From Candidatus Woesearchaeota archaeon (GTDB lineage: Archaea > Nanobdellota > Nanobdellia > Woesearchaeales > JAGVYF01): a DNA stretch of 64,000 nucleotides. The stretch is from NCBI GenBank assembly GCA_023264635.1, contig JAHFLT010000005.1, positions 4,582 through 68,581 of the forward strand, written 5' to 3'. The position numbers were made by a program, and so were the translations under genes. This document shows, in pieces, positions 1 to 64,000 of the stretch (positions within the stretch are counted from its first letter, which is position 1; each line of letters begins with the position of its first letter). The notes below the pieces were generated by a model. That model was not told the origin of the DNA and did no database searches. It was given only the letters and a program-made list of their open reading frames with translations.

Positions 1-586
1 CTTTCTTCCCTTTTTCCACCAATTTTTTTATTATTTCTCCCATCTCGGGATATTCAGCAGCCCGTTTACCGTAACGATTCAGGTAAATAAGATCTCCCAA
101 TGTGAAATGCGGTTTTTCAGTTCCTGTCTCTTCGCTGTAACCAAGCACAACAATCAGGTGTGGCACTACAACAGTTGGCAGTGCCAGTATATCCTTTATT
201 TTTTCCTCATCAAATGCCGAAACCCAGCAGGAGCCTAAACCCAACTCATGGGCTTTCAGAAGCATAAGCATTGCAGCTGCAGCTGCATCCTGCACAGCAT
301 AACCATTTCCAGGTTCCCCATAAAATCTTTTCACATCGCGATTATCAGTGCACACAACGATAAGGGCACCTGCATTTGCCATCCAGATTTGCTCTTCGCA
401 TGCATTCGCAACTTTTTCCTTCTGTGTCTCATCTGTTACCACCACAAACCGCCATTCCTGTAAATTTCCAGCAGTAGGCGCATTCGTTCCAGTCTTAATG
501 ATGGTAGCCAAGATCGATGCAGCCACCTCTTTTGGAGAGAATTTATGCACAGAATGCCTTTTTACAATGCATTCATCCAATTCCAT
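1..586 (-). CDS. Nitroreductase-family protein; its C-terminus runs past the window start
   Basis: Hand translation of the minus strand gives MELDECIVKRHSVHKF...NLQEWRFVVVTDE...AHELGLGSCWVSAFDE..., with the typical nitroreductase GLGSxW motif. The reading frame is still open at position 1. A TATA-like tttatata lies about 25 nt upstream of the ATG at 586. The + strand ORFs listed at 248..626 are antisense junk. Confidence 0.6.
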   Translation of the reverse strand, partial: MELDECIVKRHSVHKFSPKEVAASILATIIKTGTNAPTAGNLQEWRFVVVTDETQKEKVANACEEQIWMANAGALIVVCTDNRDVKRFYGEPGNGYAVQDAAAAAMLMLLKAHELGLGSCWVSAFDEEKIKDILALPTVVVPHLIVVLGYSEETGTEKPHFTLGDLIYLNRYGKRAAEYPEMGEIIKKLVEKGKK

Positions 587-865
587 GTGTAGCATCAGCC
601 AAAAAGTGTATATAAATATATCGTAGAAGCCGTTGAAACGTCAGAATTTCACTCGTGTTTCACGAGTCAAGAGCATAGTGTATAGTACTACCTTCAGCTC
701 ATGGAATTCTGAATATGCTCAAAAAATGCAAAAGCATTTTTTTTTGGTTTTTGTGCAAGAAATCACTTATGCTTTCTTTGCAACCGAAGCATTAGCTGAG
801 GAACTTTTCAATAGCGAAATATCGTAACAACATTTAAAAACACGTTTATGTCCCACTGCGTCCAT

Positions 866-1093
866 GCGACAGTAGTCTAGTGGTAGGACGCTACCCTGCC
901 ACGGTAGCAACCCGGGTTCGAATAGGGTTTTGTGGTTAGAGGTTTGTGGCTTGAGGTAAAATGATCAGAGATTGTGGTTTGAGAATGAGGTTTGTGGTTG
1001 GAATACGACAAGCCTCGAACACCAGACTTTGATTAATAAAACCTCAAACTTCAAACTAAGAACATCAAATCAACGAAATTCCCGGCTGTCGCA
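866..1093 (+). tRNA. tRNA-Gly(GCC) interrupted by a ~157-nt intron (about 924..1080) in the T-loop/T-stem
   Basis: Acceptor 5' gcgacag (866-872) pairs perfectly with ctgtcgc (1086-1092), followed by discriminator a. D-arm is gtct/agtggta/ggac. Anticodon stem ctacc/ggtag has loop ctGCCac. T-stem 5' is ccggg with T-loop ttcgaat (917-923). The matching 3' T-stem cccgg appears only at 1081-1085. Exon ttcg can pair with intron-3' cgaa, giving a BHB-like helix. The 3' end is followed by a T-run. Confidence 0.75.
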
Positions 1094-1144
1094 TCTATTT
1101 TTTTTGTCAATTACGTTTAAATAATCAAGAACCATGATAAAGCC

Positions 1145-1462
1145 ATGTTCAATATAGGTACAGACATTGTCTTTATTCCCAAGATAAAAAAGATTCTCAC
1201 AGATAGTTCATTCCTCAACAGAGTCTTTCATGAAGATGAACGCACACCGTTTACAGCTGAGCACCTTGCTGGCATTTACGCTGCAAAGGAAGCTTTTTTT
1301 AAAGCGCTTGGAAAGGATCCATCTTGGCTGTCTGTCCACATCAAAGGCAAAGCACCACAATGTGTTCTCACACCGCAGCTTGCGCAAAAAATAAAGCACA
1401 CAAGCCTCAGCATAAGCCATGATAAAGAATATGCTATTGCGCAGGTGCTCGTAGAGCTATGA
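1145..1462 (+). CDS. acpS: Holo-[acyl-carrier-protein] synthase (4'-phosphopantetheinyl transferase, AcpS type)
   Basis: IGTDIVFI near the N-terminus, AAKEAFFKALG, and a C-terminal ISISHDKEYAIAQV match the AcpS signature. Size is about 105 aa. Its stop overlaps the start of the next gene (ATGA). Confidence 0.75.
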   Translation: MFNIGTDIVFIPKIKKILTDSSFLNRVFHEDERTPFTAEHLAGIYAAKEAFFKALGKDPSWLSVHIKGKAPQCVLTPQLAQKIKHTSLSISHDKEYAIAQVLVEL

Positions 1463-3831
1463 ACACTATCTTAGAGTTGATTGATAGCCTGAAGGAGAAA
1501 GAAGGGATAGCATTAACTTCTTTCAATGGATATCGACATTTTCATTACACCTACCAAGAACTCTACGACCTTGCCAGTAGGACAGCAGCTTTACTTGATC
1601 ATATAGGTATCAACAAAAAAGATGTTGTACTCATCTGGGGACCTAACCAGCCGGAGTGGGTAGCTGCTTTTTTAGCATGCATCATCCGAGGTGCGATTGC
1701 TGTACCGATAGATGTGCATAACAAACCAGATTTTGTTGAGAAAGTGCAAAAGCAGACAAAAGCGAAGCTGCTCATTACCAATACACCGCTATCCCAAATC
1801 AAGTCACTGTCCTTGAATAATCTCTTTTATGCATTACAATTTCCACCATCCCAACCAAGAGAATGCTTTGAAAAAGATATTGTTGAAATACTATACACAT
1901 CTGGCACAACAGGAGAACCAAAGGGAGTTGCGTTGTCACACAAGAATTTCTGCGCAAGCCTTTTGGCATTGCAGATGCTCATCAAGCCAGAGAAGCACAC
2001 AGTTCTCTCTGTGCTACCATTGAGCCACATTTTCGAACAAGTTATTGGCCTTCTGTTGCCATTACAATTTGGAGCAAGAATTATTTATTTACCTTCTCTT
2101 AAACCATCCCTTTTGCTTGACAGTATCAGGAAAGAACGTGTAACCATTCTGTTATTGATGCCGCGTATGATGGAACTTTTGCTGGTAGAGTTGCAGTGTT
2201 CTCCACTCTATTCTTTTTATTCATTGACAAAAACAGGGAAGCTGTTGTTAGCGCCTTCACTGCACTTCATTGTGGTGGGCGGCGCTCCACTGGACAATGA
2301 ACTTGAGCGTGCATGGGAAAAACTTGGTTTCGAGGTTCTGCAAGGATATGGCATGACAGAAACAACCGCCTTACTAACCTGTTTATTGCCAGAAGTTCAT
2401 GTGCATAACTCTGTTGGCAAAGCAGTGCCAGGTGTTGAACTTAAAGTGGAGAACGATGAGATTGTAGTGCGGGGGGATAATGTCTTTACTGCATACTACC
2501 GGAACAAGCAAAAAACAAGCGCTGCATTTTCTAAGGGATGGTTTAAGACCGGTGACATGGGAGAATGTGACTCTGCAGGATTCATATACATCAAAGGACG
2601 AAAAAAAGATATGATAAAAACAAGCTCGGGCTTCACTATTTATCCTGAAGATATAGAAGCTGTGCTGAAAAAATGCAGTGGCGTAAGAGATGCATGTGTA
2701 ATTGGCATTCCAACACGCAAAGGAGAAAAAGTTCATGCAGTCCTCTTACTTGAAAATGGAAATCCTGAAGAGGTTATCGCAGAAGCAAACAAACAGCTTG
2801 ATGAGATACAAAAAATTACAGATTATTCACTTTGGCCAGATCGAGATTTTCCCCGAACTCCTCTGCAGAAGGTGAAGAAAAATGTCGTTCTTGGTATTGT
2901 TCTTGGTATAACACCAAAAAGAATTGCAAAGACTCAGAGGGAAAGACTTCCCCCGCTCAAAGCAACGATTGCCCAACTGACAACGAAAAATATCTTGCCA
3001 AATGCACAGTTGAGAGACCTTGATTTTTCCTCGTTGGATAGAGTTGAACTTGCAACACGGTTAGAGCAGGAGTTTCTTACTGATGTTGATGAGAACGAAC
3101 TGCGCCCAGAGACAACAGTAGCTGATGTTGAGAAATTAATTCTCAAAGGAATACGAGAGAGAGAGGTGCATGTACGCCGCTGGACGCGCTGGAGTATTAT
3201 ACGTCTCATCCGTGTTGTCATCCAGCACTTTTTGTATATTGTAACAGCACTCTTGTGTAGGCGTGTTGTGAAGGGAAGAGAAAATGTCTCTGGAATACGG
3301 GGTCCTGTGATTTTTATTGCAAATCATGCAAGCCATCTTGATACGCCTGTCCTTCTTATGAGCTTGCCATTTTCATTGCGTGAAAAAATTACACCAGCTG
3401 CATGGGAAGAATATTTTTTTGAGGAACGGAAAGAGTGGTACTGGAAAGTGTATCAGTTATTTGCCTATAATTTTACAACTATATTCTGGAATGCCTTCAT
3501 GTTCCCGCAGACAAAAGGTTTCCGTAAGGCATTGCGTTATGCAGGAGAATTAGTGGATGATGGATGGAGCATTCTTGTTTTCCCTGAAGGTGCACGCACG
3601 ACAACCGGCAAGTTGTTGCCATTCAAGGAAGGGATTGGATTTTTGGCAAAAGAGCTGAAGATACCAATTGTGCCGATAAAGCTTGAAGGATTATTGCCTA
3701 TTTTACCCAGAGGAAAAATTATCCCTTCACCAGGAAAAGTGATGGTGAAAATAGGAAAGCCATTATCATTCACCACCGAATCTGTTGTTGAGATAACTAA
3801 GTATATCGAAGATGCTCTAAAGAGGTTGTGA
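1459..3831 (+). CDS. Fusion protein: AMP-dependent acyl-ACP/CoA synthetase, internal phosphopantetheine carrier domain, and PlsC-type 1-acyl-glycerol-3-phosphate acyltransferase (Aas-like, with a different domain order)
   Basis: AMP-binding motifs YTSGTTGEPKG, GWFKTGDMG and YIKGRKKDMIKTSSGFTIYPEDIE. Carrier motif LDFSSLDRVEL. Acyltransferase motifs HX4D (FIANHASHLD) and FPEGARTT. Confidence 0.8.
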   Translation: MNTILELIDSLKEKEGIALTSFNGYRHFHYTYQELYDLASRTAALLDHIGINKKDVVLIWGPNQPEWVAAFLACIIRGAIAVPIDVHNKPDFVEKVQKQTKAKLLITNTPLSQIKSLSLNNLFYALQFPPSQPRECFEKDIVEILYTSGTTGEPKGVALSHKNFCASLLALQMLIKPEKHTVLSVLPLSHIFEQVIGLLLPLQFGARIIYLPSLKPSLLLDSIRKERVTILLLMPRMMELLLVELQCSPLYSFYSLTKTGKLLLAPSLHFIVVGGAPLDNELERAWEKLGFEVLQGYGMTETTALLTCLLPEVHVHNSVGKAVPGVELKVENDEIVVRGDNVFTAYYRNKQKTSAAFSKGWFKTGDMGECDSAGFIYIKGRKKDMIKTSSGFTIYPEDIEAVLKKCSGVRDACVIGIPTRKGEKVHAVLLLENGNPEEVIAEANKQLDEIQKITDYSLWPDRDFPRTPLQKVKKNVVLGIVLGITPKRIAKTQRERLPPLKATIAQLTTKNILPNAQLRDLDFSSLDRVELATRLEQEFLTDVDENELRPETTVADVEKLILKGIREREVHVRRWTRWSIIRLIRVVIQHFLYIVTALLCRRVVKGRENVSGIRGPVIFIANHASHLDTPVLLMSLPFSLREKITPAAWEEYFFEERKEWYWKVYQLFAYNFTTIFWNAFMFPQTKGFRKALRYAGELVDDGWSILVFPEGARTTTGKLLPFKEGIGFLAKELKIPIVPIKLEGLLPILPRGKIIPSPGKVMVKIGKPLSFTTESVVEITKYIEDALKRL

Positions 3832-4079
3832 AGAAGGAATGCCGTCTTCAGGTAAAAATTTATAACCTCACCATATCCACTACCATTATGCCCCTAATTA
3901 TGCACAAACGCATTTCCATCATTCCTTATCAGGACTATACTCCATGGGGATATCTCTTTGAAACCGTTGCTTTGCAGGAACATCTCTTTCCCACCCTAAG
4001 TAAGTATGATTCCACAACATCCTATATTCTGATGAAAGACAAACAAAGCCACTACTATGTCTATATCAGTTTTTTATAA
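3828..4079 (+). CDS. Hypothetical small ORF with a GTG start and low-complexity sequence; doubtful
   Basis: ORF track only. No recognisable motifs. Confidence 0.15.
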   Translation: MKKECRLQVKIYNLTISTTIMPLIMHKRISIIPYQDYTPWGYLFETVALQEHLFPTLSKYDSTTSYILMKDKQSHYYVYISFL

Positions 4080-4124
4080 GTTTATGGCGCCAGTTTTTTA
4101 TAGCATTGACTATTTGTATGGAGC

Positions 4125-4814
4125 ATGCATTGTACGGTTGTAGATCTTGGCATAATCCCCTTTAGAGAGGCATTGGCACTGCAGGAGAAAATGTGTGCAT
4201 TACGTGCAGAGAATAAAATAGAAGATCACCTTCTCCTGCTTGAACACGATCCCATCATCACACTCGGCAGGAAAGCAACTAAAGAGATGTTTCGTGTTTC
4301 ACCCATCGAGATTCGCAAAATGGGCATTGACGTTATTGAAATAGATCGCGGAGGAAACATCACCTACCATGGCCCAGGACAACTAGTAGGATACCCTATT
4401 TTGAATTTCAGCAGACTTGTAGAGGAACAACAACTTACTGTGGAGAAATATATGATCATTCTCCGACGAATGCTGCTTGCTGTTTTACGTGATTTTGACA
4501 TTGATGCATGGCAGGAAGATGGCGGTGTATGGGTTGCCGAAGGAATAAAAATCGGAGCGACAGGCATTGCAATTAAATCATTCCCTTCTATGAAAGTCAC
4601 CAAGCACGGCTTTGCATTAGATGTGAACACCAATTTAGCTCATTTTGCGACCATCGCACCATGCGGGTACCCTAATGCAGAAGCTATTTCAATGCAGAAG
4701 ATTCTCCAGAAGAAAATTGATATGACTTATATTAAACAAAGCATCATCAACATATTTGGAGATGCATTTGGACATAGTTTAGAAGTGGGGAACAGAAAAG
4801 ATATGTTTATATAA
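4125..4814 (+). CDS. lipB: Octanoyltransferase (lipoyl/octanoyl-protein ligase B)
   Basis: LLLEHDPIITLGRKA and RGGNITYHGPGQLVGYPIL are the conserved LipB core. About 229 aa. Confidence 0.75.
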   Translation: MHCTVVDLGIIPFREALALQEKMCALRAENKIEDHLLLLEHDPIITLGRKATKEMFRVSPIEIRKMGIDVIEIDRGGNITYHGPGQLVGYPILNFSRLVEEQQLTVEKYMIILRRMLLAVLRDFDIDAWQEDGGVWVAEGIKIGATGIAIKSFPSMKVTKHGFALDVNTNLAHFATIAPCGYPNAEAISMQKILQKKIDMTYIKQSIINIFGDAFGHSLEVGNRKDMFI

Positions 4815-4837
4815 GAGCGTCTCCAATTTATCCTAAA

Positions 4838-5170
4838 ATGATTCTAACAGAAGAGAAATCAGCTTATTATGTTGCGGCTCGTAAAAAAGGTTCAGAAGAC
4901 TCCTTCCAGTTTGTCAAATATGAAAAACACGGCAGGTGTGCCGGTGGACTTTCTACCGAGTGGAGTGTTGGTTTTAGAGTCGGGAATTATGCCTGTTCTG
5001 AAGAGATAGCAAAGAAAGCGCAGGAAGAACTTGAAAAACGAGGGTTTGAAGTACAGATTATAAAACAGTACTGGCCTTCGGGACATATCGATCTTGATGG
5101 GATTATTTTTGCAGAAGGACTGGAAAAAATTGCGAAGAATATTATAAAGAAAAGCAAGCGGGAATTATAA
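4838..5170 (+). CDS. Hypothetical protein
   Basis: Clean 110-aa ORF with no recognisable family. Confidence 0.3.
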   Translation: MILTEEKSAYYVAARKKGSEDSFQFVKYEKHGRCAGGLSTEWSVGFRVGNYACSEEIAKKAQEELEKRGFEVQIIKQYWPSGHIDLDGIIFAEGLEKIAKNIIKKSKREL

Positions 5171-5176
5171 TTTTTC

Positions 5177-6232
5177 TTAGTCTTTCCACGTCCTCATCGC
5201 TTCTCCCAAACGTCGTAATCCTTCACGGAGAATATCCTCTTTTACACTATAGCCAATCCGAAGAAACCCCTCCGCTTCAAAGAAAGCACCAGGAATCACG
5301 CGTGTCTGATACGTATCAATAAGATAGTCAACAAATGCGCGTGTATCACTGACAGGTACTTTAACGAACCCTATAGGAGTTCCATTTGGTTCAACCCATT
5401 GGACATTATAGTGTGTTACCCATTCTTTCATGAGGGAAAAGTTTTTTCGCAGCCTCGCAAGCGTCAGCCCTCTCCACATATCTTCATTACGTAATACCTC
5501 TTGTGTTTTTTTGTCAATAACCGAAGAGACGTCTGCATGGAGAAGCGTATTTGCTTCCTCTATTTTAGAGATAAGCGACTCTTCTCCCACAACCCACCCA
5601 ACTTTGAGCTTGCCAAGTCCATATGGTTTATTCACGTGCGACAGAGAAAGGGCATATTTTGTCATGTGACAGAGGGGAGATGACTTCACAAATGAGGCCT
5701 CATTATAGACCTCATCAGAAAGAATAATGCTCTTGTTTTGCTCAGCATACGCAGCAAGTTCTTCAAGATTCTTTTGCGATAGTGATGTCCCAGAAGGATT
5801 ATGTGGGTTGGTGAGGATGACCATTGCCGGAGCTGGTTTTTGATATGAAGGAAGAGGTAACGCAAAGCTCTGCTCAAAAAGGCGTTGTAACGGTTGAATG
5901 GCACAGCCCATGCTTCTCGCTCCCAGTACAAGTGGCTCGTACACCGGTGTTTCAACAGCGACACTATCTTTTGGAGAAAGAAAAGTCTGCACAATAAGCT
6001 GGACAAGGAGAGAAACGCCTGTGGTGACGAATATATTTTTCTTTTCTACATTATACTTTGCTGCAAGAAGTGATCGTAACTCAGGACTTCCACTCATAAA
6101 CGGAACAGAGAGCTTTGTCTGAGGAACAATAACCTCATACTCTTCAGGACACATCCCACTTGAATACAAATCATACTTTATGAAACGCTTTTCTCTTTCC
6201 AGCCAGAGCAAATATGAAGAAGGAATAATCAT
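5177..6232 (-). CDS. PLP-dependent aminotransferase, class I/II
   Basis: ILTNPHNPSGT motif (NPxNPTG) and LSHVNKPYGLGKLKVGW with the PLP-lysine region. Stop/start overlap with the downstream gdh (ATGA at 6229-6232). Confidence 0.7.
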   Translation of the reverse strand: MIIPSSYLLWLEREKRFIKYDLYSSGMCPEEYEVIVPQTKLSVPFMSGSPELRSLLAAKYNVEKKNIFVTTGVSLLVQLIVQTFLSPKDSVAVETPVYEPLVLGARSMGCAIQPLQRLFEQSFALPLPSYQKPAPAMVILTNPHNPSGTSLSQKNLEELAAYAEQNKSIILSDEVYNEASFVKSSPLCHMTKYALSLSHVNKPYGLGKLKVGWVVGEESLISKIEEANTLLHADVSSVIDKKTQEVLRNEDMWRGLTLARLRKNFSLMKEWVTHYNVQWVEPNGTPIGFVKVPVSDTRAFVDYLIDTYQTRVIPGAFFEAEGFLRIGYSVKEDILREGLRRLGEAMRTWKD

Positions 6233-7491
6233 GGAAAATGCCCGCGCATCTTGACGTAATTCGCTACCTTTCCGATAGCAAGGACATAAGCCCCTGTTCG
6301 GAGATCAGTATTGTACTGCTTAGCCGCATTCTTCACGCGCACAAAAGCACGATCCATGTACTTGCTAAGTTCATCATACACGCGCTGTTCCTCCCACTGT
6401 AGTTCCTGCTTATCTTGTGCCCACTCAAAGTAGCTGACAGTGACGCCACCAGCATTCGCGAGGATGTCAGGCACAACAATAGTGCCATTTGCAGCCAGTA
6501 TTTTTTCCGCATCCACTGTTGTAGGAGCGTTAGCGCCTTCTACCACCATCTTTGCTTTAATACGGGGGGCATTCTCTGGAGTCAGCTGGTTCTCTAAAGC
6601 TGCCGGAACCAATATGTCAACTGGCAACTCGAGAATATCTTTAACACCACTATGTTCTGCATTGGGATACCCTTGCAGCGTTTTTGTTTTCAATGAATAT
6701 GCAATGACATCATCTATGCCCAACCCCCTTTTGTTATGGATTGTCCCGTTGATATCAGATACCGCAACTACTTTGCATCCGCGCAACTCCAATTGTTTTG
6801 CAGAGACACTTCCCACATTACCAAATCCCTGCACAGCTACTTTCATCCCTTTTAGGTCTCCACGATAAAATTCCCGCCATGCACGTTCTGCGATTTGCAC
6901 AACCCCTCTACCTGTTGCCTCTGCTCTTCCCTGACTACCATATAATTCTACGGGTTTCCCTGTCACAACGCTTGATACAGTGTTTCCATTATTCTCTATA
7001 ATGCTATATGTGTCCATTATCCAGGCCATCACTTCAGCATTTGTCCCCATGTCTGGTGCAGGAACATCCCTGTCTGGATGGAAGACATTGCGCATTTCAT
7101 AGGTATATCTGCGTGTCATTCTCTCTAGCTCTCCTTTGGAAAGTGTCCTCGGATCGCATGTAATGCCACCTTTTGCTCCGCTAAAAGGCAAGTCAACAAC
7201 TGCACATTTCCATGTCATGAGAAATGCCAATGCCTTTATTTCATCTAAATCCACAGAAGGCGCATATCGTATCCCACCTTTTGTTGGTGTCATGAACTTG
7301 TGCCGCACTCTATAGCCAGTAAACATCTTTATCTCACCATTATCTGTCATCACTGGGAAATTCACTTCCAGTTCAAAATTAGTCTTTCGTAACCGTGGAA
7401 GGATATTTTTATCGATATCCATCAGTGCAGCTGCCTGGTCAAATTGTTTTTGTGCATTCTTGTACGGATTGATTTTCTCTTCCATCATCAT
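6229..7491 (-). CDS. gdhA: Glutamate dehydrogenase
   Basis: KGGIRYAPSVDLDEIKALAFLMTWKCAVVDLPFSGAKGGI and the GFGNVG NAD(P) Rossmann motif. Likely start is MMMEEKINPY at about 7491. The ORF track extends to 7623, which would overlap the divergent ZIP gene. Confidence 0.85.
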   Translation of the reverse strand: MMMEEKINPYKNAQKQFDQAAALMDIDKNILPRLRKTNFELEVNFPVMTDNGEIKMFTGYRVRHKFMTPTKGGIRYAPSVDLDEIKALAFLMTWKCAVVDLPFSGAKGGITCDPRTLSKGELERMTRRYTYEMRNVFHPDRDVPAPDMGTNAEVMAWIMDTYSIIENNGNTVSSVVTGKPVELYGSQGRAEATGRGVVQIAERAWREFYRGDLKGMKVAVQGFGNVGSVSAKQLELRGCKVVAVSDINGTIHNKRGLGIDDVIAYSLKTKTLQGYPNAEHSGVKDILELPVDILVPAALENQLTPENAPRIKAKMVVEGANAPTTVDAEKILAANGTIVVPDILANAGGVTVSYFEWAQDKQELQWEEQRVYDELSKYMDRAFVRVKNAAKQYNTDLRTGAYVLAIGKVANYVKMRGHFP

Positions 7492-7595
7492 CCCCCCGGC
7501 AATAACCCGTCTAATCCATTTTGCAATTATTTCGTCTTCAAACGTCATAATACAAGCGCGAAATGTAATCGTCGTAATGCTGGTATTTAAATTAG

Positions 7596-8348
7596 TTGCG
7601 CACAAAGCTTTTAAAGAAAACAAAACTATGCATTACCATGTTACTCTATATCCTTTTCAGTATAGCTATTGTTAGTCTTATTTCCCTTGTGGGGGTATTT
7701 TTTTTTTCTGGTTTCCTTGAGAGACATTTATTCCTTCTTGTCGGTTTTGCTACTGGTGCGTTGCTTGGTACAACATTTTTCGATATACTGCCTGAAACAA
7801 ATGAAACAAGCATTGTTTTAGTTGGTATATTAGTTTCTTTCCTCCTGGAAAAATTGTTTTGGCATCATCACCATCATTATGAAGAACACCATAAACACGT
7901 TCATCCTGCTGCTTATCTCAATCTCGTAGGAGATGGCATCCACAACTTTATTGACGGAACAATAATCACATCTGCTTATCTTACAAGTATACCACTTGGA
8001 GTAACAGTAACATTGGCCATCATCCTTCATGAAATTCCACAGGAGATAGGTGATTTCGGCATTCTTTTGGCAAGTGGTTTCACGAAAGAGAAAGCATTGT
8101 TCTATAACTTTCTTTCAGCGCTCACTGCATTTGCAGGTGGGTTACTCGTCTACTTCTTTTCATTTAGTATGAAAACACTTGCGCCTACATTACTCGCATT
8201 TGCTGCCGGTGGATTTTTATATATTACAAATGTAGATATGATGCCGGAGTTACATAAAGAAAAAGACACGAAAAAATCAATACAGCAAGTTATTTTTATT
8301 TTGTTAGGAATTGGAGTTATTTGGATTGGTGCTCAACACGGAAGGTGA
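7596..8348 (+). CDS. zupT: ZIP-family zinc/iron permease (ZupT-like)
   Basis: HNFIDG and LAIILHEIPQEIGDFGIL motifs, a His-rich loop HHHHHYEEHHKH, and multiple TM helices. An alternative start lies at M7638. Confidence 0.75.
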   Translation: MRTKLLKKTKLCITMLLYILFSIAIVSLISLVGVFFFSGFLERHLFLLVGFATGALLGTTFFDILPETNETSIVLVGILVSFLLEKLFWHHHHHYEEHHKHVHPAAYLNLVGDGIHNFIDGTIITSAYLTSIPLGVTVTLAIILHEIPQEIGDFGILLASGFTKEKALFYNFLSALTAFAGGLLVYFFSFSMKTLAPTLLAFAAGGFLYITNVDMMPELHKEKDTKKSIQQVIFILLGIGVIWIGAQHGR

Positions 8349-8422
8349 CTTTCTCACATCCACATCCTCATCTGTTAGTTTAAAGATGAGTGTTTCATTG
8401 GTCATTGATTTATTTCCCTCTT

Positions 8423-8670
8423 AAGTTTTTCCCAGGTTTTTTTCGCTGAGCCGAAGGTGAAGTCGAAAAAAAGCAGGTGTAAGTTGCAGCGAAACTGCCT
8501 ACTCTTTTCCCAGGTTCCAAAGAAATTCTTTTGGAATTTCTTGGACCAAGACGAGCTTTGCTCGTCTTTGGTTTTGGGAGTGAGCCGAAGGCGAACGAAC
8601 AAAAAGCTGAAATGGGCCCACCCGGATTTTCTACTGGGTATTCAGTCTTTGAACCGGGGACCTTCACCTT
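8423..8670. repeat. Expanded copy (A) of a repeated intergenic element: core motifs tttttcccagg, gctgagccgaagg, aaaaagctg and tttgaaccggg, with an internal partial duplication and two strong hairpins
   Basis: The same motifs in the same order as element B at 41526..41612. Hairpins are agaaattc-tttt-gaatttct (8521-8541) and ccaagacgagc-ttt-gctcgtctttgg (8546-8571), each followed by a T-run. A long-range 9-bp pairing aaggtgaag (8453-8461) with cttcacctt (8663-8671) also encloses part of the region. It lies in a 470-bp gap between convergent genes. Confidence 0.5.
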
Positions 8671-8821
8671 TCTTCAGCATATTTGTTTTATCTCTTTGTG
8701 CTATGTAAGGGTGACGTCATAGCCGCTAGACCATGGGCCCGAAACAGAACGGTATTTTTAAGAGATATAAAAGACTTTACCTACCTAATCCAAATCTTGC
8801 ACGCCTTGCGCCTTCGACGTT

Positions 8822-9556
8822 TTATTTTCTTTGTAATATCCCAAGAGACGCTCTAAAGAAGAAACATGCGTCGATACCATATCCACAGCCGTAACGATTA
8901 CCGCGACTAACAGGCATCAAAACATTTTCCGGTGGAAGATAAAGCCATGTATTCTGCCTAATTTCCTCGGGTAATATCGCATACGGACGAGACCAGAGCT
9001 TCTGGACTAGGAAGGGGTTTATTTCGTTCACACCTTTGGGGGTACTCCAATCAAGTAATGAGCCAATGGAATACACTTCCTCTCCCGCGTGTTTCAGTTT
9101 TCCTCCTTGCACTACATATTGATATCCATTCCACACTAGATTCTCCGGGTCGAGATAGCAGTGCAACATATTCTCTTCCTGCATTATCGCCATGCTTAGC
9201 CATTCTCCGTAACCATTGAGCATATTATCAGCAATTGCTTGCTGGTCTGGTTGTAGTGTCCCTTCCAGTCCTCTGCAGATAAGGTCAAATGCTTCTACTG
9301 GTCTGGGATGGCGCTCGTAGCCGCGTGCTCGCAATGCACGCAGACTGGCGTCATAGGTGTACAGTCTTTTCTCTTTTCCATCATAAACCGCTTTCTCTTC
9401 GAAAACAACATCAGATAGTGCTGACTTTATGGTAATCTCCTTTTTCTCATCGGGTTTGCCGATATCGAGATATGATTCAATGCCCATAAAGAGGGAGAGA
9501 TTGAGTGACATTAAAAAACTTACCTGCTGAGTAAGTTGAGTAAAAGCTGAGAACAT
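8822..9556 (-). CDS. Unknown-function paralog family, copy 1 (of 3)
   Basis: Shares GKPDEKKEITIKSALSDVVFE, YERHPRP.EAFDLICRGLEG, YGEWLSMA, LHCYLDPENL, VVQGGK.KHA and KLWSRPYAILPE with 19030..19695 and 19692..20369. Likely true start is MGIESYLDIGKPDEKK. About 170 nt are near-identical to copy 2. Confidence 0.5.
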   Translation of the reverse strand: MFSAFTQLTQQVSFLMSLNLSLFMGIESYLDIGKPDEKKEITIKSALSDVVFEEKAVYDGKEKRLYTYDASLRALRARGYERHPRPVEAFDLICRGLEGTLQPDQQAIADNMLNGYGEWLSMAIMQEENMLHCYLDPENLVWNGYQYVVQGGKLKHAGEEVYSIGSLLDWSTPKGVNEINPFLVQKLWSRPYAILPEEIRQNTWLYLPPENVLMPVSRGNRYGCGYGIDACFFFRASLGILQRK

Positions 9557-9581
9557 ATCTTTATATAGTTTTTATCTCTTC

Positions 9582-10973
9582 TTGGGACTTGTGGGGGAAG
9601 TGACAATACAAGACAAACTCCTGGGAGATAATGGTGTCTACGACCTAGTGAACCAAAACTTCTACTTGAATCGTGCACAAATCCAGCTAGGAGACAGATT
9701 CTTCGAGCCAGTAGCGTTTATCGGCATTCTCACTGCTCTTGTCGACGGCAAAGAATTACTGTATGGTCCGTATGGCAAAGGGAAGACAACTTCTTCAGAA
9801 GCGTTGGGAGCACTCCTCTATGGACTCCCCTTGGAATTCATGCAGGTAAGCCAACTTGATGGTCATCCAGAGCAGACAGAAGAGAAAATAAAGGCTATCA
9901 TTGATTTAGGCAAGCTCACTAAAGAAGGGATTGAGGAGGTCATCTGGCGGTTGTTCGTGTATACTCCTGCAAAAGTATGTGATGAAATTAATCGTCTTCC
10001 CGAAGGCAAGCAGAACATCTTGCTCAAAGGAATTGATAGAAATGTATGGACGTACCGAGATAGTACATTGACAGTGCCGCAAGGATGCTTTTACGGAACA
10101 TGCAATTATGCTGACAGGGGAAATACAGATCTCATCCCACCGTTGAAAGACAGATTTGACATCGCTGTAGAAGTGAGACGAGCAGACCCTATTCGCCGCG
10201 AACTCATTAGAAATGGCGTTGTGCGAGATGCATTCGAACAGCTGAAGGAGCCAGCACTGTATACGGAAATTTTCGCTATGCTGATGGACTCCAAACACAC
10301 AGCTGAAAAAAAACTGGAGTTGCTAGAACAGATGAGTCAAAAATTCAAGCAAGAACTCAGCAAGCGCTTCAGTTTGTCCCTTCCCACGAATGATGAACTA
10401 CGCACTGCTAAAAAAGAGTTATCTTCTCTTATCTTGGAGGATGAGGCGACCCTATTCATAGATTACCTTACCAGCGAGATGGAATTCTGTATCTACCATG
10501 ACAAGCCAGAGCATGCCACCTGCCAGAAATGCCATTGGAAAGATTTTCTTTGTTCAAGAATGGGGAAAATAGGAGGCAGACTTGAGCTTTCGGTGGTTAA
10601 GTATGCCCGTGCAACAGCGTGGTTATTAGGGGAAAAAAAAGTAACATTGGAACACGTCAAGATGATATACCCTTATGCGCTATGGCACCGTGCAGAGTTT
10701 CAGGATAATATTTTACAGGAGTATGTCAGCGAGCCGAGAGAAAGCACCTTAAAGCTCCACATCGCACGAAAGATCGTGGAAGAGAAGACACCCCATTTTA
10801 TCGAGACAAAGGACCTGCAGGCACGGAGCTATAATGCTGTTGTCAATAGCAACGCAAACGACCTTGAGAAGTCTCACTTTAAGCATGCTGTGTACGTGGA
10901 TTACGTCAGTGCATGGGACTCCAAAAAAGACAAGGACGCTGTTGAGCAACTGCTGAAAAAAATAAGGAAATGA
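9582..10973 (+). CDS. MoxR-like AAA+ ATPase (AAA_3/AAA_5 type) with a Cys-containing C-terminal extension
   Basis: Walker A LLYGPYGKGKTT. Walker B and sensor region VCDEINRLPEGKQNILLKGIDRN. NP-loop/arginine region TVPQGCFYGTCNYADRGNTDLIPPLKDRFDIAVEV. Non-ATG start (TTG or GTG around 9582-9600). TATA-like ctttatatag about 25-30 nt upstream. Confidence 0.65.
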   Translation: MGLVGEVTIQDKLLGDNGVYDLVNQNFYLNRAQIQLGDRFFEPVAFIGILTALVDGKELLYGPYGKGKTTSSEALGALLYGLPLEFMQVSQLDGHPEQTEEKIKAIIDLGKLTKEGIEEVIWRLFVYTPAKVCDEINRLPEGKQNILLKGIDRNVWTYRDSTLTVPQGCFYGTCNYADRGNTDLIPPLKDRFDIAVEVRRADPIRRELIRNGVVRDAFEQLKEPALYTEIFAMLMDSKHTAEKKLELLEQMSQKFKQELSKRFSLSLPTNDELRTAKKELSSLILEDEATLFIDYLTSEMEFCIYHDKPEHATCQKCHWKDFLCSRMGKIGGRLELSVVKYARATAWLLGEKKVTLEHVKMIYPYALWHRAEFQDNILQEYVSEPRESTLKLHIARKIVEEKTPHFIETKDLQARSYNAVVNSNANDLEKSHFKHAVYVDYVSAWDSKKDKDAVEQLLKKIRK

Positions 10974-11650
10974 CGCTTGACAAACTGATAAAAAAATATG
11001 GTTTGTGGTCAAAAGAAGTTGTAGCATCAAAAGAAAAGTATGTAATAAATGAACAGGCACCTACACCCTATCACCGCTTGCTGGAGCATATCCTTTATTT
11101 TACACCCGAACAACCATTCCCCGGGGTATTCAAGCACTCTTACGATTTATTAGTAAAGGAAGGACTCGAGCCATCACAAGATGATATCGAAGCATTCGCA
11201 AAGAGTTTCCTCGTTTATGAAGGATATGACCGTTTCTGGCGCCGTGCAGGGAAATTTCTCTCAGCCATGATCGCATTATGGGAAAATAACACACACACAA
11301 AAACGTTTATTCGGCTCGATTTCTCTGCTGCAAGTAAACCTGTAGACTATGCATGCATAAAACTAAATAACTGTTCTATTCAGATAGATGGGTCTGTGGG
11401 CTCTTACTGCGGCATGAACAGCAAGGAATGCAATATCCTTATCCAAAGCAATGCTGGTCAATCTCTTGGTTACAAAGCAGAGAAAACTCTTTTCAAAGTA
11501 TCTGGAGAGACGGGAACCGGACTTGGAGCGTATGCACATGCATGCTCATATTTTGTCCGTGGCACAATAGCGCAGATTTCACCGTATATTCTATCCAGTT
11601 GCGAGGTTTACAATAGTGGTGGCAGCGCGCACACAAAGGTGTTCCCATGA
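10970..11650 (+). CDS. Small protein with an N-terminal helical region and a C-terminal GXGXG-type beta-helix repeat; paralog 1 of 3
   Basis: N-terminus MTLDKLIKKYG. C-terminal IQIDGSVGSYCGMNSKECNILIQSNAGQSLGYKAEKTLFKVSGETGTGLGAYAHACSYFVRG fits the GXGXG beta-helix pattern of the glutamate synthase C-terminal domain and FwdC. Start overlaps the upstream stop. Confidence 0.5.
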   Translation: MTLDKLIKKYGLWSKEVVASKEKYVINEQAPTPYHRLLEHILYFTPEQPFPGVFKHSYDLLVKEGLEPSQDDIEAFAKSFLVYEGYDRFWRRAGKFLSAMIALWENNTHTKTFIRLDFSAASKPVDYACIKLNNCSIQIDGSVGSYCGMNSKECNILIQSNAGQSLGYKAEKTLFKVSGETGTGLGAYAHACSYFVRGTIAQISPYILSSCEVYNSGGSAHTKVFP

Positions 11651-12219
11651 CCATAGACAAACTCCTCAAACAAAAAAAGGTCCCAGACAAAAAGGTAAGT
11701 GAACAGAAAAAGACAAATTATCAGGAATCACTTCAGCCATTGAGCCTTCATGACCTCTATAAAGATATGCTCCTTGGGTATGAATATGGCTTACGATGGG
11801 ACCCGAAAAAGCTGGACATCATCACCGTGACAAGGGATGATTTGACAGTAATCATAGACGAACTGTCATGCCACCAATCCTCTATCGGATTCGAGTTCTT
11901 CACAGGCAGCTTTATTTCAGATGTGATGATGCACTTGCTTATGAAGGGAGAACTTGAGAAATACATCACTATTACTCTTCCAAAGGCAGTTCACAGGATG
12001 GGCGCTGGAATCCATACCATAACCCTCGAAATTAAAGGAGACTGTGGCTACAATTGCGCGCAGAACGCGAAAAATGCGATGTTTATCGTCCACGGAGATG
12101 TGACAACCATTGGAAGAAATGAGAACTGTACATTTTACATTTATGGTGACGTCAAAAGTCATAAATATTATAATAGCAATGTGTATCTGTACAGAAACAA
12201 TGGATGGACTCACCTATGA
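11647..12219 (+). CDS. GXGXG-like beta-helix small protein, paralog 2
   Basis: N-terminus MTIDKLLKQKK. C-terminus ITLEIKGDCGYNCAQNAKNAMFIVHGDVTTIGRNENCTFYIYGDV. Overlapping start/stop with its neighbours. Confidence 0.5.
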   Translation: MTIDKLLKQKKVPDKKVSEQKKTNYQESLQPLSLHDLYKDMLLGYEYGLRWDPKKLDIITVTRDDLTVIIDELSCHQSSIGFEFFTGSFISDVMMHLLMKGELEKYITITLPKAVHRMGAGIHTITLEIKGDCGYNCAQNAKNAMFIVHGDVTTIGRNENCTFYIYGDVKSHKYYNSNVYLYRNNGWTHL

Positions 12220-12803
12220 CGCTTGAAAAACTTTTGAAGAAACACGGAATAAAGGTGATTGAAGTAAAGGATAAGGCAAAGCATATTGTTGCTTATCCCT
12301 CCATCGTAGAGATATACACTCTTTTAATAAAAGACGCTGCACAATTCTTCGACGGAAAAAAAAAGGTGCAATATGCTGATATATGTGAATTGCTCACAAG
12401 GAGAGGATGCACAAAAAATGAGTTTGAAAAACTATGCGCTTCACTGGATCAATACAAGAATATGCGTAATTTTCCTCGATGCACAGGTATCGCATTAAGC
12501 ACAATAGTAACAGTACTTCCAGCAAAGATGACTATTGATGTTTCTTCTTTATCTGTTCCGCCAGATTATCTCTGCACACGCCTCGCTGACAAGGAGTATA
12601 CCCTTATTGGGGAGGTAGGTAGATGTTTTGGGTTCCAGACAGAGCGCAGTATTTTCCATCTTGATGGGAGATATGGAGATTCTCTGGGCAAAGAAACTAG
12701 TGACTGCACGTTTTATATCAAAGACCCATATACTCCGCATAATATCCCCCCGTCCAATAGTGTTTACTACTTAAAGAATGGCAAGTGGCGGCGCGGGAGA
12801 TAA
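12204..12803 (+). CDS. GXGXG-like beta-helix small protein, paralog 3
   Basis: N-terminus MDSPMTLEKLLKKHG. C-terminus LIGEVGRCFGFQTERSIFHLDGRYGDSLGKETSDCTFYIKD. Confidence 0.45.
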   Translation: MDSPMTLEKLLKKHGIKVIEVKDKAKHIVAYPSIVEIYTLLIKDAAQFFDGKKKVQYADICELLTRRGCTKNEFEKLCASLDQYKNMRNFPRCTGIALSTIVTVLPAKMTIDVSSLSVPPDYLCTRLADKEYTLIGEVGRCFGFQTERSIFHLDGRYGDSLGKETSDCTFYIKDPYTPHNIPPSNSVYYLKNGKWRRGR

Positions 12804-12865
12804 AGGAAGATAATAGTAGGCATTCTTCAAACAATAGCATTTCACTTAACCGCCTGAATGGAAAT

Positions 12866-13279
12866 CTAAACATATGCATCAGCAGTTGTGTGCACTGCTC
12901 CCCCATAGCGTGGAAAATTCTCGCCGCGCATGATGAGATGCGTCTTCGGATTCTTTGATTCGAATGCTTTAATGAGATATTGCTTGGCAAATTCATAATC
13001 AAAGTGTTTGCATGAAAAGAGATCTATAAAGACGTAATCTTTTGCCTCAAAAGTATGTATTGATATGTGGCTCTCTGCAATCACGATGAAGCCAGTGATG
13101 CCTTTGTCTTCTGGCACCAATCCAGAATAACGGAACACATAAGGCTGTGTTATTTTTGTCATCCCTATCAAATCTGGCAGCTCATTCAGGAGCTGTGACA
13201 CGAAGTCCAGATCTTTTAATTTTTTTTGATTACACTGGTTTAAGTCAAGAGTTAAATGTGGTCCGAATGCTTGTTTCAT
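12866..13279 (-). CDS. speH: S-adenosylmethionine decarboxylase proenzyme (archaeal/bacterial SpeH type)
   Basis: GPHLTLDLNQC, GITGFIVIAESHISIHTFEAKDYVFIDLFSC (the ES self-cleavage serine site), about 137 aa. Confidence 0.75.
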   Translation of the reverse strand: MKQAFGPHLTLDLNQCNQKKLKDLDFVSQLLNELPDLIGMTKITQPYVFRYSGLVPEDKGITGFIVIAESHISIHTFEAKDYVFIDLFSCKHFDYEFAKQYLIKAFESKNPKTHLIMRGENFPRYGGAVHTTADAYV

Positions 13280-13489
13280 TTTTTAAATTCCTCCCTGAGT
13301 AGTTGAGTTAGTGGGTGAGACTGCTTTTGGGAGATAGTGGGTGAAAAAAGAGTAGAGAGAAAGAGTGATAGTTCTCCAACGACAAAGACAGCTATCCCAC
13401 CAGGAAATAAACCGAGAGTAAGTATGCATCATTTCTTATTGTCTACTTCTTAGTATTTACTCCTTAAGAAAATAAAGGTACTTATAAAT

Positions 13490-14515
13490 TTAACGCAATT
13501 CGCCTGGCTTAAAGATCCCATTTTCAGTGATTATTCCCGTGATGTATTTCGCAGGAGTTACGTCAAATGCAGGGTTGCTGGCATGAGAATCTGGTGAGCA
13601 GACAAGAATCCTCTCAAGCATCCCTTCTGCTGTCTTGCCTGTCTGATAAAGCACTTCATCCTCACTTCTCTCCTCAATAGGAATCTCTCTGCCTGTTGCG
13701 CATTTTTTGTCAATAGTTGACATTGGAGCAGCGATATAAAACGGGATCCCAAACTCTTTTGCGCAGATGGCCTTTTCCAGAGTTCCTATCTTGTTTGCAG
13801 TATCACCGTTTCTCGCTATCCTGTCAGCGCCTACAATAATGAGATCTATTTCTTTACGCGACATGAAATATGCAGCAGCATTATCAGTTATTATTTTGTG
13901 TTCAACACCATTGTGGTATAATTCCCACGCAGTAAGCCGTGCTCCCTGTCCGCGCGGTCGGGTCTCATCCACAAGCACAGAGATGTTTTTTCCTCGCTGC
14001 TTGGCAACATAGATTGGCGAAAGCGCAGTTCCATAATCCACACATGCTAACCATCCGGCATTACAATGTGTTTCAATCCTAAAACCAGAACCGATTAAAG
14101 AAACGCCATATTCTCCAATCTTTTTGCATGCAGCAACATCTTCATCTGCTATGCACTGGGCTTCAAGCACAGGAGACATCGATTTATAGACTCTATTTGT
14201 TGCATAGAAGAGATTATATGCCGTGGGGCGGGTGGCTTCTATATCCTGCTTTGCAAGCTCGATATCAGCTCCTTGCAAAAAAGCCTGTGCCATTGCAAAG
14301 CCTGCTGTCACACCAATTGCAGGAGCGCCTCTCACTCTCATGTCCTTTATTGCTTCACACGTCTCTTGATATGTCTTCGCTTCATGAACTCGGAAACTAA
14401 ATGGCAGCGCATTCTGGTCAATGAAAAAAACAGATTGTCCCTGCATCCAGACTGTCCTGTAATGTGTGCCGTTAACCAGCATTTTTTTCTGAGGAAGGGT
14501 AAAATATAAAAGCAT
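13490..14515 (-). CDS. mtnA: eIF-2B alpha/beta/delta family isomerase (methylthioribose-1-phosphate or ribose-1,5-bisphosphate isomerase)
   Basis: IDQNALPFSF...CEAIKDMRVRGAPAIGVTAGFAMAQ and GADRIARNGDTANKIGT. Likely start is MLVNGTHY. Confidence 0.7.
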   Translation of the reverse strand: MLLYFTLPQKKMLVNGTHYRTVWMQGQSVFFIDQNALPFSFRVHEAKTYQETCEAIKDMRVRGAPAIGVTAGFAMAQAFLQGADIELAKQDIEATRPTAYNLFYATNRVYKSMSPVLEAQCIADEDVAACKKIGEYGVSLIGSGFRIETHCNAGWLACVDYGTALSPIYVAKQRGKNISVLVDETRPRGQGARLTAWELYHNGVEHKIITDNAAAYFMSRKEIDLIIVGADRIARNGDTANKIGTLEKAICAKEFGIPFYIAAPMSTIDKKCATGREIPIEERSEDEVLYQTGKTAEGMLERILVCSPDSHASNPAFDVTPAKYITGIITENGIFKPGELR

Positions 14516-14537
14516 TGGGGTTTAGGACCCGTTTACT

Positions 14538-15392
14538 ATGAGAACGTTGGCTCTTGCCGGAATGATACTGTTTGCACAATATGCAGAAGCAAAAGAGGCA
14601 GCCATCCTGTTTTCCTCCATGAGCGATGCCACATACGATGACCCGATAGACAGGAATGCAGTATGGCGAGGTACAGCGATGACCTATCAGTCAATCCGTA
14701 ACCTTGGCATTACCAGTGAAAATGTCATCATACTTTATAATGATGCAAAGCCAGACTATACAGATATAAGTATCCCTCTCCGAGCAGAAATCAGCAGCAA
14801 AACAATCTCAGAAGGCAAAGACAGCGAACTTGAAAAAGTATTCAGAGAGCAGACAAAAGATCTCACTGACCAGGATACTATCATCCTTTGTACATCAACA
14901 CATGGAGGAGATAATGGGATTCTGTACCCGAGTTATGGGAGACAAATTCCCGCAAAAAAAATGGGTGAGTTGCTCTCCACAACAAAAGCACGTGCTGTTG
15001 TGTTTTATCTCGCGTGTTATTCTGGCTCCATGCTTCAGTCTTCTTCAGCACCAAATACTGTTCAGGTGTCATGCGCAAACCATACACTCGCATGGATTGA
15101 CAGAAATTACAGCAGCAGCGCAGACTTCTTCAGGGCATTTAGTACGCCTAGTGCAGATCGTGATCATAATGGAAAGGTATCTATCGAAGAAGCTGCAGCG
15201 TATGCCCATAAAAATTGGGGTAAATACATGGACGGATTCCTTGAGAAGTATCTCCTCACTACCTACGTCTGGCCAAAGAACTTTTTTGGATATAACGATA
15301 AGGAAGAAGTCGTTGAAAAGATAGATTGTGATCCTCAGATAAAACGCGGACAGCTTATTCCTCTGGAGTGGACATTGGAGAAAAAACCATGA
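14538..15392 (+). CDS. Secreted legumain-like (C13 family) cysteine peptidase
   Basis: Signal peptide MRTLALAGMILFAQYAEA. Catalytic His in ILCTSTHGGDNG. Catalytic Cys in VFYLACYSGSMLQ (compare legumain VFYIEACESGSMM). Confidence 0.65.
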   Translation: MRTLALAGMILFAQYAEAKEAAILFSSMSDATYDDPIDRNAVWRGTAMTYQSIRNLGITSENVIILYNDAKPDYTDISIPLRAEISSKTISEGKDSELEKVFREQTKDLTDQDTIILCTSTHGGDNGILYPSYGRQIPAKKMGELLSTTKARAVVFYLACYSGSMLQSSSAPNTVQVSCANHTLAWIDRNYSSSADFFRAFSTPSADRDHNGKVSIEEAAAYAHKNWGKYMDGFLEKYLLTTYVWPKNFFGYNDKEEVVEKIDCDPQIKRGQLIPLEWTLEKKP

Positions 15393-16027
15393 GCATTGAC
15401 ACATTACTTTCAGAGATCAAAACAAGTAAAGCTATTGAGGAAGAGAAGCAGTATATCATGGCACATCTCAAGACGATTCCGGCAGTCGCCACGTTAGCTG
15501 CTTATGCACCAAAACGGGAATGGTTCACTACGCCAACCAAAATTCACGGCATAATGCATGAAACCCGCGTGCTTGTTTATGTGGAGTTGCTTGGGCAGAT
15601 GACGTATGTGGAATACAAAATAGACGTTGAATCTCTTCGCTATGCAGCTATCACTCATGATGTCAAAAGAATAAATGATTGGTACGACTTTCCGCATGGA
15701 GCGCGTGCAGCGAAGTGGTTGCTCGACACAAAACCGATTCCCGAACAATACTGTCTGTCTACTGCAGAGATTGTAAAGTGGCATGTTACACAAGACATCG
15801 CAATTCCAAAGATGACTAAAGAACTGGAAGTGTTCAAGGATGCTGATGGCCTTGACAGATGGCGCATTGGCGATCTTAACACGAATTACCTGCGGACATC
15901 CCACTCCGTCAATATGGTAGAGACTGCTAAAGCGCTTTTCCTGCTGTCAAATGCATTGAAAGAACAAGGTGCGGAAGATTTTACCGCTGTGCTGGAAAGC
16001 GGGCGCTTGCTTGGGATACTCCAATAG
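15368..16027 (+). CDS. HD-domain phosphohydrolase-like protein
   Basis: HGIMHETRV...AAITHDVKR...FKDADGLDR fits an HD metal-binding pattern. Weak assignment. Confidence 0.45.
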   Translation: MDIGEKTMSIDTLLSEIKTSKAIEEEKQYIMAHLKTIPAVATLAAYAPKREWFTTPTKIHGIMHETRVLVYVELLGQMTYVEYKIDVESLRYAAITHDVKRINDWYDFPHGARAAKWLLDTKPIPEQYCLSTAEIVKWHVTQDIAIPKMTKELEVFKDADGLDRWRIGDLNTNYLRTSHSVNMVETAKALFLLSNALKEQGAEDFTAVLESGRLLGILQ

Positions 16028-16082
16028 TCAAATGTTTATCCAGTAGCCAAATGTTTAAAAACTTCTCTCCCCTAAGAGTGAT

Positions 16083-16814
16083 ATGCACGACAAGATATTT
16101 GAAATACTCTTCACTAAGGATGACATCAGCTGGCAGAGTCTACTGCTTGAACTGGTGAAATCAGAGGGAATGGACCCGTGGGACATAGATGTCTCTATCC
16201 TTACACAGCGCTACATAGAGATGCTGAAGAATATCAAGAAGCTTGATTTTCACGTGACAGGAAAAGTTGTACTCGCAGCTGCACTCCTACTGAAAGTAAA
16301 GTCAAGCCGTTTGGTGGGGGAAGACATATCGAATCTTGACAGACTGTTTGCGGCCACTCAGGGAGAGCTTGATGGATTTGATGACAGTGAACTTATGCAG
16401 TATGAAGGAGGAGATGAGCAAGGTAATCCGGTGCCAACACTCATCCCGCACACGCCACAGCCTCGCAAGCGGAAGGTATCAATCTATGACCTTATCGAGG
16501 CCCTCCAGAAAGCAATGGACGTAAAGAAAAGAAGGCTGATGCGTTATTTACCAAAAGGGCAGACATTTACAGTACCCACAAGGACATTCGATATAGGTAA
16601 TGCAATCCGTGAGCTTTACCTGCGCATAAAGAAATATTATTATGAAAATGAAAAACTTACATTTTCTCAACTTATTCCATCAGAGGAGAAAGCAGACAAA
16701 GTGTATACATTCATTCCCTTATTGCATCTCACCTCACAGCGTAAAATTGATTTGATACAACAGGAGCACTTCGGGGAGATAGAGATCGACTTTGTTGAAG
16801 AAAAAAAAAATTAA
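16083..16814 (+). CDS. scpA: Segregation and condensation protein A (kleisin)
   Basis: N-terminus FEILFTKDDISWQSLLLELVKSEGMDPWDIDVSILTQRYIEMLKN is typical of ScpA. Confidence 0.7.
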   Translation: MHDKIFEILFTKDDISWQSLLLELVKSEGMDPWDIDVSILTQRYIEMLKNIKKLDFHVTGKVVLAAALLLKVKSSRLVGEDISNLDRLFAATQGELDGFDDSELMQYEGGDEQGNPVPTLIPHTPQPRKRKVSIYDLIEALQKAMDVKKRRLMRYLPKGQTFTVPTRTFDIGNAIRELYLRIKKYYYENEKLTFSQLIPSEEKADKVYTFIPLLHLTSQRKIDLIQQEHFGEIEIDFVEEKKN

Positions 16815-17521
16815 TGTTCATGCACTACCTCTTTTTTGAATGAGAATAGCCGGTATTTCTCTCTACACCTCCTAACAGTGATGATGTCGCCTTCATGTAT
16901 CATAATCATCTTTGGATTATTGTCTGTAGAAAGCAAGCCATTTGTCCTAAGGATAGTGATGGTAACTACGGCGTTCTCTTTAAGCAGGTATGGCCCTAAT
17001 GATTCTGTGGGATTATTAAATGCAAGCCCAAATCCTTTGTCAAATCGTTTTCTCGTGATAGAATGAAAGTACGCTGTGCTGCCAAAAGGAGTTGCAATCA
17101 CTACTCCATCACCAATCACCCCGGGAAAAATTGTTTTACCAGTGATAGCCACAGAGAAACGCAGAGCGCACGTCTGTTTCCTGTTTCGCAGTACAATATC
17201 ATTAGTCGCAATAAGTCTTTTCCCATGTGTAAATGCTTCGAGCTTTGCGTGTTCTTCTATCCTGTATTTACCCTGCTTGATGAATTTGAGAAGGGTACGG
17301 AGTGGTAATTCATGGCAGCGCTTGCATATCTTGCTTTCCTTAATGACGGCTTTTGGCACTCCCGGGTATAATCTTTCTGAGACAAGGAATGTTCCATCTC
17401 CACCGACAGAGAGGACAAAGTCTGGATTCTTTGTCACAAGAGAAAAGTCTTCGTTTTTCAATACAGAAGTGAGCTCCGAACGAGAGACTCCCGGTTTTAT
17501 AACAAGTGCAACATGTTTCAT
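16811..17521 (-). CDS. nadK: NAD(+) kinase
   Basis: VGGDGTFL, NDIV and DGVVIATPFGSTAY motifs. Confidence 0.8.
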   Translation of the reverse strand: MKHVALVIKPGVSRSELTSVLKNEDFSLVTKNPDFVLSVGGDGTFLVSERLYPGVPKAVIKESKICKRCHELPLRTLLKFIKQGKYRIEEHAKLEAFTHGKRLIATNDIVLRNRKQTCALRFSVAITGKTIFPGVIGDGVVIATPFGSTAYFHSITRKRFDKGFGLAFNNPTESLGPYLLKENAVVTITILRTNGLLSTDNNPKMIMIHEGDIITVRRCREKYRLFSFKKEVVHEH

Positions 17522-17763
17522 TCTCGATAGACAAAGATTATGTTTGATTCGCTGAGCAAATAATAGATGTTATCTTTCCTGAGAATTTCTGCATAGTTCT
17601 TCGCGAGCTTCACGAAGTCATTCATTGTCTTGATATTTACTATCATCCATCCTTCAGGTATCAATATCTCGCTGACTTCTACTACTTTCGCCGTATCTAG
17701 TTTTGTCATCGAAGGCATGGTGGCTCTTTGGTATTTAACTCTTTCTGCGGAATGCTGTGGCAT
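17518..17763 (-). CDS. Hypothetical small protein
   Basis: ORF only. Coupled to nadK by an overlapping stop/start. Confidence 0.3.
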   Translation of the reverse strand: MPQHSAERVKYQRATMPSMTKLDTAKVVEVSEILIPEGWMIVNIKTMNDFVKLAKNYAEILRKDNIYYLLSESNIIFVYRE

Positions 17764-17811
17764 TTCTTTGTGGTCATCAGGACAAAGATTAGATAATCAG
17801 TGTACCTATAA

Positions 17812-18393
17812 TCAGTGTACTAAGCTTTGAACATCAAACGTTGCTTGTGTCCCTTTTAGTATCATCGGTGATCTTCCGATGAATGCAGCGGTAATGCCGT
17901 TGTGTTCCGCTTTCTTCCCCTTATATTGGCTCATTGCTATTGTGTTGCCATCAACCACAAAGAGTTGACCATTGTGATTCTTGTCATAACTGTATGCGAC
18001 GTGATGTAATTTGCCATCAAAAAGAGATATCTTGGTGGACTGCATTACAGGAACTCCACCTTCCAGATATTGGTCTTTTATGTTATATATTATCGTGAGC
18101 CCATCGATGAATCTTGACTCAAAGAGAATCACTTTGGCAGCATCATTGAACCTATCTGGCGGCATGGAAAGTGTCAGTGTTAGCGTGCCAGCATCAGCAT
18201 TCTGCACATCAAGTCCATTTGAGATGGAAACGATATTTTCTACTGGTTTCTCAGCAACAAGCACAACAGGTTTTGTCTCCTTAATGCTGTGCATAGAAAG
18301 CTGAAGAGGGGCTGCGTTGGAGAAGAATATCAGGAGGATGATAAGAAGGGGAGTTGAATTGATGATGAACAGCGTGTGCATTTTCTTAGTCAT
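17812..18393 (-). CDS. Secreted or membrane-anchored LamG/concanavalin-like lectin-domain protein
   Basis: N-terminal hydrophobic signal. GQLFVVDGNTIA resembles a LamG/pentraxin strand. Weak. Confidence 0.45.
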   Translation of the reverse strand: MTKKMHTLFIINSTPLLIILLIFFSNAAPLQLSMHSIKETKPVVLVAEKPVENIVSISNGLDVQNADAGTLTLTLSMPPDRFNDAAKVILFESRFIDGLTIIYNIKDQYLEGGVPVMQSTKISLFDGKLHHVAYSYDKNHNGQLFVVDGNTIAMSQYKGKKAEHNGITAAFIGRSPMILKGTQATFDVQSLVH

Positions 18394-18419
18394 TCTTCTT
18401 TTCTATATCCTTGTTGTTT

Positions 18420-18992
18420 TTAAGGATTGCGACTGAGCAAGTATTCCCTTAGCCTCTTTATTGCACGACCCCTGAAAAGGTTCTCCCCTGGCTGTCGCAT
18501 TTCACCGTATGTTTTCTGCTCAGGGTTATTCTCTTTTGGAATGAAGAGGGAATCCTCACCCCAGCCAAGCGTTCCTCTCTCTTCTTCCGCCATAGTACCT
18601 TCCTCTTCTCCAGCAAAAAGATGGGGAATGTCTCCGGGCTCACAATAAGCAATAACTGATTTGTATTTTACTGTCCGATTTTCTACACCCTGTAGTAACT
18701 TTAGAAGCCCTCTGCAGCCAAGCTTTGTGAAAACTGTCTTAGTATACACGCCAGGAAAACCGTCATATGCATCCATGAAAAATCCAGAGTCTTCCACAAC
18801 CACTGGCTTCTTTAGCTGGTTTGCAAGCTCACGTGCAGCTTCCTTGGCTACAGTTTCATTAGTCTCTGCACGTATCTCTCTGTATTCAATATCAATATGA
18901 TTGATAGTAATGTCTGGCTCCAGATAATGTTTAAATTCTTCTGCTTTGTTCTTGTTGCGGGTGACAAGATTTAATTCCATATCACATGACAA
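18420..18992 (-). CDS. Non-canonical purine NTP pyrophosphatase (Ham1/RdgB/ITPase family)
   Basis: LVTRNKNKAEEF, EDSGFFMDAYDGFPGVYTK and KSVIAYCEPG motifs. Confidence 0.8.
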   Translation of the reverse strand: MSCDMELNLVTRNKNKAEEFKHYLEPDITINHIDIEYREIRAETNETVAKEAARELANQLKKPVVVEDSGFFMDAYDGFPGVYTKTVFTKLGCRGLLKLLQGVENRTVKYKSVIAYCEPGDIPHLFAGEEEGTMAEEERGTLGWGEDSLFIPKENNPEQKTYGEMRQPGENLFRGRAIKRLREYLLSRNP

Positions 18993-19029
18993 GAAGAATG
19001 AGTATTAAATGATTTCGAGTTGCTGATGC

Positions 19030-19695
19030 TTATGCTTGGGGCATTACCCCGCGAGAGACCTTGCAGTACCCTGTGCCGACATCATACCATTTATAGTAAC
19101 CACCGCGACTCATAAGCCACAAAACACTCTCTGGTGGAATCCACATCAATGCATTCTGCCTAATCTTTTCGGGTAGTATCGCATACGGGCGAGACCAGAG
19201 TTTCTCGACCAAAGTGGGGTTTATTTCGTTCATGGTTTTGGGGGTAAAGCAATCAGGAAATGAGCTAATTGAATACACTTCCTCTCTCGCGTGTTTTATT
19301 TTTCCTCCTTGTACAACATACCTCCACTCTTTCTTATCCCATAGGAGATTCTCCGGATCGAGATAACAATGCAACAAATTTCCTTTCCGCAACATTGCCA
19401 TGCTTAGCCATTCGCCATAACTATTCATCATATCATCAGCGATTGCTTGCTGTTCTGGAGATAATCTTCCTTCCAGTCCTCTGCAGATAAGGTCAAATGC
19501 TTCTGCTGGACGGGGGTGGCGCTCATAGCCGCGTTCTCTTAGTGCTTGTAAGCTGTCATTGAAAGTGTAGAGTTTTTTGTGTTGTCCTTCGTACACAGTT
19601 CTCGGTTCGAAAACAACATCTGATAGTGCTGACTTTAGGGTAATCTCTTTTTTCTCATCGGGTTTATTGAGGCCGAGATAGAAATCAATGCTCAT
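19030..19695 (-). CDS. Unknown-function paralog family, copy 3
   Basis: Shares the same conserved blocks as 8822..9556. About 80% nucleotide identity in the core, with a divergent C-terminal tail. Confidence 0.5.
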   Translation of the reverse strand: MSIDFYLGLNKPDEKKEITLKSALSDVVFEPRTVYEGQHKKLYTFNDSLQALRERGYERHPRPAEAFDLICRGLEGRLSPEQQAIADDMMNSYGEWLSMAMLRKGNLLHCYLDPENLLWDKKEWRYVVQGGKIKHAREEVYSISSFPDCFTPKTMNEINPTLVEKLWSRPYAILPEKIRQNALMWIPPESVLWLMSRGGYYKWYDVGTGYCKVSRGVMPQA

Positions 19696-20369
19696 CGTTG
19701 TCGTACCCCACGAGATGCACTGGTGATGTAGCTGGTGTCAACATCATACTTGGTGATGTAGTTATTGCTACTGACAGGACGCAAAGCATTTTCTGGTGGA
19801 AGCAAAATCCACGCATTCTGTCTTATCTCTTCAGGTAATAGTGCATAGTGACGAGACCAGAGCTTCTCCACTAAGGCTGGATTCGCATCGTTCATATATT
19901 TAATGTGAATCAACCCATGCAATGAGCCAATAGAGTACACTTCCTCTTCCGCGTGTTTCAGTTTTCCTCCTTGAACAATGTATTGATTTCCATTCCACAC
20001 CAGATTCTCCGGGTCAAGATAGCAATGCAACAGATTTCCTTTCCGCAGAATTGCCATGCTCAGCCATTCGCCATAACTATTCACCATATCGCCAGCAACT
20101 GCTTGCTGCTCTGGTTGCAGTCTCTCCTCCAGTCCTCTGCAGATAAAATCAAACGCTTCTACTGGTCTGGGATGGCGCTCGTAGCCGCGTGCTCGCAATG
20201 CACGCAGACTGGCGTCATAGGTGTACAGTCTTTTCTCTTTTCCATCATAAACCGCTTTCTCTTCGAAAACAACATCTGATAGTGCTGACTTTATGGTAAT
20301 CTCCTTTTTCTCATCTGGTTTGCCTAGTCCCTCGTACAGTTTTATCATGTTAATAGAGAATCCCAACAA
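19692..20369 (-). CDS. Unknown-function paralog family, copy 2 (tandem with copy 3)
   Basis: Same blocks. The 170 nt at 20151-20320 match 9291-9460 with 2 mismatches. Confidence 0.5.
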   Translation of the reverse strand: MLGFSINMIKLYEGLGKPDEKKEITIKSALSDVVFEEKAVYDGKEKRLYTYDASLRALRARGYERHPRPVEAFDFICRGLEERLQPEQQAVAGDMVNSYGEWLSMAILRKGNLLHCYLDPENLVWNGNQYIVQGGKLKHAEEEVYSIGSLHGLIHIKYMNDANPALVEKLWSRHYALLPEEIRQNAWILLPPENALRPVSSNNYITKYDVDTSYITSASRGVRQR

Positions 20370-20826
20370 CTACCCCGTTGACTTGAGAGAACCTCACTGG
20401 CTCAAGATCAGATGAGGAATTATTGTCTCCCTTTACAATCGCATACCATCCTTCTTTGTCCTCCCCAATACGAATGACGCGGTGGATGATGAGCGTTCTG
20501 TCCAGAGAATATGAAATTATATCGCCGACATGAATCTCTTCAGAGCTCTGTGGCTTTACTTCAAATGCATTAGCTTCCTTATCCAGCGTAGGATCCATTG
20601 AATTGGTGTCAGTGAACTTTGACCAGAACAGATGTGGTGCACTGATGACAGCATAATTATCATAGACTTGTATCTGATCTTCCTTTAGATGATCTGCTGG
20701 TGATATGCGCTCTGGCGCAGCAACGAATGCATATGGACTCTCAAACTGTATAGAACTCAAAACAGTATGAGAGAACCATCCAAGCAATGCTGCACAGAGC
20801 ATGATGAAAAACAGCCACTTATCCAT
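20350..20826 (-). CDS. Signal peptidase I (S26 family, archaeal/SipW-like)
   Basis: N-terminal TM helix. Catalytic Ser box NSMDPTL. IIHRVIRI His box. Its 3' end overlaps paralog copy 2. Confidence 0.7.
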   Translation of the reverse strand: MDKWLFFIMLCAALLGWFSHTVLSSIQFESPYAFVAAPERISPADHLKEDQIQVYDNYAVISAPHLFWSKFTDTNSMDPTLDKEANAFEVKPQSSEEIHVGDIISYSLDRTLIIHRVIRIGEDKEGWYAIVKGDNNSSSDLEPVRFSQVNGVVVGILY

Positions 20827-20934
20827 ATGCTGCGAGATTCAGGACATCTTTTAAATGTTTCCTATAATTTAGCACTAATTAGTAGTAATATTTCTAAAGA
20901 ATGTTTATATAATAACTCTTCCCTCTAGCGGTGC

Positions 20935-21831
20935 ATGATAACAAAAGAAGGGTTAGCAGACCATCGGATGGCTGGCAGAATCACTGCGCAGGCTCTGGAG
21001 CATGGACGGAAGCTCATCAGAAAAGATATCCCTCTGCTGGAAGTGACAGAAAAAGTAGAGCAGAAGATAGCACAGCTTGGTGGGAAGCTTGCTTTTCCGG
21101 TCAATATGTCTTGTGACAGCATAGCTGCACATTATGCAGCTGCTCCGAATGATGCGAGTATCGTAAAAAACCATGTGCTTAAGCTTGACGTAGGCGTGCA
21201 CATAAATGGATTCGTTGCAGATAGTGCCATCACGATTGACTTGTCTGGTGAAAACAGCGACTTGGTCAAGGCATCACGTGAGGCGCTGAACAAGGCCATA
21301 AAAGAAATAAAACCCGGCATTAAACTTGGTGAGATTGGTGCATGTGTCGAAGAAACAATCACTGGTAGGGGATTCCAGCCAATTCGCAATCTCTCTGGGC
21401 ACGAAGTTGGCCAGTACATTGTTCACACAGGAATAAGCATTCCCAATTACGCCAATGGAGAAAAGACTGAAATCGAAGAAGGGATGATCATTGCAGTTGA
21501 ACCATTTGCAACAACAGGTGTCGGATTGATTAAGGAACAAGGTTCTCCTGAGATCTTCAGCATCCCTGTTTACAAGCCTGTGCGCATTGGCTTTGTGAGA
21601 GAGATTGTTACCTACTTGGAAACAAACTATAAGCATATGCCCTTCTCAAAGCGTTCACTCATGCCCGCATTTTCTTTGGCACAGATAAACTATGCACTGT
21701 CTTCCCTGAAACCAATCCTTCGCGAGTATGCACCTCTTGTCGAGCAAAAGGGGGGATTTGTCAGCCAAGCAGAACACACAATGTATATCACCGCTGACAA
21801 AGCAGTTGTTCTGACAAAAGAGGACGCATAA
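20935..21831 (+). CDS. map: Methionine aminopeptidase, type 2 (archaeal)
   Basis: Archaeal MetAP2 N-terminal pattern ...HRMAGRITAQALEHGRKLI, DVGVHINGFVADSAIT, and metal ligands in HEVGQY and EPF. Confidence 0.85.
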   Translation: MITKEGLADHRMAGRITAQALEHGRKLIRKDIPLLEVTEKVEQKIAQLGGKLAFPVNMSCDSIAAHYAAAPNDASIVKNHVLKLDVGVHINGFVADSAITIDLSGENSDLVKASREALNKAIKEIKPGIKLGEIGACVEETITGRGFQPIRNLSGHEVGQYIVHTGISIPNYANGEKTEIEEGMIIAVEPFATTGVGLIKEQGSPEIFSIPVYKPVRIGFVREIVTYLETNYKHMPFSKRSLMPAFSLAQINYALSSLKPILREYAPLVEQKGGFVSQAEHTMYITADKAVVLTKEDA

Positions 21832-21911
21832 AGAGATGACTCATATAATGAGATGATTCCTATCAAAATTTGCTATAACATTTATATTCTCTACTGCTCT
21901 ACACGTCATGA

Positions 21912-23195
21912 ATGGATAGAGATTTGGAGAAACTTCTTTCTGTTGTCAAGGATGGACAAAACCAGAGAATTATGTTTCCACCTGAAGAACTGCAGATCAT
22001 CTCATTTGTTCTCGATTATGCCAGGGCAAAACACGGGAATCAGCGAAGACGTAATGGAAAGCCATATATCGTGCACCCGATAGCAGTTGCTAAGACACTG
22101 GTAGAGTATAAGGCAGATTACATTTCTATCTGTGCTGGTTTGCTTCATGATGTTGTAGAAGAGCAAGTTGATGCGTATCAGGAGAACAACCCAACTGTTT
22201 CGGATGAGAAACTCAGTTCCTTGGAAGGTAAGTTGTTTATAACACTGCAAGAAGATATACTTTCTAATTTCGCACATACTGTAGTGGAACCGCCGCTCTT
22301 GCCAATGGGAAAAGGGCACATGAGCTGTGACATTGTAAAGGAATGTGTTCTCCAATTCAGTGACTTGCGGAATTCATACAAAGAGAGAACTATTGACGAC
22401 ATGGGAAATGCACTCTATGTCCAGCTTAAGAAGCCCCGGGAAATCAGGAAAGGCAGAGCAGAGATTATGCAGGAAATGGAAAGACTTATGGAACGCAAGG
22501 AAAGGCAACTCGAACGAGAGGTTCCCAGTAAGGCTAAGCGTCGTCTTAGAGAAAAATATGGATTTGGTCAGGAAGAGAACGATGCATTGGACAGAGTGGT
22601 ACATTACACATATGATTTATGCGTAATTGTGGACATAGTTAAACTCCTGACGAGAGAAAAGGGCATTTTTTATTTCAACTCAATAGAGAATATGCTGCTT
22701 GAGGAAGATGAAGAGAAAAAGAAACACACTCTTCTGGTTAAAATGGCTGACATACTGGATAACATCCGTGACATGCAGAAGGTGGGGGTTCACACTAATA
22801 GTATGCGATTATATCGCTGTTTCAAAAATATGTTTGTGCTGAACTGCATTAAGAATTATTTTGTGCTGGCAGGCATGAAGCATGAGGAGCCACCCTACAA
22901 GTTACTTTCTGAAACATGTCGGATGACGAGATCGACATTATGTAATATAACAAACAGCTTGAGATGCACAGAGGTGCTGAAGCAGATAAAGGGTAAGGAA
23001 GAGGAAGCATTCAACAACCGTATTAAGGAGTATTTCTATTGCATGCATGGACATAAGGATGTGCTTGAAAAGACACATAACGACCCAGCTAAACAATACC
23101 TGGACGCGGTGCTCTTCACACCAGTGATAGAGAAATTAGCCATGGACGATAGGTATGTAAACAGTGGCCTTCTGAGCACATTCAGAAAAGACTAA
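21912..23195 (+). CDS. RelA/SpoT-type HD-domain protein ((p)ppGpp-hydrolase-like) with a ~330-aa uncharacterised C-terminal extension
   Basis: AKHGNQRRRNGKPYIVHPIAVAKTL...ISICAGLLHDVVEE matches the RelA/SpoT/MESH1 hydrolase HD signature. No synthetase motifs seen. Confidence 0.55.
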   Translation: MDRDLEKLLSVVKDGQNQRIMFPPEELQIISFVLDYARAKHGNQRRRNGKPYIVHPIAVAKTLVEYKADYISICAGLLHDVVEEQVDAYQENNPTVSDEKLSSLEGKLFITLQEDILSNFAHTVVEPPLLPMGKGHMSCDIVKECVLQFSDLRNSYKERTIDDMGNALYVQLKKPREIRKGRAEIMQEMERLMERKERQLEREVPSKAKRRLREKYGFGQEENDALDRVVHYTYDLCVIVDIVKLLTREKGIFYFNSIENMLLEEDEEKKKHTLLVKMADILDNIRDMQKVGVHTNSMRLYRCFKNMFVLNCIKNYFVLAGMKHEEPPYKLLSETCRMTRSTLCNITNSLRCTEVLKQIKGKEEEAFNNRIKEYFYCMHGHKDVLEKTHNDPAKQYLDAVLFTPVIEKLAMDDRYVNSGLLSTFRKD

Positions 23196-23233
23196 AGGAA
23201 GTTTTATATAACATAATTACCTGGTTCATCATC

Positions 23234-23761
23234 GTGAGTAGTGTGAAACGTATCCTCTTCATTATAGCACCCTCTAGTTTCAGAGATGAGGAGCTTGAGG
23301 AACCAAAAGGGATTCTAGAAGATGCAGGATGCATTTGTGATGTTGCCTCAACAACAGTTTCTCCTGTGAGGGGAATGCTCGGCTTGATCGTGAAGCCAGA
23401 TGTGTTAGTAGATAATATGAGTGTGGAGAATTATGATGCTGTTATTGTTGTTGGCGGAAGTGGCAGTCCTGTACTGAGCACAAACAAGAAAGTGCTGGAG
23501 ATTGTACAGAAAGCTGCACAGCTCGGTAAAGTCATTGGGTCAATCTGCTTTGGAAGTTTAACAACTGCGCGTGCTGGCGTGCTGAAAGGCAAGAATGGCA
23601 CAGGATGGAAACATGCAGAGACAGTGAAAGCATTTCAGCAGAATGGAGCTTTGTATGTCGATGAAGGAGTTGTTGTTGATGGAGGAATAGTCACTGCGCA
23701 AGGACCGCAAGTAGCAACAGCATTTGGAAAAAAAGTGCTGGAGTTAGTGAAGAGGGTCTGA
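23234..23761 (+). CDS. DJ-1/PfpI family protein
   Basis: Nucleophile elbow IGSICFGSLTTARAGVLKGK, and AVIVVGGSG. Confidence 0.7.
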   Translation: MSSVKRILFIIAPSSFRDEELEEPKGILEDAGCICDVASTTVSPVRGMLGLIVKPDVLVDNMSVENYDAVIVVGGSGSPVLSTNKKVLEIVQKAAQLGKVIGSICFGSLTTARAGVLKGKNGTGWKHAETVKAFQQNGALYVDEGVVVDGGIVTAQGPQVATAFGKKVLELVKRV

Positions 23762-23789
23762 CGCATTACAATGGATATCGACATTTTAA

Positions 23790-24734
23790 TTATATATTTT
23801 TCATAATTCTTGCCACAAAAAACCCTTCTGAATCATTATCCATAGGCCACATGCGCAGGCAGTGCTTAACATCTGGATGATACGTCACTCCATCAAAACC
23901 AGTGACACACGAGCTGCGTTTGATATTTAATTCAATCTTCTCTATGGATGCAGTAGGCTCATGCTGCAACAACCACGACACGACACCTTCATCCTCTTCT
24001 GGCTCCAGCGTGCAGGTGGAGTATACCATAACGCCTCCTGCCTTCAGATTGGAAAATGCAGTTTTCACCAGCTGTTTTTGTTGGCCAGACAATACTTTTA
24101 CCACATTAGGGTTCCATTGTTGTATGGTCCTAAGAGAGCGCCTAATCGTTCCAACACCAGAACAAGGAGCGTCTACAAGTATTTTATCAAACGCAAATCC
24201 ACTGAAGTGAGTGCCTCTCATCATGGTAATCACGGTATTCAGCACGCCGCAGCGCTGAAGATTCAACCCTAATGGCGCCAGTCTCTCATGGGAAATATCA
24301 TTTGCCACTACCATACCGCTATTTTGTAGGTATTGTGCTAGCTGTGTTGTCTTACTTCCGGGAGAAGCACACATGTCCAGGATATGCTCATCCAGTTGCG
24401 GGTCAAGCACTAGCGGTGGAATCATAGATGCAGATTCTTGCACATAAATATAGCCTAAAGCATGCTCAAGCAGATTACCAACATCGTAGCGCTCTCCCTC
24501 GATGTAAAAACCATCCTTGCACCAGGGGATTGGTTGCAGGCGCCAATGCTTCTCCAAGCGGGCCACCAGCTCAGGAACAGACATTTTCAGCGTATTTACT
24601 CTTATGCATTTTCGCTGCCAAGACAATGAGTAAGCGATAAACTCATCATAGCGGTCTTCAAGTAATGATTTGTATCGCTCAATGAATTTTGGCTTAAAGA
24701 CAATATTCTCTGTGCCTGAAATCCTTTCTAGCAT
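23790..24734 (-). CDS. NOL1/NOP2/Sun-family RNA (cytosine-C5)-methyltransferase
   Basis: SAM motif DMCASPGSKT, catalytic DAPCSGVGT, and TC-motif YSTCT. Confidence 0.8.
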   Translation of the reverse strand: MLERISGTENIVFKPKFIERYKSLLEDRYDEFIAYSLSWQRKCIRVNTLKMSVPELVARLEKHWRLQPIPWCKDGFYIEGERYDVGNLLEHALGYIYVQESASMIPPLVLDPQLDEHILDMCASPGSKTTQLAQYLQNSGMVVANDISHERLAPLGLNLQRCGVLNTVITMMRGTHFSGFAFDKILVDAPCSGVGTIRRSLRTIQQWNPNVVKVLSGQQKQLVKTAFSNLKAGGVMVYSTCTLEPEEDEGVVSWLLQHEPTASIEKIELNIKRSSCVTGFDGVTYHPDVKHCLRMWPMDNDSEGFFVARIMKNI

Positions 24735-24775
24735 AGCATAAAGGGAAGATAAGAAGTAGATAAAACTATGGAAAA

Positions 24776-25093
24776 TTATGCGCTTGCTTCTTCTTCATGT
24801 TCAGTAGGCGGCACAGCATTCTTACTGATGATCATGATGTCTCCCACTGCTCTTACCAGTTGATGAGGGACAATGACTCCTTTTGCAGTACCAAGTACTC
24901 GACTAAGGAAAGAGTTCTTTGATGCTCTGATTTTCCAGCCAAAGAGCTTGTTATTATTAACTATAATAGATTCTTCGACGTCTCCAAAATAGTCTCCCTC
25001 ATCACTGAAAACTTTCATTTCATATGTTTCAGAAAGACGTTTGAGCTTTAACATTACACCCACCTCACACCAATGTACAAATAAAGAACCCAA
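24776..25093 (-). CDS. PRC-barrel domain protein
   Basis: LKRLSETYEMKVFSDEGDYFGDVEESII resembles an archaeal PRC-barrel. Confidence 0.4.
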   Translation of the reverse strand: MGSLFVHWCEVGVMLKLKRLSETYEMKVFSDEGDYFGDVEESIIVNNNKLFGWKIRASKNSFLSRVLGTAKGVIVPHQLVRAVGDIMIISKNAVPPTEHEEEASA

Positions 25094-25128
25094 GAATATA
25101 TAAATATTACTGTCTCAATGAATCAAAA

Positions 25129-25974
25129 ATGAGATCAGCGAGACAAGCCATCGGTGGCCAGGCAGTCATCGAGGGAGTCATGCTTCGTGGCTCTCGGTAT
25201 TGTGCTGTCGCTGTCCGCAAAGAAAACAAAATAGTGACAAAGGTGGATCCTGTCTCACCGCTCCGCCTGCAGAAAATCCCTGTCCTTAGAGGAGTGTTAG
25301 CACTGATAGACATGCTTATTTTAGGCATAAATACACTGCTCTGGAGCGCTGCACAGGCAGAAGGTGAAGAGCTGTCAAAAAAAGAAACAGCTACTCTATT
25401 CACAACGACCATCGCAATAGCAATCGTGTTTTTCATTGGGATTCCTTTGCTCATCACTCTCATGATATCACCATCACATGGGGTGTTGTTCAATCTTTTA
25501 GACGGCTCATTGCGCCTTGGCATATTCATTGGCTATGTGGGAATCATTTCGAGACTTGAGGACGTCAAAAAGTTATTTCGTTATCATGGCGCTGAACACA
25601 AGGTAGTAAATTGCTATGAGCAAGTGCACCATGTCACGGTGAATGCTGCCAAGAAATGTTCACCCATCCATCCACGCTGTGGAACCACTTTTGTCATGGT
25701 CATACTGTTGCTCAGTGTTGTGGTTCTTTCTATCATTAATCCAAGCACCTGGTTTGGCAAGTTTTTGGTGCGCATCATGATGTTCCCCATTATTGCGGGC
25801 ACTTCCTACGAAATAATCAAGCTCGCTGCCAACTTTAGGGAAAATATTCTACTTAAGGCAATCATTACTCCGGGGCTATGGTTCCAGACGATAACAACAG
25901 CAGAACCAACTGCAGAAGAACTAGAGGTTGCAGTTGCTGCATTGAATGCTTTGGTGGAGAAAGAAAATGCTTAG
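25129..25974 (+). CDS. DUF1385 (YqhQ-like) membrane-associated metal-dependent protein
   Basis: GGQAVIEGVMLRG, YHGAEHKVVNCYE, HPRCGTTF. Confidence 0.65.
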   Translation: MRSARQAIGGQAVIEGVMLRGSRYCAVAVRKENKIVTKVDPVSPLRLQKIPVLRGVLALIDMLILGINTLLWSAAQAEGEELSKKETATLFTTTIAIAIVFFIGIPLLITLMISPSHGVLFNLLDGSLRLGIFIGYVGIISRLEDVKKLFRYHGAEHKVVNCYEQVHHVTVNAAKKCSPIHPRCGTTFVMVILLLSVVVLSIINPSTWFGKFLVRIMMFPIIAGTSYEIIKLAANFRENILLKAIITPGLWFQTITTAEPTAEELEVAVAALNALVEKENA

Positions 25975-26422
25975 GAACCTGCGAGAATTATCCTACCAGC
26001 ATATCATTGCTGAGCGTGATGTCAAGCCATTTCTCATCTTTGCCTCATTCCTTCTCACATTCTTTATTTCACGTGCAGTTGTCTACTTATTTCCAACGCT
26101 GAATTTGATCATTTTTAAGTATCACATTCACCACTTTTACTATGGCATTATCTTATTGGCAGTATCAAATTACATGACACTGGTTGGTCATTCCGAAGGC
26201 CTTCGGCGTCTATGTGCAATACTTATGGGAATCGGGCTTGGGCTCATTGCTGATGAAATGGGGATATTACTCATGTGCGGCACCAAAGGCCATTTCTGTG
26301 ATCCATCTGCCATTTATTGGTCTCGCTTGCAGTTTGATATTGTCATCTACGCAACCCTTCTCTTTTTTGTAGTATTGTTTGTTCCACCTGTTTGGAAACG
26401 CATCAAGACATGGAGACAATAG
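25946..26422 (+). CDS. Hypothetical membrane protein
   Basis: 4-5 predicted TM helices. ORF only. Confidence 0.35.
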   Translation: MLWWRKKMLRNLRELSYQHIIAERDVKPFLIFASFLLTFFISRAVVYLFPTLNLIIFKYHIHHFYYGIILLAVSNYMTLVGHSEGLRRLCAILMGIGLGLIADEMGILLMCGTKGHFCDPSAIYWSRLQFDIVIYATLLFFVVLFVPPVWKRIKTWRQ

Positions 26423-26516
26423 AGACAATAAACAGAATAATGCAAAAGAAGTCATTTTCTCCATAAGCCATCTCTATATGTATCATATTCATAACGTATA
26501 TATAGGATAATTTAGC

Positions 26517-27836
26517 TTGATAGTCCGCATGAGAAGAGGTTTGCTGACGTTGCTTTTTGCTTCTGCTGTCTACGCCGGACCCTATGAGGACTTCCAGTCA
26601 GAGCTTATAATTCTTAATAAGAGGACTAAAGTGACCCACTCCAATGAGTGTGATGTGCACATTAAAATCAAAGAAGTTATTGGGTTTGAGGTAAAGCAGT
26701 ATTATGAAAAAGAGAGGAACGAGAAAGATAAGAACGATTCCCGCAAATCATGGTATATGGAGATAGATGCGCTGAACAAGGCAGTGCAAGAGAACTATTC
26801 TCAGAACTTTGGTATATGCATTGATATTGTGTGTGTGGAAGAGTGGAAGCATGAACCATCGCTTACATTAGAGACATTGATGCAGGAAGCAATGTTCATC
26901 CCGCCTAAAGAGGCGCAAGCTGTTGTGGGATTGACAAGGCTCAAAGCGCTGCTCACATCAACAGTCGGTAGGGCTGAACCTCTTGGTAATTATATGGTCA
27001 TTCGTGTTGGTAAAGAAGATGGACGTACAATATACCTTCACGAATTTGCTCACCTTCTTGGTGCGCAGCACGTGAATGACCAGAAATCCATCATGTACGA
27101 ACAAGAATCGGGCTCACTGCATTGGGACAGGACGAGCAAGAAAATAATCATCTCAAACAAAAATCGATCGTGGGAGTTGGATGAGACTAAAGTCGGGCTG
27201 CACAAATGCGCCTTGCATCTAGATGAAAAGTCCCTTAAACAACTGAAAAGCATCTATCGCTTGTTCGGACTACAAAATCTTGTTCAGGATAAACACAAGC
27301 TGTGGCAGACTGCAGAGGAAAGAACATCTCAGCTTCTTGCATCCTACCCCAAGGAAGGGCATCTGCACTTTCTCCAGAGCGAGCTTTATGAGCAGCTTGG
27401 GAAAAATGAAGAATCAATGGGGGAGCTGGAAAAAGCATTAGCGTTCGGCACGGACTATGCAGTCCTACAAAACAATCTCGCATACTATTATTCTGAAAAG
27501 AATCCGGAAAGAGCGCTGAAATTGGCACAAAGCGCTGTGAACAAAAAACCAAATGATGAGTTTCGTGAGACACTTGGGTGGGCTTATTACAATAACGGAT
27601 GCTACAACGAGGCAGAACAAGAACTCATCAAAATAAAATCCCTCGAGAAAAATGCCGAGTACCAATATCATCTCGGCATGACATATGACAAACTTAATAA
27701 GTGGGAAAAGGCAAAAGACGCTCTAAGAAAAGTAATCACACTCGATAAGGGAAAACTCAGGCAATTTGCAGACAAGAAACTAAAAGCGTATGAATATGAA
27801 GAAAATTCTGATGAAAAGCAAAATAAGGATGAATAA
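26517..27836 (+). CDS. Secreted metzincin-type zinc metalloprotease with C-terminal TPR repeats
   Basis: Signal peptide MRRGLLTLLFASAVYA. HEFAHLLGAQH matches HExxHxxGxxH. C-terminal repeats such as AYYYSEKNPERALKLAQSAV are TPR-like. Confidence 0.6.
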   Translation: MIVRMRRGLLTLLFASAVYAGPYEDFQSELIILNKRTKVTHSNECDVHIKIKEVIGFEVKQYYEKERNEKDKNDSRKSWYMEIDALNKAVQENYSQNFGICIDIVCVEEWKHEPSLTLETLMQEAMFIPPKEAQAVVGLTRLKALLTSTVGRAEPLGNYMVIRVGKEDGRTIYLHEFAHLLGAQHVNDQKSIMYEQESGSLHWDRTSKKIIISNKNRSWELDETKVGLHKCALHLDEKSLKQLKSIYRLFGLQNLVQDKHKLWQTAEERTSQLLASYPKEGHLHFLQSELYEQLGKNEESMGELEKALAFGTDYAVLQNNLAYYYSEKNPERALKLAQSAVNKKPNDEFRETLGWAYYNNGCYNEAEQELIKIKSLEKNAEYQYHLGMTYDKLNKWEKAKDALRKVITLDKGKLRQFADKKLKAYEYEENSDEKQNKDE

Positions 27837-27857
27837 AGAGGGATGAATAGCTCAGCT

Positions 27858-28220
27858 CTACAAACCCGTAATCCCTTCTTTCGTCACTGCAACTAATCTG
27901 AAAGACAGACCAGCTTGCATCACGCCAGCAAGCATTGCCATGTGTTCCTTTCCCGTGCCAGATACAAAATTCAGCCCGACTTCACCATACTCTTTTCCCA
28001 ACCCTTTCTTTATGGAACTAATCATTTCCTGTACAGGCCAGTTTTCATTTATGATAATGAATTCATGCGGCTTGTCGCACGTGAATTTTTCTTTGCCTTG
28101 CAAAGTAGTGATGATGTATGCTTTCTCCCAATCAACATCTTCTATCAGTTTGGCAACATGATTCCATGAACCTGCTGTGAGAAGAGCGACGAGTTTGACC
28201 ACGAAAAAAAGCAGAATCAA
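27858..28220 (-). CDS. Hypothetical protein
   Basis: ORF only. No recognisable family. Confidence 0.3.
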   Translation of the reverse strand: MILLFFVVKLVALLTAGSWNHVAKLIEDVDWEKAYIITTLQGKEKFTCDKPHEFIIINENWPVQEMISSIKKGLGKEYGEVGLNFVSGTGKEHMAMLAGVMQAGLSFRLVAVTKEGITGL

Positions 28221-28256
28221 TTGCTATTTAAAGATTGCCAAGAGTTGTTTTATTAC

Positions 28257-28658
28257 TTACGCTATTTGTTTAAGGTCTCCGTAGAGAATATGCGGTTTTG
28301 TAGCTGCAATCTCATCAGTATAACTAAGATGCGGAATTGGGTTAAGGAGAAATATCTTTTTGTCCAAAACATATGCAAAGCCGATTTCTATTAACGTGCT
28401 ACCACCAACATAATTAGGAACATTATTTTTATCGTAATTAAGGACAAGAACTGCGTCATGACATGAAATAACTCCATAATACTCCTTGAGAGCATCGCGA
28501 TCTATCTTTTTCCATTTGTCTTCTACAGTAACTATACTGAGGATAAAGCGCTCAAGGTCTCCGGGGGTTTGAACTGTATGGCCAAGCTCTTCAAGCAACT
28601 TTTTTGTAGTATGCATCTCATTGGCAAAAGCCATGCTTCCGCAGATTGCAATTTTCAT
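28257..28658 (-). CDS. Nucleoside 2-deoxyribosyltransferase-like protein
   Basis: MKIAICGS N-terminus, plus GGSTLIEIGFAYVLDKKIFLL. Confidence 0.5.
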   Translation of the reverse strand: MKIAICGSMAFANEMHTTKKLLEELGHTVQTPGDLERFILSIVTVEDKWKKIDRDALKEYYGVISCHDAVLVLNYDKNNVPNYVGGSTLIEIGFAYVLDKKIFLLNPIPHLSYTDEIAATKPHILYGDLKQIA

Positions 28659-28711
28659 TTAATGCGAGGTTTGAATAACATTTATAAACCCCTTGCTTTT
28701 TCTCAGTAACT

Positions 28712-29512
28712 ATGTCGAAGTCAAAGAGACAGATAAAAGCAAAGCCTTTGGTGAAAGCCTTAAAGAAGAGCTGGTATTCACTCGTCGCTCCAGCGCTCTT
28801 TAACAAGCAAATCCTAGGTCAGTCACTCGTGGCCGAACCCACACAGCTGTTGAATAAAGTGATAGTCGCTAATGCAATGAACCTAACAGGAGACATGAAG
28901 AAACAACAAGTTACCGTGACGTTTAATGTCGATGAAATTAAAGATGGGCAGGGGCTAACTTCAGTCATTGCATTTGAAATCAATTCTGCATACATCAAAA
29001 GGCTCGTCAGACGAAATAGGAATAAGCTAGACATGTCCTTCAATGCCACTACTAAGGATAATATACGCATGCGCGTTAAGCCCGTCCTCTTCACTAAGAC
29101 AAAAACATCCAGTGGTATTTGTGCGGCTCTCAGAAAAAAGACGCATGACTTCTTACTAAAACAACTAAAAACGATGACTTTTGAGGAGATTATACAGGAT
29201 TTACTCTTAGCGAGACTTCAAATCGCTATACGCAATGAGGTGAAAACGATTTACCCGGTTAAAAATGCAGAGATTAGGATGTTGCTGCGGGAGCAAACAA
29301 GGGAAAAAACAGAAACAACATCACCTCATGAAACAAAACAAGAAGCAGTAATAGCAGAGTCTCAAGGTGAAGTAAAAGACATCAAGGTTCCAAAGCGCAG
29401 GGCGAAACCAAAGAAAGAAGAACTAAAAAATGAAGCAAAAGAAGAAATAATGCCTGATGCAGCTAAGGAAGTGCGGGATGTGCAATTTCTGGTTCCACCA
29501 GCAGCAGAATGA
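28712..29512 (+). CDS. rps3ae: 30S ribosomal protein S3Ae (S1e)
   Basis: WYSLVAPALFNKQILGQSLVAEP...VTVTFNVDEIKDGQG matches S3Ae. Lys-rich C-terminal tail. Confidence 0.85.
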   Translation: MSKSKRQIKAKPLVKALKKSWYSLVAPALFNKQILGQSLVAEPTQLLNKVIVANAMNLTGDMKKQQVTVTFNVDEIKDGQGLTSVIAFEINSAYIKRLVRRNRNKLDMSFNATTKDNIRMRVKPVLFTKTKTSSGICAALRKKTHDFLLKQLKTMTFEEIIQDLLLARLQIAIRNEVKTIYPVKNAEIRMLLREQTREKTETTSPHETKQEAVIAESQGEVKDIKVPKRRAKPKKEELKNEAKEEIMPDAAKEVRDVQFLVPPAAE

Positions 29513-29555
29513 CTATTTAGTAATCATTTAATACAAACTTTTTTTTATCTTACTC

Positions 29556-30212
29556 ATGAGGATTATTGGGATTGATGAAGCGGGAAGGGGACCTGTTATT
29601 GGTCCTTTTGTCATGTGCGGCGTGCAACTTCTGGAAGAGGATAACAGCAAACTGCAAGCGATGGGCGTCAAAGATAGCAAACAACTGACAAAGAAAAGAC
29701 GGGAATTCCTCTTCGCCGAGATTAAAACGGTTATAGAAAATCACACATTAGTCATCATCACTCCTGAAGAGATCGATACGTTCATGAGGAAAGGAGTCTC
29801 TCTAAACGACATCGAAGCGAAAGCAACAGGAGAGATTCTTTCTGCACTGAGCGGAGATAAAGCATATATTGATTGCCCAAGTGTTAATGCCAGGAAATAT
29901 GCTGCGCAACTTAAGGCAAAACTGGACAAAAAAATGGAACTGGTTGTTGAACACAAAGCAGATGAGACGTATGTGTGCGTTGGCGGTGCGTCTATTTTGG
30001 CGAAAGTCGTTAGAGATAGAGAAATCGAGAAATTACAAAAAGAATATGGTGATTTTGGTTCTGGTTATCCAAGTGATCCCAAGACAAAACAATTTCTTCA
30101 GAAAAATGTGGATAAGTACCCGCACATTTTTAGGCATTTGTGGGAACCATGGGAAAGAGCTGCGGAAGAGAAAGTACAGCGGCGGTTACACGAATTTCGA
30201 GAAGAACAATAG
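29556..30212 (+). CDS. rnhB: Ribonuclease HII
   Basis: MRIIGIDEAGRGPVIGPFVMCGV. Catalytic D/E pattern, with D in ADETYVCVGGASILAK. Confidence 0.85.
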   Translation: MRIIGIDEAGRGPVIGPFVMCGVQLLEEDNSKLQAMGVKDSKQLTKKRREFLFAEIKTVIENHTLVIITPEEIDTFMRKGVSLNDIEAKATGEILSALSGDKAYIDCPSVNARKYAAQLKAKLDKKMELVVEHKADETYVCVGGASILAKVVRDREIEKLQKEYGDFGSGYPSDPKTKQFLQKNVDKYPHIFRHLWEPWERAAEEKVQRRLHEFREEQ

Positions 30213-30791
30213 AAGCACGCCGCCAAACATCATTGTCCCCCACATACGTCTATCCCAGACGAAAACCTTGGCACCATCAAAAAGCCCAAAGGGAAGGAGA
30301 TTAAAAATCACTAAAAGTGCATTGATATAAGTGCCATAATGGAACAACGGTTGCAGAATACCTTTACCAGATAATAATCCTACCACCAAAAAGAATAATG
30401 CCAATACGAGATTGACAAGAGGTCCTGCACTCGCGATCTTTCCATTCGCAATGCGATTGACATAGCCAGAAATAATTACTGCTCCCGGTGCTGCAAAGAC
30501 AAATCCAGTGAACGAGAAAAGGACAGAAATGAGAAGCATTTCCCTGAATGCACGAAACTCTGCAAAACAGCCGTATCGCTGTGCAACAACTTTATGTGCC
30601 AGCTCATGCAGCAAAAAACTTACACCAATTGTTGCACTGGCGAATATGAACGCACTAATGAATGCAAATGAAAATACAAATTGGTTGGTAAATAGTATTG
30701 CAAAAGCGAGAGATAACACAAACCAGGCAAGCGTTATTTCGTGGAGCTCTATCGATGATGTTGTGATGCCAAAAAAACGGTAGTTAACCAT
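30186..30791 (-). CDS. Site-2-protease-like M50 family membrane metalloprotease
   Basis: HELAHKVVAQRYG (HExxH) and NLLPFGLFDGAKV (the LDG motif). Multiple TM helices. Confidence 0.7.
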   Translation of the reverse strand: MVNYRFFGITTSSIELHEITLAWFVLSLAFAILFTNQFVFSFAFISAFIFASATIGVSFLLHELAHKVVAQRYGCFAEFRAFREMLLISVLFSFTGFVFAAPGAVIISGYVNRIANGKIASAGPLVNLVLALFFLVVGLLSGKGILQPLFHYGTYINALLVIFNLLPFGLFDGAKVFVWDRRMWGTMMFGGVLLLFFSKFV

Positions 30792-30868
30792 GAAACTTAT
30801 TAACTTACTATTCTATATAAAAGTTTGTGGCAGGTAATCTTATAAGGAGATGCCGGTCTAAGTGATAC

Positions 30869-31141
30869 ATGTTACTTCTTCGTTTACTTGGAGTGCTGGA
30901 TGTGCTTGTTGCTATCAGCATTGCGTTGTATGCAAAGGAATTTATGCCATGGAACGTAATCATTCTCAGTATCATTTATCTTGCGGGAAAAACCATAGTA
31001 TTCCACAAAGATATTGCCAGCTTACTTGATGGATTTGTGGTAATAGTGCTTGTCTTGCAGCTCATCGGCATAGCTAATGATATTCTTTTGTTTATTTGTA
31101 TCCTCTATTTGCTCCAGAAAGCACTGCGTTCATTCACGTGA
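30869..31141 (+). CDS. Small hypothetical membrane protein
   Basis: ORF only, 2-3 TM helices. Confidence 0.3.
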   Translation: MLLLRLLGVLDVLVAISIALYAKEFMPWNVIILSIIYLAGKTIVFHKDIASLLDGFVVIVLVLQLIGIANDILLFICILYLLQKALRSFT

Positions 31142-31159
31142 AAACTTCTCAAAATGCTC

Positions 31160-31897
31160 TTATCTAATATTCTTTTCAATGAGCCAATACCCAATCCACG
31201 CACAAAGCGCGAAGAGTCCTGTAATCATAAGAAGCCAGAGCACAGATAACTGGGTAGAGAGCAGCAGTGAGAAGATTAATACAGTTGAAAAGAATGCAAC
31301 ATAATCAGTTCGAGATGCGAAGAAAAGATGCAACCCATCAGCTGTTGGCACTGGTAACGACATGGCTATGGCTATCATGAGATTAATGATCGCGAGGTCT
31401 TGTACTAATGCTAGATGTATAAAATTCCAGATGAGCCTAAGTACCAATGCAAACACCAAATTGGTTACGGAACCAACAACAGCAGTCCAACCAAGATGAT
31501 AAAATCTGAATCCCGGTCTGCGTCCAAAACGTAGTTCCTGGACAGGGTCCATTTGTATTGAGCCATAAAGAGGCAAGACCAAATAGCCAGCAGTTATAAA
31601 ACAAAGGACAAGGGAAACAATAAGAGACGGAATTTCTACAGACCACTTAACAGTATAACCCATGTAAAGACCAGATATCTTCTGGCTGAACAAATGGGTA
31701 GCGACAGCAAGCAGGGAGAGCAGAGAAGCTACTGCCATAGCCATAAGACCTGCTGAAATATCTGGAGTTCCTTCACCCCATTTGCGAAAAGAGAACATGA
31801 AACCTAAAAACAGAGCAGCAACAAGTAATCCATACCACTCCTTCTCAGAGAGAGAGAGATGTTTTCTGAACATATGTCTCCTCTGAGATTTCCACAC
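31160..31897 (-). CDS. M50-like polytopic membrane protein lacking the HExxH zinc motif
   Basis: LPVPTADGLHLFF resembles the M50 LDG region, but no HExxH is found. 6 or more TM helices. Confidence 0.4.
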   Translation of the reverse strand: MWKSQRRHMFRKHLSLSEKEWYGLLVAALFLGFMFSFRKWGEGTPDISAGLMAMAVASLLSLLAVATHLFSQKISGLYMGYTVKWSVEIPSLIVSLVLCFITAGYLVLPLYGSIQMDPVQELRFGRRPGFRFYHLGWTAVVGSVTNLVFALVLRLIWNFIHLALVQDLAIINLMIAIAMSLPVPTADGLHLFFASRTDYVAFFSTVLIFSLLLSTQLSVLWLLMITGLFALCAWIGYWLIEKNIR

Positions 31898-31949
31898 TTT
31901 TAAAGGTATGGCGAAATCTTTATAAACACGGCACTATGTTCAGGTACTT

Positions 31950-32060
31950 GGACGGTCATAGGGGCTTGGTTCACCCGATCCCATTCCGAACTCGGACGTT
32001 AAGCAAGCCTCCGTACCGGTAAGTACTTTACTCAGTAGGGGAAAGCTGGTAAGCTGTCCA
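31950..32060 (+). rRNA. rrf: 5S ribosomal RNA
   Basis: CACCCGATCCCATTCCGAACTCGGACGTTAAGC matches the universal 5S loop B/helix III/loop C core. Terminal helix I is ggacgg...ctgtcc. TATA-like tttataaa about 25 nt upstream. No 16S/23S adjacent. Confidence 0.75.
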
Positions 32061-32174
32061 CTCACATTCTCCCTTTACTACATTCTCCCGTAAGCATATT
32101 CTTCACTCAGCTATTCTTCCACAACTTACACAAAGATTAAATAATGCTGTGCACTGCCCGAGTAACACTTACCT

Positions 32175-33479
32175 ATGAAATCTATTGCAATTCTTGGAAC
32201 AGGATATGTTGGACTTGTTACAGGTACTTGTTTTGCGGATTTGGGCAATAAAGTGACGTGCATCGATATCATTGAGGAAAAAATAAGAATGCTTTGCCAG
32301 GGAAAGAGCCCAATTTATGAACCTGGTTTAGAAGAGCTTATTCTGAAGAATGTAAAACATGGTAAACTGTCATTTACAACAGATGCGGACCGAGCCATAA
32401 AAAACTCAGAGATTGTCTTTATCTGCCTCCCCACACCTTCTTTACCAGATGGACATTGTGACACGTCTTACGTCCTTGGAGCAGCAGAAACCATCGGTAA
32501 GGCAATAGACAACTACAAAATAATAGTCAATAAGTCTACTTGCCCACCAGGTACTGCGCGACAACTGGAAAATGAAATATGTAAGTATACTTCTCAGCTA
32601 TTCGCTGTAGCCACCAATCCCGAATTTCTGAAAGAAGGATCTGCTGTTATCGATTTTATGAAACCAGACAGAGTGGTCCTAGGTACAGAGAACCCATCTG
32701 TTGAAAAAATACTTCGGCAATTATATGAGGCAGTGACCATCAACGGGCATCCTATTACTGTTATGAAAAGAGAAAGTGCTGAAATGGTAAAGTATGCCAG
32801 CAATGCGCTCTTAGCGGTGAGAATATCTTTCATCAATGAGATAGCTGAAAGCTGTGAACATTGTGGAGCTGATATCAAAGAGGTTGTTGATGGTATGACA
32901 AGCGATCCACGGATAGGACCCCATTTCCTGCATGCTGGCCCAGGTTACGGTGGTTCATGTTTTCCAAAAGACACACTCGCACTGGTAGCATGCAGTAAAG
33001 ATATGGGTGTCTCTTCAAAGATTACTGAAGCTGCTTACATAGTAAACACTGAGCATAAGCTCTATGCCGCAAAAAAGATAGAAATATCTATTGCGGGTCT
33101 CGAAGGAAAAAAAATCGGTATATGGGGACTTGCATTCAAAGCAAACACGGATGACATACGTGAAAGCCCTGCATTGACAATAGTGCCTTATCTCATTGAA
33201 CGAGGGGCCCACATTCATGCTAATGATCCACAGGCTATGGAAAATGCCAAGAGATTTCTTTCGCCAACGGTTGCTTATCATACTAATCTATACGACGTCT
33301 GCAAAGGAAGCGATGTGCTCGTTTTGCTTACGGAATGGAATGATTACAAGGACCCCGACTTTGCGCTGATAAAGAAACTTATGAAAACACCTGCGATTGT
33401 TGATTTAAGAAATCTTTATTACCGTAAAAAAACAGATCTGCAATCACTTGGATTCCAGTATACAGGCATGGGAACATGA
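32175..33479 (+). CDS. ugd: UDP-glucose 6-dehydrogenase
   Basis: N-terminal IAILGTGYVGLVTGTCFADLGNKVTCID Rossmann, and catalytic GGSCFPKD. Confidence 0.85.
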   Translation: MKSIAILGTGYVGLVTGTCFADLGNKVTCIDIIEEKIRMLCQGKSPIYEPGLEELILKNVKHGKLSFTTDADRAIKNSEIVFICLPTPSLPDGHCDTSYVLGAAETIGKAIDNYKIIVNKSTCPPGTARQLENEICKYTSQLFAVATNPEFLKEGSAVIDFMKPDRVVLGTENPSVEKILRQLYEAVTINGHPITVMKRESAEMVKYASNALLAVRISFINEIAESCEHCGADIKEVVDGMTSDPRIGPHFLHAGPGYGGSCFPKDTLALVACSKDMGVSSKITEAAYIVNTEHKLYAAKKIEISIAGLEGKKIGIWGLAFKANTDDIRESPALTIVPYLIERGAHIHANDPQAMENAKRFLSPTVAYHTNLYDVCKGSDVLVLLTEWNDYKDPDFALIKKLMKTPAIVDLRNLYYRKKTDLQSLGFQYTGMGT

Positions 33480-34468
33480 AAGCAATAATTCCTCTTGCGG
33501 GTCTTGGGAAACGCCTTAGACCGCATACGCATACAAAACCAAAGCCCTTGGTGCATGTAGCAGGAAAACCTCTCCTGGGACATCTTCTTGATCAGCTTCT
33601 GCCATACAAAATAGAGGAATATGTTTTCGTCATCGGCTACTTAGGTGAACAAGTCAAAGAATACGTTCACCAGAATTATACCATCAATACAGCTTTTTAC
33701 GAACAGACAGAGTTGAATGGACAAGCAGGTGCTGTTTACCTTGCAAAGGAACGTGTCAAGAGAGATGCTCTTATCATATTTGGAGATACTCTTTTTGACC
33801 ATCGAGAGACGGGATTTGATGCATTGGAAAGCATAGTAGAAGATGGATTACTGTATGTGAAAGAAGTCGATGACCCGAGACGCTTCGGTGTCATTGTAAC
33901 AGATGAAAACGGAAGGGTAACACAGCTTGTGGAAAAACCAAAGAATCCCCCATCCAAATTGGTCAATGTTGGATTGTATTATATCAAACACATGGAAAAA
34001 CTATATGCCTCAATCGATCAGCTCATGGCGCGCCAGAACGAAGGGGAACTCTATCTCCTCGATGCTTTCGGAATTCTCCTTTCACAGGGTCTGCAGTTCA
34101 CAACAAGACCTATTAAAAGCTGGCTTGATTGTGGTACCCGCGAAAGCTTGTTAGAGACAAACAGGGTGCTTCTTTCAGAGAGAACACAAATGGATGGAGA
34201 GATGCAGAATAGCTGCATTATTCCACCAGTTTTTATAGATAAAGGTGCACGCATCATCCATTCTGTTATTGGACCATATGTTTCAGTGGGAAACAACGTA
34301 GAGATTGTAGACAGTAGAATTACAAATAGCATCATCAATCCCTATGCACGCGTCCACAAAACGATAATAGAAGACACAATCATCGGTGAGAGAGCATCTG
34401 TAATGCTAAATAGCTCTCAACTTGATGTTGGCGATGACTGTCAGATTGGATTTTATAAAGACATTTGA
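33476..34468 (+). CDS. Sugar-phosphate nucleotidyltransferase with a C-terminal left-handed beta-helix (GlmU/GMP-like)
   Basis: MKAIIPLAGLGKRLRPHTHTKPKPL, and C-terminal hexapeptide repeats. Confidence 0.7.
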   Translation: MKAIIPLAGLGKRLRPHTHTKPKPLVHVAGKPLLGHLLDQLLPYKIEEYVFVIGYLGEQVKEYVHQNYTINTAFYEQTELNGQAGAVYLAKERVKRDALIIFGDTLFDHRETGFDALESIVEDGLLYVKEVDDPRRFGVIVTDENGRVTQLVEKPKNPPSKLVNVGLYYIKHMEKLYASIDQLMARQNEGELYLLDAFGILLSQGLQFTTRPIKSWLDCGTRESLLETNRVLLSERTQMDGEMQNSCIIPPVFIDKGARIIHSVIGPYVSVGNNVEIVDSRITNSIINPYARVHKTIIEDTIIGERASVMLNSSQLDVGDDCQIGFYKDI

Positions 34469-35364
34469 ACGTCAGATTATCACTCATATATTCACGAGTG
34501 GTTTTTTGTGCTAAATATTTATATAGAATTTACACTATCAGCCGATTGATGAATAAAGAAAAACTTGTTTTATTCTACCAGCAGGGGTGGGAGTGTGAAT
34601 GGGCAGGAAAGTTGGACAAGAATTATTACCCGAGAACAAAGACCTATGAGAATAGGATGCTGGATACGCTTTCTTTCATTTATGAGAAGGAAGATTCGAC
34701 ATTCACCGTCCTAGATGTCGGATGCGGGATTGGGATATATTCATTTGCTCTCTTGTCACGATTCAAAAATGCACATGTCGTGGGAATAGATTTATCACAG
34801 AAACAGATAGATTTTATTAGCGAACAGGCAAAGAGATTCTCATTTAAAGACAGAGGTACATTTCTACAAGCAGATGCGGAAAATTTCTCGCTAAAGAGTA
34901 AATTTGATTACATCATCTGTACTGAACTGCTTGAACATCTGCCTGATCCCCGAAAGGCGCTAAAAAATATTCTCCTTCATGGACATAAAAGGACAAAATT
35001 CATCTTCTCGGTTCCACATATCTACGGTGCTGGAGCTTCGGGGTGGTTCTTTAGGCAATACCGCAAAGATAATGACTGGATTGAAACACAAAAAAAAGAG
35101 GACATAGACTTCTCGAAGCCATATTACGAGTTTTATCATCATGAGTATGTGCTAGAAGAAGCAAAAAAACTACTGGAAGAAAGTGGATTTGTTGTTGAAA
35201 AGGCAGTTTTCTGTAATTTTAATTTCAAAAACAGATACATTACCTATGCATATTCGCAAATTTCTACAAGAAGTATTGACATGCTCTTCAACCGATTGAC
35301 CAACAATAAGAGAGCATCACAGATTACGCTACTCTGTTCATCTGAAAAACCGGTGAATAGCTAA
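34465..35364 (+). CDS. Class I SAM-dependent methyltransferase
   Basis: VLDVGCGIGIYSF motif I. Likely start is MNKEKLV at about 34549. Confidence 0.65.
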   Translation: MNVRLSLIYSRVVFCAKYLYRIYTISRLMNKEKLVLFYQQGWECEWAGKLDKNYYPRTKTYENRMLDTLSFIYEKEDSTFTVLDVGCGIGIYSFALLSRFKNAHVVGIDLSQKQIDFISEQAKRFSFKDRGTFLQADAENFSLKSKFDYIICTELLEHLPDPRKALKNILLHGHKRTKFIFSVPHIYGAGASGWFFRQYRKDNDWIETQKKEDIDFSKPYYEFYHHEYVLEEAKKLLEESGFVVEKAVFCNFNFKNRYITYAYSQISTRSIDMLFNRLTNNKRASQITLLCSSEKPVNS

Positions 35365-36774
35365 CTCTTTGAAGAATGGTATCTCTGAGTTGAAGTATTT
35401 TGAAAAAAAGATTCCACAACTATAAAACATAATTGCGAGTGGAATCAAAATAATAAGAGGAACATGGCTTTGCAGAAGATAAATGAGTAACGCTGTAGCG
35501 ATGCTTGCAAGCAACGGTATTTTCAGCAAGGGGAAAAAATGGTGTGGATATCCGTCATTTGCCAGCATTCTGGCACTATAAAAATAAAACAATAGCTCAA
35601 CAAGACCTGCAACCATAGCTGCACCAAGCATACCTGTGGAAGCGATTAGAAACCAGTCGAGAACTAACGTGAGTATGCCCACCATTACCAGACCTCGTAT
35701 GAGTTTATACTCCTTATTCATTGCAATAAGAGCCAGTGAAGTCAGATAAGTGAGATACTGAAAAAATAATTTAATTCCCAGAACGGACAACACCAATGCT
35801 GCCATTGCATATGCAGCACCATAAACAACAGACAAAATGGTCTTGCTCAAGACAATAACCATAGCAGCTAAGATAATACCTGTCGCCAACAAGAATTTTG
35901 TGGAGAGCATATATGCTTTCTTCGCTTTTTCAGCTGATTCATGTTGTGAGAATATCGGGAGAATTACTAATGCATAAACTGAAGGGAGAATGGCAAATAA
36001 TGCTACTATAGTTGAGGCAGCACTATAAATTCCAACATCGGCATCCCCACGCAGATAGGATAACAGCGTCACATCAATTTTGACATAGAATAGACCAAAG
36101 AAGTAAAACAAGAATAGCGGAAACCCTTTATGAAGCATCGACCACATTATGGCCTTTGAAAATGCAACCGGTGGGTGGAAAAACCATAAAATTGTACTGC
36201 TATTGATGAGAGCACGAACCAAACCGGCAACCACATACGCAATTAGCAGATATAAGAAAGATTTGCCTTGCAGCAAAAAAACAATACCCATGCCAGAGAT
36301 AATCAGCTTTTCTATCACCATGCTAACTGACTCTATCCCGGCAAGATCAACCGTTACAAGGATGTTACGAAAAAACCATGAATAAGAATCCAGAATGCAG
36401 TAGATACTTGCAAGCACTACAGCATACACAATTTCAAGGGGATAATGAGAATATGACATTACCCCTATGATTACGGCTAAGACTAAGAAAGAGAAGATAA
36501 ATTTGACGAGGCAGACATTCCAAAACAGAGATGGCAACTCTTCCCGATTTCTTGCAATCTCCCGAGCAGCCAACACAGCAAGACCCATATCTGTAAAAGC
36601 ATAAAAGAGCAGTGGCAGCGCAAGCGCAAATGAATAGTGTCCAAAACCGGCAGTCCCCAGCATGCGCGCAGCAGCTATTCCAATGAAGAATAACAAAGCC
36701 TTACTGATTATTTCTCCGACTATCAATAAAGTGGTTTTCCTGGCAATATTTCTGACGACACTCATAAAATGCAC
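35338..36774 (-). CDS. Polysaccharide/oligosaccharide flippase (Wzx/MOP family)
   Basis: About 12-14 TM helices and an N-terminus typical of Wzx (KTTLLIVGEIISKALLFFIGIAAARMLG). Confidence 0.7.
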   Translation of the reverse strand: MHFMSVVRNIARKTTLLIVGEIISKALLFFIGIAAARMLGTAGFGHYSFALALPLLFYAFTDMGLAVLAAREIARNREELPSLFWNVCLVKFIFSFLVLAVIIGVMSYSHYPLEIVYAVVLASIYCILDSYSWFFRNILVTVDLAGIESVSMVIEKLIISGMGIVFLLQGKSFLYLLIAYVVAGLVRALINSSTILWFFHPPVAFSKAIMWSMLHKGFPLFLFYFFGLFYVKIDVTLLSYLRGDADVGIYSAASTIVALFAILPSVYALVILPIFSQHESAEKAKKAYMLSTKFLLATGIILAAMVIVLSKTILSVVYGAAYAMAALVLSVLGIKLFFQYLTYLTSLALIAMNKEYKLIRGLVMVGILTLVLDWFLIASTGMLGAAMVAGLVELLFYFYSARMLANDGYPHHFFPLLKIPLLASIATALLIYLLQSHVPLIILIPLAIMFYSCGIFFSKYFNSEIPFFKELAIHRFFR

Positions 36775-36848
36775 AAACTTTTTATACCATTTAAAGTTTT
36801 GTGCAGTTTTGTGCTTTTCTTAGAGATGATTGAGAAAAGGAGATAATT

Positions 36849-36995
36849 GGGGCTACATCCGAAAAAGCGCTCAGCAGCTTAAGGTCGAGGCTTAGCAGTA
36901 GCCCATTTTGCGCTGACAAAGGGTAACATCCGGGAAATGCAAAGAAGCCATAGGCTTCTTGCACAAGGAGAAACGCTGTTCTCCTTTGTGTCAGC
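36849..36995. ncRNA. Candidate structured non-coding RNA: nested strong stems in a 400-bp non-coding gap
   Basis: Stem ggggctac(36849)...gtagccc(36903). Stem gcgctgacaaagg(36910)...cctttgtgtcagc(36995) encloses the hairpins gcaaagaagcc-ata-ggcttcttgc and ggagaa-acgctg-ttctcc. No ORF. Strand unknown. Confidence 0.3.
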
Positions 36996-37181
36996 TATCA
37001 CTTAGAAATACAAAGGCGGGAAGTTACTGAGCCGAATGAGAGCGAGAATTTTTGGATGGAGGCGATAGTTGAGAAAGTATTAAAAATAGATGGTTATTCT
37101 GGACATATCTGAATGTAACTGGGGTGTCTGTGGCGATTCTTCACTGCAATTTGATTGTTGTTCTCATAGCCACATATTTTT

Positions 37182-38318
37182 ATGAACGATAATGAACAAC
37201 AAATTACAGTAGCACATCTACAAGAAACGTATGTTTATCCTTTGTACGAATGGATTTATTACCAGACTATTTTAGTTCCAAATGTTAAAAGTTTAGTTAT
37301 AACACCTCTTGCTGTCAATCTTGAAAAGTATAATCATGCTGAAACGTTTGGGATTAATGAATTATCATCTCCCCGCAAGCAGTGGGAACTTTTTTCTTAT
37401 TTTTATCTTCACAGACCGTGGTATTTTAAGCAGGTAATTAATGCAAAAAAGGTAGATATTATTCATGCACAGTTTGGTAATGTGGGAAGAAGAGCATTAT
37501 GGCTTGCAAAAAAAACTGGAGCAAAATTAATTGTTAGTTTTTATGGTGTTGACCTTGCTTATTTTCCTAATAAAAATCATACTTTCTATAATGAACTGTT
37601 TCAAGCTGTGACATACATTATCGCATTAAGTATTGACATGAAACAAGTTTTAATAAGATTAGGATGTCCGGAAGAGAAAATAAAAATTGTACATGTTGGT
37701 ATTGATTGTAATAAGTTTTCTTATAAAAAACGTCCCTTACATAAACCATTTAGATTTATTTGTCTTGCTAGGTTTATAATGAAAAAAGGAGTTCCTTATA
37801 CTGTCCTTGCTATGGCAAAAGTAGTAAAAAAGTATCCAAACACACAACTTCATCTAGTTGGCGATGGACCGTTATTGCCAACAATAAAAAGGTACATCAA
37901 AGAGTATAATTTACAAAACAATGTGACTATTATAGATAACATCAATACAAGAAATCCCAGAGAAATAGCAGTTCAGGAATTATATAATGCTCATGCCCTG
38001 ATTCTTTTCAGCACACAATGTATTGATGACTATTCTGCAACACCACTTGTTGTGATAGAAGCACAGGCAAGTGGCATTCCGGTCATTACAAGCGATGACC
38101 CTGCTGTTGCCGAAGCAGTGAATCCGAAATACAGTTTTATTGTGCAACAAAAGAATGTCAATCAACTAGCTGAAAAGATGTTATACATTATTGAAAATCA
38201 GCAGGTAGTAGAAAAATACGGTAAAGCAGGCAGAAAACATGTCTTGCAAAATTTCAATTTTTCAAAAATAGGAGAACAATTATCTGAAATTTATCATGAG
38301 GTAGCACTATGCAGGTAA
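37182..38318 (+). CDS. Glycosyltransferase family 1 (GT4-like)
   Basis: EAQASGIPVITSD matches the E-x7-E region. About 378 aa. Confidence 0.75.
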   Translation: MNDNEQQITVAHLQETYVYPLYEWIYYQTILVPNVKSLVITPLAVNLEKYNHAETFGINELSSPRKQWELFSYFYLHRPWYFKQVINAKKVDIIHAQFGNVGRRALWLAKKTGAKLIVSFYGVDLAYFPNKNHTFYNELFQAVTYIIALSIDMKQVLIRLGCPEEKIKIVHVGIDCNKFSYKKRPLHKPFRFICLARFIMKKGVPYTVLAMAKVVKKYPNTQLHLVGDGPLLPTIKRYIKEYNLQNNVTIIDNINTRNPREIAVQELYNAHALILFSTQCIDDYSATPLVVIEAQASGIPVITSDDPAVAEAVNPKYSFIVQQKNVNQLAEKMLYIIENQQVVEKYGKAGRKHVLQNFNFSKIGEQLSEIYHEVALCR

Positions 38319-39121
38319 TTATCTTATGCGGCGGAAAAGGAACCCGATTACGGGAAGAAACAGAAAATAAACCTAAACCCCTTGTAGAGGTTGGGGGCAA
38401 ACCCATCCTTTGGCACATTATGAAAATTTATTCTCACTACGGTTTCAATGATTTTGTCCTTTGTCTCGGCTACAAGGGGGATATGATTAAAGACTACTTT
38501 GTGAATCATAGTTCCTCTGAAAGTGATTTTACTTTTGACTCAAAGACAAAGGAATGCCTCTCCCATGGACCTAATAGCATTGAAAATTGGACTATTACTT
38601 TTGCAAATACTGGTCAGGAAACATTGACTGCAGCCAGAATAAAACAAGTAGAAAAGTACATCACAGAAGATACTTTTCATGTAACGTATGGAGATGTCAT
38701 TGCAGACATAGATATCTCTGCTCTTGTCCGGCAGCATAACGAAGTAGGTACTATCGGAGTGATGACTGGTATACATGGACGCTTAAAACGCGAAACCATC
38801 AAAGCGAAAGGCTCGATTATTACTGAATTTAAACAAGAACTAGAGATAGATGATATTGTCAACGGGGGATTCATGGTATTCAAAAAAGAATTCTTCACTT
38901 ATCTAACAAAAAATTGTATGTTAGAAGAAACTCTTTCTGACTTGGTAAAGGATAGACAGCTGGGTCTTTATTATCACGGTGGATTCTGGGAGAATATGAA
39001 TACTTATCAGGAGGTTGAGAAGTTGAATAAATTGTGTGAAGCAGGTACACCCCCATGGTATATTTGGGAAAAAGGAAAGAAAATGAATTGTCCAACCGCA
39101 GAAGAGTTGGAGGATACTTAA
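38309..39121 (+). CDS. rfbF: Glucose-1-phosphate cytidylyltransferase
   Basis: MQVIILCGGKGTRLREETENKPKPLVEVGGKPILWHIMKIYSHYGFNDFVLCLGYKGDMIKDYF is the RfbF signature. Confidence 0.8.
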   Translation: MQVIILCGGKGTRLREETENKPKPLVEVGGKPILWHIMKIYSHYGFNDFVLCLGYKGDMIKDYFVNHSSSESDFTFDSKTKECLSHGPNSIENWTITFANTGQETLTAARIKQVEKYITEDTFHVTYGDVIADIDISALVRQHNEVGTIGVMTGIHGRLKRETIKAKGSIITEFKQELEIDDIVNGGFMVFKKEFFTYLTKNCMLEETLSDLVKDRQLGLYYHGGFWENMNTYQEVEKLNKLCEAGTPPWYIWEKGKKMNCPTAEELEDT

Positions 39122-39348
39122 CCATATGTGGGAATAAAAATGCCAGTAGATGTGTACAGCAGTCAAGCTATATCTTCTCTCGCATCCTCCCTAATTTAGT
39201 TGGTTTGATTCCCTCCTGAAGATAGCATTCCTTTCCGCTGAGTTCTCTTTTTTTTCAGAGCATCACAAAATTGATGCTAACCTGTTTTTCTGGATGGAAT
39301 CCCTCAGCTCAGTAACCTTTAAATACATTCTTGCGCTGGGAATGATGA

Positions 39349-40773
39349 ATGGATCACGGGCTGTTTGACCATGTAAAAAAGAGGCTGAAGCGTAAGCAAA
39401 AGCATCACTCTATTGTAAAGAGCCTAACAAAACAAGGTTACCAAGAGGCGCATATTAGAAAAGTCATTGCTGTTCTCAACACAACTGAAAAATCCATTGG
39501 GAAGAGGGAGGAAAATGAAACAGCGCTTATCAAGAAGTTTATGATAAAAGAAGTGTTAGATAAGATTGCGTACGGCTTCGGCTCGCAGCAGTTCATCAAT
39601 ATCCTTTTTTCCCTTACAGGCGCATCCTATTTTTTAATCGGTCTTGTCAATGGTTTTAATGTGGTTGCTGGTTTGCTGATGTCGCTTGTTCTGCGTGATT
39701 ATCTGCACGTTCGTGATATCAGCAAAAAGCTCATTGTGGGCAGTGGATTCTTCTTTGGATGTATGTTCTTCCTGCTTTCCTTTGCGGCGTATAGGGGCTG
39801 GACTCTTTTATTCATTCTGTCATTCATTCTTGTTTCTCTTGGTGTTGTCTTCCTGGGAGATATCTATATAAAAGAATACACAGAGAGCTTCAAGAAAGAG
39901 AAAGTGGGTTACGCGCTCAGCAAGATGACGCAATTTGGCATTATCATTATCACCCTGTCATTAGTGCTTTCTGCGTACATTATGGATTATTTTACCATTG
40001 CTGGTAAAGAATTTGCTTACATAGGGATAGTTCCAGGGTATGTCATTTCTTTTGTGATAACTGCGATAGCTTTTATTGCATCCACATTGGTATTGCATAG
40101 CCTTAAACGTGAAATAAAGAGTGAAAGCCAAGCGCAAGTTTCACTGTTGCTGAAGGAACAAATCATCAAAGCAGGGAGATATCTGGCGCTCTTTGCACAG
40201 AATAAGGCAATCCTCCTTGTTCTTATCGCAAGTACACTCACTGGCTTTGTGCAGACGCTGGGCAATACCTATTACGGCATATTTATTTACAAAGAATTTA
40301 ACAAGCTTGGATTTGGCGGTTTCATGAACGTTGCCATGATTTTCGTCGTAGCTATCATTTCAGCTATGTTCGCGCCGAGAATAGCAAAGACGCTCTCCAA
40401 AAAGTACGGCAATGTGCCGATGCTCGTTATGGGAACGCTTCTCCTTGCTATTCTCCCATTGACTTATTACTATCGGCCTTCCCTTACAAATATTGCGATG
40501 GCAACCGTATGTGGCATTATCGGGTCAGCTATTGCTGGACTTGCTACAGGGCTATTGATTAGCAATCGTCTTCCCGAGGCAGAACGCGAAGCGTATTATT
40601 CATCATATTCTGTTATTGTCACAATACCTTATATTATTTTATTTCCCATTGCGGCGTATCTCGCTGATTTATACTCACTAAAAATTATGTTTCTTGTTTT
40701 AGGTGGTGTTTTGGCACTGGTTGTTATGCCGTTATACTTCGCCCTGTTATTTGTTGAGAATAGAGTACTATGA
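39349..40773 (+). CDS. Polytopic membrane transporter (MFS-like) with an N-terminal cytoplasmic extension
   Basis: About 12 TM helices in a 6+6 arrangement. Weak family assignment. Confidence 0.45.
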   Translation: MDHGLFDHVKKRLKRKQKHHSIVKSLTKQGYQEAHIRKVIAVLNTTEKSIGKREENETALIKKFMIKEVLDKIAYGFGSQQFINILFSLTGASYFLIGLVNGFNVVAGLLMSLVLRDYLHVRDISKKLIVGSGFFFGCMFFLLSFAAYRGWTLLFILSFILVSLGVVFLGDIYIKEYTESFKKEKVGYALSKMTQFGIIIITLSLVLSAYIMDYFTIAGKEFAYIGIVPGYVISFVITAIAFIASTLVLHSLKREIKSESQAQVSLLLKEQIIKAGRYLALFAQNKAILLVLIASTLTGFVQTLGNTYYGIFIYKEFNKLGFGGFMNVAMIFVVAIISAMFAPRIAKTLSKKYGNVPMLVMGTLLLAILPLTYYYRPSLTNIAMATVCGIIGSAIAGLATGLLISNRLPEAEREAYYSSYSVIVTIPYIILFPIAAYLADLYSLKIMFLVLGGVLALVVMPLYFALLFVENRVL

Positions 40774-41162
40774 AGACACGGATCTTTTATCACGGATCTC
40801 CTATTTCAAAATTGAAAAGACTTGAGCCTCGTCTCGATACTCGTCTAGGACTAAAAGGTGTTTTTGTTGCTGATGAACCATTTGGGCCGATGATGTTTGC
40901 CCTTCTCCCAAATAGAGCCAAATCTACTGTCAAATATGTAACTAAGAAAAGGAAATTTGTAGAGGGTTATGTCATTACTCCCAAACCATTGAACAAGGTG
41001 GGCTGGCTTTATAGTGTGAAACCGGAACAGGCATGCATTGTTGAAAGAAAACCCGGGCGATATTTTCTCAATGCATCAACCAAAGTAGTAAAATGCAGAA
41101 AGGTAACAAAAGAGGAAGTACTCAAATTGGGATGGAAAGTGACTCCCAAAACCCCTAAATAA
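40770..41162 (+). CDS. Hypothetical basic protein
   Basis: ORF only (IFYHGSP N-terminus). Start overlaps the transporter stop. Confidence 0.3.
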   Translation: MKTRIFYHGSPISKLKRLEPRLDTRLGLKGVFVADEPFGPMMFALLPNRAKSTVKYVTKKRKFVEGYVITPKPLNKVGWLYSVKPEQACIVERKPGRYFLNASTKVVKCRKVTKEEVLKLGWKVTPKTPK

Positions 41163-41424
41163 TCTTCTCTCCAGTCTCTTTCTTTTTCAAATGGATGACG
41201 TTAACAGGACAGCTTTCTGCAGCTTCCTTGTTTTTAGAAAAGTCACTTTCTTCAATATCCAATATCTCCAAGACAATCTCCCCTTTCTCATTTTTCTGGT
41301 GAACACTATTCTTAATATCTGATTTTCCGTCATCATCCATCACCCAGAAATCGGGAGTGATGGCTGCACAAGCTCCACAGCCAATACAATTCGGTCTGTC
41401 GTGTTCAATGATAAATTTAGACAT
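41155..41424 (-). CDS. 4Fe-4S ferredoxin (single cluster)
   Basis: CIGCGACAAITP...CP fits the Cx2Cx2C...CP pattern. Confidence 0.7.
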   Translation of the reverse strand: MSKFIIEHDRPNCIGCGACAAITPDFWVMDDDGKSDIKNSVHQKNEKGEIVLEILDIEESDFSKNKEAAESCPVNVIHLKKKETGEKII

Positions 41425-41525
41425 TGTTAACTATAGTTAATTATTGTTTTTATATAATTCTTTCGATAGAGATTGTAACGCCGCGGCCCGGACTTTCACC
41501 AGCCGACTCTTGTGACGAAGTCACC

Positions 41526-41612
41526 TAGTTTTTCCCAGGTTTTTGGTAGCTGAGCCGAAGGACAAAGTCCTGAAGGCGAAGCGGACAAAAAGCTGTTTTG
41601 AACCGGGAGATC
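41526..41612. repeat. Compact copy (B) of the repeated intergenic element; it lies inside a ~240-nt region whose ends can pair GCCGCGG (41479) with CCGCGGC (41712)
   Basis: tttttcccaggtttttggtagctgagccgaaggacaaagtcctgaaggcgaagcggacaaaaagctgttttgaaccggga. Includes the local hairpin aggac-aaa-gtcct. Sits in a 400-bp gap. Confidence 0.5.
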
Positions 41613-41840
41613 CCTTGCGGGAAACGAGATAATCGCGAGAAGACACTCTCACTGATTGCGATGCATTCTCAAATGTCTGCAGATAGCAATCTCGCGCAGT
41701 ACCAGGTTGTGCCACCGCGGCATCTGTGAAACGATAAAGAGTTTTTATATAAATCTTTGGTGAATCTGTGAACTACATAATACAACAGCAAAGAATCAAC
41801 CCGAAAAGTATTAAATAGGCACTTGTTTTACCTTTTTCGC

Positions 41841-43706
41841 ATGGTATTAGATTTTAAGTCAACAAAGGACATCAAAATTTCAAAGCGTATCATAGACAGG
41901 GTAGTGGGTCAAGAAGAAGCTGTGGAAGTAGCAAAGAAAGCTGCTTCTCAAAGACGCCATATGCTCCTCATTGGAGAGCCTGGTACTGGAAAGTCTATGA
42001 TAGGTCTGGGGCTTGCAGAGCTATTGCCACGCGAAAAACTGCTTGACATACTCGCATTCCAAAATCAGAATGATGAGAACCAGCCACTTATCCGCACGGT
42101 AACAGCTGGCAAGGGTCGGGAAATAGTGATGAAAGCGCGTATGCTGGGCATAGATGCAGTAAAGAATCAGTCTGTTGCTCTTTTCATTATTGCATTGGTT
42201 GTTTCCTTTTTGCCATATTACTTCTGGAAGATGGGGGAAATTTCAGATGTTATTTTTGCAGCGTCTATGATTACAGGGATGGTTTTTCTGATTGGGTTTT
42301 TGTTATTTCTAAACTTCTCAAGAAGACCTGAAACAAGACCTGGTGCTCCTAAAGTCATTGTTGATAATTTTGGGAATAAGCAGGCGCCATTCTTTGATGC
42401 TACTGGTGCACATGCTGGCGCATTACTCGGAGACGTGCTTCACGATCCGTTCCAGTCGGGAGGATTAGGCACCCCGGCTCATGAACGTGTGGTGGCAGGC
42501 ATGATACACAAGGCGCACATGGGTGTTCTTTTCATTGATGAAATAGCGACACTCAAACCAAGCACCCAACAAGAGTTGCTGACAGCACTCCAAGAAGGAA
42601 AATTTTCTATCACTGGGCAATCAGAAAGAAGTGCCGGTGCAATGGTACGTACAGAAGCAGTGCCTTGTAATTTTATTATGATTGCAGCAGGCAATATGGA
42701 AACCATGAAATACATGCATCCTGCCCTGAGGTCACGCATCAGAGGGTATGGGTATGAAGTCTATATGAAGGATACCATGCCAGACAATCCGGAAAACAGA
42801 ATGAAAATAGCACGGTTTGTCGCACAGGAAATCATCCATGATGGGAATATTCCTCATTTCTCCATGGAGGCTGTACTGGCCATCATAGAAGAAGCAAAAC
42901 GTCGCGCGAATCGCAAAGGTCACCTGACGCTACGGTTACGCGAGCTGGGCGGCATTGTCAGAGCTGCAGGAGATCTCGGAAAAGAGGAAGGTGCTGAGTT
43001 TGTTCGGGCAATTCACGTTAAAAATGCCAAAAAATACGCAAGAACCCTGGAACAGCAGTTGGCTGATAAACTTATTGAGAGACGCAAGGAGTATGAAGTG
43101 ATTATGATTTCTGGTGAAAAAGTGGGTAGGGTTAATGGCTTGGCTGTGTTGGGCGGGGAAACAGGAATATTTTCTGGCATCATCCTTCCCATAGAAGCGC
43201 AGGTCTCACCAGGCGGGAAATCTTCAGAAATTATGGCCACTGGAAAATTAGGTGATATTGCAAAAGAAGCTGTCAAGAATGTCTCAGCCATCATTAAGAA
43301 TTATTTTGGTGAAGACATCAAAGGGAAATATGACTTATATGTCCAATTCCTGCAAACCTATGAGGGCGTGGAAGGAGACTCTGCAAGCATTGCAGTGGCA
43401 ACAGCAGTCATCTCCGCAATAGAGAATGTGCCAGTGCGCCAGGATACTGCTATGACTGGCTCATTGACAGTCCGTGGAGAAGTACTTCCCATAGGTGGGG
43501 TTTCTGCAAAAGTCGAAGCAGCTATTGAGTCCGGCCTTAAACAGGTTATTGTGCCACGCTCAAATCTCAATGACATCGTCGTTGAGAAAGCAAAACTAGA
43601 CAAGATAAAAGTGATTCCCGTTGAACATATTGTTGATGTCTTAAAAGAGGCATTGGTGTGGAAAGGAAAAGAACAAGTGCTGAAAAAAATAATAAAAGGA
43701 AAATAG
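41841..43706 (+). CDS. lonB: Archaeal-type ATP-dependent Lon protease (LonB, membrane-anchored)
   Basis: [33 protein letters not shown] Walker A. Two TM helices inserted in the AAA domain. Walker B VLFIDEI. Protease Ser in [12 protein letters not shown] and catalytic Lys region. The ORF track start at 41823 is probably an extension. Confidence 0.9.
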
Positions 43707-43967
43707 CTATTTCTCCTGCAACACATAAGTGCCATGGATGAGAATCTGCTTTCCATTTTTCTCACAGTACAATGTATCTTGTTTCAGTATGTCATAATTT
43801 TCCACTTCTGCATAATAGACTTGCCTACCACCTGAAAAGAGTGCAACAACTGCTTGTTTGTTTGTGGCAGCGCGTGCAGACTCACAGCCAGAAAGCATTG
43901 TCATAACCAGAGCAGCTAAACCACTTAATGTGACATGTCGTACAGTTTTTTCCATTTTTACCACCAA
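43707..43967 (-). CDS. Small putative lipoprotein / secreted protein
   Basis: AALVMTMLSGC lipobox-like signal. ORF only. Confidence 0.35.
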   Translation of the reverse strand: MVVKMEKTVRHVTLSGLAALVMTMLSGCESARAATNKQAVVALFSGGRQVYYAEVENYDILKQDTLYCEKNGKQILIHGTYVLQEK

Positions 43968-44000
43968 GTCACTGGAAAAAGAGATAGTATAAAAAGCTAT

Positions 44001-45269
44001 TCAAGAAAAATCAGTAAATCCAAGTTGCACCTTCTCCTTGCCAGTCAATTTCGTCAGGTAATTATCCTTTCGTGTTTTGTCTTCTGAGAAAATGGGGATT
44101 CCGTATTCTCCATCATAACCAGGCAGCATGGGAACATTGCCCGCGCGATTCAGCGCAATTGCACGCACAAGCTTGGGAGCAACTTTCTCAATAGATTCTA
44201 AAGAAATATGCAGCAGCACATCAAGCTCGCTTCCCAATGTGAGCAGTGCATCTGCTTGCTCCTGTACTGCTCGAGTAGCCAATCCTTTATCTACTACATT
44301 TGCTATTACCTCATGCAGCGGCAAAAGTGTGTAAAACTGCTTTGTGTTTTTTGGCTTGTATCCTTCCTCACGTTCTGCCAGCTCCTCGATGCGATGCAAG
44401 ACGCCAATGGTCAATCCCTTCTTGCATTTGGGGCATATTTTTTTCAGTTCCTTACTTTGGCTTGGTAGCAATCGCACATCGCATGCACGGTGCCCATCAA
44501 GATGATATTTTCCATACGCAGGATCTGTTTCAATAGTCCCAATAATATCATTATTCCGGATGGATTGCAAAACCGCTTTATACGTTATCTCTTTCATCTC
44601 AAATAATGTTGCTTCTCTGCCCATCCTCCATGGCCAGTAGCTATGACTATCGGAAAAACTGACAAGTGCATAATCATCAAGCTCTTTAATTCGCCAATTC
44701 ATTGCTGGTGTAGAAGAAATGCCTGTCTCTATTGCATGGACATGCTTGACTTGCTCTTCAAAACATTCTTTGAGGGAATCGAAGCCACTTTCTGAACCAA
44801 AAACACCAAACCACGGAGTCCATGCATGGGCCGGAATTACTTCGATATCCGGACTAATAGAATGCATCATCTCAACAAATTCCGTACATGGAATTCCAAA
44901 AATGGGACGACCATCGTAATCCACTCTCCCACGCTTCAGCAGTGCTTCTGTTATCTGATCAACAACATCCAGAGAGGGAGCCAGAACAATAGTATGTACT
45001 CTGCGTCCCTTTCCGTTCCATTTGTAAATCAGTGAGATTTCTGTCTGTAGCAAAAATGGAAATCCTGTTTTTGTACGGTAAATGCCCTTACCGTCATCAG
45101 AGAGTTTTGTGCCAATCTCTTCTCTCCACTTTGGATGAGTAAAATCACCCGTTCCTACTAAGGACAATCCTTTCAGTCGAGCATACTTCTCGATATTTTC
45201 AAATACGAGATTCTTACTCGTTGCACGGGAGTACTTTCCATGCATGTGAAGGTCTGCTATGATACGCAT
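44001..45269 (-). CDS. PHP-domain metal-dependent phosphoesterase with a C4 zinc ribbon
   Basis: N-terminal MRIIADLHMHGKYSRATS PHP motif, HAIETG further on, and CPKCKK... Confidence 0.55.
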   Translation of the reverse strand: MRIIADLHMHGKYSRATSKNLVFENIEKYARLKGLSLVGTGDFTHPKWREEIGTKLSDDGKGIYRTKTGFPFLLQTEISLIYKWNGKGRRVHTIVLAPSLDVVDQITEALLKRGRVDYDGRPIFGIPCTEFVEMMHSISPDIEVIPAHAWTPWFGVFGSESGFDSLKECFEEQVKHVHAIETGISSTPAMNWRIKELDDYALVSFSDSHSYWPWRMGREATLFEMKEITYKAVLQSIRNNDIIGTIETDPAYGKYHLDGHRACDVRLLPSQSKELKKICPKCKKGLTIGVLHRIEELAEREEGYKPKNTKQFYTLLPLHEVIANVVDKGLATRAVQEQADALLTLGSELDVLLHISLESIEKVAPKLVRAIALNRAGNVPMLPGYDGEYGIPIFSEDKTRKDNYLTKLTGKEKVQLGFTDFS

Positions 45270-45345
45270 GCAAAAGCGATTGAAACTCCCATATTAAAAT
45301 CTATCCAGCAGAAAATTATAAAAGCACCAAAAAATTAGTCTAAGT

Positions 45346-47052
45346 ATGAGAAATGTAGAGATAGCCAAACTGTTTTATGAGATGGCAGACATTCTGGAAA
45401 TGAAGGGAGTAGACTGGAAGCCTGCCGCCTACAGAAGAGCTGCACGCTCTCTTGAAGCACTTTCTGAAGATGTTGAGATTCTTGCAAAGGAAAACCGATT
45501 GCATGACATCCCCGGCATTGGAGAAGGTTTGGCAGCAAAGATTAATGAATATATTAAGACGGGAAAAATGAAGGAACATGACGAGTTACTGAGAAGTATA
45601 CCAAAGGATATCGTATTACTCATGCAAATTCCAGGCATGGGCCCAAAAAAGGCAAAATTTCTTTTTCAGAAACTAGGCATACACTCAGTAGGGCAACTAC
45701 AGAAAGCTGCAGAGCAACACAAGCTGGCAAAGCTTGCAGGATTTGGAACTAAAACAGAAGAAAACATTCTGCGAGGCATTCGCATTTTCAAAACAGGTCA
45801 TGAACGGATGTTACTTGGCCGTGCATATCCTTTGGCAATGTATATTGTCAAGGAATTACAAAAGAAAAAAGAAGTCGGGAAAATTTCAATTGCTGGTTCA
45901 ATGCGCCGGATGAGCCAGACAGTTGGTGACATAGATATCCTTATCACATCACAGAAACCTGAACCAATAATGGATACGTTCACAACACTGCCAGAAGTCC
46001 AGACAGTACTTGCCAAAGGTCATACAAAGTCAACAGTCATCCTCACGGCAGGTATTCAGGCTGATGTACGAGTCATTTCCGAGAAATCATTCGGCGCTGC
46101 GATGCAATATTTCACTGGAGGTAAGGACCACAATATTTCACTTCGTAACATTGCAATAAAAAAAGGATACAAGCTTTCTGAATATGGGCTTTTCAATAAG
46201 AAAACAGATGTTTTTGTCGCAGGAAAAACTGAAGAAGAGGTGTACAATAAACTAGGCCTGCAGTATGTTGAGCCTGAGATGCGCGAGAACAAGGGAGAGA
46301 TAGAACTTGCAGCAAAAGGCAAGCTGCCGAAACTTGTCAGGCAGGATGACATCAAGGGGGATTTGCACATGCACACAACGTATAGTGACGGGGAGAATAG
46401 TGTACGAGAAATGGTGAGCACTGCAGTTAGGCTTGGGTATGAGTATATCGCTATCACTGATCATTCCGCTACCCAGCGAATTGCTCGTGGCCTGGAAGAA
46501 GAGAGATTAAGAAAATTGTGGAAGGAAATTGACAAAGTGCAAGATGAGTTCCCTGCCATTCGCATATTCAAGGGGAGTGAAGTAGATATTAAAGCTGATG
46601 GGAGCATGGACTACTCGGAGAATATACTAAAAGAGTTGGATATTGTTGTTGGTTCCATTCACTTCGGCCTTAAACGCGACAATACAGAAAGGACTCTTCG
46701 AGCGCTCACCAATAAATATGTGACTATTATTGGGCATCCTACGGGAAAAAGGTATGGGATCCGTGACCCATACACGCTTGACCTATCACGAATTTATTGC
46801 GCTGCACGTGATGCAGGAAAAGTCCTAGAGATAGATGGACAGCCGGAACGCACAGACTTATCTGACGTGAACGTCCATGAAGCGGTCAAAGCAGGAGTGC
46901 ACTTGGTTATTGATACCGATGCACACTCAGTTGAACAATTGCGCAACTATATGCGCTACGGAGTAGGCACTGCAAGAAGGGGCTGGGCAACTGCAGCAGA
47001 CATCATAAATACATTGCCCCTTAAAAAGTTTGAAAAAGTAATTAGGAGATAA
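45346..47052 (+). CDS. polX: DNA polymerase X family (Pol-beta-like core plus C-terminal PHP domain)
   Basis: N-terminal helix-hairpin-helix LPGIGEGLAAKI and IPGMGPKKAKFL. Catalytic GSMRRMSQTVGDIDILI. C-terminal PHP GDLHMHTTYSDG. Confidence 0.85.
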   Translation: MRNVEIAKLFYEMADILEMKGVDWKPAAYRRAARSLEALSEDVEILAKENRLHDIPGIGEGLAAKINEYIKTGKMKEHDELLRSIPKDIVLLMQIPGMGPKKAKFLFQKLGIHSVGQLQKAAEQHKLAKLAGFGTKTEENILRGIRIFKTGHERMLLGRAYPLAMYIVKELQKKKEVGKISIAGSMRRMSQTVGDIDILITSQKPEPIMDTFTTLPEVQTVLAKGHTKSTVILTAGIQADVRVISEKSFGAAMQYFTGGKDHNISLRNIAIKKGYKLSEYGLFNKKTDVFVAGKTEEEVYNKLGLQYVEPEMRENKGEIELAAKGKLPKLVRQDDIKGDLHMHTTYSDGENSVREMVSTAVRLGYEYIAITDHSATQRIARGLEEERLRKLWKEIDKVQDEFPAIRIFKGSEVDIKADGSMDYSENILKELDIVVGSIHFGLKRDNTERTLRALTNKYVTIIGHPTGKRYGIRDPYTLDLSRIYCAARDAGKVLEIDGQPERTDLSDVNVHEAVKAGVHLVIDTDAHSVEQLRNYMRYGVGTARRGWATAADIINTLPLKKFEKVIRR

Positions 47053-47097
47053 CAATTGGGATAGAGAGAAAAGAAAATCAAGGAAGAGAGAGAGTAA

Positions 47098-47475
47098 ATG
47101 CCGCTTTTCAAAAAAAAACAGCAATCAGTTATCCCTATTATCACACCCATAGAGCCTACATATACGATACAGGGCATCCAACACAGAGTTGAACTTCTGC
47201 TACAGGCAGAGAAAAAGCTTGGGAATAGAATAACCATTTTTGAGACCAACACTAATGACCTTGTAGAGAATAATACTAATCGTCTGCTCGTTGTCCGCAA
47301 CGAGTTGACAGAGATTGCAAAAGAACATAAATCATTAAAAGAGCGGTTTGCCTCAATAGTTAGAACATTATCACTCACTGCGAAAAAAGAGGATTACGAG
47401 AAGACCAAGCGCCTTATTGATCAGTATGACCCGGCTGATATGATAACCCGGGAGGAATTTGAGAGACTACTATAG
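47098..47475 (+). CDS. Hypothetical coiled-coil protein
   Basis: ORF only. Confidence 0.3.
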   Translation: MPLFKKKQQSVIPIITPIEPTYTIQGIQHRVELLLQAEKKLGNRITIFETNTNDLVENNTNRLLVVRNELTEIAKEHKSLKERFASIVRTLSLTAKKEDYEKTKRLIDQYDPADMITREEFERLL

Positions 47476-47513
47476 ATTCTACATCGTAGTAGGTATAGAT
47501 GGAAAGAGAGAGA

Positions 47514-47966
47514 TTAATGCTCACGTTCTATGATGATGACTGCTCTTGACGTGTTTCCTTTTTCGTCCCGTACGCCAACAAGAAGGTGCCCATAAAGCGG
47601 CACTGCATATTGTTTCATGATATGACTCTTCGGAAGCTGTGAAGGATGCGCATCATTGCTGCACGCTAGATGATGGCAATCTAAAAGAATAATATAATCA
47701 GTTATGGTGGAGGGACTATCTAGTTCAATCCTCAGACTTCCTCCCTGCGTCCTGCTTGGGATGGAAACATACTTACAGCCCGTAACCCTTTCGATAGTGC
47801 TATTGTTGTAAGTGATGGTTATTGTAGGTCGCGTTATCGTTGATGTTCCTTCATCAACAACATCATCTTCTACACATTCGATATAAGGTATTGGATGTGG
47901 CACAACTGGCTGAGAGCACGGATGAAAACATGACACAGCAATAGCCAACAGCGCTTCCAGTTTCAT
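47514..47966 (-). CDS. Hypothetical secreted protein
   Basis: Signal peptide MKLEALLAIAVSCFH. The ORF track extends to 48092, but that part overlaps the srp54 3' end, so the start is trimmed to M47966. Confidence 0.35.
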   Translation of the reverse strand: MKLEALLAIAVSCFHPCSQPVVPHPIPYIECVEDDVVDEGTSTITRPTITITYNNSTIERVTGCKYVSIPSRTQGGSLRIELDSPSTITDYIILLDCHHLACSNDAHPSQLPKSHIMKQYAVPLYGHLLVGVRDEKGNTSRAVIIIEREH

Positions 47967-49303
47967 TGTGCCGCTCCAAGGCGTTTCATCATGGCTTCTG
48001 CTTTTTTGACTCCGCCTCCTTTGAACATTTTTACCATCTTCTTGCCCATCTTGTATTGTTTCAGCAGGTCGCGCACATCGTTCACTGGACAACCAGATCC
48101 TTTCACAATCCGATCTATTCTTGTACCTACGATTATATCTGGGTCTTCAAGCTCCTCTTTTGTGCATGAGTTCATCACATAACGCCATTTCTTTAATTTC
48201 TCTTCTTGCACGTGCAGCGCTTCCTTTGGCAGCTTTATCTGTGACAGCCCCGGAACTAATTCCATTATTTTCCCCAGAGGACCCATCTTAGATACTGCTT
48301 CCATTTGGTCATATAAATCAATGAGTGTGAAATCCCCCCGCAGCAATCGTTGACCAAGGTCTTCTGCTTCTTCTTGTGTCATTGCTTCTTTTGCTTTCTC
48401 AAGCAGCCCTTCTATATCTCCCATTCCCAAAAGTCTGCCAACAAAACGTTTGGGATCAAATACGTCAAGGTCATCTGTTTTTTCCCCAATGCCAATAAAG
48501 ACAACAGGTGCTCCTGTCACACTGCACGCTGTCAACGCACCACCGCCCTTTGCAGTGCCATCCATGCGAGTGATAATGACGCCAGTGATATTGCAACTCT
48601 TGTGGAACATCTCTGCCTGTAGCTGCGCAGCCTGTCCTATGTCCGCACCAATGACCAGAAGACGCTCTTGCGCTTTGACATATGCATTAAGGGCATTAAG
48701 CTCATCTACTAATTCCTGACTTAATGCATCCCTTCCCGCAGTATCAATGATAACAACATCGAATTTCTGTAATTCTGGTTCATATTTTTTGTAAATGGTG
48801 ACTGCATCTTTGAGATGAGCATCACCAAATACAGGGACGCTGATATTCTTGCCAAGCTGCTGCAATTGTGCAAAAGCTGCAGGTCTCCATATATCCGTAC
48901 CGAGCATCGCCACTTTCTTTCCACGCTTCATGATATATTTAGCGAGCTTTGAGCACGTTGTCGTCTTTCCGCTGCCAAATAATCCAACAATAAGAATAAG
49001 AGTCGGCTTTGCCTGAACAGAGAGCTCTTTTGTTTCTTTGCCCAAAAAAAGAGTCAGCTCTTCATAGACTATCTTTATGAGATGCTCCTTTTTTGTGATT
49101 CCCGCGGGAGTCTCTTCCTTTAGTATTCTGTTTTTGATTGTTTGTGTCAATCCAAAGACCAGCTTAACATTGACATCTGCCTGAAGAAGCGCACGCTGGA
49201 TGTCTTTGACCAACTCATTTATCAGTTTTTCATCAACAAACAGAGAGCTCGTTACCTTCCTTAGTGTCTCTCGCAATGATTCTCCAAGTTTTTCTAGGAC
49301 CAT
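47963..49303 (-). CDS. srp54: Signal recognition particle 54-kDa protein
   Basis: LIVGLFGSGKTTTCSKLA (G1), DTAGR (G3), TRMDG (G4), GMGDIEGLLEK, and a Met-rich M domain. Confidence 0.9.
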   Translation of the reverse strand: MVLEKLGESLRETLRKVTSSLFVDEKLINELVKDIQRALLQADVNVKLVFGLTQTIKNRILKEETPAGITKKEHLIKIVYEELTLFLGKETKELSVQAKPTLILIVGLFGSGKTTTCSKLAKYIMKRGKKVAMLGTDIWRPAAFAQLQQLGKNISVPVFGDAHLKDAVTIYKKYEPELQKFDVVIIDTAGRDALSQELVDELNALNAYVKAQERLLVIGADIGQAAQLQAEMFHKSCNITGVIITRMDGTAKGGGALTACSVTGAPVVFIGIGEKTDDLDVFDPKRFVGRLLGMGDIEGLLEKAKEAMTQEEAEDLGQRLLRGDFTLIDLYDQMEAVSKMGPLGKIMELVPGLSQIKLPKEALHVQEEKLKKWRYVMNSCTKEELEDPDIIVGTRIDRIVKGSGCPVNDVRDLLKQYKMGKKMVKMFKGGGVKKAEAMMKRLGAAQ

Positions 49304-49353
49304 GAAGATACAGAATTACGCAGCTTATTTAAAGATTGATGTGATTTTAAGAT

Positions 49354-49818
49354 TCATTTCTTAAAGTCACAATGCCAGTATCCATTGTCGTTAGTGCACT
49401 TTCCTGCTGAACTTCCTTTATCCAGCTCTCCAGAGAAATCACAATGCCAGTATCCATTGTCATTAGTGCATTTGCGGGAGTGATGATTATGGATACTTGA
49501 TTGTGCAGTAGGTTCAGTTACTGGTTTCCCATTAAAGAGCTGTATTCCCTCAGTAAGTTTTTCAATTGTTTTAGTGAACTTGTCATGTTTCCGCTGCTCT
49601 TCCTTTTCATCGACTTCTACTGTGTCTGCTACAGTAGGCCAGTTTTTCACTTCGCGACCTGTCAAGTACTCAAGTTTTGACTTCTGGTGTGACAACTCGT
49701 CACGCAGCCTTTGAAAGCTCTGAGGCACTGGAACACGATGTCCAGCATAAACAGGCTCTGCATCACAGATGTATAATCCAACAAATAATGGAATAATGTA
49801 TGTTTTCATTGTAATCAC
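49354..49818 (-). CDS. Secreted protein with a C-terminal tandem repeat KCTNDNGYWHCDF
   Basis: Signal peptide. Two near-identical 13-aa Cys/Trp repeats encoded by a 60-nt direct DNA repeat at 49357-49480. Confidence 0.4.
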   Translation of the reverse strand: MITMKTYIIPLFVGLYICDAEPVYAGHRVPVPQSFQRLRDELSHQKSKLEYLTGREVKNWPTVADTVEVDEKEEQRKHDKFTKTIEKLTEGIQLFNGKPVTEPTAQSSIHNHHSRKCTNDNGYWHCDFSGELDKGSSAGKCTNDNGYWHCDFKK

Positions 49819-49863
49819 CCTTGTGCTTCGAGTATTTTCCGTATGTATTCTTGTTTAATGTTT

Positions 49864-50023
49864 TCTAATCGAGCATGATCCCACACTTACCATTGGCTGC
49901 AAAACAATGTGGATGATAGAGTACTTCACAGCTGGCACATTTAACAGTAATGTCACCAGCTTTTTCAGGATGCATTTCATAACTGCATACTGGACAATGG
50001 GGAATATCTATAATATTATTCAT
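49864..50023 (-). CDS. Small Zn-ribbon protein (52 aa), not in the ORF track
   Basis: Hand translation: MNNIIDIPHCPVCSYEMHPEKAGDITVKCASCEVLYHPHCFAANGKCGIMLD (CxxC...CxxC...HxxC). Confidence 0.3.
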
Positions 50024-50131
50024 AGAGTAAAGAGCAAAAGGTCATACTATATAAAGCTTCTGTTTTTTTAACTACTGGTAGGTAGTCAAATACCAAAAAT
50101 ATTAAGAAGACCACCTTACCACTATGAGAAT

Positions 50132-50842
50132 ATGCAACCATACACTTTTGAAGAGATAGCGACACTGAAAGAAGGAGAAGTGGAAGCCACGCTGCATCTT
50201 GCGACGCTGATACGAGTACGTCACCCCGTAACAAGAGATCATCTGAAAGTATGCTTAGTTAACACCCAAACAGCACAACTGGAAAAGAATATGAGTCATG
50301 TAGAATCTCTAGACAAAATTCTGACGCGTGTCAACAAAGATATAGATGCACACATTATTGTTGCTCCGGAATACAGCTATTACCCAGACAGCAGACCGCT
50401 TACTGAACAAGAAAAAGATTATTTCCTACACAAACAAAAAGACAACACCAAAGGCAAGCTAGTTATTCCGGGCACTTTCGTCTGGCAAAAAGAGGGATGC
50501 ATGTATAACGAAGCTTATTTCATTTCAAACGGAGACATCATCGGACAATATCTAAAGTGCAAGGATGGTGGAGAGTGGATAGCAGCAACAAAATTTCAAT
50601 TAAAATATATCCAGGGAAAAGAACCGGGAATCTTCGAATGGAACAAACTTAAATTGGGCATTGAGATTTGCATCGATATGGGAACCATCGCAGCAAAAGG
50701 CATCGGAGATAGAGACTTGCTGTTTGCAATATCATGCGGCAGACAAGATATAGATACAAGATGCCTAAGAAATGGGGGCTACGGCTTTGTCAATGACGGT
50801 TACCAAGAATTTGTTTTCATCGCATACAAACAGCTTCTTTGA
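50132..50842 (+). CDS. Carbon-nitrogen hydrolase (nitrilase superfamily)-like protein
   Basis: IIVAPEYS (Glu), KCKDGGEW, and GIEICIDM (Cys) fit an E-K-C triad arrangement. Moderate. Confidence 0.45.
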   Translation: MQPYTFEEIATLKEGEVEATLHLATLIRVRHPVTRDHLKVCLVNTQTAQLEKNMSHVESLDKILTRVNKDIDAHIIVAPEYSYYPDSRPLTEQEKDYFLHKQKDNTKGKLVIPGTFVWQKEGCMYNEAYFISNGDIIGQYLKCKDGGEWIAATKFQLKYIQGKEPGIFEWNKLKLGIEICIDMGTIAAKGIGDRDLLFAISCGRQDIDTRCLRNGGYGFVNDGYQEFVFIAYKQLL

Positions 50843-51034
50843 CTATTTTGTCGCAACTCTATATGCCAAAGCCAAGAAATCTTTAAAAGGCATTACCCAA
50901 GCACAATGGATATATAGAGGAATAGCGGAGGAAAAAAATAATCGTATGCCAAATGTTCCTCCGCGTATGAGGAAAGGAAATACAATTTATACAAAAAATA
51001 ATTTCATTTCCTATAGCTGTTCACAGGTGAAAAA

Positions 51035-52915
51035 ATGACAAAGAAAGAAGATAAAAACGAAGCTAAAAACGAGGGCGCCGAAAAGAAAGAAACGTACATT
51101 CCTCCAGCTGCTAAATCTCCAGAAGACGTGCAAAAGGAATTAGAAGCAAAAATACCACCTGAAGTTAAAGAAAAACTTGACAAGATAAAAGCAAAGCTTG
51201 AGAAATTCAAAGAACAAGCGCTGGCAAAATTTGATCAGTACATTGTAGGCATTGCCCTCCTCCCTCCAAAGAAACCAGAGGAAGATGAAAAAGCAAACCC
51301 GGATGCAATCAACGTCCTTGTCCTTGTTGATGATTCTGACAGTAAGCGCATGTCAAAACAAGAACTAAAAGAAAAGCTGGGCACGATCATCGCAGGCTTA
51401 GCAAAAGATATTGACCCAAACATCACGCCAGAGACTGTTATTCTTTCAGAGTTATGGCAATCCTGTTACGATGCAAAGTATGACCTTCTCCAGCTTATCG
51501 CAATGGGCGCGCCGATTTTTGATCGGGGCTTGCTCCGCACTATTAAAGTGGCAGAAATCCATAAGACCATGGTCTTGAAGAAATTCGAGAAGTACATTGT
51601 CAGCTATGTTGTAGCTGGCAGCGTGCTGAAAGGGTATGCAAAGGAAACCTCAGATATAGACACATATGTCATCATAGACGATACTGATGTTAAGAAGATG
51701 ACACGTGCTGAGTTGAAGGACAAGCTCAGAGCCATTATCATTAGCATGGGAATGGAAGCTGGTGAGATAACCGGCATCCGTAACAAGCTCCACGTGCAGG
51801 TGTACATTCTAACAGAGTTCTGGGATGCATTACGGGAGGCGAATCCAGTCATCTTCACGCTCCTCCGTAATTGTGTGCCGTTTTATGATCGAGGTATTTT
51901 CATGCCGTGGAAGCAGCTGCTGGAGATGGGAAGAATCAAGCCCAGTGCAGAGGCAATTGACATGTTCCTCGGCTCTGGAGAACAGATGCTTAGGCGTGTC
52001 GAGTTCAAGCTCAAAGAGATTGCGATGGAGGACATATTCCTCTCTATTCTCACACCTACACAGGCAGCATTGATGTTGTACGGCCAGCCGCCGCCTGCGC
52101 CAAAGGAATGCGGTGAAGTGCTGCGTGAGATATTTGTAAAAAAAGAGAAATTGCTTGAGGAAAAGTTCGTAGAGACGTATGAACGGTCACTCAAAGTGCG
52201 CAAGGACATTGAACATGGTCTGCGCAAAGATGTCACTGGCAAAGAGATTGATGAATTGCGGGAAGATGCAGACAAATACCTTAAACGCATCAAGCGCCTT
52301 TTCACCCAGATTGAGAAGATAAAAGAAGAGGAAGCAGTGCTTCATATGTATGAGTCCACAATGACGCTCATCCGTGATCTGCTTAACGCTGAGGGAGTTG
52401 ACAAGGTGCTGGCTGAAGAGGTTGTACGGAAGTTTGACAATGAACTTATCTCAACTGGAAAAATCCCTGCCAAATACTTGCGCACGCTCAACGACATTCT
52501 ACAGGCAAAGAAGGACTTCGATACAAAAACTCTCGGCAAAACCCAGCTGGAAGACCTCAAGAAGGAGTACAATGAATTTGTAAAGGTTTTGGTGGAATAT
52601 CTCCAGCGCAAGCGTGGACGAGAATTAGAGCGCGTCAAGCTGCGTGTGAAGCACAGCCATGGCTTTGGAGAGGTCATCTTATTGGGAAAACATGCCTTTG
52701 TCATCAAAGATGTTGATGCTGAGCAAAAGACTATGCAGAAAGCCACTCTTAATGCTGACGGTAGTTTTGGCTCGCTTGAAAAATCTAGTCTGGAGGAATA
52801 CGAAGGGGCACTCTCGAAAATAGAGACCCCGCAACGAGTGTTCATCAAAGAAAAAATTTTCGAAAATCTCAAGCAGATTTTTGGGCCAGATGTGGAAGTA
52901 CTGCTCAACTATTGA
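51035..52915 (+). CDS. Large Lys/Glu-rich protein with two tandem Pol-beta-type nucleotidyltransferase folds
   Basis: VGIALLPP...VLVLVDDSD and YVVAGSVLKGYAKETSDIDTYVIIDD each look like a minimal NTase GS...DxD pattern. Long helical C-terminus. Confidence 0.45.
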   Translation: MTKKEDKNEAKNEGAEKKETYIPPAAKSPEDVQKELEAKIPPEVKEKLDKIKAKLEKFKEQALAKFDQYIVGIALLPPKKPEEDEKANPDAINVLVLVDDSDSKRMSKQELKEKLGTIIAGLAKDIDPNITPETVILSELWQSCYDAKYDLLQLIAMGAPIFDRGLLRTIKVAEIHKTMVLKKFEKYIVSYVVAGSVLKGYAKETSDIDTYVIIDDTDVKKMTRAELKDKLRAIIISMGMEAGEITGIRNKLHVQVYILTEFWDALREANPVIFTLLRNCVPFYDRGIFMPWKQLLEMGRIKPSAEAIDMFLGSGEQMLRRVEFKLKEIAMEDIFLSILTPTQAALMLYGQPPPAPKECGEVLREIFVKKEKLLEEKFVETYERSLKVRKDIEHGLRKDVTGKEIDELREDADKYLKRIKRLFTQIEKIKEEEAVLHMYESTMTLIRDLLNAEGVDKVLAEEVVRKFDNELISTGKIPAKYLRTLNDILQAKKDFDTKTLGKTQLEDLKKEYNEFVKVLVEYLQRKRGRELERVKLRVKHSHGFGEVILLGKHAFVIKDVDAEQKTMQKATLNADGSFGSLEKSSLEEYEGALSKIETPQRVFIKEKIFENLKQIFGPDVEVLLNY

Positions 52916-53019
52916 GCAAGATTTTACCTTCTTTTTATTTTTTCTCTCAATTCATTTATTTCTTTGTGAGTAACTTTAATCACATCTCATCTCAATAATA
53001 TGTGTAACAGTACTCGAGC

Positions 53020-53475
53020 GTGTCAATATTTATAAAGAGACATGAATTTTTTTTTTCACATATGGATTATGAGCAATTCAAAATAAAACGATTTGGCTTT
53101 TGGGATTTGTATTTACATAAGAACCAATTTCCTTATCTGGGCAGATGTTATGCTTCGGCCATTAGGGAGGATGTGAATGTAGTGACAGATATGGCACGCG
53201 CAGAAGCAGAGGAATTATTCTCTCTTGTAATCCCCTCATGGTACAAAAGTGTCTTAGAATTGTTTGGTGAGTTCCGACCAAATATTGCAATTCTGGGAAA
53301 TGAATGGCCCCATCTTCATGCTCATTTAATCCCAAGATTTCAATATCCAAAGCACTTTTACGGAATAGACTTTATTGACCCCAATCCAAAAGGTAACTAT
53401 TCTCCTTATCCCAAAAGAGATATTTCCTTAGAGGTTTTAGTAAAGATAAAAGAGGATATTGAGAATAAAATTTAG
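53020..53475 (+). CDS. HIT-family (histidine triad) protein
   Basis: HLHAHLIPRF HxHxHxx motif. Likely start is MDYEQFK at 53062. Confidence 0.55.
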   Translation: MSIFIKRHEFFFSHMDYEQFKIKRFGFWDLYLHKNQFPYLGRCYASAIREDVNVVTDMARAEAEELFSLVIPSWYKSVLELFGEFRPNIAILGNEWPHLHAHLIPRFQYPKHFYGIDFIDPNPKGNYSPYPKRDISLEVLVKIKEDIENKI

Positions 53476-53765
53476 ACTTTTACGTCCTTCGTCTCTTTTT
53501 TATCCTCTTTTTCTCCCGTGTTTACTTTCTTTTCCAAACCGCTTTCTTTCAGACAGCTGTCCTTCTTGTTTTCTTTATGATTGTCTTCTTTACGATAATC
53601 TGTCGCATAGAAACCATTGCCATGATAGATAACATTCGGTGGAAAAAGAATACGTTTCAGTTCTCCATGGCATTGCTCACATTCTTTGAGGGAGTCGTCC
53701 TTAATGCTTTGAATCTTCTCAAAGCGGTATGTGCATTTCTGGCACTCGTATTCGTAAAATGGCAT
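53472..53765 (-). CDS. FmdB-family zinc-ribbon protein
   Basis: MPFYEYECQKCTYRFE...CEQCHG matches the FmdB CxxC-x(n)-CxxC N-terminus. The ORF track extends to 53825. Confidence 0.55.
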   Translation of the reverse strand: MPFYEYECQKCTYRFEKIQSIKDDSLKECEQCHGELKRILFPPNVIYHGNGFYATDYRKEDNHKENKKDSCLKESGLEKKVNTGEKEDKKETKDVKV

Positions 53766-53796
53766 AGATGTAAGGAAACAAAAGAGATATAAAAAA

Positions 53797-54606
53797 CTAC
53801 CCCTTCTTTTCTTCTTTTCTCTCACCCATCCTTTTCACTATCTCTTCTGCACAGGTATATTCGGGCATGAAGACATGATGAGCGCCTGCTTTCTTGAGTT
53901 TCTTGACATACTCTTTGCGATGTGCACGTGCATATATGTCCAATGCGGGATTGAGTTCCTTGGCAGTCAGAATAGCAAGCACATTTTTTTCTGTCTCTGG
54001 AATTGCTGCGATAAAGCCTTTCGCATCTTTTATACCACACGATAAAAGGGTCTCCTCTTCAAGGGCATCACCATCTACTACCAATAATCCACGCTTTGTT
54101 TGCGCAGTGGCCACACCAACATCCTTATCAATGATTACATATTGCTCATTCTTTGCCATGAGCAGCTCTGCAACATGTGCTCCCACGCGGCCTGCGCCGC
54201 ATATTATCCAATGATTTTTCAGCTCCTGCACGTTTTTCATAAGATTCACCCCGGTAAAATAATCCTTTAACTCCCCTTCCAGCACCAGATCGAGCGTTGT
54301 CCACAACACAAACCACATGACAAAAGAACCAAAAAGCACGAGAACAATCTGAATCATGCGTGGTGAAAATTGTGATTCACGCTCGTGCAAAAAAGTAAGT
54401 GTTTCTAATGTGTTAAGGAAACCACTCCCTACAGATTCATTCCTCGTAACAGTATAACCCATTGTACCAAAGATAAACAAAAGGAAGATCATACAAAAGA
54501 GTAAACGTATCTTGTTCTGCACATGCAGACCGTCGTTGACTTGCTGCGAATTAAGCACCCCTTTTCTTACCATAAGACTACCTAGGCATCTACAATACAT
54601 AAACAT
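53797..54606 (-). CDS. Ion-channel-like membrane protein with a TrkA-N/RCK NAD-binding domain
   Basis: WIICGAGRVGAHVAELL Rossmann (GxGxxG). N-terminal TM helices. Confidence 0.55.
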   Translation of the reverse strand: MFMYCRCLGSLMVRKGVLNSQQVNDGLHVQNKIRLLFCMIFLLFIFGTMGYTVTRNESVGSGFLNTLETLTFLHERESQFSPRMIQIVLVLFGSFVMWFVLWTTLDLVLEGELKDYFTGVNLMKNVQELKNHWIICGAGRVGAHVAELLMAKNEQYVIIDKDVGVATAQTKRGLLVVDGDALEEETLLSCGIKDAKGFIAAIPETEKNVLAILTAKELNPALDIYARAHRKEYVKKLKKAGAHHVFMPEYTCAEEIVKRMGERKEEKKG

Positions 54607-54644
54607 TTGGAAATGTTTAAAATATCATGAGGCATTGAAGCTCT

Positions 54645-55166
54645 ATGAATATATTTAGGGTGATAATGCTAATTGGACTCATTAGTTTTAGTGTGGATCA
54701 GCAACTTGTGTCTCTCATTTTGGCAGCTCATAACCCCTTACTAGACTCGTTCTTCCTGCTTATTACGAGAACAGAGACGAGCATAGCGGCGTTATTGATA
54801 CTCTCCTTTGTCATCTATCGAAAACAGAGCATCATACCTTTATGGTGTGCATGCGGTATGTCCACTGCAGTAGTATACTTGCTAAAGGTTTTCATTATGA
54901 GACCCAGACCATTTATGATAATGGCTTTTGCTCCGCTTATTATCGAAACTACCAGTTCGTTCCCGAGCAATCATGCAGCTTTGGTCTTTACGGCACTTCC
55001 ATTCCTCCCAGAGAAACGTTATTGGTTAGCTTTTGCATTGTTTGTCGCATTGAGCAGGGTGTATGTTGGTGTGCATTACCCTACTGATGTCATATTCGGC
55101 AGTCTCCTTGGCTACGGAGTCGGATGGTTTGTACATGAGAGGTGGCATCAATGGTATCACCGTTAG
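54645..55166 (+). CDS. PAP2-family (type 2 phosphatidic acid / polyprenyl-PP) phosphatase
   Basis: KxxxxxxRP (MRPRPF), PSNHA, and SRVYVGVHYPTDV. Confidence 0.7.
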   Translation: MNIFRVIMLIGLISFSVDQQLVSLILAAHNPLLDSFFLLITRTETSIAALLILSFVIYRKQSIIPLWCACGMSTAVVYLLKVFIMRPRPFMIMAFAPLIIETTSSFPSNHAALVFTALPFLPEKRYWLAFALFVALSRVYVGVHYPTDVIFGSLLGYGVGWFVHERWHQWYHR

Positions 55167-55738
55167 AAATAAGAAGGAAGATGTTCCACGTTGCTTCTGG
55201 TTTGATACTTATGGGATTATTTTTTACAGATTTGTTGACACCTAGAGTCTTGCTCATCCTTCTTATTATTGGTACTGTACTCTCATACCTCTCCAGAAGA
55301 TATCAGCTTCTCGGTGTATGGTGGTGCCTGACTAATTTCGACAGGCCAGAATACCTCGCATCATTTCCGGGAAAAGGCGCATGGTTTTTTGTGCTTGGTT
55401 TTTTGCTCAGCGCTGCCCTCTTTCAAAAGGAAGTAGCTCTTGCAGCGATGAGCATCCTTGTTATTGGGGATCCTCTTTCACATCTTATAGGCTCACATTT
55501 TGGGAGCATTAAGCATCCTTTTTCCGATAAGAAATTTATTGAAGGACATATAGCGGGTGCGTTTGTTAGTAGTTACATAGCTTCCTACTTTGTTCCATGG
55601 GGGATAGCATTGTGTGGTGCTGTTGCTGGTATGTTCATGGAGGGAGTGGATATAGTCATCCATACAGATCCAGTAGATGATAATGTTGTCATCCCATTGG
55701 CAGCAGGAATTGTTATAACACTCTTGTTATGGATATAA
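55142..55738 (+). CDS. CTP-dependent polyprenol/dolichol kinase or CDP-archaeol-synthase-like (CTP_transf_1 family) membrane protein
   Basis: KKFIEGHIAGAFVS resembles the K-x-x-EG motif. 5-6 TM helices. Overlaps the PAP2 gene. Confidence 0.45.
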   Translation: MASMVSPLEIRRKMFHVASGLILMGLFFTDLLTPRVLLILLIIGTVLSYLSRRYQLLGVWWCLTNFDRPEYLASFPGKGAWFFVLGFLLSAALFQKEVALAAMSILVIGDPLSHLIGSHFGSIKHPFSDKKFIEGHIAGAFVSSYIASYFVPWGIALCGAVAGMFMEGVDIVIHTDPVDDNVVIPLAAGIVITLLLWI

Positions 55739-55847
55739 TAGTAGGGATATGATAGCTGCTTCTAACTTGTCAATGCACTAAAAGGAGAGAATTGTCACAC
55801 TCTGTGATGATACACGCACAATTTCTTTAAAAAAGCACTTACTTTGT

Positions 55848-56537
55848 ATGCTGGATATGATTGGTTTGTCCCTTGAAACAAAACTCTATAAGAATAAAAA
55901 TGCTCCAACAACGTTACATGAAGCTCGTGACTATTTTGAGCGTGCATATCTGGTGAATGCAATTGAGCAGAATGTATGGTACAAGGAGAATGGTGCGCCT
56001 ATTCCTCACGGTGGCATTTATATCGATCAGTTGGCGAGGAGTATGAGTACAAGCCGCAAAAATGCCTCTTATTTGATTAACCAGAAATATGAACTCAAGC
56101 CGCTTGTCGAGTATTATCATTGTGAGAGAAGCGCAAAGATACCATCAAATATTCAGGAATTGACGTCCTACAAAACAATAAACAGAATCATCAGCCAATT
56201 CGTCGCTTCGGTGCAGGATGATGTGACAAAGAGATATGGCTACTTTCTCTCCAAAGATAAAGTTGATGAAGTATCACAAACTGTTACTACAAAGTACCTT
56301 CACGATATTCTTCCCACATTGCCTAAAGCTGCAAAGATAGATTATATTACTAATTATGTGTTAGAGCAGAAACTGCCACTTACAGAAGCTAAAAAGGAAT
56401 TTGAGAAACAGTGGGTTACAGAACATAAAGATAAGCCATTAAACGAAGCTGCCAATGCCTTGGGAATATCACCGCGCCATCTTCGTAGATTGACAAAATC
56501 GTTACACCATCACACAGCACAAACCGATAATGTTTAA
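55848..56537 (+). CDS. Hypothetical protein with a C-terminal Fis-type HTH
   Basis: LNEAANALGISPRHLRRLTKSL. Confidence 0.35.
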   Translation: MLDMIGLSLETKLYKNKNAPTTLHEARDYFERAYLVNAIEQNVWYKENGAPIPHGGIYIDQLARSMSTSRKNASYLINQKYELKPLVEYYHCERSAKIPSNIQELTSYKTINRIISQFVASVQDDVTKRYGYFLSKDKVDEVSQTVTTKYLHDILPTLPKAAKIDYITNYVLEQKLPLTEAKKEFEKQWVTEHKDKPLNEAANALGISPRHLRRLTKSLHHHTAQTDNV

Positions 56538-56574
56538 GAGTACGTTTTCTTTATTGTCAGGATGGTGACAAAAC

Positions 56575-56919
56575 ATGAAGAACTATGAATTGATAAATGA
56601 ATTGAAGAATAAGCCAATATACCAAAGAGATGAAGATAAGACACCTGTAACATACATGATGCCTATAATTGTCATGTACGTCCCAATCACGGACTTGCCA
56701 GATAGCATGTACGGCCAGAGCTTACATAACAATGGGCTTTTTGGTGGCAAGACCCATTATCAGATTAATTATCAGATGATGGATAAAAACAACCCCTACA
56801 TTACGAAAACAGCTGATGGGGAATATGTTTCCACTCTCTTCGAAGAACTTGGAAAGACGTATGCTATTCGCCAAGCAGTTCCTGCCGAGCAGAAAGAAGC
56901 CCACCGTCAAGAGGTTTAG
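56575..56919 (+). CDS. Hypothetical protein
   Basis: ORF only. Confidence 0.3.
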   Translation: MKNYELINELKNKPIYQRDEDKTPVTYMMPIIVMYVPITDLPDSMYGQSLHNNGLFGGKTHYQINYQMMDKNNPYITKTADGEYVSTLFEELGKTYAIRQAVPAEQKEAHRQEV

Positions 56920-58018
56920 TTTTCAGCTCTTTGGTGATGGTAACAAGCAGTTTTTTTTGCAGCATTTCTTTCTTTTTTACAAACTCTTCCCACCCCGTTT
57001 TCTCAGCAGCGACTTTCAGTAAACGCCATGCTGCAACATATCTCTTTGTTCTCAACAACAACGCATAAAGGTTGTTGTATGCCTGTACAAAACGTGGCTC
57101 GAGAGATAATGCCTTTTCAAAATGCTTTGCCGCATCCGGATATTTACCAAGTTGGGAATAGACAACACCAAGGTTAACCCACGCATTTACATCGTTATGG
57201 AGTGATATACTTTTCTCGTACGATTTTTTGGCGTCCTGAAGCTTCTCTTGCGCCATATAAACGTCTCCAATGCATGTATGGACATTTGCATACCCTTCAT
57301 CAAGCGCAGCTGCTTTTTGGAAAAATGCAAGTGCAACATCTAGCTTTTTCTGCTGTATGTAAAGAACGCCAGCTTCATAACAAGGCTTTGGGTTATTTGG
57401 AGTGGCTGCCACTTGCGCAAGCACAAGCTTAAGGTACTTCTCATGTTTCTGCTGCTGTTCCTTTACAGCGCCGTAATGGTGAATGGGAATATCTGTCTTT
57501 ACGATTTTTCCACCTTGCTCAAGAATGCTGTCTTCTACCAATTCGTGCACAGCGTATCTGAATCTGATGTGCGGCTTGTTCTGAAACAAACGGCATATGC
57601 GTGTTGGAAAGTACCCCGGGAAACCTTGTGTATATGGACCAGAAGCTGCAACCCATCCGTGCGTGGTTGGGATTTTAGTATAATTATATTGCATTAAGCT
57701 TACACCTTGAAAACTCGCGTTTTTGATGAGTTCGCGCACCTTGAGCAGATCTTCTGGAGCAATGCGTTCATCAGCATCCAGTACAAGTATCCAGTCTCCA
57801 GTCACTTGCTGTAGTGAGAAATTCCTTGCAGCTGAGAAATCATCTTTCCACGGAAAAGTAACTATTTTGGCATTATGTTTTTTGGCTATGTTTATGGAGT
57901 TGTCTTTGCTGCCAGTATCAACCACAATGATTTCATCCACGTATTCTTTGGCAGAACTCAAACACTCATCGAGCAAATCAGCTTCATCTCGGACAATCAT
58001 GCACAAACTGAGCTTCAT
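56864..58018 (-). CDS. Family-2 glycosyltransferase with C-terminal TPR repeats (paralog of 62074..63357)
   Basis: LSLCMIVRDEADLL...VVDTGSKDNS...LVLDADE are GT2 DxD motifs. C-terminal TPR-like repeats. Confidence 0.7.
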   Translation of the reverse strand: MKLSLCMIVRDEADLLDECLSSAKEYVDEIIVVDTGSKDNSINIAKKHNAKIVTFPWKDDFSAARNFSLQQVTGDWILVLDADERIAPEDLLKVRELIKNASFQGVSLMQYNYTKIPTTHGWVAASGPYTQGFPGYFPTRICRLFQNKPHIRFRYAVHELVEDSILEQGGKIVKTDIPIHHYGAVKEQQQKHEKYLKLVLAQVAATPNNPKPCYEAGVLYIQQKKLDVALAFFQKAAALDEGYANVHTCIGDVYMAQEKLQDAKKSYEKSISLHNDVNAWVNLGVVYSQLGKYPDAAKHFEKALSLEPRFVQAYNNLYALLLRTKRYVAAWRLLKVAAEKTGWEEFVKKKEMLQKKLLVTITKELKTKPLDGGLLSARQELLGE

Positions 58019-58019
58019 T

Positions 58020-58181
58020 TTAGAATGTCTGCCAAGTATAACTTCTTAGCCGTGCAGATTTACCATAGTTACAGGATGAACAGACTTTCTTGCGGATATG
58101 GTAACTATGTCCGCCGCATCGTCTGCAGATGATATGGCTTTTTCCCCTGCTCTTTAAACCGTGAGATGGTGTTCCTTTCAT
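58020..58181 (-). CDS. rpl37e: 50S ribosomal protein L37e (not in the ORF track)
   Basis: Hand translation: [54 protein letters not shown]4 zinc ribbon and the L37e consensus. Immediately downstream of LSm, as in many archaea. Confidence 0.8.
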
Positions 58182-58182
58182 T

Positions 58183-58404
58183 TTATATCGTCGAAATGAT
58201 AGTTATTGTATCGCCGCGCAAAAAGACAACTCCCAGTTTGCGCAGCAGCTCGTTATTCTGCCGCTCTTCTGCATCTTCAAGTACGACATTTATGTGTATG
58301 TCGAATGACCGCAATATCCCTGTGTATTGTCTGCCATTCTTCAATTCAACAATGACGCGTTTGTCACGTGATCTGCTTAATGCATCTAGTGGTCTTGATT
58401 CCAT
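58183..58404 (-). CDS. Sm-like archaeal protein (LSm/SmAP)
   Basis: Sm1 [15 protein letters not shown] and Sm2 VVFLRGDTI motifs. Confidence 0.85.
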
Positions 58405-58445
58405 GTGAAACCCCCTTTGTAGGCGGTTGGGGTGGTATATGATTT

Positions 58446-58877
58446 TTAAATGTTTGTTTTTCTGTATGCAACGAGAAAAGTTGCTGGTGAGACGATGGGG
58501 ATACTCTTGTATTGTTTGATATCCAGTAAGTCATTATCAAAAGAAACGAGATAATCACTCAGTGATTCATATGCGCATGCAACGATATGATCATCTGTCG
58601 AGTCACGTGCCACAACAGGTACTACCTGTGTTGGCACAATAAGAGAGCTTTTTGTTTTGATGTCTTGAACGATATCATCCAACGTTCTTCCTTGTTTTTC
58701 TAATTTGAGACGGAATGGTTGTCTTGTCATGACACGCTTACATTCATCGATAATGTAAGGTGATATTGCCCACTCAACTGAATCAGGAATGAGATATAAT
58801 AGTATCTCAGAAGAATCTCCCTTCCAGAAGTACCCTGCTAAAATGACATTGGTATCCAGCGTGATTTTATACATCAT
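58446..58877 (-). CDS. PIN-domain nuclease
   Basis: ITLDTNVIL (Asp 1) and a later acidic LVSFDNDLLD. No adjacent antitoxin-like ORF seen. Confidence 0.6.
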   Translation of the reverse strand: MMYKITLDTNVILAGYFWKGDSSEILLYLIPDSVEWAISPYIIDECKRVMTRQPFRLKLEKQGRTLDDIVQDIKTKSSLIVPTQVVPVVARDSTDDHIVACAYESLSDYLVSFDNDLLDIKQYKSIPIVSPATFLVAYRKTNI

Positions 58878-58943
58878 TGAATAGAAAATAGTACACTATA
58901 AAAAGCATATAGTTTTATAAATGAGAGATAACCACCGAAGGGT

Positions 58944-59318
58944 ATGCTTTCACAACATCGAGGTAAACGTAAACCAAGCGGTGGCAGGTATAGAAGCCAT
59001 CTCTCAAAGAAGCTGCACAACCTAGGGAGGTTGCCGACACTCACGAAGATTGGAGTACACAAACTGAGGATACTCCGTGTCCGAGGATGTAATCAAAAAG
59101 TGCGGGTCCTTGTGGCAGAATACGCAAATGTTCTCAATCAAAAAGATAAGACATATAGGAAATCAAAAATAAAGACAGTCACAGAGAATACAGCAAACCG
59201 CCATTATGTCAGGAGAAACATAATCACGATGGGTTCTGTGGTAGAGACAGAGTTAGGAAAAGCCCGCATTACAAGCCGTCCGGGACAAGATGGGACTGTG
59301 AATGCTGTACTTCTTTGA
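58944..59318 (+). CDS. rps8e: 30S ribosomal protein S8e
   Basis: GKRKPSGGRYRSHLSKKLHNLGR...RVRGCNQKVR matches the S8e consensus. Confidence 0.85.
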   Translation: MLSQHRGKRKPSGGRYRSHLSKKLHNLGRLPTLTKIGVHKLRILRVRGCNQKVRVLVAEYANVLNQKDKTYRKSKIKTVTENTANRHYVRRNIITMGSVVETELGKARITSRPGQDGTVNAVLL

Positions 59319-59388
59319 ATATGACTAGTTGTATTTTTTGCGAGATTGTAAACGGTGAAGCACCCTGTTATAAATACTAAATACGTAA

Positions 59389-59985
59389 TCAATACCCATT
59401 CTCTCTAAATCCATTAAGAATTCTCTGTTCCAATATTTCTTCGGTAGAAGATGGTGGAATCAGAATATATTTGTTAGTATGCATTGCATCATAGGCACGC
59501 TTGTCCTGCTGGTAAATGGGCATAACATTGCCATACGGCACATATTCTACTGGCACCCAGCCATCTAGGTCAACCACGAAGTCGACGGTTCTCACTCTGC
59601 CTGGACCGAGCTTCAGTCGTACATTCTCAATGTATCTCACTTTCACGCGGGAGAAAAAATCTTCCACAACAGCTCTGCCTGCATTTTCTGAAAGAAACTG
59701 TGACTCAACAGTCTGCCAAGGAGAGTATGTGCGTCGTGTGTAAGGTTCACGATACCACACTGAGAAATTCCTATCGCTGAAAAAAAATGAATTGCCCTGA
59801 CCCCCATACCCATATCTATCCCGATGCGTCCCCCAATTAAAGTCTGGAAAAAACTCAAAGAAACGATGGTGTTGATCAGAGATGTGTTCTCCGACTCTTA
59901 TCCGAGTTCTGTCATGTGCTTGGGCAGAACAGAATGTGCTTACTGCGAGAATGGCACTTGCTAATGTACGTATGACCCTATTCAT
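59389..59985 (-). CDS. Hypothetical secreted protein
   Basis: Signal peptide MNRVIRTLASAILAVSTFCSAQA. Confidence 0.35.
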   Translation of the reverse strand: MNRVIRTLASAILAVSTFCSAQAHDRTRIRVGEHISDQHHRFFEFFPDFNWGTHRDRYGYGGQGNSFFFSDRNFSVWYREPYTRRTYSPWQTVESQFLSENAGRAVVEDFFSRVKVRYIENVRLKLGPGRVRTVDFVVDLDGWVPVEYVPYGNVMPIYQQDKRAYDAMHTNKYILIPPSSTEEILEQRILNGFRENGY

Positions 59986-60443
59986 AGAGATTCTATTCCC
60001 TGATAGGTTATTACTCTTTTAATAGGCGTTGTATAATAGTATTGTCTTTTCCTCGTACCTTGGTTACTTACCAGCACATAACCAGGTTGAGCGTTCTGGA
60101 ATAATTCATAATCAATGAACTCATCTAGGGCGTTTAACGGAATGTCACTAGATAATTCTCTAAATAATGCAGAAGGAGTAAATCTCATTGCAAGATTCTC
60201 TAAATTAACTTTTGGAAATCGTTTTAGAAAAGATTGTATATAGGTCTCATAAGTGAGTACTCCTGATTCAATAAGAGAAAAGAATTTTTTTGTTTTGATA
60301 ACTCCCACATAAGGCCCAACCTCACACAATCCAAATGGAACAATTTTTAGGAGTATCTCTTCAGAATTCAACGTATACCGAGAACCACTTTCAGTTTGAA
60401 ATACGGGAAAAGATTTAGTAAGATATGATTTTGTAATGCTCAT
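59982..60443 (-). CDS. Hypothetical protein
   Basis: ORF only. Coupled to the upstream gene. Confidence 0.3.
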   Translation of the reverse strand: MSITKSYLTKSFPVFQTESGSRYTLNSEEILLKIVPFGLCEVGPYVGVIKTKKFFSLIESGVLTYETYIQSFLKRFPKVNLENLAMRFTPSALFRELSSDIPLNALDEFIDYELFQNAQPGYVLVSNQGTRKRQYYYTTPIKRVITYQGIESL

Positions 60444-60505
60444 TTTACAACAAAAACACCATCACCTCTTAAATCTATGGGAAATACTACTCCAAAGTAG
60501 TATCT

Positions 60506-61231
60506 TCAGATGATTTTCTTCCTTGTGAGGACCCAATTCACCACAAACTGCTCTGTATCGGGATTAGCGATAAAAATGTCTGTTCCATGTCCGAGCTTGT
60601 CGTAAAGTTTTATTTCCTTGTCTTTGCTCACAGACGCGTCATACAGTTTCTGCACAGTAGACGATGAGTAGGTATCTTCTTTTGATGCCACAAGTAACAA
60701 CCCACCCATGTACTGATGAATAACATCATCAGTCTTTACCCCGCGATAATCCAATCCCGGAGAAAGAAGCACTATATACTTTATAGAAGCGTCCTCTACG
60801 CCCAATCGTAATGCAAGATTCGCACCAATGGACGCACCGACGATGCCTATATTGTTGGCATCAACCTTCTGTTGGAGGAGATACTGTTTTGCAGCTTTGA
60901 CATCAAGAATCATTCTCACAAAATCTATATCAGTGAATTCCCGCCATATTCCACTGCTCTCTCCATGACCACGCAAATCAATTGCAATGACCGAAAGTCC
61001 TGCCTTGTTCAGTTTACGTGCAAGAGAATCATACGTATGCCTGTCTTTGTTCAGCATATGAAGGAAGATAATACCACCAGTTCTGGATATGCCGGAATAA
61101 TACGATCCTGCAATGGTTTTTCCATCACTTGTAGTCAATACAACTTTTGTAGGTGATGTAATTGTTGTTGCATTGGGAGAAGATGAAACTGCACACCCTG
61201 CTAATAACAATAATAACAAAAAATAGATCAT
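60506..61231 (-). CDS. Alpha/beta-hydrolase-fold putative lipoprotein
   Basis: LLLLAGCAVSS lipobox. GASIGAN nucleophile elbow (GxSxG). Confidence 0.55.
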   Translation of the reverse strand: MIYFLLLLLLAGCAVSSSPNATTITSPTKVVLTTSDGKTIAGSYYSGISRTGGIIFLHMLNKDRHTYDSLARKLNKAGLSVIAIDLRGHGESSGIWREFTDIDFVRMILDVKAAKQYLLQQKVDANNIGIVGASIGANLALRLGVEDASIKYIVLLSPGLDYRGVKTDDVIHQYMGGLLLVASKEDTYSSSTVQKLYDASVSKDKEIKLYDKLGHGTDIFIANPDTEQFVVNWVLTRKKII

Positions 61232-61869
61232 ACAAACTCTACCTTTGCGAAGCTCTCGCGATAGATAAGGACAACTGTTAAGAGAATGGTGGCGATAATG
61301 AATAGATGCGTATCAAATAGCCACAACACAGCAACCACTGCATAATACAAGCATCGCATTGCATACGAGAATTGATTCATCGTGCGATTTAGCATACTGC
61401 TAAGGTAAGCCAGTCCCTCCTCTCCCTCGACTTTCTTGATGATACTCAGATCAGTCCCAGCAAGGAATGTAAATCTCGACAGCAGACGGATATGCATGAA
61501 AAGGAAATAGATTGTAAGGAAAAGCATGATATTGATAAGAGAGAGTTTATTTGTCGTAAAGTACTCGAAAAAAGTTCTCTCCCCATCGGGAACAACTTTG
61601 TTAATAATGAATCCCACCATAATAATAAGGGCAGAGGCAAGTGACGACGCAGCAACGAGAGAGTTGCGTACTGTATTAAGAACATTATCATAGCGATTCT
61701 CTTTCAGCTGCCGTCGTAGCCATTCTGCCCTGTATTGACTTATTTTTGTGCGGTATGTCTGTAATTCTTCTCTTCGCAAGGTATAATACGAGAATGCCAA
61801 ATAGACCAAGAGACTAACAATATACACCAGCAGCGCAATGATATCTACATCCCTCATAGTGATTCTCAC
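61228..61869 (-). CDS. Hypothetical membrane protein
   Basis: 4-5 TM helices. ORF only. Confidence 0.35.
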   Translation of the reverse strand: MRITMRDVDIIALLVYIVSLLVYLAFSYYTLRREELQTYRTKISQYRAEWLRRQLKENRYDNVLNTVRNSLVAASSLASALIIMVGFIINKVVPDGERTFFEYFTTNKLSLINIMLFLTIYFLFMHIRLLSRFTFLAGTDLSIIKKVEGEEGLAYLSSMLNRTMNQFSYAMRCLYYAVVAVLWLFDTHLFIIATILLTVVLIYRESFAKVEFV

Positions 61870-61952
61870 GGGAGGGGATTATTTAAAGACTATCACAAAG
61901 ATTTAAAAGAATCGCGTGTTCATGTATAATAGAATAGAGATTATTAATCCAC

Positions 61953-62123
61953 ATGGCTGATCCATTACCCAAAGAGCTGTACGATGTTATTGCATGCCCT
62001 GTTTGTAAAGGAGACATAATATACACAAAGGATAAAATAAGACTCTTCTGCAAAGCATGTAAAGTTAATTATCCTATCCGAGATGGGATACCTGTGCTGC
62101 TGCCTTCTCACTGAGAACATCAA
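61953..62123 (+). CDS. Trm112/UPF0434-like small zinc-finger protein (56 aa, not in the ORF track)
   Basis: Hand translation: MADPLPKELYDVIACPVCKGDIIYTKDKIRLFCKACKVNYPIRDGIPVLLPSH. Motifs CPxCKG...CxxC...YPIRDGIP. Overlaps the convergent GT2 3' end by about 50 nt. Confidence 0.6.
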
Positions 62124-63357
62124 ATACTCTGGCCTCTGCTCCTGTAAAGTGCTTTTTTGCTTCACTGCAGAGTGCAATTACTTTCTTCATCTCATTTCTG
62201 TAGAAAGCAATGGTTGTCAACATGGTTAGGGCCTTTTTTTCAGGGCCAACTGCAAGTATCTTTTTAGCTTCTGCTATCAGTTGTTGTTCAACACGCTCTT
62301 TTTCTTTTATAAAATGTATGTGTTTTGTATTAGCACAAGCATCATATAGCAGAGCAAGCGCCTGCAGCGGCTCATTTTGTGTAAAATGCAACTGGATGAG
62401 CGCATCGAAATAAGTTATGCTTCGTGGGTTTTTCTCCAACGCTTTGTTCCATAGTGTCCTTGCCTCTCCCACGTCATTCATCTTGAACTCTACGTACCCT
62501 AACCGAAAATATGTTTCCTCTGATTCTGCTAAAGTAAGACTTTTGGTGAAGTAGTGGCGTGCTTCAGCCAGATTACCCTGCCGAAAAGAGATTTCTCCAA
62601 GATAGTGATATGGCATCAAGTAATGCTCATCGTTTTTTATGGCTCGTTCAAAAGCCTCTTTCGCTTTATCAAATTTTCCGACATCCATGTACCCAACTCC
62701 CAATTCATAGAACGGTTTTGGATGCTGTGGATACTGTTCACAATCTTTTTTGACGAGCGTGAAATACGTATCCTGCTTGAAGGCTGCACTTGGTGTTCCA
62801 CGCAATGCCCCATAGTGGTGTATAACAAATGGTGCTATGCCTAACCCTCCTTTATTCTCTTCAATTGAGAATTCTACTCCTTCATGTACCGAGAACCTGT
62901 ATTTTATCTCTGGCTTGTTGCGGAAGAGACGCACAATGCGTGTCAAGACAAAACCAGGAAATCCTTTCGCCAGCTTTTGGTTTGTGATTGTCGACCATCC
63001 TGGCACACTAGATTCTTGAGAGTAATTGAAAATAGGAACGCGATAACCCCAAATTGAAGAGCTCTTAATGCATTCACGTATCGCACCATGGCTTGCTGGA
63101 TCAAGTGTCTCATCAGCATCCAGTACAAGAATCCATTCCCCTTTTGCATGGTTCAATGCTTCGTTACGTGCTGCCGAGAAGTCATTATTCCACGGAAAAT
63201 TGATAACAGTAGCACCACGTTGTTTTGCAATGCCAATTGTTTTATCGGTACTGCCTGTGTCAACAACTACGATGTCTTCAACGAGACCTTTGACAGATGC
63301 AAGACAGTCACCAATAAATTTTTCTTCATCTTTTGCTATTACACATAAACTCAGCAT
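62074..63357 (-). CDS. Family-2 glycosyltransferase with C-terminal TPR repeats (paralog of 56864..58018)
   Basis: LSLCVIAKDEEKF...VVDTGSTDKT...LVLDADE. Likely start is M63357. The ORF track extends to 63417. Confidence 0.7.
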   Translation of the reverse strand: MLSLCVIAKDEEKFIGDCLASVKGLVEDIVVVDTGSTDKTIGIAKQRGATVINFPWNNDFSAARNEALNHAKGEWILVLDADETLDPASHGAIRECIKSSSIWGYRVPIFNYSQESSVPGWSTITNQKLAKGFPGFVLTRIVRLFRNKPEIKYRFSVHEGVEFSIEENKGGLGIAPFVIHHYGALRGTPSAAFKQDTYFTLVKKDCEQYPQHPKPFYELGVGYMDVGKFDKAKEAFERAIKNDEHYLMPYHYLGEISFRQGNLAEARHYFTKSLTLAESEETYFRLGYVEFKMNDVGEARTLWNKALEKNPRSITYFDALIQLHFTQNEPLQALALLYDACANTKHIHFIKEKERVEQQLIAEAKKILAVGPEKKALTMLTTIAFYRNEMKKVIALCSEAKKHFTGAEARVFDVLSEKAAAQVSHLG

Positions 63358-63430
63358 AGTCCACTGGAATCTGCTCTTATTTAAAAACCTAAAGGAAAGT
63401 TTTAATATGAGGGGCACTCACCCGTAGATT

Positions 63431-63616
63431 ATGCAGAAAAAGGATGTCGCTGCCGGAGTGGGTATTATTGTTGTCGCAATCTTTCTCCTTATTTCGCAGA
63501 CGCAAGATATGGAGACATTAGGGATACAGATAACTATAGGCATCACTGGGCTCATTGCAGGACTCTACTTCATCATTCACGGACTCTTTGTAGATCATTT
63601 GCCACGTAACTGGTAA
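63431..63616 (+). CDS. Small hypothetical membrane protein
   Basis: ORF only, 2 TM helices. Confidence 0.25.
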   Translation: MQKKDVAAGVGIIVVAIFLLISQTQDMETLGIQITIGITGLIAGLYFIIHGLFVDHLPRNW

Positions 63617-64000
63617 ATAAGCCTTTGCTCGCGTGAACTGAGCGTTATAATTGGACTGCTTGAGCTGTCCTCGATGATAAAATTTGCCGCGGTATGCACT
63701 TTTGTCGAGCTGTCGTAGGAGCGTACAGAATAAACATATTCTTTTTCGTCACGTACTGCATAAGTTTTCAGTAGATTAACTCCGGGGTTGTACACGATAT
63801 CAGAGTCACCAAGAGCGCGACCTCTGATCACAAAGGGAAATATCCCAGCGATATCAGATATAAGTCCGGCATCGAAGAATCCTTTAGGGAGTAATGTTGT
63901 CCATACGGAAGATGTCGTTGTTATGTCAACACCCTGTAGCGCCTCAAACCGCCGTTTATCAAAAGTAAGCTCTAACAAAGCAGGTTGTGTTTCTTTCTTG
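63595..64000 (-). CDS. Hypothetical protein; the frame stays open to the window end
   Basis: ORF only. The frame remains open upstream of the listed TTG start. Confidence 0.3.
   Translation of the reverse strand, partial: KKETQPALLELTFDKRRFEALQGVDITTTSSVWTTLLPKGFFDAGLISDIAGIFPFVIRGRALGDSDIVYNPGVNLLKTYAVRDEKEYVYSVRSYDSSTKVHTAANFIIEDSSSSPIITLSSREQRLIYQLRGK

Follow-up and report, generated by a model that had tools for sequence, protein, structure and literature searches.

A tRNA-Gly(GCC) gene with a predicted 157-nt bulge-helix-bulge intron at T-loop position 59/60 in a Woesearchaeota-like DPANN archaeon

The window, by which we mean the whole 64 kb stretch of DNA analysed here, is from a DPANN (Woesearchaeota-like) archaeon; it encodes the archaeal markers LonB protease and SRP54, and the matches to neighbouring proteins were named as Woesearchaeota or Pacearchaeota. 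Positions 866-1093 of its plus strand hold a tRNA-Gly(GCC) gene in which 157 nt (923-1079) separate a 5' exon at 866-922 (tRNA positions 1-59), identical or near-identical to its orthologues, from a 3' exon at 1080-1093 (positions 60-73, consisting of T60, CCCGG, CTGTCGC and A73). Read directly, the exons give a 7 bp acceptor stem (GCGACAG at 866-872 with CTGTCGC at 1086-1092), an anticodon loop CTGCCAC which supplies the anticodon GCC, a T-stem of CCGGG (912-916) with CCCGG (1081-1085) and a T-loop made up of TTCGAA (917-922) and T (1080). This agrees with a preliminary description of the DNA, made from its letters, which had the exons forming a perfect cloverleaf with a 7 bp acceptor stem, a GCC anticodon and the two sides of the T-arm 157 nt apart. 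The discriminator is A1093 (A73), CCA is not encoded, and A73 together with the first acceptor pairs of the spliced molecule (G1-C72, C2-G71 and G3-C70) is in agreement with what we take to be the archaeal tRNA-Gly pattern. A TATA-like box, TTTAAAAA, lies on the plus strand at 833-840, 26-33 nt 5' of the tRNA start, and the same box stands at equal spacing before the orthologous tRNA-Gly genes of loci L004, L001, L003 and L007 (five loci with the window); from established promoter architecture it would be an archaeal TATA box. The run of eight T residues at 1098-1105 (plus strand) is likely to be an archaeal transcription terminator, since archaeal RNA polymerase is known to terminate at oligo-T. 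Region 780-1150 is identical in a separately made assembly (Logan SRR14366766), whose reads are possibly not independent of those behind the window.

With 923-1079 deleted, the joined exons form a 71-nt perfect cloverleaf that ARAGORN calls as tRNA-Gly(gcc), in line with the earlier proposal of a tRNA-Gly(GCC) split by a 157-nt T-loop intron. The tRNA-finder check suggested for that proposal thus succeeded on the spliced sequence but failed on the raw one, as the unspliced gene was not called by ARAGORN in the raw window; it also fell below the Rfam cut-off (24.4 bits against a 29-bit threshold). Deletion of 924-1080 yields the same 71-nt product as deletion of 923-1079, so by sequence alone the intron site could be either 59/60 or 60/61, and it is the predicted bulge-helix-bulge (BHB) geometry that selects 59/60.

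Unconstrained minimum free energy (MFE) folds, both of the whole precursor and of the T-arm plus intron, contained a BHB motif that includes the suspected pairing of exon UUCG (917-920, plus strand, U54-G57) with intron CGAA (1074-1077, plus strand) as its central helix. The predicted order is the T-stem, a 3-nt bulge AUU, the 4 bp helix UUCG/CGAA, a widened bulge and then the long hairpin of G/U-rich against A/C-rich sequence. The 3' bulge is a canonical one of 3 nt (1078-1080; A, T and then T60) with its predicted cut after 1079, and in the predicted fold this splice site is strict, being a 3-nt bulge between two helices. The 5' bulge is made of A58 and A59 (921-922) with the first intron nucleotide (923), the predicted cut falling after 922, and this site alone is relaxed: it sits in a 5 x 2 internal loop, with A58 A59 / U and with A opposite A and G opposite A ahead of the inner helix, so predicted 5' cleavage would hinge on the tolerance of the enzyme. 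In its predicted fold the intron has the junction geometry by which BHB introns are recognised (3-nt bulges around a 4 bp helix, or a recognised relaxed form, hBH / HBh'), and once it is taken out the tRNA is whole, having all four arms and a valid anticodon. Failure of either junction to fold in this way had been named beforehand as grounds for abandoning the intron; on folding, a BHB was formed, strict at the 3' site and relaxed at the 5' site.

The same motif appears in unconstrained MFE folds of the homologous introns of L001, L006 and L007 and of a tRNA-Ser gene in the window. In an alignment of 11 T-loop introns, 92.5% of the central-helix cells are paired, both partners have changed at two of the four helix pairs (G-C to A-U at 57 and U-A to C-G at 55) and 0 of 500 shuffles matched this covariation, a count that favours the structure because the BHB-core alignment was built on the 59/60 register assumed beforehand.

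The body of the intron (923-1079, plus strand) is a long imperfect hairpin. Its G/U-rich 5' arm (925-1003, plus strand) is built from a 12-16 nt unit (GAGGTTTGTGGYTNGA / TTGTGGYTNGAG) present four times: GGTTTGTGG occurs exactly at 941-949 and 989-997 and with one mismatch at 927-935, while TTGTGGYTNGAG is found four times, at 930, 944, 972 and 992. The apical loop and the A/C-rich 3' arm occupy 1004-1073 (plus strand), with AAACYTC repeats at 1039-1057 and AAACTTC repeated 2.7 times within the arm. Base composition differs accordingly between the arms (G31 U30 A17 C2 for the 5' arm and A35 C19 U14 G7 for the 3' arm). Folded alone, the intron reaches -49.9 kcal/mol against a mean of -30.5 for shuffled sequences (z = -5.3, 0 of 200 as stable), and both the GU-rich/AC-rich hairpin and the minimum of three repeat units that the preliminary description had placed in the 5' half were confirmed. 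The antisense strand reaches only -32.8, 17 kcal/mol worse than the sense strand, and forbidding G.U pairs, which make up 9 of the 54 intron pairs (17%), gives -33.2. The CGAA(A)T likeness of the intron ends is that of the BHB helix partner and not a direct-repeat duplication.

A BLAST comparison with the window and every fetched locus gave no second copy of the tRNA-Gly intron, and a global alignment of five tRNA-Gly introns showed no credible similarity of the window intron to the rest. As this intron body has no homologue among the sequences compared, the comparison says nothing about its hairpin or repeats. The body appears to be unconstrained except for the need to fold, and the G/U-rich arm and its A/C-rich partner look as if a simple hairpin had undergone lineage-specific expansion via local duplication. 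A small ORF (972-1124, TTG start, 50 aa) was taken as spurious, and a nested BHB within the intron body was considered and rejected.

Two more tRNA genes in the window are disrupted at the same site. A scan for acceptor and T-arm sequences detected tRNA-Val(UAC) at 8613-8740 on the minus strand, which has a 34-nt canonical intron (8670-8703) as well as a 21-nt 59/60 T-loop intron (8627-8647) and which, spliced in silico, is a 73-nt tRNA-Val(tac) according to ARAGORN. The tRNA-Ser(GCU) gene at 41479-41721, also on the minus strand, has a 53-nt canonical intron (41631-41683) and a 104-nt 59/60 T-loop intron (41493-41596) that shows the BHB in its unconstrained fold, and in-silico splicing gives an 86-nt tRNA-Ser(gct). 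ARAGORN and Rfam missed both in the raw window, even in a permissive below-threshold search, and so overlooked all three tRNA genes of the window because each has a T-loop intron at 59/60; a GC-peak scan of the window for additional hidden tRNAs found none beyond these three. Introns at 59/60 are thus present in 3 of 3 tRNA genes in the window and in 11 of 13 seen in the loci of the clade, where the non-canonical introns are concentrated at this site (two are at 29/30) and range from 21 to 157 nt at 59/60. At another locus (L010 1692-2095, minus strand), tRNA-like ends flank an AT-rich insertion of about 330 nt from which no tRNA parse was obtained.

Several of these introns belong to families that are shared by different tRNAs. 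One family (ACAGC...GCTGNTGAAAG) is common to tRNA-Val, tRNA-Ser and tRNA-Gly, being found in the tRNA-Ser of the window, the tRNA-Gly of L001 and L003 and the tRNA-Val of L005; a second links tRNA-Gly and tRNA-Val(GAC) by BLAST and tRNA-Glu by shared end sequences, and an inner module is 87% identical between the introns of tRNA-Gly (L006) and tRNA-Val(GAC) (L007). The minimal intron, of 21 nt, is that of the L005 tRNA-Val (ACAGC-UUUUU-GCUG-C-UGAA-AG), and the long introns of the ACAGC family consist of this with hairpin modules inserted in its loop. Modules of this family are not confined to introns, copies being found immediately 3' of tRNA-Val at 8425-8612 in the window and at 1995-2070 in L001. 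Since almost all tRNAs share the exon half of the motif, UUCR-AA, a given intron is able to function in any of them, and it would seem that introns move between tRNA genes. It is possible, though we hold this only tentatively, that mobile BHB introns can dock at 59/60 in tRNAs universally and grow from 21 to 157 nt through hairpin modules, and that the tRNA-Gly intron is the most derived of them. Were this so, the lineage would be a natural system in which to study how BHB introns spread (by reverse splicing and reverse transcription, or by DNA-level recombination).

Orthologues of the tRNA-Gly gene were placed by synteny, upstream of AcpS and of a 790-aa acyl-synthetase fusion. At this site L001 and L003 have tRNA-Gly genes with 59/60 introns of 154 and 110 nt, and those of L004 and L005 have no intron; the latter are as long as the spliced tRNA of the window (71 nt), score 67.1 bits in Rfam and differ from the window exons in nothing but T-loop position 55 and one pair of the anticodon stem, where the change is compensated. 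The tRNA-Gly(GCC) genes of L006, L007 and L008 came from metagenomes by their exon DNA patterns, with no shared neighbourhood shown, and have 59/60 introns of 151 nt (L006) and 34 nt (L007 and L008). Changes in the anticodon stem are compensatory (CUACC/GGUAG, CCACC/GGUGG and CGUCC/GGACG), and as those in the BHB helix are too, the tRNA-Gly appears to be a live gene and not a pseudogene. The sole match of the exon-pattern scan among genome contigs was the intron-less Woesearchaeota MAG JACQSS01, with three JGI contigs matching among metagenomes and none among viral contigs. The nearest relative found has just 60% protein identity in the neighbouring gene, and synteny with tRNA-Gly was absent at the remoter homologues (P0006 and P0024) of the neighbouring 790-aa protein. 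The window covers just 64 kb of the genome, so there may be a second, intact tRNA-Gly(GCC) gene elsewhere in it.

Introns of this class are already known, as earlier publications describe the 59/60 site and also the splicing of an intron there in a DPANN archaeon (PMC4090602, PMC3239211). A 2014 review (PMC4090602) lists 59/60 among the non-canonical sites and gives a length range of 11-129 nt, outside which the 157 nt of the tRNA-Gly intron falls. The rarity claimed for it at the outset is therefore right for its length, while its position is not especially exotic; what is notable is the length, the repeat-built hairpin and the frequency with which the lineage uses 59/60. The same T-loop site is interrupted in pre-tRNA-Cys(GCA) and pre-tRNA-Pro(GGG) of ARMAN-2 (Ca. 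Micrarchaeum), likewise a DPANN host, again with a BHB or relaxed BHB between T-arm and intron, and Fujishima et al. 2011 (PMC3239211) found that a 13-nt 59/60 intron (in pre-tRNA-Cys) was cleaved in vitro by the organism's own splicing endonuclease, an epsilon2 type. For the tRNA-Gly intron, removal is predicted from sequence, the host is of a Woesearchaeota-like lineage, the intron has 157 nt in place of 13 and includes a long hairpin built of repeats, and nearly every tRNA gene seen is occupied at 59/60. Thermoproteales, as summarised in PMC4090602 and PMC8450103 from Sugahara 2008 and Fujishima 2010, resemble the clade in having many disrupted tRNA genes, some with two introns, in using sites that include 59/60 and 29/30 and in having similar introns across different tRNA genes, which was interpreted there as intron transposition; in that summary their introns occupy many positions and are mostly 12-25 nt, whereas those of the clade are centred on 59/60 and reach 104-157 nt by way of hairpin modules.

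Given the layout of the BHB, site 59/60 of the 7-nt T-loop corresponds exactly in structure to 37/38 of the 7-nt anticodon loop. In the account of the canonical 37/38 intron and its strict hBHBh' given by PMC4090602 after Marck and Grosjean 2003, the geometry is identical: a 7-nt loop on a 5 bp stem is interrupted by the intron after its sixth nucleotide, and loop nucleotides one to four, by pairing with the intron's 3' end, make a 4 bp helix that has a 3-nt bulge on either side. Relative to that account the tRNA-Gly intron differs in using the T-arm in place of the anticodon arm, in the widening of its 5' bulge to a 5 x 2 internal loop and in its length (157 nt, where a median of 12-25 nt is usual). 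The Euryarchaeota tRNA-Trp intron with its nested box C/D guide RNA (PMC4090602) also has an unusually long and structured body, but it is located at 37/38, and in the tRNA-Gly intron no C/D boxes, K-turn or conservation of the body were found.

Typical alpha4 endonucleases cleave only strict BHB motifs at the canonical position (PMC3239211), and an intron at 59/60 would thus point to a broad-specificity endonuclease. Many tRNA genes are disrupted in DPANN lineages, Woesearchaeota included, and DPANN alpha4 enzymes with an extra 'L3' loop have been linked to such heavy disruption (PMC5829648). The relaxed-specificity enzyme that had been proposed for this lineage follows only in part, as just the 5' junction is loosened, the 3' one being canonical, and published views are divided. 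Neither EndA nor RtcB was found among the window ORFs tested (64 kb; Pfam on 30 ORFs), and tblastn with an M. jannaschii EndA sequence gave a weak match at 31214-31426 (E = 0.25) that had no support from Pfam or PDB sequence searches.

We consider it very probable that the tRNA-Gly(GCC) gene at 866-1093 is expressed and functional in its DPANN host and has a predicted, protein-spliced BHB intron of 157 nt at 59/60. In the precursor, the 5 bp T-stem would act as the outer helix and U54-G57 would pair with the CGAA at the 3' end of the intron as the 4 bp central helix, flanked by bulges of A58-A59 with the first intron nucleotide (5') and of the last two intron nucleotides with U60 (3'), the remaining intron forming the inner helix and long hairpin. 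Going by established archaeal biology, EndA would cleave each bulge 3' of its second nucleotide, the exons would be joined into the 71-nt tRNA by the RtcB ligase, which would probably also circularise the excised intron, and CCA would be added post-transcriptionally.

That the insert is never removed and has killed the gene, leaving a tRNA pseudogene, is in our judgement very improbable. Non-recognition by ARAGORN and Rfam and the intron-less orthologue of a relative would be expected of a pseudogene, but the exons, promoter box and terminator are all intact, the changes in the exon stems are compensatory, the insert supplies a 4-nt complement to the T-loop in exact BHB register with 3-nt bulges, and the tRNA genes of the clade with an occupied site (including every one in the window) cannot all be dead. 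It is barely conceivable that the insert is instead a self-splicing group I or II intron, or that the two halves come from separate transcripts linked in trans, like the split tRNAs of Nanoarchaeum, as the BHB explains both junctions. At 157 nt the insert is short for a group I intron. Group I introns are known in bacterial and some archaeal tRNA genes (PMC6125680, PMC13011429), but neither Intron_gpI nor any other Rfam intron family matched the insert at E<=10 (700-1250 searched) and a group I core was not recovered. Related introns of the clade open with a run of five to six T residues which could terminate transcription after the 5' exon, as joining in trans would need, but the tRNA-Gly intron has no T run longer than four and, by inspection, no TATA-like box before the 3' exon, and its halves are adjacent on the same strand.

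Two alternatives bear on the intron body. One, compatible with splicing, concerns only the origin of the 157 nt and has the body beginning as a mobile or repetitive hairpin which landed in a short T-loop intron, or in the T-loop itself, and was tolerated since the BHB still forms. The spread of intron lengths, the modular build of the ACAGC introns, the module copies outside introns and the module common to the L006 and L007 introns all fit with this, but the tRNA-Gly intron is single copy in the window and fetched loci and shows no similarity to the other intron families, it has no DNA-level terminal inverted repeats, its arms pair through G.U with the opposite strand folding much worse, and its internal tandem units of 12-16 nt are better read as local duplication than as a discrete inserted element. 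We regard such an origin as unlikely, and a MITE or IS remnant was rejected on the lack of terminal inverted repeats and of further copies in the window and loci, and on the G.U pairing of the arms. There is also a slim chance that the excised intron is a functional RNA (circular or hairpin; a guide, decoy or protein platform acting via repeated GAGGUUUGUGG units), for which the strong, strand-specific fold at the RNA level, the unit repeated four times in one arm and the precedent of intron-encoded functional RNAs, including box C/D in archaeal tRNA-Trp introns (PMC4090602), may be cited. Set against these, no Rfam family, C/D families included, matched the intron at E<=10 (700-1250 searched), inspection revealed no H/ACA-style pocket and nothing closer to a box C/D pair than AUGAUCA (961-967), with no CUGA partner and no K-turn, and complementarity to other window sequence was not significant (best E = 0.33). 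Moreover, same-site introns in relatives have unrelated bodies or are of 21-34 nt, and L004 and L005 have none, so there is no conserved trans-acting function tied to the site, and the intron body does not appear to be a conserved functional RNA.

The spliced BHB intron that we favour reveals neither a new kind of intron nor a new splicing mechanism. It extends the 59/60 class to a Woesearchaeota-like lineage and beyond the length range summarised in 2014, and in its clade most of the tRNA genes seen have one and the same non-canonical site filled, by families common to different tRNAs; the gain, loss and enlargement of BHB introns thereby become directly testable. T-loop introns hide genes, so DPANN annotation and completeness estimates that use tools of the ARAGORN or Rfam type will under-count tRNAs, a statement that refers to ARAGORN and the Rfam models; tRNAscan-SE does search for non-canonical introns. 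This gap in tRNA counts has been noted by Kaneta et al. 2018 (PMC5829648).

The preliminary description had a tRNA-Gly(GCC) gene (866-1093, + strand) split within its T-loop into exons that together form a cloverleaf, and this was borne out both by direct reading and by ARAGORN, which called the joined exons (71 nt) as a perfect tRNA-Gly(gcc) fold. The 5' exon (866-922, +) comprises the acceptor strand GCGACAG, D-arm GTCT/AGTGGTA/GGAC, anticodon arm CTACC/CTGCCAC/GGTAG (anticodon GCC), variable loop CAAC, T-stem strand CCGGG and T-loop TTCGAA, and the 3' exon (1080-1093, +) supplies T, CCCGG, CTGTCGC and A. The unspliced gene was not called by ARAGORN and scored 24.4 bits as an Rfam tRNA against a threshold of 29 bits. 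The locus is 100% identical in the Logan assembly record of run SRR14366766, the reads of which are not necessarily separate from those behind the window.

Folding of the junctions had been proposed as a check for a bulge-helix-bulge (BHB) splice motif, and folds of the whole precursor, and of the T-arm and intron only, were carried out without constraints. Both gave a 5-bp T-stem, a 3-nt bulge (A1078-U1079-U1080), a 4-bp helix (U917-U918-C919-G920 with C1074-G1075-A1076-A1077, the ttcg/cgaa pairing that had been anticipated) and an internal loop of A921-A922-U923-A924-G925 facing A1072-A1073, followed by a long hairpin; as modelled, this arrangement is a BHB. Cuts are predicted after 922 (position 59) and after 1079, each preceded by a 4-nt helix strand and two bulge nucleotides. 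The relaxed motif that had been claimed held for the 5' site, where two non-Watson-Crick oppositions preceding the inner helix widen the internal loop, but not for the 3' site, where the 3-nt bulge is strict. The geometry at this 59/60 site equals that of the canonical 37/38 intron of the anticodon loop, with a 5-bp stem and a 7-nt loop whose sixth nucleotide is followed by the intron.

Orthologous loci were fetched via a neighbouring protein and metagenomes were scanned with the exon pattern. At the same syntenic place, tRNA-Gly(GCC) has no intron in one relative (L004, the same as L005) and two introns in two others, L001 (19 nt at 29/30, at L001 2471-2489, and 154 nt at 59/60) and L003 (31 nt at 29/30, at L003 183-213, and 110 nt at 59/60), while the metagenome loci carry 59/60 introns of 34 nt (L007 and L008) and 151 nt (L006). 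Once spliced, the L001 and L003 exons match the intron-less L004 gene exactly, and so the presence or absence of introns has changed recently. Compensatory changes were seen in the anticodon stem across the set (CUACC/GGUAG, CCACC/GGUGG, CGUCC/GGACG), and four of five T-arm and intron segments formed the BHB in unconstrained folds; for L003, which has one C.A mismatch, a forced BHB was equally good (-51.1 against -50.4 kcal/mol). This comparative evidence suggests that the tRNA-Gly gene is alive and its intron spliced. By eye, the BHB central helix of the 29/30 introns is just ~3 bp. The T-loop of L001, L003 and L004/L005 reads UCCGAAU, with C in place of the near-universal U55 (pseudouridine), while that of the window is a normal UUCGAAU; the intron partner of C55 is G in L001 (a C-G pair) and A in L003 (the mismatch).

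The relatives' introns gave two BLAST matches in the window, and together with a custom insertion-tolerant scan for paired acceptor stems and T-arms, run on the window and then on the fetched loci, this yielded two further window tRNA genes, both missed by ARAGORN and Rfam. These are tRNA-Val(UAC) (8613-8740, - strand), with a canonical intron of 34 nt (8670-8703) and a 59/60 intron of 21 nt (8627-8647), and tRNA-Ser(GCU) (41479-41721, -), which has a long variable arm, a 37/38 intron of 53 nt (41631-41683) and a 59/60 intron of 104 nt (41493-41596). Spliced in silico, both gave clean ARAGORN calls; the tRNA-Ser T-arm formed a BHB in an unconstrained fold and tRNA-Val has one A.A mismatch in the central helix. 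Four more genes with 59/60 introns were found in the fetched loci: tRNA-Val(UAC) of L005 (21 nt), tRNA-Val(GAC) of L007 (152 nt), and tRNA-Glu(UUC) (87 nt) and tRNA-Ile(UAU) of L008, the last (1446-1565, -) having a canonical intron as well as its 21-nt T-loop intron. ARMAN-type DPANN archaea likewise have a tRNA-Ile(UAU), which may there take the place of the usual way archaea decode AUA (PMC3239211).

The 59/60 site is thus occupied in 11 of the 13 tRNA genes observed for this clade (window and fetched loci), and only the intron-less ones are detected by ARAGORN. In an alignment of the 11 introns' BHB cores, the central helix was paired in 92.5% of cells, and two of its four pairs had changed on both sides (G57-C to A57-U; U55-A to C55-G). 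This covariation was reached in none of 500 shuffles and collapsed in slid registers, the register of the alignment being preset by assuming 59/60. A further fetched locus (L010 1692-2095, -) has acceptor strands that pair perfectly (GCCGGCG/CGCCGGC) and a T-arm that is intact; between these lie ~330 nt of low-complexity sequence, very rich in AT, and then tRNA-Ser-like D and anticodon regions. This may be a tRNA whose intron is giant or sits at an early position.

Several of the introns are related. The window tRNA-Ser T-loop intron is homologous to the L001 and L003 tRNA-Gly introns and to the 21-nt intron in L005 tRNA-Val (ACAGC-UUUUU-GCUG-C-UGAA-AG), a minimal hairpin plus BHB strand whose ends they share and inside whose loop they carry extra hairpin modules. 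The first module (CAGC-T5-7, a GC-rich hairpin and A5-7-CCTGGGAAAAAC) also lies outside introns, at window 8425-8612 (-) and L001 1995-2070 (+), as one full and one partial copy lying between tRNA-Val, whose 3' end they directly follow, and a small ORF downstream; such copies may be a source for the modules in the introns, intron copies that have decayed, or a terminator or 5'-UTR element. A 33-codon remnant (MTNETLIFKLTDEDVDV...) at window 8307-8405 (-), whose N-terminal part shows homology with a 106-aa L001 ORF (2095-2415), looks like a truncated gene overlapping the end of a ZIP-transporter gene on the opposite strand. A second family (AYAGATCTYTGC...) is common to tRNA-Gly (L006, L007) and tRNA-Val(GAC), the inner module being 87% identical by BLAST between L006 tRNA-Gly and L007 tRNA-Val(GAC), and L008 tRNA-Glu is placed in it by similar end sequences alone, read by eye.

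The window tRNA-Gly intron (923-1079) belongs to neither family and had no relative anywhere in the window or fetched loci. As described initially, its 157 nt form a long hairpin of a GU-rich and an AC-rich arm (76% G+U with two C only in the 5' arm, 72% A+C in the 3' arm), folding at -49.9 kcal/mol compared with -30.5 +/- 3.7 for shuffled sequences (z = -5.3; 0 of 200 matched it) and with 9 of 54 pairs being G.U. The reverse strand folded 17 kcal/mol worse and so the structure belongs to the sense strand at the RNA level. At least three repeat units had been reported in the 5' half; four copies of TTGTGGYTNGAG / GAGGTTTGTGGYTNGA were found, with AAACTTC present 2.7 times in the 3' arm. We infer that constraint acts on nothing but the BHB strand and the ability of the body to fold, and the GU-rich arm may have grown as a 12-16 nt unit was duplicated locally, with the partner arm changing to match.

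For a precursor with the cloverleaf, BHB fold, site conservation, covariation and promoter/terminator context demonstrated here, established archaeal biology would have the splicing endonuclease (EndA) cleave at the two bulges, leaving 2',3'-cyclic phosphate and 5'-OH ends, and the ligase RtcB join the exons and circularise the intron, with CCA added afterwards. The T-loop would be a favoured site because its UUCR-AA sequence is nearly universal, so that an intron ending in YGAA-NN could make the central helix whatever the tRNA. Upstream of tRNA-Gly (+), 26-33 nt from its 5' end, there is a box (TTTAAAAA) that recurs at equal distance in L004, L001, L003 and L007, a T8 run follows the gene and CCA is absent from it, which, by analogy with established promoter and terminator architecture, would match an archaeal tRNA transcription unit.

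The split gene is real and was interpreted correctly. The rarity claimed for positions 58-60 and this length stood for the length, 157 nt exceeding the reviewed range of 11-129 nt (medians 12-25 nt), but not for the site, 59/60 being, like 29/30, among the known non-canonical sites (PMC4090602). ARMAN-2, also of the DPANN, has 59/60 introns, one of 13 nt being cleaved in vitro by its own endonuclease (PMC3239211), and DPANN lineages, Woesearchaeota and Pacearchaeota among them, are reported to have endonucleases of the alpha4 type bearing an additional L3 loop, along with numerous disrupted tRNA genes and predicted tRNA sets that are incomplete (PMC5829648). Because of these precedents the kind of element, its site and its occurrence in DPANN were already known, and intron families common to several tRNA genes are known from Thermoproteales (cited in PMC4090602). 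The literature searched held no counterpart for a Woesearchaeota-like host of a 59/60 intron, the 157-nt length (151-154 nt in relatives), the repeat-built GU/AC hairpin or the near-saturation of a single non-canonical site. The significance lies mostly in the lineage-wide 59/60 pattern, which went beyond the preliminary description, and in its consequences for annotation, rather than in this single locus.

Gene content identifies the host as a DPANN archaeon, since the window carries genes for SRP54 and an archaeal LonB protease, the closest named relatives of the tRNA-Gly neighbours (AcpS and a 790-aa AMP-binding/ACP/acyltransferase fusion) are from Candidatus Woesearchaeota and Pacearchaeota, and the exon sequence is shared with just one GTDB species-representative genome, a groundwater Woesearchaeota MAG. 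The neighbours form part of a bacterial-looking lipid/lipoate cluster (1145-4814; AcpS, the fusion and a LipB-like octanoyltransferase), and the 38-41% identity of the fusion to proteins of Omnitrophota and Geobacter relatives suggests inter-domain transfer. A stand-alone 5S rRNA gene (31948-32062, +; 70 bits) was found, with no 16S or 23S rRNA within the 64-kb window. An identical 35-nt GC-rich segment (GGTCTGGGATGGCGCTCGTAGCCGCGTGCTCGCAA) occurs at 9300-9334 and 20164-20198, inside minus-strand ORFs (8822-9556 and 19692-20369) that are probably paralogous genes.

Follow-up and report, generated by a model that had tools for sequence, protein, structure and literature searches.

To our knowledge, ACP and AcpS are generally absent from archaea. 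This raises the question of what genes for AcpS (105 aa), a 790-aa fusion protein and LipB (229 aa), lying in this order on the + strand, are doing in an archaeal genome. The window (the whole 64-kb stretch of DNA analysed) encodes ribosomal proteins S3Ae and S8e, archaeal LonB, SRP54 and an unlinked 5S rRNA. The host is a DPANN (Woesearchaeota-type) archaeon, and the initial annotation, made from the sequence, was thus right in seeing bacterial-type machinery in an archaeal setting. Its three open reading frames lie where it had placed them, the motifs that it named in the first two (quoted below) are all present, and its ligase, carrier, PlsC, AcpS and LipB domains were recovered by Pfam search with scores exceeding the curated cut-offs in all three proteins (Table 1).

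Table 1. Features of the AcpS-fusion-LipB region (positions in the window)
Feature	Position	Strand	Basis or remark
TATA-box-like element TTTAAATA	1116..1123	+	motif search; 29 nt 5' of AcpS ATG
AcpS-type 4'-phosphopantetheinyl transferase, 105 aa	1145..1462	+	Pfam ACPS, TIGR00556
Tri-domain protein, 790 aa: acyl-AMP ligase, ACP-like carrier, PlsC-type acyltransferase	1459..3831	+	
ANL-superfamily adenylating (fatty-acyl-AMP / acyl-carrier ligase) module, residues 21-467	1519..2859	+	Pfam
ACP-like carrier domain, residues 503-560	2965..3138	+	Pfam PP-binding 25.7 bits, cut-off 20.8
Amphipathic/hydrophobic helix RWTRWSIIRLIRVVIQHFLYIVTALL, residues 574-599	3178..3255	+	precedes acyltransferase core
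PlsC/LPLAT-type acyltransferase domain, residues 603-741	3265..3681	+	Pfam PF01553 66.4 bits, 3e-18
Conserved 63-aa protein between fusion and LipB	3888..4079	+	tblastn in relatives
TATA-box-like element TTTTTATA	4095..4102	+	motif search; 30 nt 5' of LipB ATG
LipB octanoyl (lipoyl) transferase, 229 aa	4125..4814	+	NCBIfam TIGR00214, Pfam LplA-B_cat

AcpS and its coupling to the fusion

AcpS carries the motifs G5-T6-D7 (IGTDIV), K48-E49-A50 (AAKEAF) and S89-I90-S91-H92 (ISISHD). It resembles bacterial AcpS (group I PPTases) in family fold and motifs, and passes both Pfam ACPS (40.9 bits, cut-off 25, 2.3e-10) and NCBIfam TIGR00556 (60.8, cut-off 45.35). However, it is short and stays under the NCBIfam acpS equivalog cut-off (49.1 against 59.8), and its likely client here is the internal carrier domain of the fusion rather than a FAS ACP.

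The AcpS stop shares the 4 nt ATGA with the fusion start, so that the two genes are probably translationally coupled, as the initial annotation had stated. The motif search found a TATA box 5' of AcpS and none 5' of the fusion. The element upstream of AcpS, identified as a consensus match alone, may act as promoter of a leaderless transcript spanning AcpS and the fusion; TTTAWATA is found 21 times on the two strands of the window. In 6/6 archaeal loci versus 2/48 mostly bacterial metagenome loci, the fusion has AcpS directly 5' of it (Fisher p ~1e-6), a comparison in which the 6/6 count overstates independence because the archaeal loci are phylogenetically related. The ATGA overlap recurs in four of these six loci. 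A dedicated upstream AcpS is an archaeal feature of this gene pair. Since archaea generally lack ACP and AcpS, the fusion would need a PPTase of its own, which would explain the attachment of AcpS. Altogether, AcpS and the fusion are a real, intact two-gene unit, likely derived from bacteria as had been proposed.

Architecture and relatives of the 790-aa protein

The ligase module matches Pfam AMP-binding (246 bits, 5e-73) and AMP-binding_C (32.6 bits). Its adenylation motifs are conserved: T147SGTTGEPKG156 (P-loop), Y297G298xxE301, T364G365D366 and K471, the last slightly downstream of the module as delimited in Table 1. The best PDB match is FadD13 (3r44, 5e-43), and Foldseek retrieves MatB and FadD13 at TM 0.85 (normalised to target). 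Because the module resembles acyl-CoA ligases (FadD13, NF004837), CoA is possible as an alternative acceptor.

A profile of the carrier region matches FAS-type ACPs, such as that of E. coli (1L0I, 3e-8). The initial annotation had made its reading hinge on conservation of the phosphopantetheine-attachment serine; this residue, Ser525 (codon 3031-3033, in DLDFS-S-LDRVEL, the LDFSSLDRVEL motif), is invariant in an alignment of 36 homologs as well as in one of 8. In the AF2 model of the fusion, which is confident overall (pLDDT 84.8, pTM 0.81), Ser525 begins a helix, whereas the linker ahead of the carrier (486-495) has pLDDT <50. The model also has helices at 574-577 and 579-599. The 574-599 segment is a probable membrane-interface anchor, judging from its sequence and from the T. 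maritima PlsC structure, which we take to be a guide to its membrane role.

The acyltransferase domain contains H623-x4-D628 at 3325-3342 (NHASHLD) and F708-P-E-G711 at 3580-3591 (FPEGARTT), and among solved structures it comes closest to T. maritima PlsC (5KYM, 5e-21). HX4D, FPEG and a hydrophobic/amphipathic helix ahead of the catalytic core are common to the fusion and PlsC (1-acyl-sn-glycerol-3-phosphate acyltransferase). In contrast with PlsC, the domain sits behind a ligase and a carrier, and the acyl donor would be delivered in cis. Across the 36 archaeal and bacterial homologs, the P-loop, Y297G298xxE301, TGD, K471, Ser525, N622, H623, D628 and FPEG (with P709, E710 and G711) are all invariant.

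Homologs over the full length, with 38-60% identity, are found in Woesearchaeota, Pacearchaeota, Omnitrophota and Desulfuromonadales, within a large family widespread across DPANN archaea and several bacterial phyla. The ligase-carrier-PlsC architecture, far from being unusual, is already described and matches ElbD-like proteins without a reductase domain (PMC9131029). No description of archaeal members of this reductase-less group was found in the literature searched; earlier studies have reported Woesearchaeota with bacterial lipid genes and DPANN with PlsC homologs (PMC8204110, PMC10936187, PMC6431249).

Proposed acyl activation and transfer in cis

The fusion has the same two catalytic modules as E. 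coli Aas. By blastp (25-27% identity), fusion residues 599-744 align with Aas 9-139 (acyltransferase, E 1e-10) and residues 144-479 with Aas 370-698 (ligase, E 2e-27); the order is thus swapped, ligase first, as had been noted. Moreover, the carrier is built into the fusion instead of being a free cellular ACP, and the fusion falls short of the NCBIfam Aas equivalog model (182 bits, cut-off 1221). The two-step mechanism of Aas, via acyl-ACP and then transfer to a lysolipid, is established (PMC11416262). The same logic would apply to the fusion, the acyl group passing onto a phosphopantetheine carrier and then to a lysolipid.

We consider it reasonably probable that AcpS and the 790-aa protein constitute a self-contained, bacterial-derived acyl-activation/acyl-transfer unit performing Aas chemistry in cis. 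AcpS, made from the same transcript, would attach phosphopantetheine at Ser525, bringing the internal carrier into its holo form. The N-terminal ANL ligase would adenylate free fatty acid, which is probably scavenged, and load it as a thioester on the carrier. At the membrane surface, the mobile carrier would then hand the acyl chain over to the C-terminal PlsC-type acyltransferase, which would esterify it onto a lyso-glycerolipid or lysophosphatidic acid. The layout is the A-ACP-AT arrangement of ElbD-like proteins without a reductase domain. What is inferred here is which substrates are used (chain length, lipid acceptor), in which direction acyl groups flow and that the unit serves lipid salvage or remodelling; the lysolipid reacylation/salvage proposed in the initial annotation is the best-supported function.

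Gene neighbourhoods in relatives point the same way. MFS transporters of one shared family adjoin the fusion in one Omnitrophota and one archaeal locus (E 2e-47), and a second MFS family is found at Geomonas-type loci. A serine hydrolase and a patatin phospholipase are neighbours of the fusion in L098, CdsA and an alpha/beta hydrolase in L141. The MFS, patatin and CdsA neighbours suggest phospholipid acyl salvage or remodelling. As compared with the Aas/LplT pair, however, the transporters of these relatives are not LplT (no NCBIfam LplT match; blastp against E. coli LplT weak or not significant), and none of them occurs in the 64-kb window. Nor does the window offer any lipid-context neighbour except LipB, which counts against salvage. 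So does the finding that, although ElbD showed ACS and ACP activity in vitro, acyltransferase activity of the purified protein could not be demonstrated (PMC9131029). It would also have to be explained what ester-linked fatty acids do in an archaeon whose lipids are presumably ether isoprenoids.

It is unlikely that the acyltransferase acts on a non-phospholipid (amino-lipid as for OlsA, glycolipid, protein or polysaccharide) or that the unit, acquired horizontally, is a passenger without a role and in decay. PF01553 spans acyltransferases with many acceptors, the fusion reaches no NCBIfam equivalog cut-off, and archaeal contexts are variable and mostly uninformative. Nevertheless, a true PlsC is the nearest relative of solved structure, phospholipid-related neighbours (CdsA, patatin) occur in relatives, and the GC content of the fusion equals that of the window (0.42). 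A decaying passenger is rejected, the frame being intact, the catalytic residues invariant and the gene conserved across many DPANN lineages at 40-60% identity.

We give little credit to a role as in the myxobacterial elb pathway, where the carrier-bound acyl would pass to a separate reductase or tailoring enzyme for ether or specialised lipids. ElbD of Myxococcus xanthus (Lorenzen et al., 2014, as far as it is reviewed in PMC9131029) is a single polypeptide with the identical order, acyl-activating (ACS/A), ACP, then AGPAT/PlsC-like acyltransferase. Split variants with the reductase as a separate ORF are known (preprint 10.64898/2026.06.23.733905), and a gene for an ElbE/ElbA-like NAD-dependent epimerase/dehydratase precedes the fusion at some bacterial loci (L139, grouped with L111 and L152 by gene neighbourhood). 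Yet the archaeal fusion lacks the N-terminal reductase (FAR1) domain, as do most ElbD homologues of other, mostly anaerobic or extremophilic, phyla (PMC9131029). Furthermore, no reductase (FAR / NAD_binding_4), ElbB (HAD), elbC or ElbE-like gene adjoins the fusion in the window or the six archaeal loci, and the nearest gene upstream in the window is a divergent nitroreductase. An archaeal host and a dedicated AcpS in the operon are further differences, and the likeness to ElbD is one of domain architecture, taken from its published description.

LipB and the 63-aa gene

By its sequence, LipB is a real octanoyltransferase. As in bacterial LipB (octanoyl-ACP:protein N-octanoyltransferase), the TIGR00214 lipB equivalog model is passed (124.4 bits, cut-off 83.55; Pfam LplA-B_cat 118.8 bits) and the R75-G-G77 loop, K142 (KIGATG) and C180 (PCG) are kept, aligning with those of T. 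thermophilus LipB (2QHS, 5e-37). Unlike its bacterial counterparts, it has no ACP gene in the 64-kb window. LipB is rare but known in archaea (PMC3904984, PMC10332631).

The initial annotation had also proposed that the carrier supplies LipB: the ligase would load octanoate on the built-in carrier and LipB would move the octanoyl group to lipoyl domains, the three genes forming one system. If so, an ACP-less archaeon would gain a route to the lipoate cofactor. In three genomes, all of one clade, LipB shares its strand with AcpS-fusion at a distance of 0.3, 1.3 or 6.8 kb, and the third of these genomes has different flanking genes; the 63-aa gene accompanies the cluster, and LipB, itself intact, is more conserved than the fusion (77% identity, to the L002 ortholog, versus 58%). 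What donates octanoyl to LipB in archaea has been named as an open problem (PMC10332631), and E. coli LipB, which recognises mainly the acyl-phosphopantetheine arm, accepts non-cognate ACPs (PMC9307952). However, it also uses octanoyl-CoA efficiently (PMC9307952), so that the carrier is not required. LipB is absent near AcpS-fusion in the three other archaeal loci (L004, L088, L089) and from all 80 metagenome loci, and one contig of the LipB clade has no fusion gene <=2.4 kb upstream. As the window and L002 have the same flanking genes, the adjacency may be inherited synteny. The nearest bacterial LipBs are from Acidobacteria and Chloroflexi, whereas the fusion's nearest bacterial relatives are from Omnitrophota and Desulfuromonadales, which suggests separate acquisitions. 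Finally, no fab, LipA, GcvH or other lipoyl-protein/lipoyl-domain genes were found in the 64-kb window, and the acyltransferase domain would be left without a role. A single system is therefore improbable; the link of LipB to AcpS-fusion is weak, consisting of a loose association seen in a single small clade.

LipB is most probably transcribed on its own, next to the AcpS-fusion unit but not as a part of it. It seems to be served by a TATA box of its own, TTTTTATA being a match to the consensus alone; T6 runs at 4070-4075 and 4094-4099 are possible terminators, the second overlapped by this element. The distance of about 300 bp first given between fusion and LipB holds (293 bp), with the addition that the interval contains the 63-aa gene. 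A TATA-like box of its own (TTTATAA) precedes this gene at about -29/-28. The gene product matches no NCBIfam model and no precomputed Pfam domain, and has only 4 relatives among 1.8 billion representatives. It is detected by tblastn in L002 (42% identity, 5e-13) and L091 (34% identity, 4e-9), and an ENA assembly annotates the ORF as a gene.

Domain organization and family of the fusion protein

The three ORFs of the initial annotation were all found at the positions assigned to them there, together with every motif that it had quoted (see the table). The Pfam search that it had called for assigns ACPS to the first ORF, LplA-B_cat to the third, and four domains to the 790-aa fusion: AMP-binding (residues 21-347, 5e-73), AMP-binding_C (399-467), PP-binding (503-560, 25.7 bits for a cut-off of 20.8) and Acyltransferase PF01553 (603-741, 3e-18).

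ORFs of the AcpS-fusion-LipB region, numbered within the window
Feature	Position	Strand	Remarks
AcpS, 105 aa	1145-1462	+	Position as in the initial annotation
Fusion, 790 aa	1459-3831	+	Position as in the initial annotation
63-aa ORF	3888-4079	+	Between fusion and LipB; conserved in two archaeal relatives' loci, L002 (11455-11634) and L091 (7951-8136)
LipB-like ORF	4125-4814	+	Position as in the initial annotation
110-aa ORF	4838-5170	+	24 bp past LipB; no Pfam or NCBIfam match

An alignment of 36 full-length homologs, archaeal and bacterial, shows invariance of the adenylation motifs (T147SGTTGxPKG156, Y297-G298-x-x-E301, T364-G365-D366 and the A10 lysine K471), of the carrier residue Ser525 in DLDFS-S-LDRVEL, and of the HX4D and FPEG blocks that the fusion shares with PlsC/LPLAT (PF01553) proteins, that is N622-H623...D628 (H623-ASHL-D628) and P709-E710-G711 of F708-PEG711. 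With a profile built from the last 310 residues, the transferase has T. maritima PlsC as its best structural match (5KYM, 5e-21); the carrier matches ACPs of the FAS type (E. coli ACP among them, ~3e-8) and not NRPS carriers. AlphaFold, run on this alignment, gives a model of good confidence (pLDDT 84.8, pTM 0.81), apart from a linker at 486-495 that scores low. In this model, helix 525-539 begins exactly at Ser525, a residue fitting the (D/L)S(L/I) motif expected where helix II starts, and a long helix (579-599, RWTRWSIIRLIRVVIQHFLYIVTALL) precedes the transferase core. Foldseek searches with the whole model retrieve ANL ligases and A-PCP didomain structures; the ligase domain dominates, and nothing was added for the acyltransferase. 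The internal carrier had been proposed subject to conservation of its serine on alignment. That proposal stands, since the serine is invariant, the profile matches are ACP-like and a helix of the model starts at this very residue.

Full-length homologs having the three Pfam domains are abundant (38-60% identity to the fusion) and are labelled Woesearchaeota, Pacearchaeota, Omnitrophota, Geobacter/Geomonas, Desulfuromonadales and Desulfobulbaceae. A metagenome scan, with a pattern derived from a 4-sequence C-terminal alignment (8 sequences were too divergent), yielded 80 further loci, mainly high-GC, probably bacterial and from soil, nearly all of them tri-domain where full length. A contig scan with the generic TSGTTGxPKG pattern gave, among the matches listed, mostly ordinary acyl-CoA ligases; the genome of the window was not among them.

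The order of an acyl-activating domain, an ACP and an AGPAT/PlsC-like acyltransferase in one polypeptide (A-ACP-AT; Pfam residues 21-467, 503-560 and 603-741 of the fusion) is the one published for ElbD of Myxococcus xanthus, which carries an extra N-terminal reductase and whose ACS and ACP activities were demonstrated in vitro (PMC9131029). Unlike ElbD, the fusion has no N-terminal FAR1-like reductase, as AMP-binding starts at residue 21 and no NAD_binding_4 match is found. Almost all ElbD-like homologues of other phyla lack the reductase domain (PMC9131029), and split variants having the reductase as a separate ORF are described (preprint 10.64898/2026.06.23.733905). A further difference from the elb cluster is that neither elbB (HAD phosphohydrolase) nor elbE (NAD-dependent epimerase/dehydratase) neighbours the fusion in the window or in five other archaeal loci.

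Both modules of E. coli Aas (reference taken from NC_000913.3) are matched by blastp, the ligase (fusion 144-479, Aas 370-698, 25% identity, 2e-27) as well as the transferase (fusion 599-744, Aas 9-139, 27% identity, 1e-10). However, they are swapped, in agreement with the initial annotation: Aas has its transferase first, its ligase C-terminal and uses free holo-ACP in trans, whereas the fusion has the reverse order with PP-binding between the modules. Moreover, the fusion stays under the NCBIfam equivalogs NF006386 (181.7 bits vs 1221) and NF005291 (161.8 vs 1349), and it reaches no NCBIfam equivalog cut-off. In view of the Aas module matches, of the order shared with ElbD and of the absence of any equivalog assignment, the predicted protein is best classed as an ElbD-like, Aas-like acyl-carrier ligase/acyltransferase without the reductase, its placement following the published ElbD domain order. 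Thus, the architecture is not new but known and widespread, with abundant homologs in archaea and bacteria. Bacterial-type lipid genes are also already documented in Woesearchaeota, namely those of the MEP pathway, G3P dehydrogenase, FabG/I/Z and cyclopropane-fatty-acid synthase (PMC8204110, PMC10936187). For these two reasons the finding is less novel than was supposed.

Coupling to AcpS and origin of the two-gene unit

The AcpS ORF passes Pfam ACPS (40.9 vs 25) and TIGR00556 (60.8 vs 45.35), is under the cut-off of the acpS equivalog TIGR00516 (49.1 for 59.8), and contains the GTD, KEA and SISH motifs. Its stop codon and the start codon of the fusion overlap in ATGA. A consensus TATA box (TTTAAATA, a motif match only) is found at 1116-1123, 29 nt ahead of the AcpS ATG, and the same motif search finds none before the fusion; this fits a single leaderless bicistronic transcript. 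Across the region, TATA-like boxes occur 28-32 nt before the ATGs of AcpS (1116-1123), the 63-aa ORF (~3859-3866), LipB (4095-4102) and the 110-aa ORF (~4806-4813). Their positions suggest leaderless transcripts and separate promoters for adjacent genes.

AcpS lies directly upstream of the fusion, on the same strand, in six of six distinct archaeal loci (the window, L002, L004, L088, L089 and L091), four of which have the ATGA overlap. By comparison, an adjacent AcpS is found at 2 of the 48 metagenome loci whose upstream region was long enough (Fisher p ~1e-6, the six archaeal loci being related and hence not fully independent). These 48 loci, not assigned one by one, are mostly high-GC and probably bacterial, and L141, one of the two with AcpS, is bacterial. 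Adjacent AcpS is also absent at the Geomonas and Omnitrophota fusion loci. ACP and AcpS are generally missing from archaea (PMC10332631), which would explain why the PPTase was kept with the fusion in these organisms. The simplest reading is that in bacteria the carrier is serviced by the housekeeping AcpS, and that archaea must retain a PPTase beside the gene. Such dependence on AcpS would be a clean natural example of a transferred enzyme bringing along its activating enzyme. The literature searched contained no account of AcpS-(A-ACP-AT) gene pairs recurring as a unit among DPANN archaea.

The archaeal setting of the locus is clear from the markers encoded in the window (ribosomal proteins S3Ae and S8e, archaeal LonB, SRP54, an aIF-2B-family protein and PolX). 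Its relatives bear the NCBI label "Candidatus Woesearchaeota archaeon". The genes around the fusion are those for a nitroreductase, AcpS, the 63-aa ORF, LipB and an aminotransferase, and GC is even at 0.42 over the locus. An isolated 5S rRNA gene (31948-32062 (+), 70 bits) has no 16S/23S nearby, and the 64-kb window contains no tRNA gene.

In bacteria the fusion family is widespread; the archaeal members met in this survey all belong to DPANN-type loci. The horizontal bacterial origin put forward earlier is upheld as likely. In a rough NJ tree, indicative since it has no support values, most archaeal sequences form one cluster, within which the window clade is nested, and the nearest bacterial groups are Desulfuromonadales and Omnitrophota. 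Because the composition of the locus is fully ameliorated and the archaeal members are mutually 40-60% identical, any transfer would be old within DPANN and not recent. PlsC homologs of DPANN archaea were also reported as bacterial acquisitions (PMC6431249). More generally, the view of this locus as bacterial acyl-carrier chemistry in an archaeon, with a carrier in cis and a predicted role in lipid reacylation, is upheld.

Lipid-related neighbours and the putative role of the unit

Neighbouring genes in relatives bear on function. On the low-GC (0.36) metagenome contig L098 (607-4733), genes for a serine hydrolase, AcpS, the fusion and a patatin-like phospholipase follow each other on one strand, an arrangement resembling a compact lipid-remodelling operon. 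On L141 (3467-10935, GC 0.63), a divergently oriented AcpS and an alpha/beta hydrolase are found upstream of the fusion, and a methyltransferase and CdsA (CTP_transf_1) downstream. In the Geomonas-type loci L006, L107 and L117, the fusion adjoins an MFS transporter gene; a second, different MFS family is its neighbour at the Omnitrophota locus L007 and at the clearly archaeal L088, where the order is MFS-AcpS-fusion (L007 vs L088: 28% identity over 371 residues, E 2e-47). Together, these neighbours point to putative salvage or remodelling of glycerophospholipid acyl chains, or to phosphatidate synthesis from exogenous fatty acids. No such lipid-type neighbours stand beside the fusion in the window.

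The pairing of an MFS gene with the fusion in some relatives recalls aas-lplT. An identification of these transporters as LplT was rejected, as they have no NCBIfam LplT match and belong to two unrelated families. With E. coli LplT in blastp, the Geomonas protein gives only a weak 111-residue match (27% identity, E ~2e-5) and the Omnitrophota and L088 proteins nothing significant. In the window, no MFS gene adjoins the fusion and tblastn finds no homolog of the partner transporters. The DEAD-box helicase, RmuC and ~450-aa unknowns conserved beside bacterial homologs were uninformative on function.

Archaea are defined partly by the absence of fatty-acyl ester membrane lipids and of ACP-based fatty-acid chemistry. 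To our knowledge, DPANN archaea are generally unable to make their own lipids. An intact, conserved module with its own PPTase, predicted to activate fatty acids and pass them on and present across many Woesearchaeota and Pacearchaeota, offers a concrete candidate route for salvaging or remodelling the lipids of neighbours. It can be tentatively proposed, as a possible if rather doubtful reading, that in Woesearchaeota/Pacearchaeota-type DPANN archaea the self-sufficient AcpS + A-ACP-AT unit serves to make glycerolipids with ester-linked fatty-acyl chains, or ether/ester hybrids, for the membranes of the cell itself, in which case scavenged fatty acids and lysolipids would be the feedstock. 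This proposal is consistent with the G3P-dehydrogenase, Fab and cyclopropane-fatty-acid synthase genes of Woesearchaeota (PMC8204110, PMC10936187), and would also fit a report that PlsC accepts either glycerol-phosphate stereoisomer (PMC13400652). If true, archaea would harbour a functional part of bacterial membrane chemistry, with direct bearing on the "lipid divide", and the module would open a direct test of bacterial-type or hybrid lipids in these organisms. In the window clade, the holo-carrier of the fusion might additionally be the missing octanoyl donor of archaeal LipB.

Elsewhere in the window, at 54645-55735 (+), a PAP2 lipid-phosphate phosphatase gene is followed by an overlapping gene for a 198-aa polytopic membrane protein without Pfam match; the two may form a further pair in lipid metabolism. 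In L004, a Woesearchaeota locus, the fusion likewise has a PAP2-UbiA pair close by. An alpha/beta-hydrolase (Hydrolase_4; 60509-61231 (-)), whose N-terminal LLLLLLAGC resembles a bacterial lipoprotein lipobox, adjoins a DUF599 membrane protein (61231-61869). A sugar-nucleotide/polysaccharide cluster (32175-39121; UDP-glucose dehydrogenase, two nucleotidyltransferases, a flippase and a GT4 glycosyltransferase) also holds a methyltransferase with a CMAS-family match, and its GC (0.37-0.39) is lower than the 0.42 found elsewhere. Two further proteins (56864-58018 (-) and 62074-63417 (-)) combine an N-terminal GT2 glycosyltransferase with C-terminal TPR repeats. A DUF1385 protein (25129-25974 (+), 245 bits) and a legumain-like Peptidase_C13 (14538-15392 (+)) were also noted.

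LipB and the small ORFs around it

The third ORF passes the TIGR00214 equivalog (124.4 vs 83.55) and matches T. thermophilus LipB (2QHS, 5e-37), with the RGG loop (75-77), K142 and C180 conserved; on these sequence criteria it is a true LipB. It belongs to a tight group of about seven sequences (64-77% identity), one of them labelled Woesearchaeota, and the next-best matches are bacterial (42-46%). Archaeal LipB is rare but known, always together with LipA and E2 (PMC3904984). Its occurrence with LipA in archaea was called unexpected since ACP is absent, and CoA or CoM were suggested as donors (Tanabe et al., PMC10332631). The adjacency seen here offers a way into this published puzzle of the octanoate donor in ACP-less archaea, the present link being weak.

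The initial annotation had also proposed that the carrier of the fusion supplies octanoyl groups to LipB. The idea is chemically possible, as E. coli LipB accepts non-cognate ACPs as octanoate donors, but the same enzyme uses octanoyl-CoA efficiently, which makes supply by a carrier unnecessary (PMC9307952). Genomic linkage is weak. Three genomes of the LipB clade have the AcpS-fusion pair and LipB on the same strand, with gaps of 0.3 kb (window, 293 bp), 1.3 kb (L002) and 6.8 kb (L091), a conserved gene of 59-63 codons standing between fusion and LipB in each. However, none of the other archaeal loci and none of the 80 metagenome loci has LipB near AcpS-fusion, and a further contig of the LipB clade has no fusion within 2.4 kb upstream; the short contigs of other clade members are uninformative or without fusion. 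Moreover, the window and L002 have downstream aminotransferase-GDH-ZIP-IF-2B genes in common, so that the fusion-LipB adjacency may be inherited. Finally, LipB, like the small ORF and the 110-aa ORF, has a TATA-like box of its own, ~28-32 nt upstream of the ATG, with T6 runs at 4070-4075 and 4094-4099; LipB is thus probably transcribed on its own. Altogether, octanoyl supply by the fusion carrier is conceivable but unlikely.

Neither LipA (or LipS1/S2), GcvH, a lipoyl domain, a stand-alone ACP nor fab genes were found in the 64-kb window by Pfam on all remaining ORFs, concatenated with X-linkers, and tblastn probes of E. coli ACP and GcvH (approximate query sequences) had no match there. Likewise, the gene calls of L002 and L091 include no LipA (or LipS1/S2) and no lipoyl acceptor.

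The 110-aa ORF is not conserved at L002 or L091. Between its fusion and small ORF, L002, the relative whose fusion is 58% identical to that of the window, contains a 328-aa gene (10436-11422) without Pfam match or counterpart in the window. The 63-aa ORF has just four matches among 1.8 billion representatives. One of these, a protein of 1822 aa, aligns to it in 20 separate stretches, which suggests that the 63-aa ORF could represent one isolated repeat.

Follow-up and report, generated by a model that had tools for sequence, protein, structure and literature searches.

A hairpin repeat at split tRNA genes of a woesearchaeote: body of a predicted T-loop intron in tRNA-Ser and 3' flank of two tRNA-Val genes

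Disrupted tRNA genes have been reported across the DPANN archaea (PMC5829648; PMC8450103). Non-canonical introns of the bulge-helix-bulge (BHB) type are known from Thermoproteales, Thaumarchaeota and DPANN archaea such as ARMAN-2, and the split genes described here resemble them in having introns outside position 37/38, two introns per gene and hBHBh'-type junctions, as well as in being missed by default gene finders. For the Thermoproteales, PMC4090602 and PMC4033280 describe similar intron sequences in different tRNA genes, a phenomenon called 'intron transposition', the mechanism of which is given as unknown. Furthermore, tRNA genes serve as integration targets (PMC4033280), and a C/D-box sRNA within a tRNA-Trp intron as well as tRNA-sRNA arrangements near split genes are mentioned in PMC4731332 and in the reference list of PMC4090602.

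Here, a repeat is described from a 64-kb window, the whole stretch of DNA that was analysed, of a woesearchaeal MAG. As in the Thermoproteales (Fujishima et al., 2010, as summarised in PMC4033280 and PMC4090602), related sequences are present at different tRNA species of one genome; in both cases copies would spread as DNA and persist where the BHB requirement allows. In contrast to the transposed introns as described in these papers, only one copy is intronic, the other three being extragenic in tandem or flank positions, and the host is a Woesearchaeote. The differences to the known non-canonical BHB introns are that the body of the tRNA-Ser T-loop intron also occurs extragenically, 3' of two tRNA-Val genes, and that one and the same 59/60 T-loop site is used by all three split tRNA genes.

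The original prediction had placed two copies, A (8423-8670) and B (41526-41612), of one hairpin-forming element in intergenic DNA, and such a repeat is genuinely present. The local alignment of the A flank with the B intron scores 53, versus a mean of 14.8 (sd 2.2) and a maximum of 27 in 1000 shuffles, and every motif that had been quoted is found at its position. On the minus strand, CCTTCGGCTCA occurs at exactly three sites (8457→8447, 8591→8581 and 41561→41551), and the number of its matches with at most one mismatch was equalled in 0 of 100 shuffles. AACCTGGGAAAA is likewise restricted to three sites (8438→8427, 8516→8505 and 41541→41530), whose order and strand are consistent with those of CCTTCGGCTCA. 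A coincidence between low-complexity intergenic sequences could appeal to the A- and T-runs of the unit, which inflate short matches, and to CAGCTTTTTGT, whose 7 matches were reached in 3 of 100 shuffles and which on its own lacks significance. Nevertheless, this explanation is refuted and retains a practically negligible probability, given the alignment score beyond the shuffle maximum, the two exact 11-12-nt motifs with three sites each in one order on one strand, and a fourth copy with an identical tRNA junction.

For the repeat, a covariance model (R1) was built and the 64-kb window was searched without filters, which recovered only three units, A2, B and A1, the next best match having E ≈ 0.9. 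All are on the minus strand. Unit A1 (CAGC…GCTG) spans 8609→8487 (nhmmer E = 5.8e-9; R1 on its 5' part, 44 bits, E = 8.7e-8). It is followed in tandem by A2 (8476→~8415; R1 74.9 bits, E = 1.9e-14 at 8476→8424), a T7/A7 imperfect palindrome with the inverted repeat 8432-8445 / 8464-8477. Unit B lies at 41595→41500 (R1 59.2 bits, E = 5.1e-11 at 41595→41528). If the copy-specific insertions are taken out, the cores of A1, A2 and B display 71-75 % identity across 52-53 nt. A had been regarded as one expanded copy with an internal duplication and an inserted block of two hairpins; the duplication and the block are real, the single copy is replaced by the tandem units A1 and A2, and the block is a 56-nt nested insertion in A1 (8570→8515) that is absent from A2 and B. 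Of the extent 8423-8670, the left part is repeat, and the right ~57 nt (8613-8669) turned out to be exons 2 and 3 plus the T-loop intron of a tRNA gene. A proposed fourth occurrence at 37027 is one mismatch away from an 11-mer and is a chance match (nhmmer E = 2.8), with no R1 match on the strand of the copies, the minus strand, at E ≤ 10.

On the hand-spliced models, both loci of the window are archaeal tRNA genes with two introns each, at 37/38 and 59/60, the products of which are canonical cloverleafs. The tRNA-Val(UAC) gene is located at 8740→8613 on the minus strand (exons 8740-8704, 8669-8648 and 8626-8613). Its spliced product of 73 nt is called tRNA-Val(tac) by ARAGORN and has a perfect 7-bp acceptor stem and the discriminator A73, and all four stems (acceptor, D, anticodon and T) appear in the unconstrained precursor fold (-44.1 kcal/mol, z = -3.7). 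The canonical 37/38 position carries a 34-nt minus-strand intron (8670..8703) with a relaxed BHB, in which the anticodon stem is followed by CUUA/GAAG (3 bp plus an A·G mismatch), 3-nt bulges and AGCA/UGCU; a helix-bulge-helix is present at this site in the minimum-free-energy fold of the precursor. The second intron, 21 nt in length and non-canonical (59/60; 8627..8647, minus strand), interrupts the T-loop, and its excision would restore TTCAAAT. Here, the T-stem is followed by UUC/GAA, the bulges AAG and AAU, and ACUG/CAGU, and a hairpin is formed in the minimum-free-energy fold. A putative TATA-like box, TTTTATAT, lies ~28 nt upstream (8765..8772, minus strand).

The tRNA-Ser(GCU) gene (41721→41479, minus strand; exons 41721-41684, 41630-41597 and 41492-41479) yields a spliced product of 86 nt that ARAGORN calls tRNA-Ser(gct); this product has a long variable arm and the discriminator G73, and the minimum-free-energy fold of its precursor recovers the acceptor stem, the variable arm and the T-stem. 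Removal of the 53-nt 37/38 intron (41631..41683, minus strand) results in a canonical anticodon loop, and the BHB of this intron consists of the central helix UUGC/GCGA and the 3-nt bulges UAU and UUA beside the anticodon stem. The T-loop intron (59/60; 41493..41596, minus strand) is 104 nt long, and its body is unit B according to the precursor fold and R1. In the unconstrained fold of the whole precursor, this site displays the T-stem (5 bp) and UUCA:UGAA (4 bp), the bulges AAA and AGU and the inner helix CAGCU:GGCUG, a near-textbook hBHBh' motif with one extra G, in which the terminal CAGC/GCUG stem of unit B is the inner helix. Copy B is thus predicted to be excised as an archaeal BHB-type tRNA intron, with a cloverleaf after its removal and a BHB at its splice sites. 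The remaining introns have relaxed BHBs, read from the sequence, with 3 bp plus a mismatch or a G·U pair. No mutual resemblance was detected when the five introns were compared with one another. A TATA-like box, TTTATATAAAAA, is suggested ~27 nt upstream of tRNA-Ser(GCU) (41742..41753, minus strand); for the box at tRNA-Val(UAC), the spacing is typical of archaeal promoters. A D-arm formed by GGCTCAGC…CCTGGGA was considered and rejected, as no matching 3' strand of a D-stem is present.

These genes place the element on the opposite, minus strand, beside or inside tRNA genes, and several features of the original prediction are read differently as a result. The shared ttttgaaccggg, taken for a repeat motif, belongs to the T-arm (CCCGGTTCAAA) of both tRNA genes of the window. 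The complementary stretches of that prediction do exist, namely the two hairpins of A (8520-8542 and 8548-8568), aggac-aaa-gtcct in B and the 9-nt complement between 8454-8462 and 8662-8670. The pairing of aaggtgaag with cttcacctt over ~200 nt is nevertheless incidental, since cttcacctt (8662-8670) is the 3' strand of the anticodon stem of tRNA-Val, positions 38-46; moreover, CTTCACCTT recurs in the copy behind tRNA-Val(GAC), a tRNA without any complement to it. The idea that A is B with an intron-like insertion has to be reversed, with B inside the intron and A extragenic.

The third split gene, tRNA-Val(GAC), is paralogous to tRNA-Val(UAC) and lies outside the window; its hand-spliced product is tRNA-Val(gac) according to ARAGORN. 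Directly behind it, at the start of L013, a contig from the same genome, copy C is found 1.6 kb outside the window. Unit A1 starts 3 nt (TTT) past the discriminator base of tRNA-Val(UAC), and the junction of copy C, CCCA-TTT-CAGCTTTTT, is identical to that of A1. Copy C shares 30 identical nt, GCTTTTTTTCGACTTCACCTTCGGCTCAGC, with A2, and R1 matches are present at both ends of L013. In total, there are four copies at three loci, three of these copies in the 64-kb window, and all are located at tRNA genes in sense orientation. The element is found at 3 of 3 tRNA genes known in ~66 kb and at 0 of ~64 protein-gene 3' ends. The number of independent placements is about two, because two of the three loci are paralogous tRNA-Val genes with similar flanks as well.

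The general form of the unit is CAGC-U(5-7)-…GCC-UUC-GGCUCAG…-A(5-7)-CCUGGGAAAA…GCUG, ~65 nt on the minus strand, which folds into an imperfect hairpin with the U-run paired to the A-run at its base. The pairing is compatible in all three cores, where 92.9 % of cells are paired compared to 23-67 % with slid partners. Covariation over these three sequences amounts to one compensatory pair (G-C→U-A), which 138 of 500 shuffles do equally well and which has no statistical power. Intron B (z = -2.4) and A1 (z = -4.2) fold better than shuffles; for A2, z is -1.3, and its stems are degraded, with an A·C in the GCC/GGC stem. The insertion of A1 consists of two perfect 9-bp hairpins (8520-8542 and 8548-8568), both unique within the window. 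In B, the 15-nt insertion AGGACTTTGTCCTTC (41557..41571, minus strand), absent from A1 and A2, lengthens the apical hairpin with AGGAC/GUCCU at its tip and has a CCTTC direct repeat on either side. All three copy-specific insertions are located at hairpin tips or between helices.

In archaea, termination of transcription requires just a T-run. In A1, a T5 run begins 7 nt past the 3' end of tRNA-Val(UAC), and behind tRNA-Val(GAC) a T7 run begins at the same distance of 7 nt. A run of at least five T shortly past the 3' end of a gene is provided by the flank copies only, B being intronic, and no run of at least four T occurs in the 55 nt after the tRNA-Ser 3' end. Within the window, T5+ runs on the sense strand are depleted in coding regions (1.6 per kb versus 2.9 per kb overall) but only weakly enriched after genes (19 of 64, against a background of 19 %). 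By analogy to general knowledge on archaeal oligo-T termination, the flank copies are probably terminator hairpins: the archaeal RNA polymerase would be halted by the T5-T7 run on the tRNA strand and by its mirror T-run on the other strand, and in this way the convergent tRNA-Val and ZIP-transporter genes would share a bidirectional terminator in the flank copies. T-runs right after the tRNA-Val 3' ends with mirror runs for the convergent ZIP gene are what archaeal oligo-T terminators look like. Unlike in these, the run is part of a conserved unit of ~65 nt, one copy of which is intronic, where termination would be counter-productive. A bacterial-type terminator scan passed only the second hairpin of the A1 insertion, one site compared to 0.9 expected by chance.

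Searches for known families and for other copies gave little. At gathering thresholds, Rfam passes only a 5S rRNA (31948-32062) in the whole window. Even at E ≤ 10 over both loci, it returns noise of 21 bits or less, without SRP RNA, RNase P RNA or snoRNA, so that neither locus is assigned to a known RNA family. R1 found no significant copy in ~72-82 kb of relatives' loci, its significant matches being confined to L013. The pattern CCTTCGGCTCA-N(4-34)-AACCTGGGAAAA matched once in GTDB representative genomes and twice in JGI metagenomes, each time by chance in high-GC bacterial sequence; a looser pattern had no matches in IMG/VR, and blastn against phages and plasmids returned nothing. Besides A1, A2, B and copy C at tRNA-Val(GAC), no copies were found in the 64 kb, the relatives' loci and the public collections scanned, and the best reading is that the element is specific to the lineage of its host. 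In relatives with Lon at 82-85 % identity, Rpp14-proteasome is situated upstream of Lon and tRNA-Ser is absent there. In those with ZIP at 63-66 % identity, IF-2B directly follows ZIP, and the 5.1-kb stretch 8349-13489 is absent between both genes in two related MAGs. No att-like direct repeats bounding this stretch were found, and Pfam revealed no integrase or transposase among its ORFs. A relocation of the '130-aa + ferredoxin' gene pair relative to L005 was rejected, as the proteins are not homologous. The contig with the closest ZIP relative (L008, 74 %) ends 120 nt past ZIP with a weak similarity, AACCTTGGAAAAAA (15 bits, E = 0.28), and this resemblance to the element is suggestive only.

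The unit might be a functional small RNA carried on tRNA transcripts and freed by tRNA-processing enzymes, i.e. by RNase Z behind tRNA-Val and by the splicing endonuclease, possibly with subsequent circularisation, from the tRNA-Ser intron, analogous to the C/D-box sRNA of the tRNA-Trp intron and to tRNA-sRNA co-transcripts. Like the known tRNA-borne RNA modules, it is a structured module in sense orientation inside a tRNA intron or adjoining a tRNA, and all four copies abut a tRNA processing site. The conserved core with indels only at loop positions, a hairpin with which all copies are compatible and which shows one compensatory change (G-C→U-A), and the folding of intron B and A1 beyond shuffles would fit as well. 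However, the degraded A2 does not fold in this way, and the T5-T7 run at the very start of the flank copies should end transcription before the unit is reached. The tRNA strand of B contains, as read by eye, no CUGA, no UGAUGA (C/D: RUGAUGA/CUGA) and no H/ACA boxes, and the strand opposite B offers only GUGACGA with CUGA 31 nt away, which is the wrong C/D spacing. A C/D-box or H/ACA sRNA is hence rejected, these boxes being absent from the tRNA strand and an Rfam snoRNA match lacking; in contrast to the C/D modules, no K-turn signature was recognised either. With Rfam noise at E ≤ 10 and no conserved homologue in the relatives' loci or the public collections scanned, we consider such an RNA unlikely. 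A free-standing structured ncRNA family, as originally proposed, found no backing in Rfam, and the lone compensatory pair carries no statistical weight.

Given its resemblance to palindromic intergenic repeats, the unit could also be a non-autonomous, MITE-like mobile element or a stub left by an integrative element, targeting tRNA genes and surviving only at harmless sites, namely a spliceable intron or just past a 3' end. With its mirrored ends (CAGSTTTTT…AAAAASCTG), the unit forms a short, imperfect palindrome and is found in several copies, including tandem copies and nested insertions. Contigs assembled from short reads end within the unit (both ends of L013, the end of L008), and the 30 identical nt of A2 and C imply recent copying. 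Both window loci are sites where the gene order departs from that of relatives, and tRNA genes are known integration targets (PMC4033280). On the contrary, neither target-site duplications nor extended or defined terminal inverted repeats were found, no flanks are duplicated at the four junctions, and the only mirrored features are the CAGC…GCTG ends and the U/A-run arms. The 5.1-kb stretch has neither an att-type repeat around it nor an integrase or transposase among its ORFs, no similarity to phage or plasmid records or to IMG/VR was detected, and dispersed copies away from tRNA genes are missing in the 64 kb. Taken together, a mobile element of this kind appears improbable, and of the earlier proposals the MITE-like repeat and the conserved terminator or UTR module survive as partial descriptions.

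We lean, with some reservation, towards a ~65-nt, lineage-specific minus-strand repeat that is physically tied to tRNA genes and has spread at the DNA level, serving as a terminator in the flanks and being a spliced-out passenger in the intron. The link to tRNA genes is drawn from the presence of the element at all three tRNA genes known in ~66 kb and from its absence at the ~64 protein-gene 3' ends. A strict family of transposed introns does not fit these copies, as only B is intronic, whereas A1, A2 and C begin beyond the mature 3' end of a tRNA; lacking the central BHB helix, these flank copies were also rejected as introns spliceable in their present form. In tRNA-Ser, copy B would be a passenger: the splicing endonuclease would cut within both 3-nt bulges, ligation of the exons would restore the T-loop UUCAAAU (predicted junction …GGUUCAAA|UCCGGG…), and the intron would be discarded. 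The copies may have spread among tRNA loci by gene duplication with flanks, by tandem duplication and by one transfer between 3' flank and intron, in either direction, and may later have acquired the small hairpin insertions at loop positions. Against the repeat tied to tRNA genes stands that the terminator role is inapplicable to B, and that a sense-strand T5 inside the intron of a presumably essential tRNA is expected to be mildly harmful. It is conceivable, if doubtful, that the hairpin repeat normally resides behind tRNA genes and that tRNA-Ser captured it between T-loop and 3' exon, or that it escaped from this site, with CAGC/GCUG supplying the inner helix of the BHB.

All three tRNA genes found here are interrupted in the T-loop, and none was detected by ARAGORN or Rfam: ARAGORN called no tRNA genes on unspliced DNA, and the Rfam scan likewise missed tRNA-Val(UAC) and tRNA-Ser(GCU). 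It follows that the tRNA complements of such DPANN MAGs are under-called without intron-aware tools. Were the element no more than a local terminator hairpin that was duplicated together with tRNA-Val, it would be a curiosity. As the body of a spliceable T-loop intron in tRNA-Ser and an extragenic 3'-flank unit at two further genes, it represents a concrete and testable case for intron spread. If the capture by tRNA-Ser, or the escape from there, is true, it would provide direct sequence evidence for a DNA-level origin and movement of non-canonical archaeal tRNA introns, the mechanism of which is called unknown in PMC4090602. On the best reading, the finding adds a variant to the known biology of archaeal tRNA introns, namely an intron body with extragenic relatives in the same genome.

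The repeat shared by locus A (8423-8670) and locus B (41526..41612) is genuine. All motifs quoted for it in the original prediction were found in the window sequence. The 64 kb contain exactly three minus-strand occurrences each of CCTTCGGCTCA and AACCTGGGAAAA, and their order is the same at both loci. The A flank and the B segment align with a Smith-Waterman score of 53, compared to a mean of 14.8 (sd 2.2, maximum 27) for 1000 shuffles, and the three cores (A1, A2 and B, 52-53 nt) are 71-75% identical once the copy-specific insertions are taken out. Score and core identity together show that the repeat is real, and coincidence is excluded as the source of the shared motifs. A fourth occurrence had been proposed at 37027. 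This site deviates from an 11-mer by one mismatch and has dissimilar flanks (nhmmer E = 2.8). It was rejected as an element copy; the covariance model gave no hit covering 37027 at E ≤ 10 on the minus strand, on which every element copy is oriented. The ~400-nt intergenic region around it (36775-37181) displays several local hairpins, e.g., gaagccataggcttc and caaaggagaa…ttctcctttg, and its motif lies outside the element family.

Strand and context had to be revised, since each locus carries a tRNA gene that is read on the minus strand. On the unspliced window ARAGORN found no tRNA. The gene for tRNA-Val(UAC) consists of the exons 8740-8704, 8669-8648, and 8626-8613 (minus strand) with introns of 34 nt at position 37/38 and 21 nt at position 59/60 within the T-loop. 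For tRNA-Ser(GCU) the exons are 41721-41684, 41630-41597, and 41492-41479 (minus strand), and the corresponding introns comprise 53 and 104 nt. After joining the exons by hand, ARAGORN identified a tRNA-Val(tac) of 73 nt with A73 and a tRNA-Ser(gct) of 86 nt with a long variable arm and G73. A third gene, tRNA-Val(GAC), was located on L013, a contig from Logan that belongs to the same genome (L013:36-178, minus strand; L013 position = window position + 1647), which places it ~1.47-1.61 kb upstream of where the window starts. An intron of 70 nt interrupts its T-loop (59/60), the anticodon loop is free of introns, and ARAGORN confirmed the gene after splicing.

Unconstrained folds of the whole tRNA-Val(UAC) and tRNA-Ser(GCU) precursors recovered the acceptor, T and other stems. 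Here, the 59/60 region of tRNA-Ser displays a near-textbook bulge-helix-bulge (BHB) splice motif, in which the T-stem on UUCA:UGAA is followed by 3-nt bulges on opposite strands (AAA and AGU) and the inner helix CAGCU:GGCUG. The remaining introns read as relaxed BHB motifs, and putative TATA-like boxes are located ~27-28 nt upstream of both window genes. The host is a Woesearchaeote (DPANN); its LonB homologues with 70-85% identity carry the names Candidatus Woesearchaeota or Nanoarchaeota. Disrupted tRNA genes are known from DPANN lineages (PMC5829648), and all three genes are ordinary archaeal tRNA genes with non-canonical BHB introns. For a known RNA at the two loci, relaxed Rfam searches gave noise. 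Elsewhere in the window only a stand-alone 5S rRNA gene at 31948-32062 (plus strand, 70 bits) passes the threshold, without a neighboring 16S or 23S gene.

The unit reads CAGC-U5-7-…-GCC-UUC-GGCUCAG-…-A5-7-CCUGGGAAAA-…-AAGAGU-GGC…GCUG and folds into an imperfect hairpin, at the base of which the U-run pairs with the A-run. All three cores can form this pairing, with 92.9% of cells paired vs. 23-67% with slid partners. A single G-C→U-A change is present, which was matched by 138 of 500 shuffles, three sequences having no statistical power. Copy B (41595→41500, minus strand) constitutes the body of the T-loop intron (104 nt) in tRNA-Ser. A1 (8609→8487, minus strand) begins 3 nt (TTT) past the discriminator in the 3′ flank of tRNA-Val(UAC), followed in tandem by A2 (8476 to about 8415, minus strand). 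A1 carries a nested insertion of 56 nt (8570→8515) with two perfect hairpins, neither of which recurs in the window. B has two small insertions: 15 nt between CCTTC repeats, which lengthen the apical hairpin, and a GUGAC-UUC-GUCAC hairpin. All copy-specific insertions are located at hairpin tips or between helices.

The feature is real and its interpretation is corrected. Copy A had been regarded as one expanded version of B; it is two tandem units, and the two-hairpin insertion described for it does exist, nested in A1. The intron-like insertion assigned to A is misplaced, the intron copy being B. The supposed repeat motif ttttgaaccggg is the T-arm CCCGGTTCAAA of both tRNAs. The 200-nt pairing of cttcacctt (8662-8670) with A2 is incidental, as this stretch represents tRNA-Val positions 38-46; furthermore, the copy behind tRNA-Val(GAC) retains CTTCACCTT, the complement of which is absent from that gene.

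A covariance model built from the three cores and run without filters matched A2, B, and A1 only within the window (next best E ≈ 0.9). In ~82 kb of fetched loci, ~72 kb of them from relatives, nothing significant was found in the relatives. The model matched both ends of L013. The far-end match is A2, truncated at the contig end, and the match at the start is a fourth copy, C, behind tRNA-Val(GAC), likewise truncated. The 3′ junction of this gene (…GGACCCA-TTT-CAGCTTTTTTTCGACTTCACCTTCGGCTCAGC) agrees with the A1 junction CCCATTTCAGCTTTTT, and C and A2 are identical over 30 nt (GCTTTTTTTCGACTTCACCTTCGGCTCAGC). The regions upstream of both tRNA-Val loci are also alike, which suggests that the loci are probably paralogues copied together with their flanks. 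In ~66 kb, the 59/60 intron and the element accompany all three known tRNA genes, and the element is found at none of ~64 protein-gene 3′ ends. This leaves about two independent placements, one in the Val flank and one in the Ser intron.

When GTDB representatives and JGI metagenomes were scanned for exact patterns, only chance matches in high-GC bacteria resulted, and IMG/VR, phage and plasmid searches yielded no matches. Both element loci are missing from related MAGs, in which Rpp14-proteasome lies upstream of Lon and the convergent IF-2B gene directly follows ZIP (adjacent and overlapping in two MAGs). The 5.1 kb between ZIP and IF-2B (confirmed at 13493-14515) in the window, 8349-13489, is therefore an indel relative to them and harbors six ORFs along with the element and tRNA-Val. 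It is not bounded by att-like repeats, and no integrase was found within it. The contig of the closest ZIP relative (L008, 74%) stops 120 nt past ZIP, and its end weakly resembles the 3′ part of the element.

The ORFs of this interval comprise a 244-aa family ORF, an AAA_5 ATPase, three tandem paralogous ORFs and an AdoMet decarboxylase. The three consecutive ORFs (226, 190, and 199 aa; 10970-12803, plus strand) have near-identical starts (ATGACGCTTGACAAACT…) and form a tandem paralogue array without a Pfam family. The 244-aa ORF beside tRNA-Val is a member of a protein family (~220 aa) without a Pfam match, with window copies at 8825-9556, 19033-19695, and 19695-20348 (all minus strand) and ~35 distinct members of 53-73% identity, several per contig on contigs apparently from the same MAG. 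In the Rpp14-Lon gap of the related MAG GCA_016211195.1 (L005:9700-9940), a GC-rich stretch of ~240 nt has a long closing helix (GGCTTCATCCAAAAA…TTTTTTGGATGAAGCC) and gave no Rfam match at E ≤ 1. This stretch may represent a structured RNA that has escaped recognition; GAGCCGAA within it is probably a coincidence.

Mechanistically, the unit would be a passenger in the tRNA-Ser intron, its CAGC/GCUG stem serving as the inner BHB helix. The splicing endonuclease would cut after A59 and before U60, and ligation would restore UUCAAAU. Downstream of the tRNA-Val genes, the T5/T7 run, which starts 7 nt past their 3′ ends, and a mirror T-run facing the convergent ZIP gene could act as an oligo-T terminator. 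In tRNA-Ser, which carries its copy internally, the 3′ flank lacks T-runs of 4 or more. The genome's own backing for a terminator is modest: sense coding sequence is depleted of T5+ runs (1.6 vs. 2.9 per kb), but their enrichment after stop codons is only slight (19/64 vs. 19% background). The T5 run inside the intron counts against terminator function as the reason for sequence conservation. The copies would have spread at the DNA level through gene and tandem duplications plus a single transfer, in either direction, between flank and intron.

A functional sRNA freed by RNase Z or the splicing endonuclease would fit the sense orientation of the copies, their position at processing sites and the restriction of indels to loops. 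However, boxes and Rfam matches are absent, A2 is degraded, a T-run stands at the unit start and the searches found no conserved homologue. The palindrome, the recent A2/C copying and the breakpoints in contigs and synteny would also suit a MITE-like (miniature transposon-like) element or the stub of an integrative element targeting tRNA genes, although neither TSDs, TIRs and an integrase nor dispersed copies were found.

The closest precedent for the repeat is "intron transposition" in Thermoproteales, in which different tRNAs harbor similar introns by an unknown mechanism, as summarised in PMC4033280 and PMC4090602. In contrast, one copy alone is an intron here, which places the element outside that definition as summarised there. 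Judged against the same summaries, the extragenic flank copies would be the new aspect.

Logan short-read contigs from the host organism and from a relative break in or beside the element or tRNA genes (L013 positions 1 and 10100, L008 position 2092 and the start of contig L002), consistent with a repeat sharing k-mers of 30 nt or more among its copies. Such loci are likely lost or fragmented in MAGs.
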